Of a stretch of DNA of 50,388 nucleotides, positions 1 to 50,388 are shown piece by piece. The DNA lies in the NCBI GenBank assembly GCA_029934085.1, contig JAOZMY010000001.1:24031-74418 (forward strand), given 5' to 3'. A program made the translations under genes and the position numbers. The notes below the pieces were generated by a model. It did not search any database. It was not told where the DNA came from and worked only from the letters and a program-made list of their open reading frames with translations. This DNA is from a bacterium (lineage in GTDB: Bacteria > Desulfobacterota > S145-22). Positions within the stretch are counted from its first letter, which is position 1. Each line of letters begins with the position of its first letter.

Positions 1-56
1 GCGTGCACGCCCCCAAACGATTTGGAGAGGTTTCTAACTTCCAAGACCTTAATCAT
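1..56 (-). CDS. ABC transporter ATP-binding protein, LivG-like (first 18 codons only; continues beyond the left edge)
   Basis: The reverse strand reads ATG ATT AAG GTC TTG GAA GTT AGA AAC CTC TCC AAA TCG TTT GGG GGC GTG CAC, giving MIKVLEVRNLSKSFGGVH. That is the typical N-terminus of LivG/LivF-type ATPases. The ATG at 56-54 directly abuts the permease stop (TAA at 59-57). Confidence 0.6.
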   Translation of the reverse strand, partial: MIKVLEVRNLSKSFGGVH

Positions 57-1922
57 TTACGTTATCCCATCTGTTTTTTCAGATTCGTTTGCAAAAAAAT
101 GCCCGAACTTGGTCCCAAAAAATCCACCGATACCTTGCGGAAAGGCGAGGACCAAGACAATATAAATACACCCAAGAATCAGACGCCAGAAATCGAGGTT
201 GGAGATTTTGTCTTCAAGCCAGATAAAGGCGGTGGAGCCGACAATGGGTCCCGTGATGCTCTCGATTCCCCCCAAAAGGACGCTGAGCAGAATATCAAAG
301 GATCGCGGGATGGACATCTCGTCCGGGAATACGCTTCCCTTTGAAAAGACGTAGATTCCCCCCGCCAATCCGGCGAAGACACCCGCGACGGCGAATGAAA
401 ACCATTGGTGTCGGGTCACATTGATCCCGATGGAATCCGCCCGAAGCCTGGAGTCACGACAGGCCCGCATGGTATATCCGAAAGGCGTGAACAATAGGTG
501 TCGCAAAAGCAGGATCCCACCGATGGAGATGAGCATGGTGAGGTAGTAAAAGACAACCTCGTTGCTGGCCCACTTGGCGGGCCATATTCCGAGAATTCCG
601 TCGTCCCCACCGGTAAAACCGCTCCATTGAAACACGATCGACCAGCAGATCTGCGCGAAGGCCAGGGTTAGCATGGCCAGATAGACGCCTGATAGACGAA
701 CGCAGAACCAGCCTATGATGAGTGCCAGGAGCCCCATGGCAATGGGGGCGAGAAAGAGCGCCAATTCCATAGGGGTATGCGCGTGATGTACCAACAGGGC
801 CGCGGCGTAGGCGCCTCCCCCGAAGAAGGCGGCGTGGCCAAAGGAGACCATCCCGCCTGGCCCCATCATGAAGTAGAGGCTCATACACGCGAGGGCGAAC
901 ATGGCGATTTCCCCGAAAAGGGTCATTTGATATTTCCCCGCGAATGCCGGGAACAAGATAATGATTGCCAGTAGAATTAGGCCTATAATGCGGAGTTTCC
1001 TTGGGGCGGGTCTTAGAATGGACTCAAAGGATTCACCGGCCCCACCTTCCGTTTCAGGTTTCCCCATAAGTCCATAAGGGCGGATGACCAGGACCACCGC
1101 CATAACGAGGAACATCATTACCAGAGTGCTCTGGGGGAGGAAGAGGACGCCGAAAGAGCCTAACTCTCCGATGATGATTGCTGCGAGCAAGGCTCCAGGG
1201 ATACTCCCCATGCCACCGACGACAACGATCACGAAGGCGGCTGCGATGACGTTCATGTCCATCAAGAGATCGGCTCCGCCTTTGGGAAGCTGTATGGCGC
1301 CGCCGAGGCCGGCAAGCAACGAACCGATGAAAAAGACACTGGTAAAAAGCCATTTCTGGTTGACGCCCAGGGCGGCGAGCATCTCCCGGTCTTCTGTGGC
1401 GGCCCGAACTAAGATGCCCCAACGGGTCTTTGTTAACAAGAGCCAGAGGGCAAGGAGCACGACGGGGGCGGCAATGATTAGGACGAGGTCGTAAACCGGC
1501 ATGAGTGCGCCGAAGATGTTGATGCTTCCTTCCAATCCCGGAGCCATGGGGCCCATCAGATCCTCCGGCCCAAAGGCCCATCGGGCGAGGTCCTGGATGA
1601 CCAGGAGGACGGCGAAGGTGGCCATGAGCAGGAACAGCTCCCAGGATTGATAAAGGCGCCTGAGGAGGAAAATCTCCACGATGACACCGATAACCCCGAC
1701 GGCTAAGGTGGCAAGTAGAATTCCACCCCAGAAGGAGAGCGCCGTGTGTGGCAAGGCGGCGATAATGAAGTAGGCGATGTAGGCCCCTAACATATAGAAA
1801 GAGCCATGGGCCATGTTGACGATGCGGCTAACCCCGAAGATGAGAGAAAGCCCTGCCGCGACCAGGAAGAGGGAGGCGGCGTCGGAAAGCCCTGTCAAAA
1901 ACTGAACGATATAGAATCCCAA
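57..1922 (-). CDS. Fused LivH-LivM type (HAAT family) ABC transporter permease
   Basis: This 621-aa protein is hydrophobic throughout. The N-terminal half is LivH-like (GLSDAASLFLVAAGLSLIFG...MAHGSFYMLGAY). The C-terminal half is LivM-like (GMVSFGHAAFFGGGAYAAALL). It starts with TTG at 1922, with AGAGGA 8 nt upstream. It lies between a LivK-type SBP gene and a LivG-like start. Confidence 0.85.
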   Translation of the reverse strand: MGFYIVQFLTGLSDAASLFLVAAGLSLIFGVSRIVNMAHGSFYMLGAYIAYFIIAALPHTALSFWGGILLATLAVGVIGVIVEIFLLRRLYQSWELFLLMATFAVLLVIQDLARWAFGPEDLMGPMAPGLEGSINIFGALMPVYDLVLIIAAPVVLLALWLLLTKTRWGILVRAATEDREMLAALGVNQKWLFTSVFFIGSLLAGLGGAIQLPKGGADLLMDMNVIAAAFVIVVVGGMGSIPGALLAAIIIGELGSFGVLFLPQSTLVMMFLVMAVVLVIRPYGLMGKPETEGGAGESFESILRPAPRKLRIIGLILLAIIILFPAFAGKYQMTLFGEIAMFALACMSLYFMMGPGGMVSFGHAAFFGGGAYAAALLVHHAHTPMELALFLAPIAMGLLALIIGWFCVRLSGVYLAMLTLAFAQICWSIVFQWSGFTGGDDGILGIWPAKWASNEVVFYYLTMLISIGGILLLRHLLFTPFGYTMRACRDSRLRADSIGINVTRHQWFSFAVAGVFAGLAGGIYVFSKGSVFPDEMSIPRSFDILLSVLLGGIESITGPIVGSTAFIWLEDKISNLDFWRLILGCIYIVLVLAFPQGIGGFFGTKFGHFFANESEKTDGIT

Positions 1923-1988
1923 GGTTTACGTCCTCTGTAAATAAGTAGAGGGCATGGTGGATGTGCCACCATGCCCTGAGTATCTGTG

Positions 1989-3194
1989 TTATGGCCGTAG
2001 TTTTTTGACCTCTGCATCACTGGGCAAATAGTTTTTCCCGTCGCAGTATTTCCACTTGACCATGATGCCCTTTCCGTCCTTGAGAGCGGTGTAGCCAACG
2101 TAGGCGCCCATGGTCGACTGGTGGTCGATCTTACGATAGGTGATGGGACCAAACACACCGTTGAAGGTCAGGCCTTCCATGGCGTCAACCATCTTCTCCG
2201 TGTCGGTCGATTTGGCCTTTTTCAGCATGTGAGCGATGGACATCATCATCTCATAACCAACCACAGAACCTGTCCTGGGATAGGTGTTATACTTTGCCTG
2301 ATAGGCCTTGAGGAATTTCGTGTGGGCCTTGGTCTTGATGGCGTACCAGGGATATCCCGTCACCAGCCAGCCCACAGGGGCCTCGCCCTTCAAGGGATCG
2401 AGGTATTCGGGTTCACCCGTAAGCAGGCTTGCCACGAACTTGCCTTTGAAGAATCCTCTCAACTTGCCTTCCCGGACGAACTTGGCCAGGTCGCTTCCGA
2501 AGGTAACGTTGAAAATCGCTTCGGGGTTTGCGCGCTTGAGGGCCTGAATTTCAGCGCCGGCGTTGATTTTGAAGAGGGCGGGCCATTGTTCCGCCACGAA
2601 GGTCACATCCGGACGTTTCGCTTTCAAGACCTTCTTGAAGGCCTTGACGGCGTCTTTCCCATACGCATAGTTGGGAGCGATGGTGGCCCAGCGCTTGGCC
2701 GGATTTTTGGCGGCCTCGTCGGCGAGCATGGCGGCCTGCATGTAGGTCGATGGACGGAGCCGGAAGGTGTACCGATTCCCCTTCGCCCAGACCACGGCAT
2801 CCGAAAGCGGTTCGGCAGCAAGGTAAAAGACCTTGTTCCGTTTGGCGAAGTCGGTCAACGCGAGCCCAACATGTGAAAAGAACGAGCCCATAAGCAGGAC
2901 AACCTTGTCTTTGGTGACAAGTTCTTTGGCGATTCTGACGGCATTTCCAGGCTTGCCGGCATCGTCTCTTGAAACCACCTCGAGTTTTTTCCCGTTGATC
3001 CCACCCGACTTGTTGATTTCTTCAAGGGCAAGCTTCCACCCATTCCGGTAAGGGAAGGTAAAATTAGTTAGTTTGCTATATGTATTGATTTCTCCAACTT
3101 TGATGGTTCCCTCCGCGAATACGGAAGGGATACCGAACAGCATCGTAAGACACAATACCAAGATTGCGGTCAAAACGGTTTTACTGGCTTTCAT
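1989..3194 (-). CDS. LivK-family (type I periplasmic binding fold) ABC substrate-binding protein
   Basis: This 401-aa protein has a Sec signal peptide (MKASKTVLTAILVLCLTMLFGIPSVFA/EG). It has Peripla_BP_6-like features (IKVGEINTYS..., GGINGKKLEVVSRDDAGKP). It is the first gene of the transporter operon. Confidence 0.85.
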   Translation of the reverse strand: MKASKTVLTAILVLCLTMLFGIPSVFAEGTIKVGEINTYSKLTNFTFPYRNGWKLALEEINKSGGINGKKLEVVSRDDAGKPGNAVRIAKELVTKDKVVLLMGSFFSHVGLALTDFAKRNKVFYLAAEPLSDAVVWAKGNRYTFRLRPSTYMQAAMLADEAAKNPAKRWATIAPNYAYGKDAVKAFKKVLKAKRPDVTFVAEQWPALFKINAGAEIQALKRANPEAIFNVTFGSDLAKFVREGKLRGFFKGKFVASLLTGEPEYLDPLKGEAPVGWLVTGYPWYAIKTKAHTKFLKAYQAKYNTYPRTGSVVGYEMMMSIAHMLKKAKSTDTEKMVDAMEGLTFNGVFGPITYRKIDHQSTMGAYVGYTALKDGKGIMVKWKYCDGKNYLPSDAEVKKLRP

Positions 3195-3542
3195 TCTTTC
3201 CCTCCTGTTGATTTTAAATTTTCCCTATGGCAGAAGGTGGATTGAAATCCCTTTCTGCCTCTTAAATACTTCTTCTCCACCCCCTTTCTTTTCGTTCATT
3301 CAAAAGTATATTGTCTATTGCCTACGATTTTAGAGCAACCTTTAACATGGAGTAAAATCCCTGTCAAGGTTGATTCGGGTAATCGCTGAGGATGAAAAAT
3401 CGCGTGCAAAAAACGTTTCTTCAGGCTTGTCAAAACTTTGTCCCAGAAGGCGTTTTCCCCTTTTGAGAGCCCAAAATTTTTTCTTCCCAACCGCTTGACA
3501 AGGCAGGGAAAACCCGAAAAAAGAACTTGACAGAAAATTTAA

Positions 3543-3566
3543 TATATTGTAACAAATTACAATATA
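3543..3566. promoter_or_regulatory. Perfect inverted repeat TATATTGTAA-caaa-TTACAATATA, candidate operator
   Basis: Read directly: the arms 3543-3552 and 3557-3566 are exact reverse complements. The repeat lies about 60 nt upstream of the XRE-cupin regulator start and just downstream of a TTGACA hexamer (3527-3532). It sits in an AT-rich stretch of the divergent intergenic region. Confidence 0.45.
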
Positions 3567-3625
3567 GTTAATATGTTGATTTGCGCAAAATAAATTTTTC
3601 CTGTATAGGGGACAGAGGTTGATCA

Positions 3626-4177
3626 ATGGTTGATGTTATCGGCAGGAAGTTGCGGGAGCTACGACGAGCGAATCGCATGACGCTGAAGCAGGTGGCGAAG
3701 AAGGCGGGATGCACGGAATCTTATATCTCACAGCTTGAAAATGGGAATGCCAATCCTTCAATCGCAACTCTCAAGAAAATCGCGGCGGTTTTCAACGTTC
3801 AGATCATCGATTTTTTCATCGACCATGAAGAGGAAGCCCCGGTTGTAGTAAGAAAAAACGAGAGAATCGATATCGAATTTAAGGACGGGGGAAAAACCCA
3901 CATCCAATCTATGGTTAAAAACACGAAGAACAAGCGGATGGTTGCCTTTTATACCACCATTGATCCTGGGGGCGGTTCATCGGGGCTCTATTCCCATATT
4001 GGTGAGGAGTTTGGCCTGATCCTCTCGGGTGAAATGGAGTTGACGATAGAGGATAAGACATATCACTTGGAGGAAGGGGACAGCTTCTATTTCTCTTCGG
4101 CGCGTCCTCATGGCTTTTCGAATAAGGGTAAGAAAACGACGGTTGTCGCTTGGGTTGTCAGTCCGCCTACGTTTTAA
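3626..4177 (+). CDS. XRE-family HTH transcriptional regulator with C-terminal cupin domain
   Basis: This 183-aa protein has an N-terminal HTH_3 (LRELRRANRMTLKQVAKKAGCTESYISQLENGNANPSIATLKKIAAVF). It has a C-terminal cupin_2-like region (GEEFGLILSGEMELTIEDKTYHLEEGDSFYFSSARPHGF). Confidence 0.9.
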   Translation: MVDVIGRKLRELRRANRMTLKQVAKKAGCTESYISQLENGNANPSIATLKKIAAVFNVQIIDFFIDHEEEAPVVVRKNERIDIEFKDGGKTHIQSMVKNTKNKRMVAFYTTIDPGGGSSGLYSHIGEEFGLILSGEMELTIEDKTYHLEEGDSFYFSSARPHGFSNKGKKTTVVAWVVSPPTF

Positions 4178-4184
4178 GAATAAA

Positions 4185-5426
4185 ATGGAGTCGAGTGTGA
4201 AGAAGATCGCGTTTCTGGTGGGGCTTATTTTCTTGGTTGGATACCTTTCCCCGATTCCAGCCATCAGCGCCGACAAGATCAGTTTTGGGTTTGCCTTGCC
4301 ATTGACCGGTTCCCTCGCTGAAAGGGGGCGAAGGGCCCTCGATTCGTATAAATTGTGGGCGAAGAAGATGAATGCCGGGGGTGGAATCCTGATTGAAGGG
4401 AAACATTATCCGGTTGAACTTGTTTTTTATGACGATAAAAGCAATCCGGATTTGAGCGCTAGATTTTTTGAAAAGCTTGTAACGGTTGATAAGGTAGATT
4501 TACTGCTGGGTGGGATCGGAGCCCGACTTGTTTCGGCCGCAAGCGTCGTATCGGAAAAATACAAGTATCCGATGATCAGTGGAGAGGCGAACTCGGATTA
4601 CCTATTTGATCGAAACAACAGCTACTATTTTTCGACCTTGCCGAAAGTCTCCAAAGAGACCCGAGCGTGTGTCGATTTTTTGAAAAGGCTTAAAACCAAG
4701 CCAACCACTGTGGCGATCATCGGCTCTGATACTTCGCCATCTTCTCTGGTTTGTGAAGCCTTTAAGAAAGCCGTCGAGTCCTCTGGTCTCAAGATCGTCC
4801 ATTATGAACTCTTTCCCCTGTCGGTTAGCGACTACGGCACCACCCTTTCGAAAATCCAGGCGAAACACCCTGACATTCTGTTTGTGGGAAGCAGGGCGCT
4901 GAAATCGCTGAAGGGTATCGTCGAAGGTATGAAAAAAAATGGTTTCATGCCGAAAGCGGTTGTTCTGGGCGGCGGTTTGATGGTTCATGATCTCATGGCC
5001 ACGCTGGGGGAAGATAGTGACTATCTGTTTACCATGACAGAGTGGGTGTCGGAACTTCCTTATAAAGGCCCTGTGTTTGGAAGCGCCTCGGACTTTGACA
5101 AAGTGTATTATAAAGAGTACAAACGTCATTCTGAATACGTGGAAGCGGCGGTTGCCTCTGCGGCGGTGGTTCAGCAGTTGGCTTTGCAAAAGTTGGGTTC
5201 GGCACCGCCCTATGACGAAGCTGGACGTGAAGCTCTTATGAAGAAGCTTCACGATATTGATTTTGAAACCTTCTACGGGAAAGTCCGTTTTGGGAAAGAC
5301 GGTGCCAATTCGGCACATCCTTTAGTGATTATTCAAATCCGGGAAGGTAAGGTCGTTCCCGTTTACCCCGTGGAAGTGAAAAAAGCTGCCCCTGCCTATC
5401 CCGTGCCGTTGTGGGAAAAGCGTTAG
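4185..5426 (+). CDS. LivK-family ABC substrate-binding protein (second, divergent paralog)
   Basis: An ATG at 4185 gives MESSVKKIAFLVGLIFLVGYLSPIPAISA/DK, which is a signal peptide. The mature part is type I periplasmic binding fold-like (FALPLTGSLAERG..., VELVFYDDKSNPD). The ORF-track start at 4110 overlaps the regulator gene and adds an Arg-rich non-signal extension, so I prefer 4185. Confidence 0.8.
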   Translation: MESSVKKIAFLVGLIFLVGYLSPIPAISADKISFGFALPLTGSLAERGRRALDSYKLWAKKMNAGGGILIEGKHYPVELVFYDDKSNPDLSARFFEKLVTVDKVDLLLGGIGARLVSAASVVSEKYKYPMISGEANSDYLFDRNNSYYFSTLPKVSKETRACVDFLKRLKTKPTTVAIIGSDTSPSSLVCEAFKKAVESSGLKIVHYELFPLSVSDYGTTLSKIQAKHPDILFVGSRALKSLKGIVEGMKKNGFMPKAVVLGGGLMVHDLMATLGEDSDYLFTMTEWVSELPYKGPVFGSASDFDKVYYKEYKRHSEYVEAAVASAAVVQQLALQKLGSAPPYDEAGREALMKKLHDIDFETFYGKVRFGKDGANSAHPLVIIQIREGKVVPVYPVEVKKAAPAYPVPLWEKR

Positions 5427-5529
5427 AACGCTACCGAAGCAGCCTTTTATGGAGGCTGTGACCCATTCAGGGAGAAGCCCGGAGCAGAATATAAAAATGA
5501 CCTAATTGGTCATGCAAAAGGAGTCGAAA

Positions 5530-7464
5530 GTGCATTATCCGTCTATTTTCTCCGAAGGGAAAATAGGAACCCTGACCCTCAAGAATCGTATCATTATGGC
5601 ACCCGTGGACACGAATTTCGCCGATTATGAGGGAAAGGTTTCCGAGAAGATGCTCGCGTATTACGAGATGCGGGCCCGAGGCGGCGTGGGAATGATCATC
5701 GTGGAAAACAGCCAGGTGGAAGGGCCCCGCGGGAAACATACCGTCCGTCAGTTGTGTGTCTCAGATGACCGTTTCATCCCCGGTCTCAAACGTCTCGCCT
5801 TTGCCATTCATAAACACCAAATTCCCGCCATTCTCCAGCTTCATCACGCGGGACGGCAGACCACGCGGGAGTTTACCGGAGGGCTTCAGCCGGTAGCTCC
5901 ATCGGCCATTCCCTGTAAGCATCTCAAAGAAACACCAAGGGCCTTGATGCTGGACGAGATCGAGGAGATTGAAAACAGGTTTACCAAGGCGGCAATCAGA
6001 GCGAAGACAGCGGGGTTCGACGGGATTGAGCTACACGGCGCGCACGGTTATCTTATCGGTCAGTTCATGTCTCCCTATACCAATCATCGGGAAGACGCCT
6101 ATGGCGGAGATTTCGAAGGACGGATGCGTTTCCCTCTTCGTATCATCGAAAAGATACGAGCCGCCGTTGGAGAGGAATTTCCTATTCTTTTCCGATTGAG
6201 CGCCGATGAGTTCGTGGAAGGCGGTATCAAACTGGAAGAGGCGAAACGGATCGCGGTTCGCCTTGAGGAAGCGGGGATAGATGCCCTGCACGTTTCGGCT
6301 GGGATCTACGAGAGCCTCATGACCATCTTGGAGCCCATGAGTTACAAAGAGGGATGGCGAGTCTATCTCGCAAAGGAGATTAAAAAACTCGTCTCTGTCC
6401 CGGTGATCACGGTGGGAAACATCCGGTATCCCGACACGGTGGAAGAGATTCTTTCTAAGGGTGACGCGGATTTCGTGGCTCTCGGTCGCGCCCTCATCGC
6501 CGATCCCGAATGGCCTTTGAAGACGAAAGAAGGACGGATCAAGGAGATTCGTTACTGCATTTCTTGTAATGAAGGCTGCCTTGGCAATCGCCTTACCGAT
6601 TACATCGGCTGTTCCATCAATCCAGAAGTGGGGCGTGAAAACCGGTTGGGGAAAAAGAAGAAGCCGGTGACCCCGCGTCATGTCACCGTCGTAGGGGCGG
6701 GGCCCGCGGGGATTACGGCGGCCCTCCAGGCGGACAAGATGGGGCATCATGTTGTTCTGTTTGAGCGCAACCCGTGGATCGGCGGGCAGTTACGGCTCTT
6801 TGCCTCCATGCCGACAAAACACCGGATCAACGACCTGTTGAATTTCTTTGAGTACCAGCTCAAGAGCTCAAACGTGGAACTGAGGTTGGGAACGGAGTTC
6901 GACCCCCAAAACCCTAACACACCCCTCGATGTCGTTGTCATTGCCACGGGGTCAATCCCTTCCATTCCCATTCTCCCCGGGATCAAGGACGATCGGATTA
7001 TCACCCCGGTACAGTGTCTGGACGGTCAGTGCCCTAAAGGGAATGAGGATGTTCTCGTCGTCGGCGGGGGTGTGACGGGTTGTGAGCTCGCCCTTTTCCT
7101 CAAGTCTCTGGGGAACCGGGTCATCCTCATCGAAAAAGAGGATCGTCTCGCCGCGGATCTGGAGGAAATTTCCCGGATGGATCTTCTGAAACGGATGGCA
7201 AAGGAGAAACTCCAGGTTTTTCTCCGTATGTCACTTCGAGAGATTACCGAAGAAGGTGCGATCCTTGCGGATAGCGAAGGGAAGAAATTCATGGTGAAAC
7301 CGACAAAAATTGTCCTTGCCATGGGAAACCATGCCCAGGCGATCTTACGCCGCCGGTTGAAAGGGAAGGCCAACCGGTTGTTTGTGATTGGGGACGCAAA
7401 AGAGCCTCGCACGATTTACTATGCCATCCATGACGCCTATAAAGCGGTTCTTTCCATTACATAA
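5530..7464 (+). CDS. FadH / 2-enoate-reductase family FeS flavoprotein (OYE-like FMN domain, 4Fe-4S, FAD/NAD(P) domain)
   Basis: The OYE TIM-barrel motifs are present (LKNRIIMAPV, GFDGIELHGAHGYLIGQFMSP). The Cys cluster CISCNEGCLGNRLTDYIGC is typical of the 2,4-dienoyl-CoA reductase / enoate reductase / TMADH family. A Rossmann motif VTVVGAGPAGITAA follows. The likely start is GTG 5530, 6 nt after AAAGGAG; the ORF-track start is 5506. Confidence 0.85.
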   Translation: MHYPSIFSEGKIGTLTLKNRIIMAPVDTNFADYEGKVSEKMLAYYEMRARGGVGMIIVENSQVEGPRGKHTVRQLCVSDDRFIPGLKRLAFAIHKHQIPAILQLHHAGRQTTREFTGGLQPVAPSAIPCKHLKETPRALMLDEIEEIENRFTKAAIRAKTAGFDGIELHGAHGYLIGQFMSPYTNHREDAYGGDFEGRMRFPLRIIEKIRAAVGEEFPILFRLSADEFVEGGIKLEEAKRIAVRLEEAGIDALHVSAGIYESLMTILEPMSYKEGWRVYLAKEIKKLVSVPVITVGNIRYPDTVEEILSKGDADFVALGRALIADPEWPLKTKEGRIKEIRYCISCNEGCLGNRLTDYIGCSINPEVGRENRLGKKKKPVTPRHVTVVGAGPAGITAALQADKMGHHVVLFERNPWIGGQLRLFASMPTKHRINDLLNFFEYQLKSSNVELRLGTEFDPQNPNTPLDVVVIATGSIPSIPILPGIKDDRIITPVQCLDGQCPKGNEDVLVVGGGVTGCELALFLKSLGNRVILIEKEDRLAADLEEISRMDLLKRMAKEKLQVFLRMSLREITEEGAILADSEGKKFMVKPTKIVLAMGNHAQAILRRRLKGKANRLFVIGDAKEPRTIYYAIHDAYKAVLSIT

Positions 7465-7475
7465 GGGGTAAAGCG

Positions 7476-7976
7476 ATGGAAGAGAAATTGGGCGAAGAAA
7501 TCGTTGAGATCTCGGCTATGGTTAATGGGACCTCCGTTGTCCTACGAACGCCGGCCAACCGGACAATGCTCTCGATTCTACGGGAAGACCTTCACCTTAC
7601 GGGAGTCAAGGAGGGATGTGGAATCGGGGAATGTGGGGCCTGCACGGTGATTATGGACGGAAAGGTGGTCAATGCCTGCATGGTCCTGGCTCCCAAGATG
7701 GACGGGGCTACCATAACCACCATTGAAGGGTTGGGGGATGAAGAAAACCTCCATCCGTTACAAAAGGCCTTTATCGAGCATGGGGCTGTCCAATGCGGGT
7801 TTTGTACGCCGGGGATGATCCTTTCCGCCAAGGCGCTCTTGGACGAGAAACCCCATCCAACACGCCTGGAGATTCGTGAGGGGATTTCGGGAAATCTATG
7901 TCGTTGCACGGGGTATCAGCAGATTGTGGATGCCATTGAGTCGGTGGCCGAAGGCGGAATGGAGGAGGGAAGATGA
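7476..7976 (+). CDS. Xanthine dehydrogenase-family Mo-hydroxylase, 2x[2Fe-2S] small subunit
   Basis: This 166-aa protein has GCGIGECGACTV (plant-type 2Fe-2S). It also has QCGFCTPGMI...CRCTGY (second 2Fe-2S). Both are characteristic of CoxS/XdhC/NdhS-type subunits. Confidence 0.92.
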   Translation: MEEKLGEEIVEISAMVNGTSVVLRTPANRTMLSILREDLHLTGVKEGCGIGECGACTVIMDGKVVNACMVLAPKMDGATITTIEGLGDEENLHPLQKAFIEHGAVQCGFCTPGMILSAKALLDEKPHPTRLEIREGISGNLCRCTGYQQIVDAIESVAEGGMEEGR

Positions 7977-8851
7977 GCTATCCCAAGTTTCGTTACGCAG
8001 TGCCGAAGACGGTGCGAGATGCGGTTGAAATCCTGCACGCGGCAACAGAGAAAGGGGAGAAGGCGATTGTCTTGGCGGGGGGGACCGACCTGATGGTTCA
8101 GCTTAGGGAGAAATCCCTGGTTCCTGACTTGGTGGTGGATATCTCCAGGGTTACGTCACTTACAAAGATCGAACGGATGGGGAACGAAATACGCATAGGC
8201 CCCCTGGTGACCCATTCCATGCTGGCATCTTCGGACCTGATTCGAGAATACGTTGGGGTATTATCGGAAGCGGCGAGAACCGTTGGATCCCCTCAGATCA
8301 GAAACCTGGGGACCCTTGGAGGGAACATCGTAAACGCCTCCCCCGCGGCAGATACCATTCCAGCCCTTGTGATCCTTGATGCTCAGTTAATCCTAACGGG
8401 GCCGAAGGGGGATCGAACTCTCCCGATAACGGATTTTTTCGAGGGTCCTTACGAGACCGTTATCGAGGCGGATGAGCTTCTGACGGGTGTTATTGTTCCT
8501 CTGCCCCCTCCCTCTGGGCGGGCTATTTTCCTGAAATTGGCGCGGCGGAAGGCCCTGGCCATCGCGCGTATGAACCTTGCCTGTATGCTGTATTACAATC
8601 GGCAGAAGGAGGTTTTTGAGTGGGTCCGTCTCTGTGTAGGGTCTTCGACGCCACGTCCGGTTAGAATGACGGAGGCAGAGAAGATTTTAGAAGGGCAACC
8701 TTTTACGGATGTGGTTCTCCAGAAGGCGGGACAGGCGGCGGCGGAGCAGATGGTCGCCTTGAGTGGTCTTCGTTCTTCCACGGCGTACAAAAAACCCGTG
8801 GTGGGAGACCTCGTCATCCGCGCCGTCAAACTGGCGGTTGAAAAAGGGTAG
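7973..8851 (+). CDS. Xanthine dehydrogenase-family Mo-hydroxylase, FAD-binding medium subunit
   Basis: This 292-aa protein has LAGGTDLMVQL and GTLGGNIVNASPAADT motifs (FAD_binding_5 / CO_deh_flav_C). It shares an ATGA overlap with the upstream gene. Confidence 0.9.
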   Translation: MSYPKFRYAVPKTVRDAVEILHAATEKGEKAIVLAGGTDLMVQLREKSLVPDLVVDISRVTSLTKIERMGNEIRIGPLVTHSMLASSDLIREYVGVLSEAARTVGSPQIRNLGTLGGNIVNASPAADTIPALVILDAQLILTGPKGDRTLPITDFFEGPYETVIEADELLTGVIVPLPPPSGRAIFLKLARRKALAIARMNLACMLYYNRQKEVFEWVRLCVGSSTPRPVRMTEAEKILEGQPFTDVVLQKAGQAAAEQMVALSGLRSSTAYKKPVVGDLVIRAVKLAVEKG

Positions 8852-8860
8852 GGGGGTACG

Positions 8861-11137
8861 ATGATAACCAAGGTCGTTGGGAAACGGGTTGAGCGTGTCG
8901 GAATTCTTGACAAGGTTACGGGAAAGGCAAAATACGGTGCGGATCTCGAGATCCCGAATGCGCTAATCCTTAAGGTTTATCGTAGTCCCGTTCCTCACGG
9001 GATCGTTCGGAAGATAGATACCTCGGAGGCCGCTGGTGTCGATGGGGTTGTTAGGATCTTCACGGCAAAGGATATTCCAGGTGAGAACCTCTACGGCATC
9101 ATCAACAAGGACCAACCCGTCCTTACGGGGGAGAAAGTCCGTTTTGAAGGGGATCCAATTGTCCTGGTGGCCGCAGAGGATGAGGAGAGCGCGGATAGGG
9201 CCCTGGCCGCCCTACGAGTGGAAATCGATGAATTGCCGGCGGTTTTTGATCCCAACGAGGCCCTGAAACCGGAGGCCCCTTCCATCCATGAAAAGGGAAA
9301 CCTCCTCTTCGAGCGAAAGATCGTCAAGGGGGATGTGGAGAAAGGCTTTACCGCCTCGGATATCGTCATCGAGGAAACCTACGAGACGAATATGCTGGAA
9401 CACGCCTACATCGAACCCGAAGTGGGTGTGGCCTATAGGGACGAGGATGGATGTGTTGTCGTCTTGGTAACCACTCAAAACCCCCACTCCGATCATGCCC
9501 AGCTTGTTTCGATCTTGGGGGTGGAGCCGGAAAAGGTCCGTGTCATCCAAACGGAGACTGGTGGCGGATTTGGAGGAAAGCTTGATATTTCCGTCCAGCC
9601 CTTTCTTGCCCTGGCTGCCTACCATCTGGATCGGCCGGTCCGGATGGTTTACAGTCGAGAAGAATCTTTCCAGGCCACGGCGAAACGCCATCCTCTGAAG
9701 ATCCGAATGAAGACGGGGGCCACCCGGGACGGAAAACTCACGGCAATGAAAGCGGAGATCATCGCGGACACGGGGGCTTACGGCTCTTATGGGATCGCGG
9801 TGGCAACGCGAGCGGCCGTCCACGCGACGGGGCCCTACGAGGTCCCAAATGTTTATGTGGAAAGCAAGGCGGTCTATACCAACAATAACTGGTCGGGGGC
9901 CATGCGGGGGTTTGGAGTGCCTCAAATCGCCGTTGCCCACGAGTCTCAGATGGACAAGCTGGCGGAAAGCCTCGGTTTTGACCCGATTACCTTCCGTATG
10001 ATGAATGCCTTCACGACAGGGTCCGTTACCCCGACGGGCCAGACGCTGAACGCGAGTGTGGGTATTCGGGAGACCTTGAAGAAGATTCGTCCGTATTACG
10101 AGCAATTACTCCGTGAGGCTGATGCGACGCAGCTTTCGGGCCTCACCGGCATGAAATACGGAGTGGGTGTTGCCTCCATGTGGTATGGGATAGGAAATAC
10201 CGGACATCCCAACCCCTCCAGCGCCCAGATCGAGGTGGACCACGAAGGAAATGTGACCCTTTTCACGGGTGCGGCAGACATCGGACAGGGATCGGATACG
10301 GTATTGGTGCAGATTGCGGCGGAAACCCTTGGCCTCCCCTTCGATAAAATTCACCTGGTTCGGGCCGATACAACCCTGACCACGGACGCCGGCGCCACTT
10401 CCGCCTCCCGCCAGACATATATCTCCGGTAGGGCGGTTTATGAAGCAGCCCTTGAAGTCAGAAAACAGCTTGTTGAAAGGGCGGCTAAGGTTTTCAAGGT
10501 TCCCGCGAACCTTATGGTGTGCGAGGGAGGTTTTTTCTTTCCTCAATATCGGGAATTCCAGAAATTATCCCTCACGGATATCATCCGGCGTAGTTTGGTA
10601 CCGGGGGAGGTAATCCGAGGAGAGGGATATTTCAACCCCGAAACAACCTCTCTCGATCCGGAAACGGGTCAAGGTGTTCCTTACACGACCTATGCCTTTG
10701 CGTCTCAGGTCAGCCTCGTGGAGGTGGACCTGGTCACGGGACAAGTTGGGGTCGTGAAGACGATCAGCGCACACGACGTAGGGAAGGCCGTCAATCCCGC
10801 CAATGTGGAAGGGCAGATCTTCAGCGGCGTTGCCATGGGGATCGGTATGGGGTTGTTCGAACAGTTCTATCCGAGAAAGACAAAGTCGCTCGATACGTAT
10901 TTGATTCCTACGGCCATGGATGTCCCGGAGATAACGCCGGTTATCGTGGAAGTTCCCGAGCCCACGGGTCCTTTTGGTGCTAAAGGGGTGGGAGAACCCG
11001 CCCTGATTCCCACGGCCCCCGCCATCCTGAATGCCATCCATCATGCGACGGGATGGTGGGTCAATCGAATTCCAGCGGATTTGGAAACTATAAGGGGATT
11101 AACATCGGCGGATGAGATGGAAAAATCTAAAAGCTGA
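8861..11137 (+). CDS. Xanthine dehydrogenase-family Mo-hydroxylase, molybdopterin-binding large subunit (single chain)
   Basis: This 758-aa protein has ETGGGFGGKLD and a C-terminal GAKGVGEPAL (catalytic Glu motif). It lacks the CODH active-site loop (AYxCSFR), so it is a hydroxylase rather than a CO dehydrogenase. Confidence 0.9.
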   Translation: MITKVVGKRVERVGILDKVTGKAKYGADLEIPNALILKVYRSPVPHGIVRKIDTSEAAGVDGVVRIFTAKDIPGENLYGIINKDQPVLTGEKVRFEGDPIVLVAAEDEESADRALAALRVEIDELPAVFDPNEALKPEAPSIHEKGNLLFERKIVKGDVEKGFTASDIVIEETYETNMLEHAYIEPEVGVAYRDEDGCVVVLVTTQNPHSDHAQLVSILGVEPEKVRVIQTETGGGFGGKLDISVQPFLALAAYHLDRPVRMVYSREESFQATAKRHPLKIRMKTGATRDGKLTAMKAEIIADTGAYGSYGIAVATRAAVHATGPYEVPNVYVESKAVYTNNNWSGAMRGFGVPQIAVAHESQMDKLAESLGFDPITFRMMNAFTTGSVTPTGQTLNASVGIRETLKKIRPYYEQLLREADATQLSGLTGMKYGVGVASMWYGIGNTGHPNPSSAQIEVDHEGNVTLFTGAADIGQGSDTVLVQIAAETLGLPFDKIHLVRADTTLTTDAGATSASRQTYISGRAVYEAALEVRKQLVERAAKVFKVPANLMVCEGGFFFPQYREFQKLSLTDIIRRSLVPGEVIRGEGYFNPETTSLDPETGQGVPYTTYAFASQVSLVEVDLVTGQVGVVKTISAHDVGKAVNPANVEGQIFSGVAMGIGMGLFEQFYPRKTKSLDTYLIPTAMDVPEITPVIVEVPEPTGPFGAKGVGEPALIPTAPAILNAIHHATGWWVNRIPADLETIRGLTSADEMEKSKS

Positions 11138-11213
11138 AGTCTGGAGTCTAAAGATCCTTTCGGGCTTCGGGCTATAAAAGTCTTCAACCTAAATTTATGT
11201 TTGGAGGTGTGTC

Positions 11214-12365
11214 ATGGGAAAGGTGCTCATACGGAATATAGGTACGCTCGTGTCCGGAGACGTTTCGGATCCGATCCTGGATGCGGATTCAATTCTCATC
11301 TCGGATGGTAAGATCGAGGCCGTTGGGACGGATCTCTCCGCTGAAGGTGTGGACATCATCGTCGATGCCCAAGGGACGACCGTAACCCCGGGGTTGATGG
11401 ATTCTCACTGCCACGTGGTCATAGGAGACTTCACACCGAGGCAAAGGATGCTCGATTTCCTGGAGAGCGAGCTCCACGGGGGTGTCACCCAGGTCATATC
11501 AGCGGGTGAAGTTCACCTGCCCGGTCGTCCCAAGGATGCGGCCGGTGTCAAGGCGCTGGCGATCCTGGCGGCGAAGGCGTTCAACAATTTCAGGCCCGGC
11601 GGGATCAAGGTGCGCGGTGGTGGCTTGATTCTGGAACCTGGATTGACGGAAGAGGATTTTGCCGAAATGGCTCGGGAAGGGGTCAAAACCGTGGGCGAGA
11701 TCGGGCTTGGAAAGGTGAAAAAACCGGAAGAGGCGGCGCCGATGGTGGAGTGGGCCAAGAAGTATGGCATGACCGTGATGATGCACACGGGGGGAACCTC
11801 TATCCCGGGGAGTTCTGTGGTGACGGCGGACCAGGTCATTGCCACGAATCCCGACGTGGTCTCCCATCTTAACGGGGGACCAACCTCAGTATCTCCTGAA
11901 GAGGCCCGGAAGATCGTTATGGAAACGGACTTGGTCTACGAGATTTCACATTGCGGGAATCCGAAGATGATTTTGGAGGTTTGCCGACTTACCAGGGAAA
12001 AGAATGCCTATCACCGTGTGATTATTGGAAACGACCACCCCTCTGGGACCGGAGTCGTTCCCCTTGGGATCCTCAGGGTCTTGAATATGATTGCCTCCAT
12101 CGGAGAGATTCCGCCCGAAATCGCCGTCTGTATGGCAACGGGGAATACGGCCCGGGTTCATAAGCTGGATAGCGGTTTCATCGAGCCGGGGAAAGCTGCT
12201 GACCTTGTCATCATGGATGCCCCCATGGGCTCCGTGGGTGACGATGCCCTTTCTGCCCTCGAGGCTGGGGATATCCCGGGCGTGTCCAAAGTCATCGTGG
12301 ATGGGGAAATCAAGGTTCAGAAGAGCAGGAACACCCCGCCCCCCAAGCGTGCCGCAACGCTGTAA
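11214..12365 (+). CDS. Amidohydrolase-superfamily enzyme, enamidase-like (cyclic enamide/amide C-N hydrolase)
   Basis: This 383-aa protein has the N-terminal sandwich ILISDGKIEAVG. The metal motif is TVTPGLMDSHCHV (HxH). It also has HTGGTSIPGSS and SHLNGGPT. Its size and its position next to an Hnr-like FeS protein and a Mo-hydroxylase match enamidase of the nicotinate fermentation pathway. The family call is firm; the enamidase subfamily is an inference. Confidence 0.7.
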   Translation: MGKVLIRNIGTLVSGDVSDPILDADSILISDGKIEAVGTDLSAEGVDIIVDAQGTTVTPGLMDSHCHVVIGDFTPRQRMLDFLESELHGGVTQVISAGEVHLPGRPKDAAGVKALAILAAKAFNNFRPGGIKVRGGGLILEPGLTEEDFAEMAREGVKTVGEIGLGKVKKPEEAAPMVEWAKKYGMTVMMHTGGTSIPGSSVVTADQVIATNPDVVSHLNGGPTSVSPEEARKIVMETDLVYEISHCGNPKMILEVCRLTREKNAYHRVIIGNDHPSGTGVVPLGILRVLNMIASIGEIPPEIAVCMATGNTARVHKLDSGFIEPGKAADLVIMDAPMGSVGDDALSALEAGDIPGVSKVIVDGEIKVQKSRNTPPPKRAATL

Positions 12366-12383
12366 AAGATGTAGGAATGCCAC

Positions 12384-13913
12384 GTGAAGGTCAACCCGGA
12401 AAAGTGTAAAGGGTGTGGATTCTGCGTTGAGGTGTGTCCCCTGGAGCTTGTTTCTCTCCAGGAAAAGGTTGCATCCATCTCCACGGGATGTGTTCAGTGT
12501 CAAGCGTGTGTGAAGGTTTGTCCCGCGGGGGCTATCGATAGTGATACCAGTTTTCCGGAGGGAACGATTCAATGTGATGCCTGTCCTATTGGGTGTCACA
12601 TCCCTCCTGGAAAGACGGGCGCATGTAGGCGGTACATCAACAGGGATGGCGAGTTGGTAAGGACAACTCTCCTTCATACCTATCAGGATGTCGAAGGGCT
12701 TCTCAAACCTCTTTGGGCAGAGGAGATCCAGTCTCCTCTCATTACGGGGATCGGGGCTGGAACGACCTATCCGGACTACCGTCCCGCCCCCTTTATCGTA
12801 AAAGGCGAGGCCGGGGGTGTGGATGTGGTTACGGCTGTGACGGAGGCCCCTCTCAGTTACAGTGGCGTCAAGGTAAAGATCGACACGGATGAACCAATCG
12901 GAGATGAGGGGGCGACGGTTTATCACGGGCGCCACAAGGTGGGACATGTCACTACGGAAGAATACGGGTCAAAGATGCTCTCTCTTGGGGGTGCCAATCT
13001 TCTGACTGGGAAGGATGGGTTTGTCGTTGCCCGGGTGGTTTCAGATATTGCCAACAAAAGGGAAGTGACACTCAAGGTTAAAGATGGCGCGGAGCTGGTC
13101 CTCAAGGTGGGGAATCCTCCGGTCATCGACGGCCGGGTCATCGAAAAGATGCGTGTGGGGTGTGGCAGCGCCTCTATGGGGTTATTCGCCCCGCATTTTC
13201 GCCATGCCGCCGACGAGGTGATCGTTATCGACTCCCATGTAACGGGTGTCTTTACCGAGCACACGGCGGGGAGATATCTCGGGATTCCTTTTAGCGGGGT
13301 CCAGTTGAAGTTCAAGAAGAGTACACCCGGGAGATATTTTGGGGATCACGGCAAGGGCTGGGGTGGAACCAGTATCGAGGATCCCGTCTCTCTGATTAAA
13401 GGTATCGATCCTGACCATGGCAGGGTTGGGATGACCATCCTCTTTACCGAGACCACCGGTCAAAAATCCAAGCTGGTTCGTTGGAAGGGGAACTTGGATT
13501 TTGAAGAAATTCCTTTGACGGAAGGGGCCCGAAATGCCGTGGAGCAGATTCGGAAAACGAGCCAAAACTCCCGTGTCTCGGCGGTCTACGTGGGCGGCTG
13601 CGGCGGAAGCGCCCGTGTCAGTGTGGTACTCTATCCTGTGAAACTCACCGAAGCCGTTCATGCGCGGAAGGTGAAACTGACAGTAGGAGGCGCAACCCCC
13701 TTCATCTTTCCAGGGGGCGGGATTACCTTCATGGTTGACGTGGAAGAGGTTAAAACGGGTGCTTTTACATGGGTTCCAACACCGGCAACCGTTGCCCCTC
13801 TCGAGTTTACCATGACATTGCGGGACTACGAGGGGATGGGAGGCTATACGGAAGCACTCATTGATTGGGATGATTTGATGAAGTGGCTTTCCGAACGGAA
13901 GGAAGGGGAATAG
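12384..13913 (+). CDS. FeS protein with N-terminal 2x[4Fe-4S] ferredoxin domain, 6-hydroxynicotinate reductase (Hnr)-like
   Basis: GTG start. CKGCGFCVEVCP and CVQCQACVKVCP are two 4Fe-4S motifs. An extra Cys cluster follows (CDACPIGCH...GAC). About 400 aa follow that carry no motif I can name. The architecture, size and context are consistent with Hnr (covalent flavin, one 2Fe-2S, two 4Fe-4S) as described for Eubacterium barkeri. Confidence 0.55.
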   Translation: MKVNPEKCKGCGFCVEVCPLELVSLQEKVASISTGCVQCQACVKVCPAGAIDSDTSFPEGTIQCDACPIGCHIPPGKTGACRRYINRDGELVRTTLLHTYQDVEGLLKPLWAEEIQSPLITGIGAGTTYPDYRPAPFIVKGEAGGVDVVTAVTEAPLSYSGVKVKIDTDEPIGDEGATVYHGRHKVGHVTTEEYGSKMLSLGGANLLTGKDGFVVARVVSDIANKREVTLKVKDGAELVLKVGNPPVIDGRVIEKMRVGCGSASMGLFAPHFRHAADEVIVIDSHVTGVFTEHTAGRYLGIPFSGVQLKFKKSTPGRYFGDHGKGWGGTSIEDPVSLIKGIDPDHGRVGMTILFTETTGQKSKLVRWKGNLDFEEIPLTEGARNAVEQIRKTSQNSRVSAVYVGGCGGSARVSVVLYPVKLTEAVHARKVKLTVGGATPFIFPGGGITFMVDVEEVKTGAFTWVPTPATVAPLEFTMTLRDYEGMGGYTEALIDWDDLMKWLSERKEGE

Positions 13914-13927
13914 CTGGGGTTGTGTCG

Positions 13928-14821
13928 ATGATACGCGAGCGAACCTGTGTTTCTTCCAATGATGTGTCCAGAGACATTCCCGAAAGAATCTTCTCTGCCG
14001 ATGTTCGAGTTTCCTATGGCCCCATGGAGATCGGAATTCAGGTGAACGGAACGGAAAGGGGTGTGCGGAAATCCTGTGAAGATGTAGATAAAAAGGCCCG
14101 CCTGCTTCTGGATGACGTTAAAAGGTTTCATCCCCTGCTGAAGTTGCGGGGTGAGGAGTTGAGGGTAAAATCACGCTGGCCACGAGTGGTTCAGAGGATG
14201 GTGGAAGCCGTTCAAGTTGTTTCAGCGGAAACATTGACTCCCATGGCTGCCGTGGCAGGGGCCATTTCCGATGAACTACTCTTGGATTTGCAAGACGCGG
14301 CGGATGGTTTTTTAACAAAGGTCCTCGTGAACAACGGAGGGGACATGGCCCTTTTTTCACCCGATGAACCAGTGCGTGTGGGAATCCGAGGCGCGGTGCC
14401 TGAAGGAATGTCCATGCGTGAAGTGCTGATTTCGGAGGTGGATGAGCCGTATGGCCTTGCGACGAGTGGGTGGCGTGGAAGGAGCTTTAGTCAGGGTATC
14501 GCCGATGCCGTGGTCGTGGCGGCCGACTCGGGGGCTTTGGCAGACGCGGCGGCCACGTTTGTCGGGAACTACGTGAAGGAGGAAGGGCACGGAAGGGTTC
14601 GGCGCCGAAAGGCTTCAGAACTTGATCCCATGACGGATATTCCAAACCTCATGGTTACCGTTTCCTGTGATCAGCTAAGTGAAGATGAAAAACTGACTGC
14701 TCTTGAAAACGGTGGTGCCATGGCGTCTTCCCTCTTGGGTAGGGGGATTATATGGGGCGCGGGGATCTATCTGCAGGGAGAGTCGATGGAATTGTCAAAA
14801 GGTGTCATAAACTTTAAATAA
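13928..14821 (+). CDS. UPF0280-family protein (ApbE-like fold)
   Basis: It carries the motif LATSGWRGRSFSQGIADAVVVAADSGALADAAATFVGN. This resembles the UPF0280 signature and echoes the ATSG motif of ApbE flavin transferases. The start is ambiguous: GTG 13883 in the ORF track overlaps the upstream gene, and GTG 13922 and ATG 13928 follow GGAAGGGGAA. Confidence 0.6.
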   Translation: MIRERTCVSSNDVSRDIPERIFSADVRVSYGPMEIGIQVNGTERGVRKSCEDVDKKARLLLDDVKRFHPLLKLRGEELRVKSRWPRVVQRMVEAVQVVSAETLTPMAAVAGAISDELLLDLQDAADGFLTKVLVNNGGDMALFSPDEPVRVGIRGAVPEGMSMREVLISEVDEPYGLATSGWRGRSFSQGIADAVVVAADSGALADAAATFVGNYVKEEGHGRVRRRKASELDPMTDIPNLMVTVSCDQLSEDEKLTALENGGAMASSLLGRGIIWGAGIYLQGESMELSKGVINFK

Positions 14822-14834
14822 TTAAAGGAGGTGC

Positions 14835-15416
14835 ATGATGGAGATTCGAAAGATGGTAACGGTCGTGGACGAGATTCGTGAAGAGATGGGACAGAAGGTG
14901 GATCCTCCGCATCGAAAGGCGGCGGCCATCGCTGTGATCAAGAATCCTTTTGCGGGGAAATATCAGGAGGATCTTTCCGATTTGATGGATATCGGAGAAC
15001 AACTGGGAAGTATGCTGGGAGAACTTGCCGTAAAGGCCCTCGGGATTCCCAAAGAGAAATCCGAAAGCTATGGGAAGGGGGCCATTGTTGGATTGAATGG
15101 TGAGCTTGAGCACGCTGCCGCCATCCTTCATCCCAAGCTGGGCAAACCCTTCCGGGAAGCCCTTGGGGGCGGGAAGGCGATCATCCCTTCCGCCAAGAAA
15201 ATGGGTGGTCCGGGAACCCCCCTCGATGTTCCGCTACACTTCAAGGATGCCGCTTTCGTGCGGTCTCATTTCGATGCCATGGAGATCCGTGTTCAGGATG
15301 CACCACGGGATGACGAGATTGTGGTTGCCTTGGTAGTGACCGATTCCGGCCGTCCTTTGGCCAGGGTCGGTGGCCTGAAAAAAGAAGAGGCAAAATGTGA
15401 GGATGGCCTGAGATAA
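14835..15416 (+). CDS. 'Amino acid synthesis' family protein (PF06684/DUF1185-like), function unknown
   Basis: This 193-aa protein has MEIRKMVTVVDEIREE...AAAIAVIKNPFAG...YGKGAIVGLNGELEHAAAILHPKLG...DAPRDDEIVVALVVTDSGRPLARVGG. This matches my recollection of the family consensus. An AAGGAGG RBS is present. Confidence 0.75.
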   Translation: MMEIRKMVTVVDEIREEMGQKVDPPHRKAAAIAVIKNPFAGKYQEDLSDLMDIGEQLGSMLGELAVKALGIPKEKSESYGKGAIVGLNGELEHAAAILHPKLGKPFREALGGGKAIIPSAKKMGGPGTPLDVPLHFKDAAFVRSHFDAMEIRVQDAPRDDEIVVALVVTDSGRPLARVGGLKKEEAKCEDGLR

Positions 15417-15423
15417 CAATAGA

Positions 15424-15463
15424 GCTCCCGGGTAAGTTTACTTCTCCGGGAGCCTATATTTTT
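15424..15463 (+). terminator. Rho-independent terminator closing the catabolic operon
   Basis: The stem is GCTCCCGG (15424-15431) paired with CCGGGAGC (15446-15453). The loop is 14 nt and is followed by CTATATTTTTA. It lies 8 nt after the stop codon of the last gene. Confidence 0.85.
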
Positions 15464-15560
15464 ATCAATTTTCTACTCTTTTTTTATACATATTACCCAT
15501 AAATCCTTTAGACTTTTGGAAATACCGGAATAGAAAATAGGCATTTTTCATTTTATTCAA

Positions 15561-15588
15561 TTGACATTTTAGGAATAAGGTTTATAAT
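15561..15588 (+). promoter_or_regulatory. Near-consensus sigma70 promoter (TTGACA-16 nt-TATAAT) for the EF-G/birA/coaX unit
   Basis: TTGACA lies at 15561-15566 and TATAAT at 15583-15588. An A/T-rich UP-like tract precedes them (15455-15560). Confidence 0.7.
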
Positions 15589-15629
15589 ATCCAAAACTAA
15601 TTGGTTTCATATTGAGATACGGACCAGAA

Positions 15630-17660
15630 ATGAAGAAGGGCCTGAAAAACATACGAAATATCGGGATCATTGCCCATATCGACGCGGGGAAAACTACCGT
15701 GTCGGAGAGGATGCTTTATTATACGGGTAAGATTCACAAAATGGGCGAGGTCCACGATGGGGATACGGCGTTGGACTGGATGGCCCAGGAGCAGGAACGG
15801 GGGATTACCATTACCTCCGCTGTCACAAACTTTTTTTGGCGGGATTGCGAGATCCACCTTATCGATACCCCGGGGCACGTGGATTTTACCATTGAAGTCG
15901 AGCGTTCCCTGAGGGTCTTGGATGGGGCCGTTGTCGTGTTTTGCGGGGTGGGAGGGGTGGAACCCCAATCCGAGACGGTGTGGCACCAAGCGGATAAATA
16001 TCGAGTCCCTCGCATTGCCTTTATCAATAAGATGGACAGGATAGGGGCCGATTTCGATCACGTTATTTCCATGATGGAGGAGAGGTTTAATACGCCACCT
16101 GTGATTTTGCAGAGGCCCATTGGAGTTGAAAGCGCCTTCAAAGGTGTGGTGGACCTGGTGAGGCAAAAGGCGATTGTCTGGTCGGAGGACGGCCTGGGTA
16201 ACGAGTACGAGGTGGCGGAAATCCCTCAGGACATGAAAGAGGAAGTGGCTGCTTACCGTGAGAAGCTTCTTGAGGCGGTAGCCGAGGCGGACGATGAACT
16301 GATGGAGCGTTATTTGGAAGAAGGGGACCTCCCTGAAGGGGATATCCTTAAGGCCCTCCGAAAACGAACCCTCAACATGGAAATCGTTCCCGTCCTTTGT
16401 GGCTCTGCTCTGAAAAATAAGGGTGTCCAACCTTTGATGGATGCTATCGTGGATTTTCTGCCTTCTCCTTTAGAGGTTCCCCCCATTTCAGGGGTGGATC
16501 CCGAGACGGGGGAGACCATTACCCGGCCGCCGGACATCAAGGCGCCATTTTCGGCCCTCGTTTTTAAGGTCATGATGGATCAGGGGAGAAAGTTGTGTTT
16601 TGTCCGTGTCTATTCGGGACAGGTCAAAGTGGGGGAAGAACTCTATAATCTGAATCTGAGGACAAAGGAAAAGGTTGCCCGTATCCTGGAGATCCATGCC
16701 AACCATCGTAAGCGAATCGATACGGCAAAGGCGGGTGATATTGTCGGTGTCATTGGGCTGAAGAGGTCTTCCACGGGGAACACCCTTTGCGACGCCTCAG
16801 ACCCTATTTTACTGGAGCCCATCGACAGCTATGAACCCGTGATTTCCGTGGCCATCGAGACGGTCTCCAATCAGGAGGCGGAGCGGGTTCAGGAAGTCCT
16901 GACCCAGATCATGGAGGAAGATCCCACGTTTCAGGTCAAAACGGACGAGGAAACGGGTCAAGTGGTCATTTCGGGTATGGGGGAGCTCCACTTGAACGTG
17001 GTGACCACCCGATTGATGGAGGATTATGGCCTGAAGGTTCACGTGGGACGTCCCCAGGTCGTTTATCGAGAGACGATTACCCGATCTGTCAAGTCTACGG
17101 GGGTTTTTGACCGTGAAATGGCAGGCATGCATGGGTTTGCCACCGTTACGATAGAGATGAGCCCCGCGGAGAGGGGAACGGGAAATCACTATACGGACAG
17201 GGAGGTAGAAGAAATTCTCCCGCCGGAATATCGTCAGGTGGTCCGAGAAGGGATTATGGATGCCTTGTCTTTCGGCCCCCTTTCCGGGAGCCCGATGATC
17301 GATGTTGATGTAATTTTGAAAGATGTAAAATGGGAGGAAAACGATCATGCGATTTCATCGCTGCGTATTGCAGCCGCAACAGCCGTAAGGGAGGGAACTC
17401 AGCGGGCGGAGATCATTCTTCTGGAGCCCATCATGGAGCTTGACATCCTCACGCCGGAGGAGTTCGTCGGAGAAGTTATTTCAGATATTAACAGCCGGAA
17501 AGGTGAAGTTCACAGCCTTGAAAACAAAGGGAAAATTACACTGATCCAGGCGCGCGTGCCCTTGAAGCAACTTTTTGGATATTCAACGACGTTACGTTCG
17601 CTAACCCAAGGGAGAGGAAACTTTACCATGCGCTATTTCCGGCATGACCAAATCACATAG
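15630..17660 (+). CDS. fusA: Elongation factor G paralog (standalone, outside an rpsL-rpsG-fusA-tuf context)
   Basis: Motifs include [42 protein letters not shown] and NKMDR, and domains II-V are present. The ATG at 15630 gives the usual 8 residues before RNIGI; the ORF-track TTG at 15612 has no SD. Confidence 0.9.
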
Positions 17661-17669
17661 GAGGAAAAT

Positions 17670-18665
17670 ATGATGATGGACAACGAAAAGATCATTCATA
17701 TCTTGAAGGATCACGAGGGCAGGTTTGTATCGGGCGAGATTATCAGCCGTGAGGTTGGAATTACCCGGGCGGCCATTTGGAAGAGGATTTCGGCATTGAA
17801 GAGCATGGGATATGTCATTGATGCCCGTCAGAACATGGGATATCGCCTGATGCGTTCCCCGGATATCCTCACTCCTGAGGAGATTCAATACCGTCTCGGG
17901 ACGAAGATTATTGGCAGCGAAGTCCGTTACTATCCGGTTTTGGAGTCGACCAATGCGGAGGCCTTCCGTGCCGCCTCCGAAGGAGGAAAGGACGGACTGG
18001 TGATTGTCACGGATCACCAGACGGGCGGGAAGGGGCGTCTCAACCGCACGTGGTTTTCCTTCCGTCGCCAGTCCCTTTCCCTTTCCTTTGTCCTGCGTCC
18101 CAAGATCGTTCCTTACGTCGCCACCATGTTGACCTACATGGCGGGGATCGCTCTTTACGAGACGATCTACGCCATCACGGCGATTAAACCGGCGATCAAG
18201 TGGCCGAACGACATCATGATGAGCGGGAAAAAGGTAGCGGGAATCCTGTGCGAGCTGAATACCGAGACGGATGTGGTGAACTTTGCCGTCATCGGGATGG
18301 GAATCAATCTCAACGTCAGAAAGAATAAGTTTCCGGAAGAGATCCGAGATGCTTCCACCTCCATTTACGAGGAGACCAAGAAACGGGTCAAACGGGTCGC
18401 TTTTGTCAAGGAATTGCTCCGCCAGATGGATTATTGGTATGGCGTCTTTCTGAGGGATGGAGGCGATAGCCGAATCCTGGCCGAGTGGAAGGAGCGTGCG
18501 AAGATCGTGGGTCAAGATGTCAAGATTCGCTCCTTCAATGAGGAAATCGAGGGTGAGGTCGTAGATGTTGATTCCTATGGTGCCCTGATCATTCAGACGA
18601 AGGACGGCGAGAAGAAGCGCGTGATCGCTGGAGACCTGGAGACTATGGTCCTGCCCGAGGAGTAA
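17670..18665 (+). CDS. birA: Bifunctional biotin-[acetyl-CoA-carboxylase] ligase / biotin operon repressor
   Basis: It has an N-terminal winged HTH (ISREVGITRAAIWKRISALKSMGY). It also has the BPL core (QTGGKGRLNRTW, KWPNDIMMSGKKVAGIL). Confidence 0.9.
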   Translation: MMMDNEKIIHILKDHEGRFVSGEIISREVGITRAAIWKRISALKSMGYVIDARQNMGYRLMRSPDILTPEEIQYRLGTKIIGSEVRYYPVLESTNAEAFRAASEGGKDGLVIVTDHQTGGKGRLNRTWFSFRRQSLSLSFVLRPKIVPYVATMLTYMAGIALYETIYAITAIKPAIKWPNDIMMSGKKVAGILCELNTETDVVNFAVIGMGINLNVRKNKFPEEIRDASTSIYEETKKRVKRVAFVKELLRQMDYWYGVFLRDGGDSRILAEWKERAKIVGQDVKIRSFNEEIEGEVVDVDSYGALIIQTKDGEKKRVIAGDLETMVLPEE

Positions 18666-18666
18666 C

Positions 18667-19431
18667 ATGCTTCTTGCCATCGATGTGGGAAACACGAATA
18701 CGGTTTTTGGGGTCTTCAAGGGCGAAGAACTGCAAATAAGCTGGCGAGTCAGCACACTGGCGAACCGTTCCATAGACGAATATCGTATCCTCATCTCCAG
18801 ACTCTTCGAGCTGGAGGGGATGGAGATGGGAACGATATCGTCTTCGATCATCTCGTGTGTTGTCCCTACAGTTCTTGAGGCCTTACCCGTTTCCATCAAA
18901 AAGATGTTCGGGTTAACCCCGCTCGTTGTTGGGCCGGGGATCAAGACAGGGATGCCCATTTTTTACAGCAACCCCACGGAGGTGGGCGCGGACAGGATTG
19001 TAAACGCCGTCGCGGGCTATGAGAGATTCAAGACACAGACCATCGTGGTCGATTTCGGCACGGCGACCACCTTCGACTGCGTCTCTGAGAAGGGGGAATA
19101 CCTCGGGGGACTTATTGCTCCGGGGGTTCACATCTCCATGGAGGCCCTGTTCCAGTATGCCTCCAAGCTACCCCGGGTTGCCCTATGTTGGCCGGGCAGT
19201 GTCATTGGAAAGACAACCGTTCAGAGCATCCAGTCCGGGCTCCTTTACGGGTACGTGGAAATGGTGGATGGCCTCGTCCGCCGGATCAAGAAGGAAATGA
19301 AGGGACCTGCCAAGGTGATCGCCACCGGGGGACTATCCCGGCTTGTGGGCAAGGAGTCGCAGACCATCGATGAAACGGATGAACTCCTCACCCTCGACGG
19401 CTTGCGAATCATCTACGAGAGGAATTTATAA
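18667..19431 (+). CDS. coaX: Type III pantothenate kinase
   Basis: Motifs: MLLAIDVGNTNTVFGVF, GADRIVNAVA, VDFGTATTFD, ATGG. Confidence 0.92.
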   Translation: MLLAIDVGNTNTVFGVFKGEELQISWRVSTLANRSIDEYRILISRLFELEGMEMGTISSSIISCVVPTVLEALPVSIKKMFGLTPLVVGPGIKTGMPIFYSNPTEVGADRIVNAVAGYERFKTQTIVVDFGTATTFDCVSEKGEYLGGLIAPGVHISMEALFQYASKLPRVALCWPGSVIGKTTVQSIQSGLLYGYVEMVDGLVRRIKKEMKGPAKVIATGGLSRLVGKESQTIDETDELLTLDGLRIIYERNL

Positions 19432-19451
19432 AAGAAGGGAAAGATTAAAGT

Positions 19452-19490
19452 GGGGCTACAATCATATATCCAGCCCCTCTTTTCCTTGTC
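19452..19490. terminator. Hairpin between convergent coaX and epimerase genes (possible bidirectional terminator)
   Basis: GGGGCT (19452-19457) pairs with AGCCCC (19472-19477) across a 14-nt loop. The plus-strand tail is TCTTTTCCTTGTCTTTT. The stem is only 6 bp. Confidence 0.5.
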
Positions 19491-19499
19491 TTTTACTCT

Positions 19500-20465
19500 T
19501 CAGCCTTCAACTTTTACCCTATTATACCACTCCACGAATCTTTCAATCCCTTCTTCCATCGTGGTATGTGGGTCGTAACCTAATTCTTTACGGGCCCGGC
19601 TGATGTCGGCGTAGGTGATGTTGACATCCCCCGGTTGTAGAGGCAGGCGCTGAATGTTTGCCTTCTTTCCGAGGGCTGCCTCGATCATTCGGATGAGATC
19701 GATGAGGGCCGTGGTGCGTGATTCTCCCAGGTTGTAGAGATGAAAACCCGAATCGATCTTTCTTACCCTTATCATGCCGTCGATGATATCGTCGATATAA
19801 GTGTAATCCCGTTTCGTGGTGCCGTCTCCGAACATGGGAACAGGTTTGCCCTCGTCGATCAGGCGTGTAAACTTGTGAATCGCCATTTCCGGACGCTGCC
19901 TCGGGCCATAAACCGTGAAGAACCTCAGGGCCACGATGGTGAATTGATAGAGATGGTGATAGGTGTAACAGATCAGCTCACCCGCCTTTTTCGTCGCGGC
20001 GTAAGGGGAGATGGGATGATCCACGAAGTCATCCTCCGCGAAGGGAACCTTGGGATTGTTCCCGTAAACGGAGGAGGAAGAGGCAAAGACCATCCGGGAG
20101 ACTTCGTATTTCTTCATGGCCTCGAGTAGGTTCATAGTGCCGCGAATGTTGACCTCCTGATAGGTAACGGGATCGGCAATGGAGGGGCGCACGCCAGCCA
20201 TGGCGGCGAGATGAACGACTTCTTCCGGGTGATGGGTTTTGAAAACATCATTGATGAAATCCGTGTCCCTGATATCTCCCCTTAGGTCTGTGAACTGGTC
20301 GGAGCTGAAGCGTTTTTTAATCTCCCTAAGATTTTGCTCCTTGATCGTAGGATCGTAGAAGGGGTTCAGGTTATCGATGGAGATGACCCGATGTCCTTCT
20401 TCGAGGAGTGTTTCCGCGAAGTGGGATCCGATGAATCCGGCGGCGCCGGTGAGGAGAATTTTCAT
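19500..20465 (-). CDS. SDR-family NAD-dependent nucleotide-sugar epimerase/dehydratase (UDP-glucuronate 4-epimerase-like)
   Basis: Motifs: MKILLTGAAGFIGSH (GxxGxxG), YAATKKAGE (YxxxK), DGTTKRDYTYIDD. Confidence 0.85.
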   Translation of the reverse strand: MKILLTGAAGFIGSHFAETLLEEGHRVISIDNLNPFYDPTIKEQNLREIKKRFSSDQFTDLRGDIRDTDFINDVFKTHHPEEVVHLAAMAGVRPSIADPVTYQEVNIRGTMNLLEAMKKYEVSRMVFASSSSVYGNNPKVPFAEDDFVDHPISPYAATKKAGELICYTYHHLYQFTIVALRFFTVYGPRQRPEMAIHKFTRLIDEGKPVPMFGDGTTKRDYTYIDDIIDGMIRVRKIDSGFHLYNLGESRTTALIDLIRMIEAALGKKANIQRLPLQPGDVNITYADISRARKELGYDPHTTMEEGIERFVEWYNRVKVEG

Positions 20466-20477
20466 GGCCCTATCCTT

Positions 20478-21542
20478 TCAAAAATAGGTTACGTGTTTTT
20501 TGAACCTTTTCTTCCACTGGACGATTGGTTCCAGGGGTTTGGAGGCGAAGATGCGGTGTTCCGCATCCATCAAAACAACCTGATATTCGGGATGGGAGAC
20601 GGCCCATTGAATGGCTTTTTCTCTTCCCATGACGAAGAGAGCCGTGGCGAGGGCGTCGGCGTCCATCGTGTTTTTGGCTAAAACGGAGACACTCCGGAGG
20701 CCACGGGCGGGGAGACCAGTTCTGGGGTTGAGGATGTGGTGATACCGGACGTGGCCCTTGATGAAGTAGCGTTCGTAATCCCCTGAAGTGGCGATGGCAC
20801 GGTCCGAGAGGGAAACGATGGCGATGACGGCCTTGGGGTCGTCCGGGTCCTGGATGCCGATGTGCCAAAGACGTTGGAGAGGGGCCCCTGACGTGTAGAG
20901 ATCTCCCCCCGCGTTGACAATGAAGTTGTGAATTCCTTTGGCGTTGAGGAGTGCAGATGCCCTATCCACGGCAAAGCCCTTGGCGATTCCACCAAGATCG
21001 AGAGACATGCCTTTAATTTTCAGAGAGATGCGGTGGGTAATCGGATCGCATCTCACCTTGTCAATCCCGGTGTTTTTCAGCGCATTTGCGATGGCTAACT
21101 CCGGGGGGAGATGAGGGTTTTTGGTATCCCATCCCCAGAGCTTGATAAGTGGTCCCATCGTGATGTCGAAGGTCCCGTTCGTTTCTTTGCCGATGAGAAG
21201 CCCCTCGTAGATAACGCGACAGGTTAGGGGGGAGATAACCAAGGGGCCTTCCCCTGCGTGAGCATTGATTCGAGACAGTTCGCTACCCGGCCGATCGGGA
21301 TTCATGGCGCCGTCCACCGATTTTATCGCGTCGAAGGCCTGTTTGATAACCTTTTCGGAAGAAGAGGAGCCAACCCAGGTGATTTCGACGACCGTGCCCA
21401 TGATCCACTGGCTTTCGTGCAGAATCTGGGGGCGATCGCAGGCGGTTAGAGAGAGGAGACACAGGATCGCCAGGAAACTGAACCACAGATGTTTTGGGTG
21501 AAAGGACACAAGATGGGAAGGAAAATGAGAAATCGTTTTCAT
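20478..21542 (-). CDS. apbE: FAD:protein FMN transferase (ApbE family) lipoprotein
   Basis: The ATG at 21542 gives MKTISHF...LAILCLLSLTAC with a lipobox (LTAC). ApbE motifs are present: IMGTVVEI, LDLGGIAKGFAVD, ATSGDYERYF. The ORF-track start at 21668 would overlap the upstream gene. Confidence 0.85.
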   Translation of the reverse strand: MKTISHFPSHLVSFHPKHLWFSFLAILCLLSLTACDRPQILHESQWIMGTVVEITWVGSSSSEKVIKQAFDAIKSVDGAMNPDRPGSELSRINAHAGEGPLVISPLTCRVIYEGLLIGKETNGTFDITMGPLIKLWGWDTKNPHLPPELAIANALKNTGIDKVRCDPITHRISLKIKGMSLDLGGIAKGFAVDRASALLNAKGIHNFIVNAGGDLYTSGAPLQRLWHIGIQDPDDPKAVIAIVSLSDRAIATSGDYERYFIKGHVRYHHILNPRTGLPARGLRSVSVLAKNTMDADALATALFVMGREKAIQWAVSHPEYQVVLMDAEHRIFASKPLEPIVQWKKRFKKHVTYF

Positions 21543-21546
21543 CGGT

Positions 21547-22512
21547 TTATCTGAATAAAACATAAGACAGGGAGAGGAAAAGGATGTAGAGGGAGAAAAG
21601 GATGAGGCCGTGTATCTTTCGTATCTTTTTGGAGAAGAGGAGGATAGAAAGGAAGATGCCCACGACAACGAGTAGGGCTCCTCCGTAGAAGTGAAGGGTT
21701 CTGGCCTCCGCCGTTAATGGGCGTGCCGTGGCCGACATACCGACGATCCACAGAATATTCAGGATGTCCGCTCCGATGATGTCGCCCGCGGCAATGTCCC
21801 CCTCGTTTTTCAAGGCCGCGATGATGCAGGTTGTAACTTCCGGGAGTGAGGTTCCGATGGCTACCACGGTGAGACCGATAATGATTTCGGAGATCCCCAA
21901 AAGCCTTGAAATGCCGGTCGCGGCCCAGATGACGCCACGGCTCGAAGCGAGAACCCCGACGAGTCCCACTGAAAAGAGAAGAATCAGTGAGAGGTTGGAT
22001 CGTGTATGAATCTTGGGGATGTGTTGGTCTAAATTTTCCGCGATGACAATTTCCCGTTGGGTCTTGGCGTAGGAAATAAACCAGCCGAAATAGGCGGCGA
22101 GGATTCCCAGGAGGATGATTCCTTCGAGCCGGGAGATGGTCCCATTCAGGCTGAAGATGTAGAGGAGGCAGCCGCTCCCGAGGAGAACGAAGGCAGAAGG
22201 CTTGATGAGTTTTCGGTTGACGATGAAGGGAACGGGGGCGAGTAGGGCGGCAAGTCCAAAGGCGAGGGCGTCGTCAGCGATAACTGAACCGATAGCGTTT
22301 CCCAGGGCGAGATTACTGTATCCCATAATGGCGGACTGAACGGAAACAGCCAGTTCGGGGAGTGTGGTCCCCATGCTGACGAGTAAGGTGCCCACAATGA
22401 TTTTTGGGATATGATTGCGTTCGGCAATTCCGACGGCCCCCGAGACGAAGAGATGTCCGCAGAAGAGGAGAACGATAAAGCTTAGGATAAGAACTAAGGT
22501 ATAGGAAAGCAT
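21547..22512 (-). CDS. CaCA-family Na+(K+)/Ca2+ exchanger (YrbG-like)
   Basis: This 321-aa polytopic membrane protein has both alpha-repeats: GTTLPELAVS and AIGTSLPEVTT. Confidence 0.85.
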   Translation of the reverse strand: MLSYTLVLILSFIVLLFCGHLFVSGAVGIAERNHIPKIIVGTLLVSMGTTLPELAVSVQSAIMGYSNLALGNAIGSVIADDALAFGLAALLAPVPFIVNRKLIKPSAFVLLGSGCLLYIFSLNGTISRLEGIILLGILAAYFGWFISYAKTQREIVIAENLDQHIPKIHTRSNLSLILLFSVGLVGVLASSRGVIWAATGISRLLGISEIIIGLTVVAIGTSLPEVTTCIIAALKNEGDIAAGDIIGADILNILWIVGMSATARPLTAEARTLHFYGGALLVVVGIFLSILLFSKKIRKIHGLILFSLYILFLSLSYVLFR

Positions 22513-22663
22513 AGTATTCTTTGCTGGTATCCGGATCTTTTTCCATCATTCCTAACATACCCGCACGCGGTTGAAAAGCGGAACCTTCAATCTGGAGACT
22601 TCCCCTAACATTTCAGATTTTTGCGTTTGAATCCGGCGGCGGTTTTTGTCTTATTAGGGGGGC

Positions 22664-22692
22664 TTGATTTTAAAAATTTTTTATGTTAACTT
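22664..22692 (+). promoter_or_regulatory. Candidate sigma70 promoter of the rimP-nusA-infB operon (TTGATT-17 nt-TAACTT)
   Basis: The hexamers lie at 22664-22669 and 22687-22692 in an A/T-rich region. The -10 is weak (TAnnnT only). Confidence 0.35.
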
Positions 22693-22714
22693 ACGCAAAA
22701 TTTAGTTCGCTTGG

Positions 22715-22743
22715 AAGGCGGGCATTAGGCCCGCTTTCTATTT
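22715..22743 (+). promoter_or_regulatory. Terminator-like leader hairpin immediately upstream of the rimP RBS (candidate attenuator)
   Basis: GCGGGC (22718-22723) pairs with GCCCGC (22729-22734) across the loop ATTAG. The stem can be extended by G-U, A-U and A-U pairs. It is followed by TTTCTATTT. The RBS GAGAGGA and the ATG at 22755 follow directly. Confidence 0.45.
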
Positions 22744-22754
22744 GAGAGGAATAA

Positions 22755-23210
22755 ATGAAGGACCTCAAGCTTGTTGAGGAGATTTGCAGAGAGATCGGGG
22801 ACTGGATGGGGTTTGAGATCGTGGACGTGGAATTCGTTCCGGGAAACCGGGGCTGGGTTTTGCGTGTGACCATCGACAAGGAGGGGGGCGTGACAATCGA
22901 TGATTGTGCCGCCTTCAGCCATCAGCTCGACCCTCGGCTGGACGTGGAAGATTGTTTCCCCGGTCAGGTATACACCCTTGAGGTTTCGTCGCCCGGCCTG
23001 ACGCGCCCTTTGAAAAAACTGCAGGATTATACGCGGTTCCAAGGGAGAAAGGTCAAGATTAAGACGGCGAGGGAGATCGATGGCCGGAAGGTGTTCAAAG
23101 GGACCTTGGTCAGGGAAGAGGAAGGCCGGATAACTGTGAAAAATGGAAAGAGGGATATTGTCATCCCTTTTGAGGATATCGTAAAGGCAAATTTAGAATT
23201 TGAATGGTAA
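22755..23210 (+). CDS. rimP: Ribosome maturation factor RimP
   Basis: This 151-aa protein has LEVSSPGLTRPL. It occupies the conserved position upstream of nusA. Confidence 0.9.
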   Translation: MKDLKLVEEICREIGDWMGFEIVDVEFVPGNRGWVLRVTIDKEGGVTIDDCAAFSHQLDPRLDVEDCFPGQVYTLEVSSPGLTRPLKKLQDYTRFQGRKVKIKTAREIDGRKVFKGTLVREEEGRITVKNGKRDIVIPFEDIVKANLEFEW

Positions 23211-23241
23211 CCCATTACCCATGCAGGGAGGATGATGAGGC

Positions 23242-24747
23242 ATGGCGCCATCATTGGATTATGTTATTGAGCAAGTACAACGGGAGAAAGGAATTTCCCG
23301 GGATGTCATCGTAGATGCCATAGAAACGGCTATATTGACAGCAGTACGCAAGAAGATGGGACAGGATCTCGATCTTGAGGCCCAGTACAACCCTGAAACA
23401 GGTGAAATCGAGGTCTTTCAGTTCAGAACCGTGGTGGAAGAGGTGGAGAACCCCGACACGGAGATCTCGCTGGAGGAGGCGCGCCGAGAGCTTGACGAGG
23501 AAAGCGAGGTGGGAGACAGCATCGGGGTGAAGATCGATACCAGCGATCTCGGAAGGATCGCGGCCCAAACGGCAAAACAGGTCATCATGCAGAAGGTTCG
23601 AGACGCTGAGCTTGAGAGCATATACGAGCAGTATAAGGACCGGAAAGGCGACTTAATCAGCGGGACCGTCCAGAGAATCGAGCGGGGCGGGCATATCCTC
23701 GTGAATTTGGGAAAAACGGAGGCCCTTCTTCCCCTGAGCGAACAGATACCCAATGAAACCTTTCGACGGGGAGAGCGGGTCCGCGCCTTGATTATCGATG
23801 TGCGAAAGGAAACACGGGGACCGCAGATTATCCTTTCCAGGACCCATCCTGGTTTTTTGATCCGGCTCTTCGAATTGGAGGTTCCCGAAATCGCCTCGGG
23901 AGATGTGAAGATCGTCAACGCCGTTCGCGATCCGGGGCAGCGGGCGAAAATCGCTGTTTATACAAAGGATTCTCATATCGATCCCGTGGGTTCCTGCGTG
24001 GGGGTTCGAGGATCCAGGGTCCAGAACATCGTTCAGGAGCTTCGGGGAGAACGAATCGATATTATCCCGTGGACACCGGACTATACGAAGTTCATCTGTA
24101 GCGCCCTGGCGCCGGCCAAGATCTCGAAGGTCTTTATCGACGAGGAAAATCGTTCCATTGAGGTGATCGTCGATGATGATCAGCTTTCTCTTGCGATCGG
24201 GAAAAAGGGACAGAATGTCAGGCTGGCTTCCAAGTTGACGGAGTGGCGAATCGATATCCGGAGCGAAACGGAGCTCGAAGAGACCTTTAAGAAGGCTGTT
24301 GCGGACTTCATGGAGAAACTCGATATCGGTGAGGTCCTGGCAAGGATGCTCTATAATGAGGGTTTTGTGAGTGTTGAGGAGATTGCCGAGGTCGATATTG
24401 ATGAACTCCTTGAGATTGAGGGCCTGGAGGAAGAGAAGGCCCGGTGGATTCATGAAAGGGCGAAGGCCGCGGTGAAGGCATCTGAAGCTCCTGAAGGGGG
24501 GACTTTGGAGGAGGCAGAAGAAAAGGCTTCTGAGAAGAAGGGCGCTGCCGGGAGTGACTTGAAGGCTTTACCCGGCGTGGGGCCGAAACTCTTTTCGCAG
24601 TTCGTGCAATCTGGGATCGAGACGGTTGAAAAACTTGCCTCGTTGTCCCTGGAGGAACTCATGAAGGTCCCCGGGGTGGGCGAGAAAAAGGCGAAGGCCT
24701 TGCTGGAATCGGCAAAGGCCGCACTGGAACAGGGAGATGAGGCGTAA
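23242..24747 (+). CDS. nusA: Transcription termination/antitermination factor NusA
   Basis: This 501-aa protein has NTD, S1 and KH1/KH2 domains (GSCVGVRGSRVQ, AIGKKGQNVRLAS). It has a C-terminal HhH region (LPGVGPKL..., VPGVGEKKAKAL). Confidence 0.95.
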   Translation: MAPSLDYVIEQVQREKGISRDVIVDAIETAILTAVRKKMGQDLDLEAQYNPETGEIEVFQFRTVVEEVENPDTEISLEEARRELDEESEVGDSIGVKIDTSDLGRIAAQTAKQVIMQKVRDAELESIYEQYKDRKGDLISGTVQRIERGGHILVNLGKTEALLPLSEQIPNETFRRGERVRALIIDVRKETRGPQIILSRTHPGFLIRLFELEVPEIASGDVKIVNAVRDPGQRAKIAVYTKDSHIDPVGSCVGVRGSRVQNIVQELRGERIDIIPWTPDYTKFICSALAPAKISKVFIDEENRSIEVIVDDDQLSLAIGKKGQNVRLASKLTEWRIDIRSETELEETFKKAVADFMEKLDIGEVLARMLYNEGFVSVEEIAEVDIDELLEIEGLEEEKARWIHERAKAAVKASEAPEGGTLEEAEEKASEKKGAAGSDLKALPGVGPKLFSQFVQSGIETVEKLASLSLEELMKVPGVGEKKAKALLESAKAALEQGDEA

Positions 24748-25069
24748 TATTCCTATAAGGACCTGTATCGGGTGTCGGAAAAAAGGGATGAAGAGCTCCT
24801 TGATCCGATTTACCTTTACCCTGGGAAAGGGGATCCAGCTCGATAGACGGCAGATTCTGCCTGGGCGAGGGGCGTATGTTTGCAGAGATTTGACGTGCCT
24901 GGAGAAGGCTTGGAAGAAAAAGGCCTTTGTCCGCGCATTGAGGATACCTCCTGCTCAACTGAAGGATATTAGCCCGGATGATGTAAACCGTCTGAAGGAA
25001 GAGATGGCGGTCTTTATTTCGGGGGATGAGGAAAGATCCAAAGAAGGAGATTTAAATGAGCAAACTTGA
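24737..25069 (+). CDS. ylxR: YlxR/DUF448 family RNA-binding protein
   Basis: Motifs: PIRTCIGCRKK...GRGAYVC. It overlaps the nusA end by 11 nt and the infB start by 14 nt. Confidence 0.85.
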   Translation: MRRNIPIRTCIGCRKKGMKSSLIRFTFTLGKGIQLDRRQILPGRGAYVCRDLTCLEKAWKKKAFVRALRIPPAQLKDISPDDVNRLKEEMAVFISGDEERSKEGDLNEQT

Positions 25070-27710
25070 TGACTTCTTGGAGTTGGCTCGGAAAAAAGGG
25101 TTAAGCGAAAAAGAGCGTATGGCGGAACTGAAACGCCTTGGATTCAAGCTTACCAAGGAAGAAGTGGCCGAACAGCTTCATGAGTCAGAGAAAGAGGTGA
25201 CTTCGGAGGAAGGAGAAACTTCCAAGGTCAAGGTTATCGAAAAGCGAATCAAGGGAAATGTTATCCGTCGACGGGTCCGTAAGGTGGCCAAACCGAAGGT
25301 TGAGGAAGAAAAACCGGCCGAAGAGGTTACAGAGACACCTGTTGCAAAGGAAGAAGGACAACCTGAATCCCCTGCTGCCGCTGAAGATGTGAAGGCGGAA
25401 GCCACTGAGACAAAAGAAGAGGTGTCTCAAGAGGCTGTAGCCGAGGAAACAGCCGAGGTGCCTGCGGAGGAGGCTCCCGTAGAGGAGGTCCCATCCGAAG
25501 AGGCTCCTGAGGAAAAGGCCGTTTCCAAGCCATCCGTTGAGGCGAAGCCAAAGAAAAAGAAGAAGAAAAAAGATGAAGGGGCGCGGGTGACGGGTTTTGT
25601 CGATCTTACGGCTATTCTCGAAAAGGAAAAGCTCGAGGCCGAGAAGAAGGCCCCCAAGAAAGAGAAGGCGAGGAAAGGCGAGGCAGAGGGAGAAGGTGTT
25701 ACCCCCTTGTCGGGAGCAGTATTAAAAGAGGCTGGAAGGGGGGAAAAACCCGCAGCGGTTGAGGAAAAGGTGCCTTCAAAGAAGCGCCATAAGGTTCGGA
25801 GGAAATGGGTCGAACGTGATTTCAGGAAGGAACTGAATGAATACCTTGCCGGTGCCAAGGGGCAGGGAGACGAAGCTTTGCGGGCCTCACGGAAGCATAA
25901 GAAAGAGAAGAGGGGGGCCAAGAAAGAGACCGTGTCCACTGCGCCGGCAAAAGAGATCAAGCGGGTCATTCGTATCCTCGATAAGATCTCCGTGGGTGAG
26001 CTTGCGAAGCGTATGGGTGTCAAGATTGAGGAAGTCATGGCCAAGTTGATGGACCTGGGGATTCAGGTAAGCATCAACGAAACGGTGGATGCGGATACCG
26101 CAAGCCTGGTAGCATCCGAGTTTTCGTATACTGTGGAGGATGCCTCCAAGGATATTGAAGGACTTCTCTTCGATGAAGAGGATCGCGAAGAGGATCTTGC
26201 GCCCAGGCCGCCGGTTGTGACCGTGATGGGCCACGTAGATCATGGAAAAACCCTGCTTCTCGACGCCATCCGTAAGACTCATGTGGTTGATGAAGAGGCG
26301 GGAGGTATTACCCAGCATATTGGGGCCTATGAAGTGGATCTCGGGAAGGGCAAACGGGTGGTTTTCATTGACACACCGGGTCATGAGGCCTTCACGGAGA
26401 TGCGGGCCAGAGGGGCCCAGGTTACGGATATCGTCGTCCTTGTGGTGGCGGCCGATGACGGGGTGATGCCCCAGACGGTAGAGGCCATCAACCATGCAAA
26501 GGCGGCGGAGGTTCCCATCATCGTGGCCATCAACAAGATTGACAAGCCCCAGGCGCAGCCGGAAAGGGTCCGTCAGGCCCTGATGGAGCACGGTCTGGTC
26601 CCTGAGGAACTTGGCGGAGATACCTTGTTCGTGGAGGTTTCCGCGAAAACGCGACAGGGTATCGATGATCTCTTGGAGATGATCCTGCTCCAGGCGGAGA
26701 TGATGGACTTGAGAGCCAACCCCAAGCGGAAGGCCAGGGCGGTGGTCCTTGAATCGGGTATGGATCGGAACCGGGGTGTTACTGCCACCACTATCGTGAA
26801 GGAGGGAACCTTGAAGAAAGGAGACTTTTTCGTGGTGGGACCGAGTTACGGGAAGGTTCGTACCCTTATGGACGATAAGGGAAAAACCGTAAAGTCTGCT
26901 GGACCGTCTTCACCGGTCCTGGTGCTCGGGTTTGCCGAGATTCCAGAAGTTGGAGAAACCCTCTATGTGGTGAAGAATGAGAAGGAAGCCAAGCAGATAG
27001 CCACGTATCGTCGAACGAAGATCTTGGAAGAGAGGGCCAGCGCGCAAGCCTCAGTCTCGCTGGATGATCTATTCGAGAAGATCAAGGAAGGCGAGATCAA
27101 TGAGCTGAACGTTATTGTCAAGGCGGATGTGATGGGAAGCCTGAAGGCCGTTTGTGAGGCCCTGGGCAAGCTTGGGAACGAGGAGGTCCGCGTCAACATC
27201 GTCCACCAGGCGGTGGGGGGAATCAGCGAGTCGGACATCAATCTTGCTTCCGCCTCTCAGGCCATCGTGATCGGTTTTAACGTGCGTCCCGAACCAAAGG
27301 CGAGAAACCTTGCCAAGAAGGAAGGGGTTGAGATACGTCTCTACTCGATTATTTATGACTTGATCGACGACGTGACGAAGGCCCTGACGGGGATGTTAGC
27401 GCCCAAACGTGAAGAGAAGGTCCTTGGCAGGGCGGAGGTCCGTGCAACGTTTTCAGTCCCGAAGGTCGGAGTGGTTGCCGGATGCTATGTGGTGGATGGG
27501 GAAATTCCCCGGAATGCCTTTGTCCACCTTCTGAGGGACAATGTGGTGGTTTACGATGGAAAGATTTCCTCCCTGAGGCGTTTTAAGGACGACGTCAAAG
27601 TGGTTCAGGCGGGATACGAGTGTGGTTTGGGTATTGAGAATTTCAACGATATAAAGGTTGGTGATATTATAGAAGCCTACATCATGGAGGAAACCGCGGC
27701 GGAACTTTAG
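25056..27710 (+). CDS. infB: Translation initiation factor IF-2
   Basis: This 884-aa protein has a low-complexity acidic/Lys-rich N-terminal region. The G domain motifs are [20 protein letters not shown] and NKID. The C-terminal domains are present. Confidence 0.97.
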
Positions 27711-27722
27711 TGGGAAACGGCC

Positions 27723-28025
27723 ATGGTGATAGGGTATGGAATGATCGATCTTTTTATGGAGGGCGTTGGTTCGTTAAAGGGGAAGCGGCGTATCGTGCTT
27801 AAGATACTCGATCGAACCCGAAACAAGTTTCCTGTTTCCATTACGGAGGTAGATATGCAGGACTTGTGGCAGCGGGCTCGGATCGGGTATTGCGTGGTTG
27901 GTACAAACCAGGAGATTGTGCAGCGCACGCTACACCAGGTTTGTGATTACGTGGAATCCCTCCATCTGGCCCAGGTGACCCAGATGGAAACGGGGATTGT
28001 TATAGAAAAAGGACAGAGGTTTTAG
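27723..28025 (+). CDS. DUF503 family protein (YlxP-like)
   Basis: This 100-aa protein has SLKGKRRIV...KF. It occupies the conserved position between infB and rbfA. Confidence 0.75.
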   Translation: MVIGYGMIDLFMEGVGSLKGKRRIVLKILDRTRNKFPVSITEVDMQDLWQRARIGYCVVGTNQEIVQRTLHQVCDYVESLHLAQVTQMETGIVIEKGQRF

Positions 28026-28029
28026 TGTC

Positions 28030-28380
28030 ATGAGAGGGCAGAGAACGGAGCGTGTCGGAGATAGGATTCGTGAAGTCGTCTCACAGTTGCTGGTGAAAAA
28101 AGTGAAGGATCCGAGGGTTTCCTTCTGTACCATCACCCATGTGAGGATGACCTCAGATCTGAAGATCGCTCGGGTTTATTTTTCGGTGATCGAGGGGGTT
28201 CAAGACTGGCATAAAACCCTGAAAGGCCTTAACAGTGCGAAGGGCTATATCCGGCGGGAGCTGGGCAAGGAGGTCATTCTCAAAACGACACCCCAGATAG
28301 AATTCATTCATGATGATACCTTTGAAGAGATGGATCGAATCCAGTCGCTCCTAAATAAAGTGAAAGTCGAGCCTTTATGA
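28030..28380 (+). CDS. rbfA: Ribosome-binding factor A
   Basis: This 116-aa protein has RVGDRIREVVSQLL...KDPRV...ITHVRMTSDLKIARVYF. Confidence 0.92.
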   Translation: MRGQRTERVGDRIREVVSQLLVKKVKDPRVSFCTITHVRMTSDLKIARVYFSVIEGVQDWHKTLKGLNSAKGYIRRELGKEVILKTTPQIEFIHDDTFEEMDRIQSLLNKVKVEPL

Positions 28381-29342
28381 AGAAGATAAGCGAAGAGATA
28401 CTGAAACATCGAAAGTTTTTGATTACGACACACGTGGAACCTGATGGAGATGCCGTGGGGTCCACCCTGGCCATGTGGCATGCCCTGAAGGCCATGGGTA
28501 AAGAGGTTGTGGCTTGTTTGGCGGATCCGGTGCCCCCGATTTATCGTTTTCTCCCGGGCTCCCGTGAAATCCTCAACGAGGTTCCCCTTGGATTCAACCC
28601 GGATTGCGTGATCGTTCTCGATTGCAGCGAACTACGCAGGGCGGGGAGAATCCTTGATGAGATTGACATGGAGACGGTTGTCCTAATGAATATCGATCAT
28701 CACAATAGCAATGATCGGTTTGGAGATTTTTCCTTTGTGGAGGAAAGCGCGGCGACGGGGGAGCTGGTCTACGAGCTCATGGGGGATCTGAAAATTCCCT
28801 TGACGCATGATATGGGGATGTGTATCTACACGGCCATCTTGACCGATACGGGGGGATTTCGGTACCGGAACACCACCCGGCGTTCCCTCCAGATCGCCGC
28901 GGAGATTGTGGGGCTGGGTGTCAATCCTGGGGAGATCGCAGAGAGGGCCTGTGAGAGCTACCCGCTGGAGCGGTTTCAGATCCTGGGGAAGGCCCTGAGG
29001 AATTTGCGGGTGAGTTGCAACGGTAAGGTCGCCGACTTCTTTGTCACCCAGAAGATGTTTAACGGAAACGGAGTTTCTCCCAGCATCGTTGAGGGATTTG
29101 TCAATTATCCAAGGGAGATCAATGGGGTCCTGGTCAGCGTCTTTTTCAGGGAGAAGGCGAAGGGCCAATATCGGGTGAGCCTTCGATCCAAAGGAGATGC
29201 CGATGTTTCTGAGGTTGCCCAGTTTTTCGGGGGTGGAGGACACCGGAACGCAGCTGGTTGCCTGGTAGAAGGCGATTTTGAAACGGCAAGAAGACACGTG
29301 CTTGAGAGGGTTTGTGAAGCGGTTCGGGGGTGTGAAGGGTGA
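28377..29342 (+). CDS. nrnA: DHH/DHHA1 phosphoesterase (NrnA-like oligoribonuclease / pAp phosphatase)
   Basis: Motifs: HVEPDGDAVGS, DHHNSN, GGGGHRNAAG. It shares an ATGA overlap with rbfA. Confidence 0.8.
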   Translation: MKKISEEILKHRKFLITTHVEPDGDAVGSTLAMWHALKAMGKEVVACLADPVPPIYRFLPGSREILNEVPLGFNPDCVIVLDCSELRRAGRILDEIDMETVVLMNIDHHNSNDRFGDFSFVEESAATGELVYELMGDLKIPLTHDMGMCIYTAILTDTGGFRYRNTTRRSLQIAAEIVGLGVNPGEIAERACESYPLERFQILGKALRNLRVSCNGKVADFFVTQKMFNGNGVSPSIVEGFVNYPREINGVLVSVFFREKAKGQYRVSLRSKGDADVSEVAQFFGGGGHRNAAGCLVEGDFETARRHVLERVCEAVRGCEG

Positions 29343-30286
29343 GAGACGTCAAAAAAGGGGGATTCCTCATTCTCAATAAACCAGCGGGAATGATTTCCAA
29401 CCAGGCCCTGGGACGAATAAAGAGATTGTTCAAAGTGAAAAAGGCGGGTTATATAGGGACCCTGGACCCGTTTGCCACGGGGGTTCTGCCGATTGCGCTG
29501 AATCAAGGGACCCGTTTAATCCCCTATTTTGAGAACGACGTCAAGGGTTACGAGGGGGAGATAGAACTCGGTATCGAGACGGATACCATGGATTCTTCTG
29601 GTAAGGTCATCGCCACTGCGACTCCCCCCTCCCTTAGCTTCGAGGAGGTTCAGGCCATTTTCAAACGTTTCACCGGTGTTATCGAACAGGTCCCTCCCAT
29701 GTATTCGGCCAGGAAGGTGAATGGGGTTCCTCTCTATAGGATGGCGCGGAAGGGGCAGGAAGTGGATCGGGGGGTCAAACGTGTGGTTATCCACGAGTTT
29801 ATCCTCAAATCGATCGATGGAACGAAATTGAAATTTTCGGTCTCTTGTTCGAAGGGAACGTATATCCGAGTCCTTGCCCATGATGTGGGCCGGGAGATAG
29901 GATGCGGTGCGGTTCTCGCGAGCCTCTGTAGAGTCAGGAGCGGAAGATTTCATATAGACGAGGCCGTGACCCTCGAGGAACTGGAGGAATTGAACGAAGA
30001 GGATCGATGGGCAAAGGTCCTAAGTAATCGGGCCGTTCTGTCTTCGTGGGAGGAGATAATCGTTCCCGACGACGTCGTCCGCTCCATTTCGAACGGGCGG
30101 GCGATCTATTGGATGGATGTGAAACGGTATGACCTGCCATTGATAAAAGTGGAGGATCCGATTAAAATAGTATCGAAAGATGGTCGTCTCGCGGCTATCG
30201 TGAGAAGCCGTATCGTTCAGAAGGAGGAAGAGAAGAGTGATCTTTCTCCCGTAATTTATGAACTGGAGAAGGTGTTCGCACCTTAA
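29339..30286 (+). CDS. truB: tRNA pseudouridine(55) synthase
   Basis: It has GYIGTLDPFATGVLPIAL (catalytic Asp motif) and a PUA-like C-terminus. It shares a GTGA overlap with the upstream gene. Confidence 0.92.
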   Translation: MRDVKKGGFLILNKPAGMISNQALGRIKRLFKVKKAGYIGTLDPFATGVLPIALNQGTRLIPYFENDVKGYEGEIELGIETDTMDSSGKVIATATPPSLSFEEVQAIFKRFTGVIEQVPPMYSARKVNGVPLYRMARKGQEVDRGVKRVVIHEFILKSIDGTKLKFSVSCSKGTYIRVLAHDVGREIGCGAVLASLCRVRSGRFHIDEAVTLEELEELNEEDRWAKVLSNRAVLSSWEEIIVPDDVVRSISNGRAIYWMDVKRYDLPLIKVEDPIKIVSKDGRLAAIVRSRIVQKEEEKSDLSPVIYELEKVFAP

Positions 30287-30312
30287 TTGAGAAGTAAAAA
30301 AAGGAGGCGTAA

Positions 30313-30582
30313 ATGGCTCTAACAGCTGAAAGAAAAGGAGAAATTATTCAGAAATTCAAGGTTCATGACTCGGATACCGGGTCTCCAGAGGTCCAGGTGG
30401 CCTTGCTGACGGAGAGGATCAGCTACCTGACCGAGCATTTCAAGGTGCACAAAAAGGATTTTCATTCACGCCGGGGGCTTTTGAAGCTCGTCGGGCAGAG
30501 AAGAAGACTTCTGGACTACTTGAAGAGAAAGGATGTAGAGCGATACCGAAAATTGATAAAAGAATTGGGATTAAGAAGATAG
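30313..30582 (+). CDS. rpsO: 30S ribosomal protein S15
   Basis: This 89-aa protein has [47 protein letters not shown]. Confidence 0.97.
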
Positions 30583-30623
30583 TTAATATTTTAGCATGTA
30601 GTTTGATAGGAGATTTAGAGTAG

Positions 30624-32723
30624 ATGAATATAAAAGAAACATTGATGGTGGGAGGACGACCCCTAACCATTGAGACGGGGAAAGTGGCTCGACAGGCGGA
30701 CGGCGCTGTTGTGATAACTCATGGGGACACGGTCGTCCTGGTGACGGCGGTTTCCGAGCGCGTAAAGAGGGAAGGGCTCGATTTCTTCCCATTGACCGTA
30801 AATTACCAAGAAATGACCTTTGCGGCGGGGAAGATCCCTGGAGGGTTCTTCAAACGGGAGGGAAAACCCTCCGAGAGGGAAACCCTTATATCGAGGCTGA
30901 TCGATCGACCCATCCGGCCCCTTTTCCCAAAGGGATATAAGAACGAAACCCAGATTATCGCGACAGTCCTCTCCTTTGATCAGGAGAACGATCCCTCTGT
31001 GTTGGGAATTCTGGGAGCTTCCGCTTCTCTCGGCATTTCGGATATCCCCTTTGAGGGACCCATCGCCGCCGCGCGGGTGGGGCGTATTAACGGGGAGTTC
31101 ATCGCCTTTCCTACCGAAGAGCAGTTGGCGGAAAGCGACATCGATCTGGTCGTAGCGGGAAACCGTGATGCCGTTCTGATGGTGGAGGCGGGCGCGAAGT
31201 TCGCCTCGGAAGACGATATGGTCACGGCAATCCTCTTCGGCCACCGGGCACTTCAGCCCCTGATCGAGGTTCAGGAAAAGTTGGTGGAGAAATTGGGTGT
31301 CGAGAAGAGGGAGTTCGAGCCGGAATCCGTGGAGGAATCTCTGGTTTCCTGGGTCAAGGAGAAGGCGAACGGCCTTATCCGTGAGGCCCTCCTCATTCCC
31401 GTCAAAAAGGAGCGCCAGCAGCGACTGAAAGAGGTTTATGAGGAGATCGCCAACGGTCTTCCGGAAGAGTTCGAAGATCAGCGCTCGGCGGTTAAGGGAT
31501 GTTTCGAAGACCTGGAAAGGGAGATCCTCCGAAGTCTCATCGTCAAAGAGAAACGCCGAATCGATGGCCGATCCTTCACGGAGATCCGCCCGGTTTCCTG
31601 TGAGGTTGGAGTCCTCCCCAGAACCCATGGATCTGCTATTTTTACGCGGGGTGAGACTCAGGCGCTGGTCGTAACGACCTTCGGAACCTCGGAAGACGAA
31701 CAGAAGATCGATACGATCACGGAAGAGGGATATAAATCCTTTATGCTTCACTACAATTTCCCCCCCTACTGCGTGGGGGAGGCCAGCCGCCTGGGGCCGC
31801 CCAGTCGACGTGAGATCGGTCATGGCGCCTTGGCGGAAAGGGCCCTCAAACCGGTCGTGCCGGACGAGACGGAGTTTCCTTACACGATACGCGTTGTTTC
31901 TGAGATCTTGGAGTCCAACGGATCGTCCTCCATGGCGACGGTATGTGGAACCACTCTTTCCCTGATGGATGCTGGTGTGCCCATTAGCCAGCCTATCGCG
32001 GGGATTGCCATGGGCTTAATCGAGGAGAGCGGCGAGATCGTCATCCTCTCGGATATCATGGGGGATGAGGACCATTCCGGGGACATGGATTTCAAAGTCG
32101 CCGGCGCTTATGATGGCATCACCGCGCTTCAGATGGACATCAAGATCTCGGGTATCAGCGAGGAGATCCTGAAGAAGGCCCTCTATCAGGCCAAGGAAGG
32201 ACGTCAGCATATCCTGAACATCATGAGGATGACGCTGGATAAGCCGAGGGAGGCCCTTTCCAAGCACGCGCCCCGAATCACCACGCTGGAGATCAACCCC
32301 GACAAGATTCGCGAGGTGATCGGACCGGGTGGAAAAGTTATTCGTGGGATTGTGGAAAAAACAGGTGTCAAAATAGATATCGAGGACGGTGGAATTGTCA
32401 AGATCGTTTCTACCGATGCGGAAAAGGCGGATGAGGCCATCAAGATCATCAAGGAAATCGTCCAGGAGGCCGAGATAGGGAAGATCTATGAAGGGAAGGT
32501 TCGGAAGGTGGTCAATTTCGGTGCCTTCGTGGAAATCTTTCCCGGCACAGACGGCCTTGTTCACATCTCACAGTTGTCGGATGAACGTGTCAGGGACATC
32601 TTCAGTTATATTAAGGAGGGAGATATCATTCCCGTGAAGGTAATCGATATCGACCGGGACGGGAAGATCAAGTTGAGCCGGAAGGCCGCCTTGAAGGAAC
32701 TGAGGGAGAAGAAAGACCAATGA
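30624..32723 (+). CDS. pnp: Polyribonucleotide nucleotidyltransferase (PNPase)
   Basis: This 699-aa protein has two RNase PH domains, a KH domain ([15 protein letters not shown]) and an S1 domain ([19 protein letters not shown]). Confidence 0.97.
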
Positions 32724-32733
32724 GACACGTTTT

Positions 32734-33990
32734 ATGAACGCACAAAAGGTTGTTTTAGACAATCACATACGCCTTCTCATGGAACCTCTTAACGAGGTTC
32801 CATCTGTTTGTATAGGTCTATGGGTGTGTACGGGGTCCCGGGACGAACTGCCTGAAGAGAATGGATTGACCCATTTCATCGAGCACATGCTGTTCAAGGG
32901 AACCTCCCATCGGGGTGCCCTGGAGATTGCCAAGGAGATCGACAAGATTGGGGGAGTCCTCAATGCCTTTACAGGACGGGAGTATACCTGTTTTTACACC
33001 AAGGTCCTAAGATCCCATATGGAGAAGGGATTTGAAATCCTTTCGGATATTTTCTTTAATTCCCTCTTTCGGGAGGAGGATATCGAGCGGGAGCGGGGGG
33101 TTATCCTTCAAGAGATCAAGATGGTAGAGGATACCCCGGATGAATATGTCCATGAGCTATTTTATCGAGACCTGTGGGGGGGCGATCCCTTGGGTGCTCC
33201 AATTTCTGGGACCCTTGAAACGGTCTCGCGTTTCACCCGAGAGGACATTTTGGGGTATTTCGAAAGCCACTACCTTTCTTCCCGACTGATTCTCGCCGTC
33301 GCGGGGAATATCGAGCCGGAAGCAGTGGTAGCCATGGGGAAGCAGTATTTCGGATCGGGAAGGCTTAATGGGGCCCGGGCGCCGAAAATCGAACCCGCGG
33401 AGACCTTTTCAGGATTTTATCCCCACACTCGGGAGTTGGAGCAACTCCATGTTTGCTGGGGAGGGAAGGGCTGTTCCAGGACGGACAAGGAACGCTATCC
33501 CCTCTACGCGCTCAGTACCTACCTGGGAGGGGGTATGAGTTCGCGCCTGTTTCAGGAAGTGCGCGAGAAGCGGGGATTGGTCTATTCTATTTACTCCTAT
33601 GCGAATTTTTTCAGACACGAGGGGATCTTCGCCATCACGTGGTCTGCCCAGGAGAATCGTTTTACGGAAATCGTCGATATCGTGAAAGGGGAGATCGATC
33701 GAACCCGGCGCCAAGGGCTGACGGAAAAGGATCTGCGAGAGATCAAAGAGCAGATGAAGGGGAACCTTTTATTGAGTCTCGAGGGGACGAACAGCCGGAT
33801 GAACAAACTTGCTACGGATGAGATCTACTTTGGGCGTTTCGTGCCCATCGATGAGGTTGTGGCCAATGTTGACGCGATGACCCTTGGGGATCTCGATGAG
33901 GTTCTGGAGAAATATGTCGATCCGGAAAGGTTTTGCATGACAACCCTGGGCCCACAGGTGGTTGATGGGGAACCAGCCGAGGGGTCGTAG
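32734..33990 (+). CDS. M16-family zinc peptidase (insulinase-like)
   Basis: It has HFIEHMLFKGT (HxxEH zinc motif). At 418 aa it is typical of the YmxG/PqqL-like genes found after pnp. Confidence 0.85.
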   Translation: MNAQKVVLDNHIRLLMEPLNEVPSVCIGLWVCTGSRDELPEENGLTHFIEHMLFKGTSHRGALEIAKEIDKIGGVLNAFTGREYTCFYTKVLRSHMEKGFEILSDIFFNSLFREEDIERERGVILQEIKMVEDTPDEYVHELFYRDLWGGDPLGAPISGTLETVSRFTREDILGYFESHYLSSRLILAVAGNIEPEAVVAMGKQYFGSGRLNGARAPKIEPAETFSGFYPHTRELEQLHVCWGGKGCSRTDKERYPLYALSTYLGGGMSSRLFQEVREKRGLVYSIYSYANFFRHEGIFAITWSAQENRFTEIVDIVKGEIDRTRRQGLTEKDLREIKEQMKGNLLLSLEGTNSRMNKLATDEIYFGRFVPIDEVVANVDAMTLGDLDEVLEKYVDPERFCMTTLGPQVVDGEPAEGS

Positions 33991-33992
33991 CG

Positions 33993-34442
33993 ATGGAAGA
34001 AATTGAGATAGGGTTTCATCCGTTGACGCCCAAGGCCCTTTCTCGTCTTCCAAAGAGGGCGACGGAGGGAGCGGCGGGGTGGGATGTCCAGGCTATGCTC
34101 GATGAAACCATCTGTCTCGAGCCGGGGCAGCGGACCTTAATCCCCACGGGATTTGCCATGAGTCTCCCGGAAGGATACGAGGCACAGGTGCGACCTCGGA
34201 GTGGATGGGCCTACCGGACGGGTGTGACCTTGCTGAACACCCCGGGGACTATTGATTCAGACTATCGTGGCGAAGTTAAGGTTCTTCTCGTAAATCTTGG
34301 AGACGAACCCGTATGGATCCGGGACGGTGACCGGATCGCCCAGCTCGTGATCGGTAAGGTTCTGCCCGTAAAATTCGTTATGAAAGAGAAGATAGAGGAT
34401 ACCCCCAGGGGAGAGGGCGGATTTGGGCACTCCGGGCGCTGA
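33993..34442 (+). CDS. dut: dUTP diphosphatase
   Basis: Motifs: AAGWDV, RSGWAYRTGVTLLNTPGTIDSDYRGE, RGEGGFGHSG. Confidence 0.93.
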   Translation: MEEIEIGFHPLTPKALSRLPKRATEGAAGWDVQAMLDETICLEPGQRTLIPTGFAMSLPEGYEAQVRPRSGWAYRTGVTLLNTPGTIDSDYRGEVKVLLVNLGDEPVWIRDGDRIAQLVIGKVLPVKFVMKEKIEDTPRGEGGFGHSGR

Positions 34443-34452
34443 GGAGGAAACC

Positions 34453-34944
34453 ATGAAACTTGGGATTTTATCGGACACGCACGACAATCTTCCCTTTATC
34501 GAGAAAGCGGTAGAGGCCTTCAATAAGGCACAGGTCGATCTTGTTATCCATCTGGGAGACTACTGCGCTCCCTTTTCCCTGCGTCCTCTCAAGGGTTTGG
34601 AGATGGATTGGATGGGGGTGTTTGGAAACAACGACGGTGAGGTCAATGGCCTCACAGAGGCCTCGGAGGGGAAGATACGGAGGGGGAGCCTTTCTCTGGA
34701 GATCGGAGGCAAGAGGGTTTTTGCGGATCATATCAATCCTCTGAAGGACGCACTGGCAGACTCGGGCCATTTTGATCTGATCCTTTACGGTCACACGCAC
34801 GCCTTGGAGATTTATGAGAGGAACAGATGCTTGTGCGTGAATCCGGGGGAGGTCTGCGGGTACCTGACGGGGCGGCGGACCGTGGTATGTCTCTATCTTG
34901 ATGAGCTTTCCGAGGATCGTGTCGATGTAATCGATCTCGGGTGA
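34453..34944 (+). CDS. YfcE/MJ0936-family metallophosphoesterase
   Basis: The ATG at 34453 follows GAGGAGG. Motifs: ILSDTHDN, GDYCAP, GNNDGE, GHTH. Confidence 0.85.
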   Translation: MKLGILSDTHDNLPFIEKAVEAFNKAQVDLVIHLGDYCAPFSLRPLKGLEMDWMGVFGNNDGEVNGLTEASEGKIRRGSLSLEIGGKRVFADHINPLKDALADSGHFDLILYGHTHALEIYERNRCLCVNPGEVCGYLTGRRTVVCLYLDELSEDRVDVIDLG

Positions 34945-34972
34945 GAAACCCTTCTGAAGGGGTGGAGGTGGC

Positions 34973-35884
34973 GTGACAAAACTGGAAAACCAAGATGTCG
35001 AGTCCGCTCTCTCGGAGTTTACCCAATATCTCCTGATGGAAAAGGGTTTTTCTGACCATACGGTTTCCAGCTATCGTATGGATCTTGTCCAGTTCTTTAC
35101 CTTTCTTCGCGCCAAGGGTGGAGAAAGTGCCGAAGACGTGGATATGTATATGATCCTCGATTTTCTAAGAATGCTGAAAAAGAAGGGGATGACGCAGCGG
35201 ACGATCAACCGTAAGCTCTCAGCTATCCGAGGGTTTTTCCATTTTCTTTCCCAGCAGGGGGAAATCGTCAACGACCCTACGGAGGAAATTCGGACACCTC
35301 ACCTGCACCAATCCCTCCCCCATGTCATCCCCCTCCGGGATGTGGAGACAATCCTGGAACAACCCGATCTCAAAACCCCCAAGGGCATTCGGGACCGGGC
35401 CATTCTGGAGCTTCTCTATGCCACGGGGATGCGGGTGTCCGAGCTTGTCGCCCTCCCACTCCAGGGGGTTTTCTGGAATGAGGGATTTGTTAAGGTCTAT
35501 GGAAAAGGGGGAAAGGAGCGTCTGATACCCGTGGGACAGACGGCCCTGAACTGGCTTAGGGTCTATTGCGAGGAGGTTCGGAAGAGGGTTACAGGTTCAT
35601 CTTCCCGGGAAGAGATCTTTCTCTCGAGACTGGGAAGGCCCCTCTCCCGCCAAAGTGTTTGGAAGATGATCAAACACTATGCCTTGAAGGGCAACATCCG
35701 GGAGAAGATCAGCCCTCATACCCTCCGTCACTGTTTCGCGACCCATCTCTTAGAGCGGGGCGCGGATCTCCGCTCCGTCCAAATGATGCTGGGTCATGCC
35801 GATATCTCTACGACCCAGATTTACACCCATTTGACAAAGGATCACCTCATCAAGATTCACAAAGCGTTCCATCCCCGTGCGTGA
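34973..35884 (+). CDS. xerD: Tyrosine site-specific recombinase XerD (XerC/D family)
   Basis: GTG start. It has an N-terminal SAM-like domain. The catalytic region is ATGMRVSELV...HTLRHCFATHLLERGADLRSVQMMLGHADISTTQIYTHL. The context is housekeeping, with no flanking phage or IS genes. Confidence 0.8.
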   Translation: MTKLENQDVESALSEFTQYLLMEKGFSDHTVSSYRMDLVQFFTFLRAKGGESAEDVDMYMILDFLRMLKKKGMTQRTINRKLSAIRGFFHFLSQQGEIVNDPTEEIRTPHLHQSLPHVIPLRDVETILEQPDLKTPKGIRDRAILELLYATGMRVSELVALPLQGVFWNEGFVKVYGKGGKERLIPVGQTALNWLRVYCEEVRKRVTGSSSREEIFLSRLGRPLSRQSVWKMIKHYALKGNIREKISPHTLRHCFATHLLERGADLRSVQMMLGHADISTTQIYTHLTKDHLIKIHKAFHPRA

Positions 35885-36005
35885 AAAGTGGAAAGAGGCG
35901 GGGAATATTTGGAAATTCGAGGGATAATCTTCGATGGGGCTTGCATGTTGTTCTGAAATCTGATATGAGTAACCGCTTTTCGGATAAAACGAAGGAGGAT
36001 GCGAA

Positions 36006-36209
36006 ATGTCTCGCGTGTGTGAAATATGTGGGAAAGGTCCCATGGTTGGATATAATGTGAGCCACGCTCACAACAAAACGAAGAAGGTATGGTATCCCAA
36101 TCTCCAGAAAATCCGCGTCGTCGTGAACGGCCGGGTCAAGCGGATGAAGGTCTGTACCCGCTGTATCCGATCTGGAAGGGTGACAAAGCCTGTAACGTAT
36201 AAGGGATGA
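36006..36209 (+). CDS. rpmB: 50S ribosomal protein L28
   Basis: This 67-aa protein has [27 protein letters not shown]...PNLQ. Confidence 0.95.
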
Positions 36210-36247
36210 GAGATAGAACTCCCAGTTGATTCTGGTTTTTAGTTCTT

Positions 36248-38389
36248 TCAGGCCTGAAGTCTCTTGACCTCTGTGACGCCCTTGATCTGGTTCAAGGCGC
36301 GTATGATCTTGTTCAAGTGTTTTAAGTCCTTAATTGAAATGACGAATTGATTGATGGCGTGGTGATCCTGTGTGGTCTGCACGTGGGCACTCAGAATATC
36401 CGCGCCTTGTGCCGACAATTCACGGGTGATTTCAGCCAACAGTCCCCGTCGATCTGTCGAGGCGGTCTGAATTCGGACGGGATGGCGGACTGTGTCGTCC
36501 ACCTTCCACTTGGCCTCGATGAGGCGTTGGGGGTCGGAGTCCAGGACCTTTTCGCAATCTGCCTTATGGATAGTAATTCCCCTTCCCCGGGTAATAAACC
36601 CAACGATTTTATCGCCGGGGAGGGGGTTGCAGCACTTGGCGAGCTTGACCATCACGTTATCGACCCCTTTGATGAGGATGGGGCTCTGATCCTTACGCTT
36701 GATCTTTGAGATAATCTTTTTGAGGGGTTTTTCTTCTTCCCCTTCTATCTTCTCCGGTGGCAGAATCCGGCGGATCACCTGCCTGGGTGTAATCTTGCCG
36801 TATCCAATGGTGGCAAGGAGGTCGTCCACGGATTGAAGACTGAACGCCTCGGCAACCTCTTTGAGAGAGCCATTCTTGTAGAGCTTGTTGAAACTGACCG
36901 AATATCTCTTCGTTTCCTTTTCCAGAAGTTCCCTTCCCAGTTGGATGCTCTGTTCCCTCTCCTGGGTTTTGATCCATTGGCGTATCTTGGTTCTCGCCCG
37001 CGACGTCTTTACAATCTTGAGCCAGTCCTTACTGGGGTGAGCCTGGGGATGGGTGATAATCTCGACGCTGTCCCCATTGTGCATGATGTATTTGAGTGGG
37101 ACGATTTTCCCGTTGACTTTGGCACCCTTACAGTGATTTCCCACCTCCGTGTGGATACTGTAGGCGAAATCGATGGGGGTCGACCCTCTGGGGAATTCTT
37201 TGACCTCGCCGGTGGGCGTGAAGACGAACACCTCGTCCGGGAAGAGGTCGATCTTGATGGTTTCAAGAAACTCAGCGTTGTTTTTCAGGTCCTTCTGGTA
37301 CTCGAAGAGCTGCCGCAGCCAGCGAAAGCGTTTGTCGTCCCTCTCGTCCAGATTGATTCCTTCTTTATACTTCCAATGGGCGGCGATCCCCATTTCCGCG
37401 ACTTGATGCATCTCGTGGGTTCGGATCTGTATCTCGATTCTTTCCCCCTTGGGGCCGATGACGGTCGTGTGCAGGGACTGGTAAAGATTGGCCTTGGGCA
37501 GGGCGATGTAGTCCTTGAATTTCCCTGGAATGGGAGTCCACAGGTTATGGATGATGCCCAGGACCTCATAGCACTCGGTAATGGTGTTCACGATGACCCG
37601 AAAGGCCGTGATGTCGTATATGTCATTGAACTCGATGTTTTGGCTTTGCATCTTTTTAAAGATGCTGTAGAGATGTTTGGGGCGTCCGGAGATCTCCGCG
37701 ACGATCCCGTTTTCCATCAGTTTCTCTTTGAGGATTCGTATGACGAATTCGATGTATCGGCTTCTTTCCTTTTCGCTCTTGGCGATCTTTTGCTCCAATG
37801 AGCGGTAGGCATCGGTCATGATATACTTGAAGGAGAGATCTTCAAGCTCCGATTTCATCCATTCGATACCGAGTCGATTAGCGATGGGCGCGTAGATTTC
37901 AAGGGTTTCCTGGGAAATACGCTGTCGACTTTCTGGCTTCTGGAATTCCAGAGTCCGCATATTGTGGAGACGGTCGGCCAGTTTAACCAGGATGACGCGG
38001 ATGTCCTTGGTCATGGCCAAGATCATCTTTCTGAAGTTCTCCGCCTGGGTATCCTCGCTACTCTCGAACGACATCTTGCTGATTTTGGTTACCCCTTCAA
38101 CCAGGTCCGCGACCTCTTTGCCGAAAAGCTCTTTCAATTGATCATACGTGGCATAAGTATCCTCGATGGTGTCGTGGAGGAGGCCCGTGGCAATGGTTTG
38201 TTCATCCAACTGCATTTCAGCTAATATACCCGCTACCTCCAGGGGATGGATAAGATAGGGTTCCCCCGAAAGCCGAATCTGTCCCTGGTGTGCCTTTGCC
38301 GAGAAGATATAAGCTTTTTGGATTAGCTCCTCATCGTAGTCGGGATTATAAGCCTCAATTCGTTCTACGATATCCCCAAATCGAATCAA
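36248..38389 (-). CDS. rel: Bifunctional (p)ppGpp synthetase/hydrolase (RelA/SpoT homolog)
   Basis: Motifs: HD domain (HPLEVAGILAE...LHDTIEDT), synthetase domain (YQSLHTTVIGPKGERIEIQIRTHEMH), and TGS and ACT domains. The likely start is TTG 38389, 6 nt after GAGGAGG; the ORF-track start is 38422. Confidence 0.93.
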   Translation of the reverse strand: MIRFGDIVERIEAYNPDYDEELIQKAYIFSAKAHQGQIRLSGEPYLIHPLEVAGILAEMQLDEQTIATGLLHDTIEDTYATYDQLKELFGKEVADLVEGVTKISKMSFESSEDTQAENFRKMILAMTKDIRVILVKLADRLHNMRTLEFQKPESRQRISQETLEIYAPIANRLGIEWMKSELEDLSFKYIMTDAYRSLEQKIAKSEKERSRYIEFVIRILKEKLMENGIVAEISGRPKHLYSIFKKMQSQNIEFNDIYDITAFRVIVNTITECYEVLGIIHNLWTPIPGKFKDYIALPKANLYQSLHTTVIGPKGERIEIQIRTHEMHQVAEMGIAAHWKYKEGINLDERDDKRFRWLRQLFEYQKDLKNNAEFLETIKIDLFPDEVFVFTPTGEVKEFPRGSTPIDFAYSIHTEVGNHCKGAKVNGKIVPLKYIMHNGDSVEIITHPQAHPSKDWLKIVKTSRARTKIRQWIKTQEREQSIQLGRELLEKETKRYSVSFNKLYKNGSLKEVAEAFSLQSVDDLLATIGYGKITPRQVIRRILPPEKIEGEEEKPLKKIISKIKRKDQSPILIKGVDNVMVKLAKCCNPLPGDKIVGFITRGRGITIHKADCEKVLDSDPQRLIEAKWKVDDTVRHPVRIQTASTDRRGLLAEITRELSAQGADILSAHVQTTQDHHAINQFVISIKDLKHLNKIIRALNQIKGVTEVKRLQA

Positions 38390-38410
38390 GGTGCACCTCC
38401 TCAAAGATAA

Positions 38411-38439
38411 TTTATACCCCAAATGGAAATTTGAATCAA
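38411..38439 (-). promoter_or_regulatory. Candidate sigma70 promoter for rel (TTGATT-17 nt-TATAAA on the minus strand)
   Basis: The minus strand reads TTGATTcaaatttccatttggggTATAAA. The -35 maps to plus coordinates 38434-38439 and the -10 to 38411-38416. This is about 20 nt upstream of the rel RBS. Confidence 0.5.
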
Positions 38440-38492
38440 ATGAGAAACCTGTCCGTTTGGCAGAGAAGCCCGGGATTGAATGGGTGTCTCTG

Positions 38493-39185
38493 TCAGAAAA
38501 GGGCGCGGAGGAGGATGTCGATGGCTTGGTTCACATGCTTGAAGACACGGAGGGCCCCTGCCTCGATGAGGGCCTGCTTCTCCCCGGTTCCGGTGAGAAC
38601 ACCGATGGGAACGATGGAGGCCGAGCGCGCCGTAAGGATATCCATGGGATGATCCCCGATCATAAAAACATTTTCAGTGGGGATGGAGAATTTCTCGAGG
38701 ATGGGTTCAAGAGACCTCTTATCCGGTTTGTAGGCGAGGCTGTTTTCCCGCGTCAAGATGACATCGAAAAGAATGGCCGCCTTGCCGATGACGCTTCGAA
38801 GGGCCTTTTCACAGTTTCTTGTGGCGATTGCCAGCCGAACTCCCTGTTCTTTGAGGGTCCAAAGTCGCGGATAGACCCCCGGAAGCAGGTGGCTGTGTGC
38901 TGCGGCGGTCAGTTCCATCTCCTCGATGAGGGAGAAGGCCTCCGCTTTTATTTGATGGGCCAGGGTGGGATTTTGGGAATGAATTTGGTCGAAGACTTCG
39001 TCGATTCGTTCGAGGATGAACCGGCGCTGGAGCGTCTCAGGGGCGATACCATGCCGGATAAAGAGGGTATTGATGGCCCGGCGCATCTCGTCGAAGTCGA
39101 TGGACATCCGGGCCAGTGTTCCGTCGAAATCGAAAACGATCCCATGCTCAGGTTTCAGGTTAGCCTTTTTTGATGGCGGCCACAT
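38493..39185 (-). CDS. HAD-superfamily hydrolase (phosphoglycolate phosphatase-like)
   Basis: Motifs: IVFDFDGTL (motif I), ATRN (motif II-like), GDHPMDI (motif IV-like). The ATG at 39185 overlaps the end of the upstream gene by 26 nt. Confidence 0.8.
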   Translation of the reverse strand: MWPPSKKANLKPEHGIVFDFDGTLARMSIDFDEMRRAINTLFIRHGIAPETLQRRFILERIDEVFDQIHSQNPTLAHQIKAEAFSLIEEMELTAAAHSHLLPGVYPRLWTLKEQGVRLAIATRNCEKALRSVIGKAAILFDVILTRENSLAYKPDKRSLEPILEKFSIPTENVFMIGDHPMDILTARSASIVPIGVLTGTGEKQALIEAGALRVFKHVNQAIDILLRALF

Positions 39186-39555
39186 ACTTCAACTTGAGGT
39201 CGTAGAGCAGGTTCGTGATGAGCTGATCCTCGTCCGTATCCAGATTCCCGGTCGTCTTCTTCTTCAGCATGTCGATAAGATCGATGGTTTGTTTGGCGAG
39301 GGGGAGGTTCTTTTCGATCTGATTGGTTTCGGGGTTGGGAAGCTCGCCGAGGTGCATGAGGGTTGAGGTGCTGAGAGATAGGATGAAGGTTGAGAAGTTG
39401 ATCTCGGGTAAAACCGTCTGGTCCGTCGTTTCTTTCTGTTCCTTTCTTTCGGTTTTTTCCTCTTTGGGTTCCTCACCGGGTTCTTTTGCCGTGTCATCAA
39501 AGATTTTCCGTTTGTCTTTGACCTTGAATCCTTTGTCCTCAGAGTTTTTCTCCAT
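39160..39555 (-). CDS. DUF1844 domain protein
   Basis: It has INFSTFILSLSTSTLMHLGE...LPLAKQTIDLIDMLKKKTTGNL, characteristic of DUF1844. The ATG at 39555 lies 4 nt after AAGGAGGG; the ORF-track TTG at 39570 overlaps the htrA stop. Confidence 0.7.
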   Translation of the reverse strand: MEKNSEDKGFKVKDKRKIFDDTAKEPGEEPKEEKTERKEQKETTDQTVLPEINFSTFILSLSTSTLMHLGELPNPETNQIEKNLPLAKQTIDLIDMLKKKTTGNLDTDEDQLITNLLYDLKLKYVAAIKKG

Positions 39556-39566
39556 TTTTCCCTCCT

Positions 39567-40964
39567 TCAAGATTGATAGAGATTGAAGACGATTTTGTAG
39601 GTGTAAGATCCTCTCAATAGCACGAGTTCGAACTTCCCTGTCCGGACGTGGTCTATCAAGACCTTTTTGAAGGTTCGAACGTCTTTTAATGGTATATCGT
39701 TGAGCCGTAAGAGAATGTCGTTCCTGCGGAGGCCGTTAACTGCGGCAAAAGAGTTCGGGGCGATGTCTGAAATGGCAACGCCGCTGATCCCGGAATTTTC
39801 GAGGATGTGTTTTTCCTTCCTATTGAGGTTTCTAATCTCAAAACCGAAGATGCGGTGGACGAGGAAGGTCCCGTGTTTTGGTGTGAGCCGTTTTAGTTTT
39901 AAGGAATGCTTTTGGGGCGAACCGTTTCGGGAGACCGTAAAAACCACCCGGTCTTCTGGAAGATGCTGATTGATGATCTGCTGAAACATCAGAGGCGTGA
40001 ACACGGGATCGTGATCGATGGAGGTGATGATGTCGCCAACTTTCAGGCGCCCATCGGCCGCGGGACTTCCCTTTTCGATGGCGGTGATGAGAATTCCCTT
40101 ATCGCCCTTGAATTGGAAGTGTCGCGCAATGGCGGAGGTTAGGGGCTGGCAGTCGATGCCGACCCATACCGGCGGGACCTTGCCGTATTTCACGAGGGCC
40201 GAGGATATCCTCTTGACCTTGTCGATGGGGATGGCGAAGCCGATACCCTGGGCGTTGCTGTAAATGGCCGTGTTGATACCGATGACTTTCCCGAGGATGT
40301 TAAGAAGGGGACCTCCACTGTTGCCGGGGTTGATGGAGGCGTCGGTTTGTATGAGGTCCTTATAAATCCTTCCCTTGCTCTGGAGGGAGCGGTGAAGGGA
40401 GCTGATGACGCCGGAGGTCACCGTATTGGAAAGCCCGAAAGGGTTTCCGATGGCGATGACCGTTTCCCCGATCATTAGGTCGGAGGAGGTGCCCAGGGGG
40501 ATGGGGGGTAGAGGGGTATCTCCCTTAATCTTCAAAACCGCCAGGTCGGTGACGGGATCGGCCCCGATCAAACTGGCGGTGAAGCGTTGCCCCGTGTTGG
40601 TGATGACGGAGATTTCCTCCGCTTGGTCGATGACGTGCTCGTTGGTCAGAACCCTTTTCCCGTTTCCGAAGACGATTCCCGATCCCAAGGTCTTGAGCTT
40701 GAAGCGTTGGATAAACTCGGGCGCCAAAAAGTCCTTGAAAAAACTGTCGAAAAAGGAATCGCCGATACCCCCGAAAGGAGAGACACGTCGTTGAACGATC
40801 TTTTGGGTGCTGATGTTCACGACCGAGGGCGAGGCCTTTTCGACCACCCGGACTACGGGGGTCCTGCGTTGTTCGAGGTCCCTTTGGGAGGTCGCGTAGA
40901 CGCCAGGGCCCCCAACGAAGATTGCAAGCGCGATTCCGATTCCGACCAGATGAGATTTCAACAT
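39567..40964 (-). CDS. htrA: Periplasmic serine endoprotease, HtrA/DegP family (trypsin-like domain plus 2 PDZ)
   Basis: The catalytic triad context is TNEHVI, DLAVLKI, GNSGGPLL. Two PDZ-like regions are present. The ATG at 40964 gives MLKSHLVGIGIALAIFVGG, a signal/anchor. The ORF-track TTG at 41024 coincides with a -35 hexamer. Confidence 0.9.
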   Translation of the reverse strand: MLKSHLVGIGIALAIFVGGPGVYATSQRDLEQRRTPVVRVVEKASPSVVNISTQKIVQRRVSPFGGIGDSFFDSFFKDFLAPEFIQRFKLKTLGSGIVFGNGKRVLTNEHVIDQAEEISVITNTGQRFTASLIGADPVTDLAVLKIKGDTPLPPIPLGTSSDLMIGETVIAIGNPFGLSNTVTSGVISSLHRSLQSKGRIYKDLIQTDASINPGNSGGPLLNILGKVIGINTAIYSNAQGIGFAIPIDKVKRISSALVKYGKVPPVWVGIDCQPLTSAIARHFQFKGDKGILITAIEKGSPAADGRLKVGDIITSIDHDPVFTPLMFQQIINQHLPEDRVVFTVSRNGSPQKHSLKLKRLTPKHGTFLVHRIFGFEIRNLNRKEKHILENSGISGVAISDIAPNSFAAVNGLRRNDILLRLNDIPLKDVRTFKKVLIDHVRTGKFELVLLRGSYTYKIVFNLYQS

Positions 40965-40996
40965 ATTCTCCGTAAACAATCGTTTCTTTTTCCTTT

Positions 40997-41024
40997 TTAT
41001 TAACCACTTTTTGGTTTTTGTCAA
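40997..41024 (-). promoter_or_regulatory. Candidate htrA promoter (TTGACA-16 nt-TAATAA on the minus strand)
   Basis: The minus strand reads TTGACAaaaaccaaaaagtggtTAATAA. The -35 maps to plus 41019-41024 and the -10 to plus 40997-41002. Confidence 0.45.
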
Positions 41025-41046
41025 ACGGGATAGCCCCGCGCGATGA

Positions 41047-41075
41047 TTGATTTCGACGGGGTGTTGCGCTATGAT
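41047..41075 (+). promoter_or_regulatory. Candidate purM promoter (TTGATT-17 nt-TATGAT)
   Basis: TTGATT lies at 41047-41052 and TATGAT at 41070-41075. This is about 30 nt upstream of the purM ATG. Confidence 0.5.
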
Positions 41076-41104
41076 ATTTGTGATTTTATGTGAAAGGGAT
41101 TGCT

Positions 41105-42139
41105 ATGACCACGTACAAAGAAGCAGGTGTCGATATAGAGAAGGCGGATGCCTTTGTTAAAGATATTGCCTCGACGATCAAACAGACATGGTCTCCAGAG
41201 GTGAAATCGGAGTTGGGTGATTTCGCGGCCCTTTATTCCCTCCTGGGATATGAGATGAAACACCCGGTACTGGTTTCTTCCACGGATGGAGTGGGCACGA
41301 AGTTGAAGATCGCCATTACCATGGACGTGCATAACACCGTAGGCATAGATTTGGTTGCCATGTGCGTGAACGATATCCTTGTCAAGGGCGCGCGCCCCCT
41401 CTTCTTTCTCGATTATATGGCCTGCGGTGAGTTGGACCCAAAGGTCGGAAGGGAGATCCTCGAGGGGATCGCGAGGGGATGTGAAGAGGCGGAATGTTCC
41501 CTGGTTGGGGGGGAAACAGCCGAGATGCCGGGGATGTATGCCCCGGGAGATTACGACCTGGCCGGTTTTGTCGTTGGAATTGTGGAAGATGGGGCTACGG
41601 TGGATGGGACGGATATCTCAAGCGGCGACGTGGTTATCGGTGTTGCCTCAAGTGGCCTGCATAGTAACGGTTTTTCCCTCGTGCGCAAGATTGTCGAGGA
41701 GGCACCCTCTTTGGAGTACGAGACCTATCTGCCAGAGTTTCAAGCGAAGCTGGGAGAATTGCTCTTAACCCCCACCCGCATCTACGTGAAGATGGTTAAA
41801 TCCCTCCTAAGAGACTTCGACATCAAAGGGATGGCACACATTACGGGGGGAGGGATCGTGGGGAATTGTGTTCGTATCCTTCCAAACGGCACTACCATGC
41901 GTGTCAAACGGGACGGATGGGAATGGCCGCCCGTGTTTGATTTCATCCAGAAGCTGGGGAAACTGACAGAAGAAGAGATGTATCGAACCTTTAATTGTGG
42001 AATCGGGTTCGTGCTGGTGGTTTCCCCAGAGATCGAAGAAGAGGTTCTTTTAAGGCTGAAAGGATTGGGCGAAACGGCCTTTGTGATCGGGGACATCATT
42101 CAACGAAACGGGAATGAGAATCCCTTTTTATGGGTGTAG
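41105..42139 (+). CDS. purM: Phosphoribosylformylglycinamidine cyclo-ligase (AIR synthetase)
   Basis: Motifs: MTTYKEAGVDIEKA..., SSTDGVGTKLKIA, GGETAEMPG. Confidence 0.95.
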   Translation: MTTYKEAGVDIEKADAFVKDIASTIKQTWSPEVKSELGDFAALYSLLGYEMKHPVLVSSTDGVGTKLKIAITMDVHNTVGIDLVAMCVNDILVKGARPLFFLDYMACGELDPKVGREILEGIARGCEEAECSLVGGETAEMPGMYAPGDYDLAGFVVGIVEDGATVDGTDISSGDVVIGVASSGLHSNGFSLVRKIVEEAPSLEYETYLPEFQAKLGELLLTPTRIYVKMVKSLLRDFDIKGMAHITGGGIVGNCVRILPNGTTMRVKRDGWEWPPVFDFIQKLGKLTEEEMYRTFNCGIGFVLVVSPEIEEEVLLRLKGLGETAFVIGDIIQRNGNENPFLWV

Positions 42140-42151
42140 CGGAGGTTAGGG

Positions 42152-42808
42152 GTGGAAGAATCACTGAATATCGGGGTGTTGATTTCAGGGAGGGGATCCA
42201 ATCTTCAGGCGATAATCGATGGCATCGAACAGGGGAAAGTGGCGGCCAAAATTTCACTGGTGGTGAGTAACAACCCGGACGCCTATGGCCTTGAAAGGGC
42301 TCGTAAACATGGGATCCCTGCGGTGGTGGTCGATCATAGAATGTATTCTACCCGGCAGGAATTTGAAACTGTAGTCATTGAGCGTTTGAATGAGAAAGGC
42401 GTGGAGCTCGTGGTCCTGGCGGGATTCATGCGGGTGTTGACGGAGCATTTTTTAAAGGCCTTTCCTTTACGAGTGATCAATATTCACCCCGCGCTTTTGC
42501 CATCGTTTCCGGGAGTCGGGGTTCAGGCGAAGGCGGTTGATTATGGAGTCAGGTTCTCTGGGTGTACCGTTCATTTTGTCAACGAGGGGGTGGATACGGG
42601 GCCCATCATTGCCCAAGCGGTCGTCCCTGTTTATCCCACGGACACAGGTGAGATCTTGGCGGATAGGATTCTTAAGATGGAACATCAGATTTACCCTAAG
42701 GTTATCCATTGGATTGCGGAGAGAAGGGTTCGTGTCGAGGGCCGCCGTGTTTTCGTGGAGGGGGCGAAGATGGACGAAGAAATCGCCCATATTGAACCAG
42801 TAGCGTGA
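42152..42808 (+). CDS. purN: Phosphoribosylglycinamide formyltransferase
   Basis: GTG start. Motifs: IGVLISGRGSNLQAI, NIHPALLPSFPG, TVHFVNEGVDTGPII. Confidence 0.93.
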   Translation: MEESLNIGVLISGRGSNLQAIIDGIEQGKVAAKISLVVSNNPDAYGLERARKHGIPAVVVDHRMYSTRQEFETVVIERLNEKGVELVVLAGFMRVLTEHFLKAFPLRVINIHPALLPSFPGVGVQAKAVDYGVRFSGCTVHFVNEGVDTGPIIAQAVVPVYPTDTGEILADRILKMEHQIYPKVIHWIAERRVRVEGRRVFVEGAKMDEEIAHIEPVA

Positions 42809-43278
42809 TGAGTCCCCCCCTGTTGGTGAGTGCCTGCCTCGTGGGGTTCCGATGCCGATATGACGGAAAGGATAAACTCGACCTCAATGTTTTGAGACGT
42901 CTGGAAGGACATTCGTGGTTGGTCGTTTGTCCCGAGCAACGGGCGGGACTTTCGACCCCGAGGGATCCCATCATGTTTGAAGGAGGAACGGGGCGTGATA
43001 TCCAGGAGGGGAGGGCGAGGATTGTCCGAGTCGATGGAACCGATGTGACGGAAGAATTGATAGAGGCCTCTCGGTCCATTATCCGCATGGCCAAACTCTA
43101 TGGGGTGAGGACGGGAATCTTAAAGGAAAGAAGTCCTTCGTGTGGGGTGAGAAGGACCTATCGAGGCGATGATCTCGTGGAGGGTATGGGAATCTTTGCG
43201 GCCATGCTCCAGAGGGAAGGAGTGGAGATTTTTAGTGAGGAGACCCTTGGACTTTGGAAAGCGGGGCATTATCTATGA
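42805..43278 (+). CDS. DUF523 family protein (family that includes the 2-thiouracil desulfidase TudS)
   Basis: It has LLVSACLVGFRCRYDGK (conserved Cys-rich N-terminal motif) and ERSPSCG. The start (GTG 42805 or ATG 42808) overlaps the purN stop. Confidence 0.75.
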   Translation: MMSPPLLVSACLVGFRCRYDGKDKLDLNVLRRLEGHSWLVVCPEQRAGLSTPRDPIMFEGGTGRDIQEGRARIVRVDGTDVTEELIEASRSIIRMAKLYGVRTGILKERSPSCGVRRTYRGDDLVEGMGIFAAMLQREGVEIFSEETLGLWKAGHYL

Positions 43279-44684
43279 TATTTGATGTCCTGGTTGTGGG
43301 AGAAACCCCTGCGGCGATGACGGCTGCCGCGCTCCTTGTTCGAAAGGGATTGAAGGTCGCCTGGGTCGTCCCTTCTCTTTCGGGGGAGGGAAGAGAGGTG
43401 GTGAGGCCCAAGGTTCCGGACATCGTGTGGGATTTGCTACCGCAGCCTCTTGTGCGGGAGATGCTCGAACGGTTGGGCGTTCCCTACAAACATCTGGAGA
43501 AGAGTGAACGACGCGGGGGCGGTATCCAGATGGTGAGCCCTGAGTTTAGAACGGGGGCGCTGGACGGCATTCTTGAAATCAGGCACGAGTTAAAGCGGAT
43601 TTTTGGCTTGGATGAAACGGATTTGGCCAGAATTTTCCCGGAGATCCAGCCCGGTGGAGAAGAGTTTCTGAAAAAATACTGGGGGCAGATCTTTAAAGGG
43701 GGGGGTGCCAAAAAGACCCAGCCCCTGAGCTTGCTTGCGCCGGGGGAATCGATTGCCCCTTCACCCTTTTCTGTGGATGGTCTTCGAATTGAACCCAGCC
43801 TGCGGCGCTTCTTTGAACTGGGGATCTATTCTCAGAGTTATGTCTGCCAATGGGTATTCCCCAAGTCTCTCGTAAGGCACTTTTTACACAATTTGGGAAA
43901 TTTGAACCTCTTCGCGCAGGGGCGGCTTGTCTCTCCCGAGGAGATTTTCAAGGAGGTTTTCCAGATGGGGGGCGGAGAGATCTTTGCCGCCGGGGTAGAG
44001 ACCTTACTCGAACCCCGTCGTGAAAAAGGCATAAGCCTGTGGCTGAACAAGGATGAGGTGGTAAATGGTACCGTCTGCCTCATGGCGGTTTCTCCGGAGG
44101 AGGCCCCGGAACTCTACGAAAACCTCCACGTTCCCCATCGGCGCTGGCACATGAAAGAGGAATTGGAAGAGATGACCTACAAGATTGCCAATATCCTCTT
44201 TTCAATCGATGCCAAGGGGATTCCCGGGGGAATGGGTGAGAATCTAACTCTTTATACGGGGATGGCGACGGAGCCTTTTACACCTTTGGACCTTGCCTTC
44301 TTGACATTAGAGAAGACAGAGGAATCGGGAACCTATGAGGGGCATTATACCGTTTTTTACGAGGGTGAACTTGGTGAAGAAGAACTGGAGGGTTGGACGA
44401 GCGAACAGATCCGGCGCCTCGACCGACTTTTCCCTTTTATGACTACCTTCCTTACCGTTGAGACAGTCTTCGTGTCGGGTGAGCATACCCTGTCCTCTGG
44501 GGATTATTTTTACTACGGAACAAGGAAACGTCGCCTCGGGGCCGTCGGGATCAAAGAGGGGGCGTTCGGGAAAAATTCCTATTATATTGGTCGCCGTCAG
44601 TTGGACTACATGGGATTGGAGGGTGAAATTATCACGGCATTCAAAGCGGTTCAGTGGGTGTTGGACCGGCTGACAAAATTGTGA
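43275..44684 (+). CDS. Uncharacterised protein with degenerate N-terminal FAD/NAD(P) Rossmann-like motif (CrtI/amine-oxidase-like fold suspected)
   Basis: An ATGA overlap links it to DUF523. The N-terminus FDVLVVGETPAAMTAAALLVRKGLKV has the beta-alpha-beta pattern, but GxGxxG is replaced by G-E-T-P-A-A. I recognise no other motif. Confidence 0.4.
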   Translation: MIFDVLVVGETPAAMTAAALLVRKGLKVAWVVPSLSGEGREVVRPKVPDIVWDLLPQPLVREMLERLGVPYKHLEKSERRGGGIQMVSPEFRTGALDGILEIRHELKRIFGLDETDLARIFPEIQPGGEEFLKKYWGQIFKGGGAKKTQPLSLLAPGESIAPSPFSVDGLRIEPSLRRFFELGIYSQSYVCQWVFPKSLVRHFLHNLGNLNLFAQGRLVSPEEIFKEVFQMGGGEIFAAGVETLLEPRREKGISLWLNKDEVVNGTVCLMAVSPEEAPELYENLHVPHRRWHMKEELEEMTYKIANILFSIDAKGIPGGMGENLTLYTGMATEPFTPLDLAFLTLEKTEESGTYEGHYTVFYEGELGEEELEGWTSEQIRRLDRLFPFMTTFLTVETVFVSGEHTLSSGDYFYYGTRKRRLGAVGIKEGAFGKNSYYIGRRQLDYMGLEGEIITAFKAVQWVLDRLTKL

Positions 44685-44694
44685 GGAGGCCGAT

Positions 44695-46251
44695 ATGGAT
44701 GAAGACTTGAGAAAAAGAATGCTGTCCCCGGATTTCTATCCGCACCGCCCTTCCCAGGTAAAGGAAATTCAAACCCATATCTCCCACGTCTTTATTGCCC
44801 CTCCCTTTGTTTACAAGGTGAAAAAGCCGGTCGATTTCGGATTTCTCGATTTTACGACACTAGCGCGGCGATGTTTCTATACATTCCGCGAACTCCTTTT
44901 GAACTCACGATTTTCTCCCGATCTCTACCTTGAAGTGCTCCCCATTACCTTTAATGGGAACACATACCAGCTTTCCGGAAAAGGTGAACACGTGGAATAC
45001 GCCCTGGTCATGAATCAGTTCGATGAGACCAGGACCATGAAGCGCCTGATAGAGGATGGAACCTTGACGGATGGTCAGGTCGAGGAACTTGCAAAGCGAC
45101 TCGCAGATATCCACGGAAAGGCTCAGTCGATCAAACCTGAGATTGGGTTGGGTTCTTATGCCTCGGTTCGTTATGACTGTGAGGAGAACTTTGACCAACT
45201 GGCACCCTTTGTTGGGGATTTTGTCGATAAGGGTACCTGGTCCGCGGTGAAAGAAGGGACCCTTGGATTTCTCGAGAGACATCAAGATCTATTTCAATTT
45301 CGCCTCGAAAACGGGTTTATCAGGGATTGCCACGGGGACCTTCATACGGAGCACATCATCTTTGAAGATAAGGCCATTTATATATTCGACTGCATCGAGT
45401 TTAACGAACGGTTTCGATTTATCGATACCATGTCTGACCTCGCCTTTCTTATCATGGAGCTCATCTTTCTGGAACAGTCCAATAGAAACCCTCACCTCTT
45501 GGACCCCTATTTCTCTCATATCCAAGATCCCTGGGGCCCGTTGCTGATCGATTTCTATGCCTGCTACCGCGCGACCGTCCGGGCGAAGGTGCACGCGTTT
45601 ACTGCCGGCGATCCCTCTGTACCGACCCTGCAACGTGAGCGCTCGAGGGCCTTGTCTCGGTCCTATCTCAGTCTTGCGAAACGTTTGATCCAACGGTATG
45701 CGCGCCCTTGGCTTGTCCTGACCATGGGGTTTTCCGGGACGGGAAAGACCACCGTGGCAAAGGCGCTAAAGGAGAGATCTGGAATTGAGGTTCTGAGTTC
45801 TGACGTTGTCCGTAAGGAGCTTTTGAAAAATGATGCTTCCTCGAGCAGCGGCTGGAACGAAGGTATCTATCGTCCGGAGAGCCGTGCCCAGGTCTATGAA
45901 AGGATGTTTGAGAAGGCCCGGGAGGTTTTGGGAGAGAAAAGGTCCCTTTGCCTCGACGCCAGCTTCCTCGATGCAGTGCAGAGAGAGCAGGCCTTGGCGA
46001 TAGCAAAAGAGATGGATGTGAATTTTCTCGCCATTGTCTGCCACTGTGATGAGGATCAGGTCAAACGACTCCTCGAGAAACGCCAGGCGGAGGGGTCTGA
46101 TCCATCGGATGCGGACTTCGACATCTATCTCAAGCAGAAAGAGGCCTTCAAGGGCTGGGCTCCCATCCCTGCCTTTCAGCGTTTCCCGGTGGATACCACC
46201 GAGGGAATTCCCGAGCGGGAACTTTCGCTTCTCGCGTCCTTTGTTTCCTGA
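44695..46251 (+). CDS. Fusion protein: APH/choline-kinase-like phosphotransferase domain plus C-terminal P-loop (AAA_33-like) kinase domain
   Basis: It has CHGDLHTEHIIF...IFDCIEF (Brenner-type catalytic loop and DxD-like motif). The C-terminal Walker A is MGFSGTGKTTVAKAL. Confidence 0.7.
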   Translation: MDEDLRKRMLSPDFYPHRPSQVKEIQTHISHVFIAPPFVYKVKKPVDFGFLDFTTLARRCFYTFRELLLNSRFSPDLYLEVLPITFNGNTYQLSGKGEHVEYALVMNQFDETRTMKRLIEDGTLTDGQVEELAKRLADIHGKAQSIKPEIGLGSYASVRYDCEENFDQLAPFVGDFVDKGTWSAVKEGTLGFLERHQDLFQFRLENGFIRDCHGDLHTEHIIFEDKAIYIFDCIEFNERFRFIDTMSDLAFLIMELIFLEQSNRNPHLLDPYFSHIQDPWGPLLIDFYACYRATVRAKVHAFTAGDPSVPTLQRERSRALSRSYLSLAKRLIQRYARPWLVLTMGFSGTGKTTVAKALKERSGIEVLSSDVVRKELLKNDASSSSGWNEGIYRPESRAQVYERMFEKAREVLGEKRSLCLDASFLDAVQREQALAIAKEMDVNFLAIVCHCDEDQVKRLLEKRQAEGSDPSDADFDIYLKQKEAFKGWAPIPAFQRFPVDTTEGIPERELSLLASFVS

Positions 46252-46389
46252 TCAATAATCCTGACTTTATAACTAATTTGCCATTGAAACTCTGCTATCC
46301 CTGGGGATAGGGTGAGTTTGTAATGTTTTGTGAGTGAAAGTGAGAGATAAATCTGTTTTAATTGTTGACATGGCTCAGCGATTTGTGGT

Positions 46390-47526
46390 ATGAAGCAGTT
46401 CACTTTTGAAGAAGGAAAGAATGAGGGAATAATGAACGACCTTTATCGGGAAAGGGAGATCTCGGGATGTGGGCTAAGTGCCTACATGGACGAGTCGGGC
46501 GAGCGAAGCTCTGGGGATGACATCATCCAGTCGATAGCCCTGCTCCACGATCGGAGCAACGGCCTCGGAGGAGGATTTGCGGCCTATGGAATCTACCCCG
46601 AATTCCCAGACAGTTATGCCTTTCATCTTTTCTATGACGACAGCTCAAGCCAGGTGGTCTGTGAGGAGCTGATCCACGGGAGTTTTAACATCCGGGAGTC
46701 GGGGCCCATCGCTACCCGGAAGGCCTTTGGGATCGGTCCTGCTCCCATTATCTGGCGGTATTTCGTGGATCCGAAGGAAGAGGTTCTTGCTCGTCACAAT
46801 CTCTCCCCCGATGACTTTGTCGTTCAGGAGGTCATGAAAATCAACACAAACATCAAGGGGGCCTTCGTCTTTTCCAGCGGCAAGAATATGGGGGCCTTCA
46901 AGGCCGTCGGGTTTCCCGAAGACGTGGGAGACTTTTATCGGCTTGACGAATATCGGGCCTATATGTGGATCGCCCACGGTCGGTTCCCGACCAACACACC
47001 CGGCTGGTGGGGCGGGGCGCATCCCTTTACCATTCTTGACTGGGCCATCGTGCATAATGGGGAAATATCTTCCTATGGCATCAACAAACGCTATGTGGAG
47101 ATGTTTGGTTATCACTGCACCATGATGACGGACACAGAGGTCATGGCTTATCTCTTTGACCTCCTGTTACGGAAACATGAACTTCCCGTTGAGACGGCTT
47201 GCTCCATCCTGGCTCCCCCCTTCTGGGACCTGATCGAGCATATGCCGGAAGAGCAAAGGAACTATTACACCTCGCTCCGCATGGTCTATGGAAGCGCCAT
47301 GGCCAATGGTCCCTTTGCCATTGTCCTTGGGAGCCGAAGTATGATGCTTGCCTTGAATGACCGCGTGAAATTGCGTCCCTTGGTGGCTGCGCGAAAGGGA
47401 AGCATTGTCTATGTCTCGAGTGAGGAGTCGGGAATTCGCGAGATCTGTCCCCACCCTGACGCGGTTTGGATGCCCAGGACGGGGGAACCCGTTATCGCGA
47501 GACTCCACGAGGGGGTTGCGTCGTGA
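46390..47526 (+). CDS. Class-II (Ntn) glutamine amidotransferase, standalone glutamate-synthase domain-1-like
   Basis: It has ...EISGCGLSAYMD (candidate nucleophile Cys after a short propeptide), HGRFPTNTPG and HNGEISSYG. An alternative, better-supported start is ATG 46432 (MNDLYRE..., RBS GAGGGA). Confidence 0.75.
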   Translation: MKQFTFEEGKNEGIMNDLYREREISGCGLSAYMDESGERSSGDDIIQSIALLHDRSNGLGGGFAAYGIYPEFPDSYAFHLFYDDSSSQVVCEELIHGSFNIRESGPIATRKAFGIGPAPIIWRYFVDPKEEVLARHNLSPDDFVVQEVMKINTNIKGAFVFSSGKNMGAFKAVGFPEDVGDFYRLDEYRAYMWIAHGRFPTNTPGWWGGAHPFTILDWAIVHNGEISSYGINKRYVEMFGYHCTMMTDTEVMAYLFDLLLRKHELPVETACSILAPPFWDLIEHMPEEQRNYYTSLRMVYGSAMANGPFAIVLGSRSMMLALNDRVKLRPLVAARKGSIVYVSSEESGIREICPHPDAVWMPRTGEPVIARLHEGVAS

Positions 47527-49037
47527 GATTCAGCTATATAGAGCCGGAATTCCTAATCGAACGAGACCTGGAACGGTGCATCCGATGTCAAGTCTGTGTC
47601 CGTCAATGTGCCTTCGAGGCCCATATCTATGACGAGGCTTCCGATGTCGTCACGGCTGATTCGAACAAATGCGTGGGTTGTCTCCGCTGTGTGACGATGT
47701 GCCCCACCGACGCCCTCATCGTTCGCCCCAATCCCACCAGCTTCAAGGAGAACGCCAACTGGACGGGGAGGATCATAAAGAACATCTATAAGCAGGCGGA
47801 AACCGGAGGGGTTTTGTTGACCGGCATGGGAAATGACCGCCCCTATCCCATCTATTGGGATCATATGGTGCTGAATGCCAGTCAGGTGACCAATCCCTCC
47901 ATCGATCCGCTCCGCGAGCCGATGGAGTTGAAAACCTACTTGGGGCGGAAGCCGGAGCGTTTGGATGTCACTCTCAAGGATGGGAAGGTTAGCCTGAATA
48001 CGAAGCTTGCCCCCCAGTTGGAGCTGAGGATGCCGGTTCTCTTTTCCGCGCTTTCTTACGGCGCCATCAGCTTCAACGCCAGCAAGGCCCTGGCCAGCGC
48101 TGCGTATGAATTCGGCACTTATTACAACACGGGAGAAGGTGGACTCCACCGAGACCTTTACCAGTATGGTGAGCGGACGATTGTGCAGTGCGCCTCGGGA
48201 AGGTTTGGGGTTCACAAGGATTATCTCCAGGCGGGCGCAGCCATCGAGATCAAGATCGGTCAAGGAGCGAAGCCGGGCATTGGAGGTCACCTTCCCGGCG
48301 AGAAAGTGAGCAGCGAGGTTTCCAAAACCCGGATGATTCCCGAGGGTTCCGATGCCCTGTCTCCCGCGCCACATCACGATATTTACTCTATTGAAGACCT
48401 TCGGCAACTCATCTATGCCTTGAAGGAGGCGACTCGGTACGAGAAGCCTGTTTCAGTGAAGATCGCGGCGGTTCATAACTCTGCGGCCATCGCCAGTGGG
48501 ATGGTGCGCGCTGGCGCGGACATTATCGCCCTCGACGGGATTCGTGGGGGTACGGGTGCGGCTCCCACAACCATTCGGGACAACGTGGGAATTCCCATTG
48601 AGCTTGCCATTGCCTCGGTGGATCAGCGTTTACGGGAGGAAGGGATCCGTCATCAGGCGTCCATTATCGCAGCGGGCGGGTTTCGGAGCAGCTCGGATGT
48701 GGTAAAGGCCATTGCCCTCGGCGCGGACGCTGTTTACATCGGAACATCCGCCCTCGTGGCGATGGGCTGTCATCTCTGTCAAATCTGTTATACAGGGAAG
48801 TGTAACTGGGGGATTGCCACGCAAGATCCCTATTTGGAGAAGCGTCTCAACCCCGATATCGCGAAGGAGCGGTTGATGAATCTCCTTAGGGCCTGGGAGC
48901 ATGAGATTAAGGAGATGCTGGGAGGAATGGGGATTAACGCGATTGAAAGTTTGAGGGGAAACCGCCTCCATTTGCGCGGGGTCGGCCTCACGGACTCTGA
49001 ACTGGAGATTCTTGGCATCTTGCCAGCGGGAAGGTAA
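47523..49037 (+). CDS. Glutamate-synthase FMN (domain 2)-like protein with N-terminal 2x[4Fe-4S] ferredoxin domain
   Basis: A GTGA overlap links it to the upstream gene. Motifs: CIRCQVCVRQC and CVGCLRCVTMCP; GQGAKPGIGGHLPGEKV (GltS FMN-domain signature); ALDGIRGGTGAAP; GGFRSSSDVVKAIALGADAV. Confidence 0.8.
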   Translation: MRFSYIEPEFLIERDLERCIRCQVCVRQCAFEAHIYDEASDVVTADSNKCVGCLRCVTMCPTDALIVRPNPTSFKENANWTGRIIKNIYKQAETGGVLLTGMGNDRPYPIYWDHMVLNASQVTNPSIDPLREPMELKTYLGRKPERLDVTLKDGKVSLNTKLAPQLELRMPVLFSALSYGAISFNASKALASAAYEFGTYYNTGEGGLHRDLYQYGERTIVQCASGRFGVHKDYLQAGAAIEIKIGQGAKPGIGGHLPGEKVSSEVSKTRMIPEGSDALSPAPHHDIYSIEDLRQLIYALKEATRYEKPVSVKIAAVHNSAAIASGMVRAGADIIALDGIRGGTGAAPTTIRDNVGIPIELAIASVDQRLREEGIRHQASIIAAGGFRSSSDVVKAIALGADAVYIGTSALVAMGCHLCQICYTGKCNWGIATQDPYLEKRLNPDIAKERLMNLLRAWEHEIKEMLGGMGINAIESLRGNRLHLRGVGLTDSELEILGILPAGR

Positions 49038-49046
49038 CTCAGGAAG

Positions 49047-49493
49047 ATGAAACGGGTTTACGCAAAAGAAGAAGTATGTGCCGGATGCAGGCTCTGTGAG
49101 ATCTGGTGTGTGGTGGCGCATTCAAAGTCGAAGAATATCATCAAGGCCTTCAACGAGGAGTTTCCTCGGCCCCTGCCACGGGTCAAGGTGGAAGAGTTTG
49201 GCCCCTTTTCTTTCGCCCTTCAGTGCCGGCATTGTAAGGAGCCTCCATGCATTGAGGCCTGCATGACAGGGGCCATGCACCGTGAGACCCCGGATGGACC
49301 GGTTCTCCATGACCCTGACAAATGTGTGGGATGCTGGATGTGTATTATGGTCTGTCCCTATGGGGCCATCGCGAGGGATGAGACGGAAAAGAAGATCGCC
49401 AGCAAATGCGATCTCTGTCAGGGAGAGGAAGAACCGGCCTGTGTGGCTCACTGCCCTAACGAGGCCCTTGTGTTCGAGGATAGAGGGGAATGA
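49047..49493 (+). CDS. 4Fe-4S dicluster protein
   Basis: This 148-aa protein has CAGCRLCEIWC, CRHCKEPPCIEAC, CVGCWMCIMVCPYGAI and CDLC...CVAHCP. Confidence 0.8.
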   Translation: MKRVYAKEEVCAGCRLCEIWCVVAHSKSKNIIKAFNEEFPRPLPRVKVEEFGPFSFALQCRHCKEPPCIEACMTGAMHRETPDGPVLHDPDKCVGCWMCIMVCPYGAIARDETEKKIASKCDLCQGEEEPACVAHCPNEALVFEDRGE

Positions 49494-50388
49494 AATACGT
49501 CATCATTGGAAATTCCGTCGCGGCTATTGGAGGAGTGGAAGGAATTCGACAGGTCGATCCCGAGGGGGAGATTATTTTAATCTCAAAAGAGCCCTATGCA
49601 ACCTACTCGCGCCCGTTGATTTCCTACTTCCTGGCGGGAAAGGTGGATACCCGTCACATGGCGTATCGTCCTGCTACATTCTATAAGGCTCACGATGTAA
49701 CGGCACTTCTCGGAAAGGAAGCGTCGCGATTGGATACGAAGAATGCCAAAGTTATCCTGACAGATGGAGAAGAAATTTCTTACGATCGTTTGCTTGTAGC
49801 TACGGGCGGCGTGCCTTTTGTCCCTCCGATCAAAGGGATCGAAGCCAAGGGGGTAACGACATTTACCACGTGGGATGACGCGAAAGCCCTCAAACGTCTT
49901 GTCCCTGCACTGAAGAAGGTTGTGATTCTCGGAGGTGGGCTCATAGGGGTCAAGGCGATGGAGGGGCTTCAGGCCCATGGTGTTGATATTACCGTCGTCG
50001 AGCTGATGGATCGTATCTTAGGATTGGTACTGGACAAAACCGCCTCCGGAATCCTCGAGAAGAAACTGCTTCAAGAGGGTGTTACCCTCAAGAAGGGAAC
50101 AACCATCAAGGAAACTATCTCCGGTGAGGATGGGAAGGTAAGGGAAGTCTCCTTGGAAAACGGGGAGAGTTTGGAGGCAGACCATGTCATCATCGCGATC
50201 GGAGTGCGTCCGAACCTGGAGGTGGTGAAGGACTCCCCGATAGAATGCGGGCGCGGAATCCTGGTAGATGAGTCCATGCAGACCAGTGTCCCGAATGTCT
50301 TCGCGGCGGGAGACGTGGCGGAGGCAATGGAACTCATAAGTGGAGAGAAGCGTGTTATCCCCATTCTTCCCAATGCTTACCGACAGGG
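49490..50388 (+). CDS. FAD-dependent pyridine nucleotide-disulfide oxidoreductase family protein (N-terminal ~300 aa; runs off the window)
   Basis: It is not in the ORF track because it has no stop in the window. My own translation from the ATG at 49490 (ATGA overlap) is MKYVIIGNSVAAIGGVEGIR...LLVATGGVPF...KVVILGGGLIGVKAMEGL...VFAAGDVAE. This shows two Rossmann motifs and the GD motif. Confidence 0.75.
   Translation, partial: MKYVIIGNSVAAIGGVEGIRQVDPEGEIILISKEPYATYSRPLISYFLAGKVDTRHMAYRPATFYKAHDVTALLGKEASRLDTKNAKVILTDGEEISYDRLLVATGGVPFVPPIKGIEAKGVTTFTTWDDAKALKRLVPALKKVVILGGGLIGVKAMEGLQAHGVDITVVELMDRILGLVLDKTASGILEKKLLQEGVTLKKGTTIKETISGEDGKVREVSLENGESLEADHVIIAIGVRPNLEVVKDSPIECGRGILVDESMQTSVPNVFAAGDVAEAMELISGEKRVIPILPNAYRQ

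Follow-up and report, generated by a model that had tools for sequence, protein, structure and literature searches.

A predicted nicotinate uptake and catabolism locus with an OYE/FadH-type flavoprotein gene in an uncultured member of the Thermodesulfobacteriota

What compound is broken down by an operon that combines a molybdenum hydroxylase with an iron–sulphur reductase and a cyclic amidohydrolase, and is the pathway a new one? Such an operon is found at positions 5530–15416 of the window, the whole stretch of 50,388 nucleotides analysed here. The initial annotation recognised in it the hydroxylate, reduce, hydrolyse logic of nicotinate fermentation, which is borne out by the orthology of Ndh, Hnr and Ena to the Eubacterium barkeri proteins. 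Because its proteins match the E. barkeri nicotinate cluster, the region 7476–15416 appears to be a canonical upper nicotinate module, predicted to convert nicotinate via 6-hydroxynicotinate and 6-oxo-1,4,5,6-tetrahydronicotinate (THON) to 2-formylglutarate and ammonia. Judging from the sequence, we think it likely that the locus as a whole, with the steps and inferences proposed below, is a regulated nicotinate uptake-and-catabolism unit of an uncultured member of the Thermodesulfobacteriota. The annotation also raised the possibility of an undescribed variant pathway. The enzymes are known, however, and upper-only clusters with an ABC transporter have been described (PMC3511419); what is distinctive, and new here, is an OYE/FadH-type gene that in the window’s lineage fills the slot just 5′ of Ndh where related bacteria have an aldehyde dehydrogenase (ALDH).

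The operon and its upper nicotinate module

The eight co-directional enzyme genes annotated between 5530 and 15416 are all confirmed as plus-strand ORFs, with the domain content described. Successive intergenic gaps are 11, −4, 9, 76, 18, 14 and 13 nt, and 103 nt separate the first enzyme gene (5530–7464) from the preceding binding-protein gene (4185–5426). This agrees with the gaps of about 100 nt or less first reported but not with the several 4-nt overlaps, as a single one is found (7973–7976). The operon ends, as proposed, in a strong intrinsic terminator (15424–15465, plus strand), with a hairpin at 15424–15453 (−22.8 kcal/mol, z = −5.9 against shuffles) followed by the U-rich tract UAUAUUUUUAU. 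That the block is more than a chance arrangement is indicated by its synteny in independent contigs at 77–97% identity. The regulator (3626–4177) and binding-protein genes do lead the operon, but the locus is larger than was thought, extending to a divergent pair on the minus strand (57–3194).

Three genes would encode nicotinate dehydrogenase. The first (7476–7976) specifies NdhS, a subunit with two [2Fe–2S] clusters (Pfam Fer2_2 and Fer2) and 51% identity to E. barkeri NdhS, and the second (7973–8851) the FAD subunit NdhF (FAD_binding_5 and CO_deh_flav_C; 35% identity). The third (8861–11137) encodes a 758 amino acid molybdopterin subunit with GGGFGGK and GVGE motifs. Its best solved relatives and top PDB hits are the two Mo subunits of E. 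barkeri: residues 4–411 match NdhL (3HRD_A, 1e-125, 49% identity) and residues 432–739 match NdhM (3HRD_B, 3.5e-76, 46% identity). Whereas NdhL and NdhM are separate in E. barkeri, here they are fused; the single chain was correctly noted at the outset, but as a novelty it falls away, such fusions being common among relatives. Together, NdhS, NdhF and NdhLM would form an XDH-family Mo hydroxylase acting at C6 of nicotinate to give 6-hydroxynicotinate.

The next step would be carried out by 6-hydroxynicotinate reductase (Hnr, 509 amino acids, 12384–13913), which matches its E. barkeri counterpart along its full length, far beyond the ferredoxin domain, with 50% identity across 498 amino acids (E = 6e-150). 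In addition to two [4Fe–4S] clusters, the protein carries a further cluster with the pattern C64-x2-C67-x3-C71-x9-C81, and the Cys pattern is invariant. An AF2 model (pLDDT 90) finds no fold match in the PDB besides the ferredoxin domain, leaving the catalytic body as an unsolved fold. With these clusters and a flavin, Hnr is predicted to reduce the C4=C5 bond, yielding THON. The gene that follows (13928–14821; most likely starting at ATG 13928 rather than at the upstream GTG 13883) encodes a UPF0280/ApbE-like protein (NCBIfam PRK04334, 5.5e-66), a candidate flavin transferase for Hnr. It adjoins hnr in 32 of 36 loci, and its product is 31% identical to that of the E. barkeri gene after hnr, which itself matches Pfam ApbE; orthologues carry the annotation PF27030 AbpE_bact. 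Aligned by hhalign with the canonical ApbE encoded in the window, the protein matches across the GGD/TSG/ADAxAT core with 90% probability (E = 1.6e-6). Hnr does not have the canonical ApbE acceptor motif [ST]GA[TS], its closest conserved sequence being GAGT[TN]YP. The ApbE-like protein may nevertheless attach the covalently bound flavin of Hnr.

Ring opening would fall to the product of 11214–12365, which appears to be an enamidase (Ena) orthologue. This HxH amidohydrolase matches E. barkeri enamidase (PDB 2VUN) across residues 1–382 (E = 3.6e-151, 61% identity), the HxH, His, His and Asp positions being invariant, and the next PDB match reaches only E = 3e-8. Enamidase would hydrolyse the THON lactam and then the resulting enamine, releasing (S)-2-formylglutarate and ammonium. 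Its conserved partner is the PF06684 (DUF1185) protein (14835–15416; Pfam E = 5.3e-76, PDB 2QTP at 5e-76), which is 62% identical to the product of the E. barkeri gene immediately 3′ of ena and whose gene, in 35 of 42 loci, lies no more than 3 kb from that of Ena. We infer that it helps the enamidase, perhaps by dealing with the enamine or imine. The UPF0280 and PF06684 genes were first taken for signs of re-wiring, but this does not hold: the canonical E. barkeri cluster likewise has both, beside hnr and ena. A survey of gene neighbourhoods shows the Ndh–Ena–Hnr–ApbE-like–PF06684 block recurring in dozens of genomes, among Firmicutes and in ~45 Desulfobacterota loci.

The OYE/FadH-type flavoprotein

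The lineage-specific member of the operon is a 644 amino acid Fe–S flavoprotein (5530–7464; Pfam Oxidored_FMN and Pyr_redox_2), listed in the initial annotation without a role. It has an FMN barrel, a 4Fe–4S motif (CxxCxxxC...C) and FAD/NAD(P)H domains with two GxGxxG motifs. In the PDB it is matched best by 2-naphthoyl-CoA reductase (6QKG, 1.5e-87) and FadH (1PS9). Orthologues form a tight clade at 76–97% identity, beyond which identity is at most 50%, and in all contexts examined they occur only in this same nicotinate operon, never in one locus with the ALDH gene. A close relative (L034) has neither the OYE/FadH-type nor the ApbE-like gene, and therefore neither can be indispensable to the core.

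No clade-specific change was found in the active site of the OYE/FadH-type protein, its catalytic motifs being those of generic “NADH oxidase” relatives, and its sequence does not appear to constrain its role. In the fungal nicotinate pathway, a hydroxypyridine ring is saturated by an OYE-family enzyme (PMC9304392). With low confidence, we suggest that the protein is an NAD(P)H-linked ene-reductase that acts on a C=C bond in one of the intermediates of the pathway, candidates being the pyridone/THON ring or the enol/enamine form of the ring-opened product.

Nicotinate hydroxylation and reduction are redox-neutral in sum, and the protein might instead be an electron-coupling module that passes electrons from Ndh, as NAD(P)H, to the low-potential clusters of Hnr, giving a ferredoxin-independent, redox-balanced net hydration of nicotinate. 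It has an NAD(P)H site, FAD, a [4Fe–4S] cluster and FMN, its nearest out-of-clade relatives are named NADH oxidases (NADH:acceptor oxidoreductases), and its gene is translationally close to ndhS, with only 11 nt between them. We nevertheless regard this as unlikely: the protein retains an intact His-x-x-His-Gly-Tyr motif (HGAHGY), by which true ene-reductases bind their substrate, in the layout of the operon the enzyme takes the place of an aldehyde dehydrogenase and not of a redox partner, and other lineages cope without such a module.

Substrate and fate of the ring-opened product

The enzymes are only 46–61% identical to those of E. barkeri, a level at which they could act on a close analogue rather than on nicotinate itself. 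The same enzymology might then serve another pyridine or aza-arene carboxylate, such as a substituted nicotinate, with the OYE/FadH-type protein supplying an extra reduction required by this substrate; in favour are a reductase for which the known nicotinate pathway offers no role, and a regulator and transporter that differ from those of E. barkeri. Several findings make this rather improbable. All five cluster-specific proteins, beyond the generic ones, are orthologous to those of the nicotinate cluster, and in their core enzymes the OYE lineage and the ALDH-type clusters share 57–70% identity, with nothing to suggest that specificity has diverged. Close relatives also have a clustered nicotinamidase: PncA, scoring over the NCBIfam cut-off, is encoded in five related clusters including L034, whose Ena is 91% identical to that of the window. 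The predicted nicotinate locus probably also serves nicotinamide, after deamidation.

As for the fate of 2-formylglutarate, the downstream fermentation genes are, as annotated, not adjacent, and none of the B12-dependent lower pathway is present in the 50-kb window. They are likewise missing within 10 kb in all of the ~45 Desulfobacterota loci; in most Firmicutes loci with a full upper module they are adjacent. What the other Desulfobacterota loci do have is a methylmalonate-semialdehyde-dehydrogenase (MMSDH)-like ALDH gene, usually just 5′ of Ndh or Ena, seen in ~35 nicotinate loci of Desulfobacterota and in a few belonging to other phyla. The enzyme matches TIGR01722 (2e-101 in related clusters) and has an Arg before the catalytic Cys. 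Its presence in most Desulfobacterota loci suggests a route through glutarate or glutaryl-CoA. Clusters limited to the upper pathway, with an ABC transporter and a pair of conserved proteins of unknown function, have been reported in Azorhizobium and Bradyrhizobiaceae, where the product continues via glutarate (PMC3511419). By analogy with Azorhizobium, glutaryl-CoA or glutarate is probably what the clustered MMSDH-like enzyme of other Desulfobacterota makes from 2-formylglutarate. At the present locus, 2-formylglutarate would not enter the B12-dependent fermentation; genes for the lower pathway or for an ALDH may be present in other parts of the genome.

It is conceivable that the operon is the first half of an E. 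barkeri-type fermentation, with hgd, hmd, mgm, mii, dmd and dml elsewhere and the OYE/FadH-type protein serving as a 2-enoate reductase for 2-methyleneglutarate or a comparable enoate of the lower pathway. The window spans only 50 kb, and the protein shares its enzyme family with the 2-enoate reductases of clostridia, but the distribution of lower-pathway and MMSDH-like genes just described makes this improbable. A purine or xanthine operon, with xanthine dehydrogenase and a cyclic amidohydrolase, is barely credible, for although the Mo subunit gets good scores with the PucD and XdhA equivalog models, these stay under the cut-offs (613 versus 784 and 571 versus 780), the best solved relatives of the subunit are NdhL and NdhM, and the amidohydrolase and Fe–S protein appear to be specific orthologues of Ena and Hnr.

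Regulation and transport

The regulator (3626–4177, plus strand) has an XRE-type HTH and a cupin domain (Pfam HTH_3 and Cupin_2) in a PuuR-like architecture, although its match to NCBIfam PuuR falls under the cut-off. Orthologues head at least 16 Desulfobacterota nicotinate loci. Upstream of its gene lies a block (3527–3572, plus strand) kept in an alignment of four relatives, with an invariant TTGACA (3527–3532) and an AT-rich inverted repeat (3537–3552/3557–3572) whose 16-nt arms are 88% complementary. This conserved promoter region may act as an operator through which the XRE-cupin protein controls transcription.

The substrate would be imported by an ABC system of the Liv type, which has two binding proteins. 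One, with a signal peptide, is encoded within the operon (4185–5426; Pfam Peripla_BP_6, E = 4.3e-47), and in other nicotinate loci the genes for its orthologues (43–55% identity) usually precede those for a permease and an ATPase. The other is a 401 amino acid periplasmic protein (1989–3194, minus strand; Peripla_BP_6, E = 1.7e-67), next to a 621 amino acid fused LivH/LivM-type permease (57–1922, minus strand; BPD_transp_2 twice, E = 6.4e-71), both divergent from the catabolic operon. In a relative (L081), the binding-protein gene is syntenic, as is a gene for a 623 amino acid permease, together with an ABC_tran gene. The ATPase genes of the divergent transporter are placed beyond the start of the window.

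Organisation and flanks of the operon

Eight genes running in one direction occupy positions 5530-15416 of the window, and ORF listing, translation and Pfam and NCBIfam scans bear out the domains given to them in the initial annotation. The first (5530-7464) encodes a 644 amino acid OYE/FadH-type Fe–S flavoprotein, hereafter the OYE protein. It is followed by the 2Fe–2S (7476-7976), FAD (7973-8851) and molybdopterin (758 amino acids; 8861-11137) subunits of a hydroxylase of the xanthine dehydrogenase (XDH) family, an HxH amidohydrolase (11214-12365), a 509 amino acid protein with two [4Fe–4S] motifs and a further four-Cys cluster (12384-13913), a UPF0280 protein (13928-14821; PRK04334) and a PF06684 (DUF1185) protein (14835-15416), all on the forward strand. 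The junction gaps are 11, -4, 9, 76, 18, 14 and 13 nt; where several 4-nt overlaps had been claimed, there is thus only one, at 7973-7976. The strong terminator is real: a forward-strand hairpin at 15424-15453 (-22.8 kcal/mol, z = -5.9), followed by a U-rich tract, ends the operon. Whilst the enzyme genes are as first reported, the unit is larger, taking in an XRE-cupin regulator (3626-4177) and a binding protein (4185-5426), both on the forward strand 5' of the enzyme genes, and a second binding protein with a fused Liv-type permease on the opposite strand (57-3194).

A scan of GTDB representative genomes, seeded with an alignment of enamidases, returned 80 loci for comparison, the Eubacterium barkeri nicotinate cluster (L001) among them. 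In an alignment of the region 5' of the regulator, TTGACA is invariant and an AT-rich inverted repeat is likewise conserved (3527-3572). The putative operator palindrome TTGTAA-N4-TTACAA has no exact copy in the 84 loci that were compared; with the spacer cut to 3 nt, the window offered no more than a match expected by chance. An Rfam scan of the whole window returned no riboswitch or other RNA family, the Moco and NAD riboswitches included.

The remainder of the window is housekeeping in character (an EF-G paralogue, birA, coaX, nusA, infB, truB, pnp, relA, purMN and gltB). Recent horizontal transfer of the operon was considered and rejected, as its GC content shows no anomaly. A perfect sigma-70 consensus (TTGACA, 16 nt, TATAAT) is found at 15561-15588, 5' of the EF-G paralogue (15612-17660), and close relatives in which the downstream flank can be seen also have this paralogue directly 3' of the nicotinate operon. 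Elsewhere, a 476 amino acid ORF with no Pfam match (43254-44684) is flanked by a 2-thiouracil desulfurase gene and an AAA_33 kinase-like gene.

Enzymes of the upper nicotinate pathway

The upper pathway leads from nicotinate through 6-hydroxynicotinate and 6-oxo-1,4,5,6-tetrahydronicotinate (THON) to 2-formylglutarate and ammonia, using nicotinate dehydrogenase (Ndh), 6-hydroxynicotinate reductase (Hnr) and enamidase (Ena). In a PDB search the amidohydrolase matched E. barkeri enamidase (2VUN) over its whole length (E = 3.6e-151, 61% identity), the second-best match being far weaker (3e-8), and pairwise alignment shows the metal-ligand positions H67, H69, H193, H220 and D276 to be invariant between the two; its description as enamidase-like therefore stands. 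For the molybdopterin subunit the top PDB matches are the NdhL and NdhM chains of E. barkeri nicotinate dehydrogenase, 3HRD_A (residues 4-411, 49%) and 3HRD_B (residues 432-739, 46%). These correspond to its two halves and indicate that the single-chain gene is an NdhL–NdhM fusion, in keeping with the comparison to these two subunits proposed initially. NdhS is 51% identical to its E. barkeri counterpart. That the hydroxylase might instead belong to a xanthine dehydrogenase or purine operon was rejected, since the molybdopterin subunit scores below the XDH equivalog cut-offs and has NdhL and NdhM as its best solved relatives. By similarity of its subunits to NdhS, NdhF, NdhL and NdhM, the hydroxylase is best assigned as Ndh.

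The 509 amino acid protein had been likened to Hnr. Its PDB matches are limited to ferredoxin domains; the likeness extends well beyond these, with 50% identity over 498 residues to the E. barkeri Hnr gene product (L001 1833-3332; E = 6e-150) and all twelve cluster cysteines (8 + 4) invariant. The comparison argues for a full-length Hnr orthologue, the non-ferredoxin body and Cys clusters included. No Pfam family matches the catalytic body (residues ~60-509). The AlphaFold model is confident (pLDDT 90.3, pTM 0.83), and a Foldseek search of the PDB with it found no fold match outside the N-terminal ferredoxin domain, leaving the catalytic body with no analogue from which a mechanism might be drawn. 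Hnr, a family with thousands of full-length members in metagenomes, thus has a fold that is predicted with confidence and lacks any relative of known structure.

The E. barkeri cluster resembles the window in having orthologues of NdhS, NdhF, NdhL, NdhM, Hnr and Ena, an ApbE-like gene after hnr and a PF06684 gene after ena (31-62%), and the hydroxylate, reduce, hydrolyse chemistry is predicted to be common to both. All seven genes in 7476-15416 have counterparts in this characterised cluster, and on these grounds we assign the operon to the anaerobic upper pathway of nicotinate catabolism; each of the checks made on the enzymes named in the initial annotation came out in favour of its identifications. 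None of these findings alters what is established about how the first three steps proceed chemically. The two clusters differ in the molybdopterin subunit (fused in the window, split in E. barkeri), the regulator (XRE-cupin versus LysR), the uptake system (Liv-type ABC versus a PTS_EIIC_2-type permease) and the presence in the window of the additional OYE protein.

Accessory proteins

Two further proteins recur with these enzymes. In E. barkeri, the gene overlapping the end of hnr (L001 3289-4161) matches Pfam ApbE and is 31% identical to the UPF0280 protein of the window. A profile of UPF0280 orthologues, which carry the annotation PF27030 AbpE_bact, aligns by hhalign with the canonical ApbE of the window (probability 90%, E = 1.6e-6) through a GGD/TSG/ADAxAT core. 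The gene adjoins hnr in 32 of 36 loci, E. barkeri included, and is the least conserved in the operon (51-59% identity versus 79-95% for its neighbours). According to work attributed to Alhapel in 2006, E. barkeri Hnr reportedly carries a covalently bound flavin, which makes a dedicated flavin transferase the obvious hypothesis, with the UPF0280/ApbE-like protein as the candidate transferase of Hnr. The canonical ApbE acceptor motif [ST]GA[TS] is absent from Hnr, leaving GAGT[TN]YP and the invariant Cys260 as candidates for the site, with Thr127, Thr128 or Cys260 as the possible attachment residue. The canonical ApbE flavin transferase itself is encoded on the reverse strand at 20478-21668, 5 kb from the operon; its ApbE domain is preceded by an N-terminal extension that is rich in Ser and Phe and, at ~90 residues, unusually long.

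The PF06684 protein is 62% identical to that encoded directly 3' of ena in E. barkeri, and at 35 of 42 loci no more than 3 kb separates its gene from ena. It also accompanies enamidase-type amidohydrolases at loci that have neither Hnr nor Ndh (L017, L021, L025, L031, L033 and L076-L080), which suggests that its partner is the hydrolase and not the pathway as a whole. Its fold is one also found in RidA-type enamine/imine deaminases. The comparison therefore provides testable roles for two long "unknown" families, UPF0280/ApbE-like proteins as Hnr flavin transferase and PF06684 as enamidase partner.

Candidate alternative fourth steps in Desulfobacterota

The B12-dependent lower pathway was sought in all loci by tblastn with E. 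barkeri Hgd, Hmd, Mgm, Mii, the MutL-like reactivase, DmdAB and Dml. These genes adjoin the upper module in Eubacterium, Acetobacterium, Desulfosporosinus and Desulfitobacterium. None of the set was found in the window, which in this too differs from E. barkeri and agrees with the initial annotation, and none is adjacent in ~45 Desulfobacterota loci. A Pfam scan of the window's remaining ORFs of at least 150 amino acids likewise found housekeeping genes only and no lower-pathway gene, and the window has no glutarate-pathway gene.

Kitts is said to have described an upper-pathway nicotinate cluster in Azorhizobium caulinodans in 1992. The alpha-proteobacterial type (Azorhizobium, Bradyrhizobiaceae) combines genes for the first three steps with an ABC transporter and a pair of conserved proteins of unknown function (PMC3511419, Shettigar 2012; PMC9304392), with the product going on via glutarate (PMC3511419). 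The window shares this clustering and the absence of the B12-dependent route, and we assume the two unknowns to be UPF0280 and PF06684. Since such an upper-only cluster has already been reported (PMC3511419, PMC9304392), the truncated module is not new as such: the initial reading of a nicotinate-type module holds, whereas the novelty proposed for it is narrower, both the layout and the two unknown genes occurring in known clusters. The hosts differ, being aerobic alpha-proteobacteria in the one case and an anaerobic Thermodesulfobacteriota lineage in the other, and the text of PMC3511419 makes no mention of an OYE-type gene.

Other Desulfobacterota (Desulfomonilaceae, Desulfobacterales and Syntrophaceae MAGs; L027-L075) share with the window Ndh, Ena, Hnr and the ApbE-like and PF06684 proteins, as well as the regulator and an ABC or TRAP transporter (34-83% identity). 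De novo clustering of ORFs in all loci showed that their nicotinate clusters have the same XRE-cupin regulator together with a Liv-type ABC or TRAP transporter. To these they add an aldehyde dehydrogenase (ALDH) resembling methylmalonate-semialdehyde dehydrogenase (MMSDH) and sometimes a nicotinamidase, the latter above the PncA cut-off in five loci (examples at L041 4443-5924 and L064 5459-6169). By tblastn the ALDH is present in ~35 Desulfobacterota nicotinate loci and a few from other phyla, and has no match in the window or in its relatives L032, L044 and L057. Its best family is the CoA-acylating methylmalonate-semialdehyde dehydrogenase (2e-101, below the model cut-off), and in its active-site motif, GQRC, the residue that immediately precedes the catalytic Cys is Arg. 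2-Formylglutarate is a 2-substituted malonate semialdehyde, and by analogy the ALDH would convert it to glutaryl-CoA or glutarate, a step that fits both the Azorhizobium route via glutarate and the upper-only layout of the alpha-proteobacterial cluster. Taken together, the clustered ALDH and PncA imply a route from nicotinamide to glutaryl-CoA in Desulfobacterota, of which no description was found in the searchable literature.

The window lineage has no ALDH, and in the slot that the ALDH commonly occupies in other Desulfobacterota, just 5' of Ndh, it has the OYE gene. This gene is confined to the window and its nearest relatives (L032, L044, L057, the metagenome contigs L081-L084 and contig-edge fragments in L039 and L077), in all of which it lies immediately 5' of ndhS. 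The two genes are mutually exclusive: no locus with the OYE gene has the ALDH and no ALDH locus has an OYE orthologue. What is new here is a lineage-specific Thermodesulfobacteriota variant with an Fe–S ene-reductase-type flavoprotein in place of the clustered ALDH.

By its architecture, an OYE TIM-barrel (Oxidored_FMN, 7e-80), a [4Fe–4S] motif (CISCNEGC...C, of the form CxxCxxxC...C) and two Rossmann dinucleotide sites (Pyr_redox_2, 8e-32; two GxGxxG), the OYE protein is placed in the FMN/Fe–S/FAD ene-reductase family, whose domains and cofactor motifs it shares (FadH, 2-naphthoyl-CoA reductase, clostridial 2-enoate reductases, BaiCD, bilirubin reductase). It has HGAHGY, as in true ene-reductases, and among solved structures it is closest to 2-naphthoyl-CoA reductase (6QKG) and FadH (1PS9), at about 1e-85. 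It differs from the family in belonging to none of the named subfamilies (BaiCD, BilR, mycofactocin-linked, FadH), scoring below every NCBIfam equivalog cut-off (511 versus 793, 460 versus 825 and 429 versus 750). Its orthologues form a tight, operon-specific clade (76-97% identity), outside which identity is at most 50%, to proteins named "NADH oxidase". Comparison of 17 clade members with 103 outgroup sequences gave seven clade-specific positions, all peripheral and none in the catalytic motifs, and with no clade-specific change in the active site the sequence does not reveal the substrate.

Of the possible roles, we rank first, tentatively, the reduction of a C=C bond in a pathway intermediate. 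A fungal precedent is HxnT, an OYE-family enzyme of nicotinate catabolism that acts by saturating the ring of a hydroxypyridine (PMC9304392). Second comes a possible role in coupling Ndh to Hnr through NAD(P)H, and third that of a putative 2-enoate reductase of a lower pathway encoded elsewhere. A more specific proposal, which we consider rather unlikely, is that the OYE protein is a non-orthologous replacement of the aldehyde-oxidising fourth step and creates a third, reductive fate of the nicotinate ring, whether by NAD(P)H-dependent saturation of THON, by enol/enamine reduction of 2-formylglutarate, or by bypassing Hnr or acting as its partner at the expense of NAD(P)H. If true, such a replacement would constitute an undescribed branch of anaerobic nicotinate catabolism in Thermodesulfobacteriota.

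Complete oxidation of nicotinate by sulphate reducers is reportedly known physiologically from the description of Desulfococcus niacini, and the searchable literature yielded no account of the genes involved. The window locus and its relatives identify a specific set of upper-pathway genes in Desulfobacterota, and with two alternative candidate fourth-step genes, the MMSDH-like ALDH and the OYE-type reductase, the fate of 2-formylglutarate in these anaerobes becomes directly testable. One close relative of the window, L034 (Ena 91% identical), has neither the OYE gene nor the ApbE-like gene, indicating that the core pathway has no strict need for either. In L034, a protein with 2Fe–2S and two [4Fe–4S] motifs and a ThiF-family gene are found 5' of ndhS instead (L034 1-2500, 7362-9629).

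Follow-up and report, generated by a model that had tools for sequence, protein, structure and literature searches.

What do two poorly characterised genes, one for a UPF0280-family protein and one for a PF06684 protein, contribute where they directly follow the gene for a 6-hydroxynicotinate reductase-like Fe-S protein (Hnr)? The question is raised by a bacterial window of 50,388 nucleotides (GCA_029934085.1 JAOZMY010000001.1:24031-74418), the whole stretch of DNA that was analysed, in which the three genes lie in a row (Table 1). A sequence-only reading had described them as a triad and had suggested that UPF0280 installs a covalent flavin on Hnr.

The genes proved as tightly packed as that reading had stated. 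Between the hnr stop and the start of the UPF0280 gene (upf) lie 8 or 14 nt, and 13 or 16 nt separate upf from the PF06684 gene (aas), just 5' of which lies the sequence AAGGAGG; the ATG starts at 13928 and 14838 are backed by a syntenic relative (L172). The enamidase gene (ena) lies 18 nt 5' of hnr. The operon-like block closes with a terminator-like hairpin, which none of 200 shuffles equals in folding (0/200), and a sigma-70-like promoter (12/12) is found 3' of it at 15561-15588.

Table 1. Features of the locus, in window coordinates
Feature	Position	Strand	Details
PuuR-like HTH/cupin regulator	3626-4177	+	Pfam/NCBIfam; same strand as operon-like block
Peripla_BP_6 binding protein	4110-5426	+	Pfam/NCBIfam
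OYE+Pyr_redox FadH/BaiCD-like enzyme	5506-7464	+	Pfam/NCBIfam
Nicotinate dehydrogenase-like molybdenum hydroxylase (ndh)	7476-11137	+	Pfam and NCBIfam matches
ndh 2Fe-2S subunit	7476-7976	+	
ndh FAD subunit	7973-8851	+	
ndh molybdopterin subunit	8861-11137	+	NdhL and NdhM fused
Enamidase orthologue (ena)	11214-12365	+	PDB 2vun (E. barkeri enamidase), E 3.6e-151, full length
hnr	12384-13913	+	GTG start 12384, TAG stop 13911-13913; 509 aa
UPF0280 gene (upf)	13922-14821	+	GTG 13922 (299 aa) or ATG 13928 (297 aa); TAA 14819-14821
PF06684 gene (aas)	14835-15416	+	ATG 14835 (193 aa) or ATG 14838 (192 aa)
Terminator-like hairpin and T-rich tail	15419-15457	+	RNA fold -22.8 kcal/mol, z-score -5.4
Canonical ApbE	20478-21542	-	PF02424, 299 bits; contains ATSGDYERYF; lipoprotein signal

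The pathway is read as nicotinate breakdown because the enamidase matches 2vun, the molybdenum subunit matches E. barkeri nicotinate dehydrogenase (best PDB matches of ndh: 3hrd_A, E 1e-125; 3hrd_B, E 4e-76), and the Hnr homologues are named 6-hydroxynicotinate reductase by their sources. The 2vun enamidase opens the ring of 6-oxo-1,4,5,6-tetrahydronicotinate to give 2-formylglutarate and NH3 (PMC7356986). The arrangement fits a nicotinate 'upper pathway' operon with hnr, upf and aas at its 3' end, after ndh and ena. The notion of a triad is right only in part: the three genes form part of a larger, known nicotinate module, and the Eubacterium PF06684 gene neighbours the enamidase gene instead of hnr-upf. 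The OYE-like gene is not conserved among the other hnr loci compared.

By sequence, the hnr product is a homologue of 6-hydroxynicotinate reductase, and its ndh and ena context agrees. It shares 50% identity over its full length with Hnr of Eubacterium aggregans, which stands in here for the E. barkeri protein. Residues 1-55 form a 2x[4Fe-4S] ferredoxin domain (Fer4 Pfam matches), and a motif of four cysteines (C64/C67/C71/C81), assigned to a third cluster, is invariant across 81 sequences. PDB matches of the AF2 model (pLDDT 87) are limited to the ferredoxin domain; the core of about 430 residues has no match among solved structures, and structure and domain searches recognised no flavin-binding fold or domain beyond the Fe-S modules. 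The E. barkeri enzyme is said to reduce 6-hydroxynicotinate in a ferredoxin-dependent manner and to carry a covalently bound flavin; as purified, its cofactors are reportedly this flavin, one [2Fe-2S] and two [4Fe-4S] clusters. Covalent flavins are mostly 8-alpha links that form autocatalytically, a point against the transferase idea.

hnr and upf are reciprocally linked (92-95%) and usually translationally coupled. This arrangement is found again in about 150 independent loci. Of 80 genome loci found with Hnr as the starting point, 74 contain UPF0280, or 74 of the 78 with enough flank, and the loci come from Thermodesulfobacteriota, Clostridia, Alpha- and Betaproteobacteria and one actinomycete MAG; conversely, when UPF0280 was the starting point, 58 of 63 metagenome loci have hnr immediately 5' of upf. 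The idea that the genes might co-occur at this locus only thus fails. The gap from hnr stop to upf start has a median of -4 nt and is at most 30 nt in 116 of 133 cases. UPF0280 and ApbE are both missing from the 10 kb around hnr in four loci with ample flank (L013, L037, L050 and L061); loci that lack UPF0280 at this distance make up about 5% of the Hnr loci.

Inheritance or co-transfer as a block, with UPF0280 and PF06684 playing no part in nicotinate metabolism, could also keep such neighbours together. Mirror-tree correlations can come from co-transfer alone, and the distance-matrix partial correlations obtained here with the Mo subunit controlled (hnr-upf 0.55, hnr-aas 0.35, aas-ena 0.24, hnr-ena 0.14) are weak evidence for hnr-upf linkage. 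However, the surroundings of hnr are reshuffled between phyla, with ndh before or after it, ena near or far and strands flipped, and the hnr-upf junction outlasts this; in rearranged clusters upf remains with hnr and not with ena or ndh. Together with the reciprocity of the linkage, this makes mere block inheritance very improbable.

By its translation and predicted structure, UPF0280 is an ApbE-superfamily protein, and probably a cytoplasmic one. Its translation, which reads ...YGLATSGWRGRSFSQGIADAVVVAADSGALADAAATF..., has no Pfam-A match in a local library even at E 10 and scores 223 bits against NCBIfam PRK04334.1-2, under the equivalog cut-off of 290. However, clade relatives exceed the Pfam ApbE cut-off of 25.6 bits (P0142, 35.6; the E. 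aggregans copy, 27.9), and P0121, which is 100% identical to the window's protein, carries PF27030 'AbpE_bact', a domain present in all 120 of the UPF0280 homologues among the matches listed. JGI labels such homologues 'ApbE superfamily uncharacterized protein (UPF0280 family)', and they are also assigned to COG2122. The family comprises 3036 representative clusters (E up to 1e-3; 50% identity). No signal peptide was found in the translation.

The fold assignment rests on an AF2 model with a pLDDT of 92. Its top Foldseek match is DVU1097 (2o34; E 1.7e-9 by sequence), and the remainder are exclusively ApbE/Ftp/FmnB, in 14 chains at E 4e-5 to 7e-4 and a probability of at least 0.99; no other fold family appears at E <1. 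Profile alignment to the canonical ApbE of the window (hhalign; probability 88%, E 3e-6) pairs VNNGGD, ATSG and ADAAAT of UPF0280 with VNAGGD, ATSG and ADALAT. The echo of the ATSG motif in ATSGDYERYF, pointed out by the sequence-only reading, is found in both proteins.

ApbE has only three conserved residues in its catalytic centre, Ser241, His257 and Asp285 (V. cholerae numbering), and UPF0280 retains the equivalents of two of them, Ser241 and Asp285. S182 of ATSG and D208 and T212 of ADAAAT do not vary among 36 diverse UPF0280 sequences, and in ApbE the counterparts of the serine and the Asp/Thr pair line the FAD pyrophosphate/Mg2+ site. In the alignment with the window's ApbE, UPF0280 lacks an insert of about 17 residues that bears the histidine of RYHHILNPRTG, the general base in current mechanisms. 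The likeness to ApbE thus extends to the fold and the Ser and Asp/Thr residues but not to the histidine insert.

That UPF0280 is a flavin transferase maturing the adjacent Hnr is plausible, if somewhat short of probable, and such a system would not be a canonical ApbE one. Linkage, the ApbE-like fold with its Ser and Asp/Thr residues, and a cytoplasmic location speak for the original proposal. Against it, neither the acceptor motif of ApbE, D-x-x-[ST]-G-A-[ST], nor even [ST]GA[ST] occurs in Hnr (0 of 81 sequences), the histidine insert is missing from UPF0280, the window's protein reaches no Pfam-A threshold, and a few loci lack UPF0280. Nor does the full motif occur in any operon protein or in any of the window's ORFs of 100 aa or more. 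Like the missing acceptor motif, the absence of a recognisable flavin-binding fold in Hnr outside its Fe-S modules speaks against a canonical ApbE system. As a lipoprotein, the window's canonical ApbE lies across the membrane from Hnr and would be unable to serve it.

Hnr is probably the Fe-S flavoenzyme that converts 6-hydroxynicotinate to 6-oxo-1,4,5,6-tetrahydronicotinate; under the transferase reading, UPF0280, co-translated with it, would be dedicated to it. UPF0280 may bind a Mg2+-dinucleotide complex, most likely of FAD, through the ATSG serine and the ADAAAT Asp/Thr pair and move the flavin moiety onto Hnr, which would then carry a covalent flavin as in the E. barkeri enzyme. Because Hnr lacks the ApbE motif, the attachment site would have to be non-canonical; a candidate, and a guess, is the invariant, low-confidence Hnr loop T121-x-x-G-A-G-T127. 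The proposal that UPF0280 flavinylates Hnr was not found in the literature.

Instead of a transferase, UPF0280 could be a stoichiometric partner of Hnr, either a subunit, with a structural role or binding flavin or a nucleotide, or a chaperone in assembly, that keeps the ApbE-like scaffold and no catalysis. The stop/start overlap of hnr and upf suggests equimolar synthesis, the two genes co-evolve, and the loss of the catalytic histidine insert, the missing acceptor motif and the lack of a flavin-binding fold in Hnr itself would all be accounted for. However, invariant Ser, Asp and Thr residues are not expected of a dead scaffold, UPF0280 is the fastest-evolving of five module proteins (mean pairwise distance 0.62), which is unusual in a core subunit, and the cofactors that E. 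barkeri Hnr is said to contain are all explained by the cysteine motifs of the Hnr polypeptide. A stoichiometric partner is thus rather unlikely. Translational coupling as such suits a stoichiometric subunit as well as a maturase.

UPF0280 might also be an enzyme with a small-molecule substrate, for example an FAD pyrophosphatase comparable to the second activity of Treponema Ftp, or one acting on a nicotinate-derived intermediate. For the ApbE-family protein 4xdr both FMN transferase and FAD pyrophosphatase activities are described, UPF0280 keeps the metal/pyrophosphate motifs while the features tied to a protein substrate (histidine, acceptor motif) are missing, and DVU1097-type relatives stand alone in variable contexts. 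Yet Ndh, Hnr and Ena cover all three known steps from nicotinate to 2-formylglutarate, leaving dinucleotide chemistry unneeded, and UPF0280 strictly adjoins hnr and not ena or ndh, so that such an activity appears improbable.

The PF06684 protein is a clear family member (AA_synth/DUF1185, 254 bits against a Pfam cut-off of 27) that matches the solved structures 2qtp (E 5e-76) and 3byq (E 5e-39). Among the five module proteins compared, its mean pairwise distance is the lowest (0.36), which makes it the best conserved. Its 'amino acid synthesis' label derives from neighbouring 'branched-chain amino acid' ABC transporter genes, which in hnr loci belong to the nicotinate module. The known structures are hexamers with a chorismate-mutase-like fold and no reported bound cofactor, and the window's protein contains no cofactor-binding motif.

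The sequence-only reading had left three roles open for this protein: additional subunit, chaperone, or enzyme for the product of ring opening. The last is the more likely because PF06684 sometimes travels with the enamidase instead of Hnr: in Eubacterium aggregans its gene follows ena, about 7 kb from hnr-upf, and where ena lies apart from hnr it goes with ena in 10 of 26 copies. Its homologues TgnF and HcdD belong to catabolic operons without Hnr that open N- or O-heterocycles, and TgnF reportedly stimulates the reaction that follows ring opening when trigonelline is broken down. With less certainty than for UPF0280, PF06684 would stand outside flavinylation, as a hexameric helper or enzyme for the reactive enamine or aldehyde that arises from ring opening.

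A partnership with Hnr or UPF0280, as extra subunit, electron-transfer adaptor or chaperone, draws on the positions of the gene: of 103 type-A copies, 89 come directly after upf or after another PF06684 copy, divergent type-B copies follow upf in 34 of 37, and plasmid pSM30-1 keeps the hnr-upf-aas triad with neither enamidase nor ndh nearby. The partial correlation is also higher for hnr-aas than for aas-ena. Against this stand the copies that travel with ena, the homologues in operons without Hnr and the lack of any sign of a cofactor, and such a partnership is an unlikely explanation.

Known nicotinate gene clusters share the core of the module. The first three enzymes are orthologous to those of the E. 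barkeri nicotinate fermentation cluster (Ndh, Hnr, Ena, Hgd and others), and in the related locus of E. aggregans the genes run hnr-upf-hgd-ndhFSLM-transporter-ena-aas. The window differs in its fused NdhL/NdhM and its OYE/FadH-like gene, in the absence of hgd and later fermentation genes from the block, and in having aas after upf rather than after ena. Proteobacterial loci often contain two PF06684 paralogues, and their Hnr lacks the N-terminal 2x[4Fe-4S] domain. A nicotinate module described in 2012 (PMC3511419) likewise combines the first three pathway steps with an ABC transporter and two unknown proteins, for which it proposes no function; in RefSeq they are annotated as 'UPF0280 family protein' and 'amino acid synthesis family protein'. 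The PF06684/DUF1185 set comprises SPO0826 (2qtp), a close orthologue of the window's protein, BB2672 (3byq), TgnF and HcdD, none of which is known to have a defined catalytic activity.

DVU1097, the best match of UPF0280 in both sequence and structure, shares PF27030 with it and is likewise uncharacterised. Proteins of the DVU1097 type differ in being about 247 aa long, in having CGSS in place of ATSG and in lying in variable contexts with no conserved neighbour and not beside hnr, whereas the Hnr-linked clade bears the signatures TPMAAVAG and G-x-ATSG-[WF]-[RG]-GR. Their occurrence without Hnr, an observation that counts against the transferase reading, means that the family is not intrinsically Hnr-linked.

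UPF0280 shares with ApbE/Ftp/FmnB (PF02424) the fold and the aligned NxGGD, ATSG and ADAxxT motifs, and just as apbE adjoins its flavoprotein client in nqr and rnf operons, upf adjoins its presumed client hnr. Unlike ApbE, it has neither histidine insert nor signal peptide nor lipobox, is shorter (about 297 aa), differs in its N-terminal half and, for the window's protein, falls under the Pfam threshold; Hnr for its part lacks the ApbE motif. That a flavin transferase can work in the cytoplasm for a single soluble reductase is seen in the cytoplasmic or fused ApbEs of Klebsiella and trypanosomatids, which are dedicated to fumarate reductases; however, these are bona fide PF02424 proteins working on a canonical motif, and UPF0280 and Hnr resemble them in neither respect. 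Tentatively, UPF0280 may represent a second, cytoplasmic, histidine-less branch of flavin transferases with its own acceptor rule, of which the Hnr-linked clade would flavinylate Hnr, whose catalytic core would have a fold unseen in solved structures, possibly at the GAGT loop.

The genes for 6-hydroxynicotinate reductase (hnr), the UPF0280 protein (upf) and the PF06684 protein (aas) are as tightly packed as the sequence-only reading had claimed, with intergenic gaps of 8 or 14 nt and then 13 or 16 nt, according to the start codon taken. The ATG starts of upf and aas are backed by comparison with a syntenic relative. A stable hairpin (-22.8 kcal/mol, z -5.4) lies 3' of aas, and the next gene, of the EF-G family, is preceded by a perfect sigma-70-like promoter-like site; thus, the three genes close the transcription unit. 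The order aas, EF-G, birA-like, coaX, epimerase, ApbE is also found in the relative GCA_964556045.1.

Features of the nicotinate locus and its 3' flank in the window
Feature	Position	Strand	Basis or remark
Periplasmic binding protein, PuuR-like regulator	farther upstream than the nicotinate dehydrogenase genes (ndh)	+	Pfam/NCBIfam matches
OYE + Pyr_redox (FadH-like) flavo-Fe-S enzyme, 652 aa	5506-7464	+	directly 5' of ndhS; Pfam/NCBIfam matches
Molybdopterin subunit, 758 aa	8861-11137	+	
hnr ORF, 509 aa	GTG 12384 to TAG 13911-13913	+	ORF reading
Hnr residues 121-130, TGIGAGTTYP	12744-12773	+	
UPF0280 ORF, 297/299 aa	ATG 13928 or GTG 13922, end 14821	+	ORF reading
PF06684 ORF, 192/193 aa	ATG 14838 or 14835, end 15416	+	AAGGAGG precedes start
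Hairpin	15419-15457		RNA folding
TTGACA-16-TATAAT and EF-G family gene (682 aa)	15561-17660	+	
Canonical ApbE gene	20478-21542	-	PF02424

The pairing of hnr with upf extends well beyond the window. A scan with an Hnr profile, one genome per species, found at least 592 loci; 80 were analysed, from Thermodesulfobacteriota, Clostridia (including Eubacterium aggregans and Acetobacterium bakii), Alpha- and Betaproteobacteria and an actinomycete MAG. A UPF0280 profile found upf in 74 of these 80, and two of the other six are cut by contig ends, giving 74/78. Conversely, UPF0280 motifs retrieved 63 metagenome loci whose upstream sequence exceeds 400 nt, and in 58 of them hnr immediately precedes upf. 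The co-occurrence that the sequence-only reading had put up for checking thus holds from either gene. The distance from hnr stop to upf start has a median of -4 nt, with 116 of 133 junctions within 30 nt, which is the signature of translational coupling. This junction is kept despite the fluid order of the other cluster genes: ndh stands before or after hnr, the enamidase gene (ena) is adjacent or up to ~9 kb away, and an oxoprolinase-like pair is sometimes nearby where ena is not. In a mirror-tree comparison, a crude test, the partial correlation controlled for the molybdenum subunit is highest for hnr-upf (0.55; hnr-aas, 0.35; hnr-ena, 0.14), which lends weak support to their co-evolution. 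UPF0280 is very probably tied to Hnr functionally in some manner; that it simply hitch-hikes in a cluster whose other genes are so often reshuffled is highly improbable.

Four hnr loci with ample flank (L013, L037, L050 and L061) have no UPF0280 or ApbE gene within 10 kb, and the ORFs 3' of hnr there are unrelated (Tpt1, NAPRTase, glycosyltransferases, a binding protein). Replacement of a missing UPF0280 by a canonical ApbE was considered and rejected, there being no case in 160 loci. Hnr copies without a neighbouring UPF0280 do not differ at conserved Ser/Thr/His/Cys positions. No Hnr-UPF0280 fusion was found: the best 150 family representatives are all 237-422 aa long, and no fusion occurs among the homologues listed. 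The family is wider than its Hnr-linked clade; the DVU1097-type members of Desulfovibrionaceae are isolated genes in variable contexts.

The sequence-only reading had classed UPF0280 with the ApbE-like fold, and the predicted structure agrees. The match of the window protein to NCBIfam PRK04334.1-2 falls short of the cut-off, and that to PDB 2o34 (DVU1097) has an E-value of 1.7e-9; the identical database protein and all homologues listed carry PF27030 'AbpE_bact', and some also match PF02424 (ApbE). Profile comparison with the canonical ApbE of the window (probability 88%, E 3e-6) pairs VNNGGD with VNAGGD, ATSG with ATSG and ADAAAT with ADALAT, and the motifs picked out earlier, LATSG...GIADAV...ADAAAT in UPF0280 and ATSGDYERYF in ApbE, are present as described. 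The AlphaFold2 model (pLDDT 92) matches 2o34 in the PDB and then exclusively ApbE, Ftp and FmnB flavin transferases, all with probability 1.0. The characterised relatives of UPF0280 are flavin transferases only, which favours a similar role here; that UPF0280 is instead a small-molecule enzyme is improbable.

Only Ser241, His257 and Asp285 (V. cholerae numbering) are conserved in the catalytic centre of ApbE, His257 being the proposed general base (Fan and Fraaije 2025 review). S182 and D208 of UPF0280 correspond to this serine and aspartate; together with T212, four positions past D208, they are invariant in 36 diverse sequences, but in the profile alignment the protein lacks the ~17-residue RYHHILNPRTG insert that bears the histidine. 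A signal peptide is also absent from its sequence, whereas the canonical ApbE (299 bits to its Pfam family) has a lipoprotein signal (MKTISHF...LLSLTAC) and therefore works outside the cytoplasm. Given the likeness in motifs and fold, the missing histidine insert and the lack of a signal peptide, UPF0280 belongs to the ApbE superfamily as a sister family and does not count as an ApbE proper. The gene for the canonical ApbE lies between those for a Na/Ca exchanger and an epimerase.

Homologues of Hnr, the possible client, number more than 7800, and many are called 6-hydroxynicotinate reductase at source; the protein carries two [4Fe-4S] motifs at its N-terminus. The Hnr of Eubacterium barkeri reportedly contains a covalently bound flavin along with one [2Fe-2S] and two [4Fe-4S] clusters, and the cysteine motifs in the sequence agree with that cluster count. 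When the AlphaFold2 model (pLDDT 87) was compared with the PDB by Foldseek, the N-terminal ferredoxin domain alone found relatives and the other ~430 residues matched nothing; no flavin-binding Pfam domain is detectable in the protein. A GCV_T_C/T-protein assignment for the core was rejected, as the Pfam match (E 0.004) and the Foldseek match to 1wsr (probability 0.06) indicate the same family but are both too weak.

An alignment of 81 Hnr sequences reveals an invariant C64-x2-C67-x3-C71...C81 motif, invariant H285 and H293, and invariant glycine-rich loops (T121-x-x-G-A-G-T127, G-C260-G-S262-A, G-x-G-W-G-G-T329, G-G-S409-x-R and P-G-G-G-I). Residues 121-130, (near-)invariant in the same alignment, have the lowest confidence of the model (block mean pLDDT 58 versus 86-89 in the neighbouring blocks). 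This loop may be a site of cofactor binding or modification, and its low confidence would fit a segment that is perhaps ordered only with cofactor or once modified. Proteobacterial Hnr proteins (L037-L080, for example L067, 9965-11422; L170, 6986-8422) lack the 2x[4Fe-4S] ferredoxin domain; their sequences open with the invariant cysteine motif, CxxCPxxC...GAC. In Bradyrhizobium-type loci, a divergently transcribed 2Fe-2S (xdhS-like) gene lies directly upstream of hnr. Together, the domain loss and the xdhS-like gene hint that aerobes use a different electron donor.

The canonical ApbE acceptor motif, D-x-x-[ST]-G-A-[ST] (Fan and Fraaije 2025 review), occurs in none of the 81 Hnr sequences and in no window ORF of at least 100 aa. 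Thus, any modification of Hnr by UPF0280 would occur at a different kind of site, and the client of the canonical ApbE is encoded elsewhere.

The proposal of the sequence-only reading, that UPF0280 is the flavin transferase of Hnr, stands as regards linkage, the ApbE fold and the retained Ser/Asp pair, but is weakened by the missing histidine and acceptor motif, as well as by the absence of upf from ~5% of hnr loci. In its favour, the metal/pyrophosphate-site residues of UPF0280 are invariant, the protein resides in the cytoplasm, unlike the canonical ApbE, and upf is joined to the gene of a reductase with a reported covalent flavin and no flavin-binding fold. Other soluble reductases have dedicated cytoplasmic or fused ApbEs. 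The translational coupling, however, suits a stoichiometric subunit as well as a transferase; UPF0280 as a stoichiometric partner or chaperone of Hnr is unlikely, though it keeps some weight. A dedicated flavin transferase for Hnr is a tentative assignment, with a little less than an even chance of being correct.

The third protein is a PF06684 member (254 bits) and a close orthologue of SPO0826 (PDB 2qtp, E 5e-76). The structural-genomics paper on SPO0826 and BB2672 described a hexamer with a chorismate-mutase-like fold and inferred 'amino-acid metabolism' from the branched-chain amino-acid ABC transporter genes adjoining those two genes. The nicotinate module of hnr loci includes transporter genes of this kind; thus, the family name 'amino acid synthesis' is probably a misleading annotation artefact. 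No other protein compared in the cluster is as conserved as PF06684 (mean pairwise distance 0.36, against 0.44 for ena, 0.48 for hnr, 0.51 for the molybdenum subunit and 0.62 for upf). Identity to the window protein has a bimodal distribution, which defines type A (58-85%) and type B (40-55%). Type A follows upf or a type-B copy in 89 of 103 copies and lies beside ena in 12; of the 26 copies in loci where ena is apart from hnr, 10 lie beside ena. Type B, frequent in Proteobacteria, comes after upf in 34 of 37 cases. On these position statistics, neither a sole tie to the enamidase nor a sole tie to Hnr holds.

Many proteobacterial loci (L040, L042, L043, L052, L054, L055, L059, L062, L064, L069, L073 and others) carry a tandem PF06684 pair after upf, type B and then type A (~12.3-13.6 kb), and in the split clusters L045 and L077 the type-B copy remains with hnr-upf and the type-A copy accompanies the enamidase. 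The existence of two paralogues suggests hetero-oligomers or two distinct roles. The order in E. aggregans is hnr-upf-hgd-ndhFSLM-transporter-ena-aas. On the Pleomorphomonas plasmid pSM30-1 (L171, 6971-13843), the genes 3' of hnr-upf-aas are a hydantoinase/oxoprolinase-like A/B pair, which bears the annotation acetophenone carboxylase gamma and delta, and nicR. Neither an enamidase gene nor ndh is nearby, and ring opening may there depend on an ATP-dependent lactamase in place of the enamidase.

In trigonelline (N-methylnicotinate) catabolism, the succinate-semialdehyde dehydrogenase step comes after hydrolysis of an aminomethylene-dicarboxylate, chemically parallel to the enamidase product. 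According to a secondary source, this step is stimulated by the PF06684 homologue TgnF, and another homologue, HcdD, belongs to a hydroxycoumarin operon. The parallel favours, with low confidence, a role for PF06684 in handling the ring-opened enamine/aldehyde intermediate, and the analysis points the family as a whole in that direction.

Searches on UPF0280, Hnr maturation, tetrahydronicotinate, and flavinylation with nicotinate found no paper describing a flavin-installing role of UPF0280 for Hnr, and both proteins are absent from the 2025 ApbE review and from the 2021 eLife survey. If the proposal is true, it gives a function to a large orphan family of bacteria and archaea (at least 3000 clusters at 50% identity), establishes a branch of protein flavinylation that is cytoplasmic and non-canonical, and carries enzyme-mediated flavinylation past the canonical ApbE motif into cytoplasmic catabolism. 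It would also account for how Hnr holds a flavin without a recognisable flavin-binding domain, and would make UPF0280 the missing accessory gene for active heterologous Hnr, an oxygen-sensitive ene-reductase for pyridone rings that is relevant to N-heterocycle biocatalysis. If it is wrong, the locus is an ordinary nicotinate catabolic cluster, already described.

The cluster itself is of a known kind. Upstream of hnr on the same strand, ena encodes an amidohydrolase matching the E. barkeri enamidase over its full length (PDB 2vun, E 3.6e-151), and a three-subunit molybdenum hydroxylase has a large subunit that best matches 3hrd_A and 3hrd_B of E. barkeri nicotinate dehydrogenase. Together with Hnr, these identities make the block the 'upper' nicotinate pathway of E. 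barkeri, which leads from nicotinate through 6-hydroxynicotinate and 6-oxo-1,4,5,6-tetrahydronicotinate to 2-formylglutarate and ammonia (Alhapel et al. 2006, as quoted in later papers). Inside the block lies the gene for the OYE + Pyr_redox enzyme, which resembles FadH, BaiCD and bilirubin reductase; it is not conserved across other hnr loci, with weak matches only in L057, L061 and L072, and could, in the lineage of the window, act on an intermediate further down the pathway or on a related substrate. The two unknown genes of the nicotinate cluster were noticed in 2012 (Shettigar et al., PMC3511419), and RefSeq names their products 'UPF0280 family protein' and 'amino acid synthesis family protein'. 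Their association with the cluster is thus not new. The molybdopterin subunit of the window is a single protein equivalent to E. barkeri NdhL plus NdhM, whereas NdhL and NdhM are separate chains in the E. barkeri nicotinate dehydrogenase (3hrd) and are encoded by separate genes in E. aggregans (L034).
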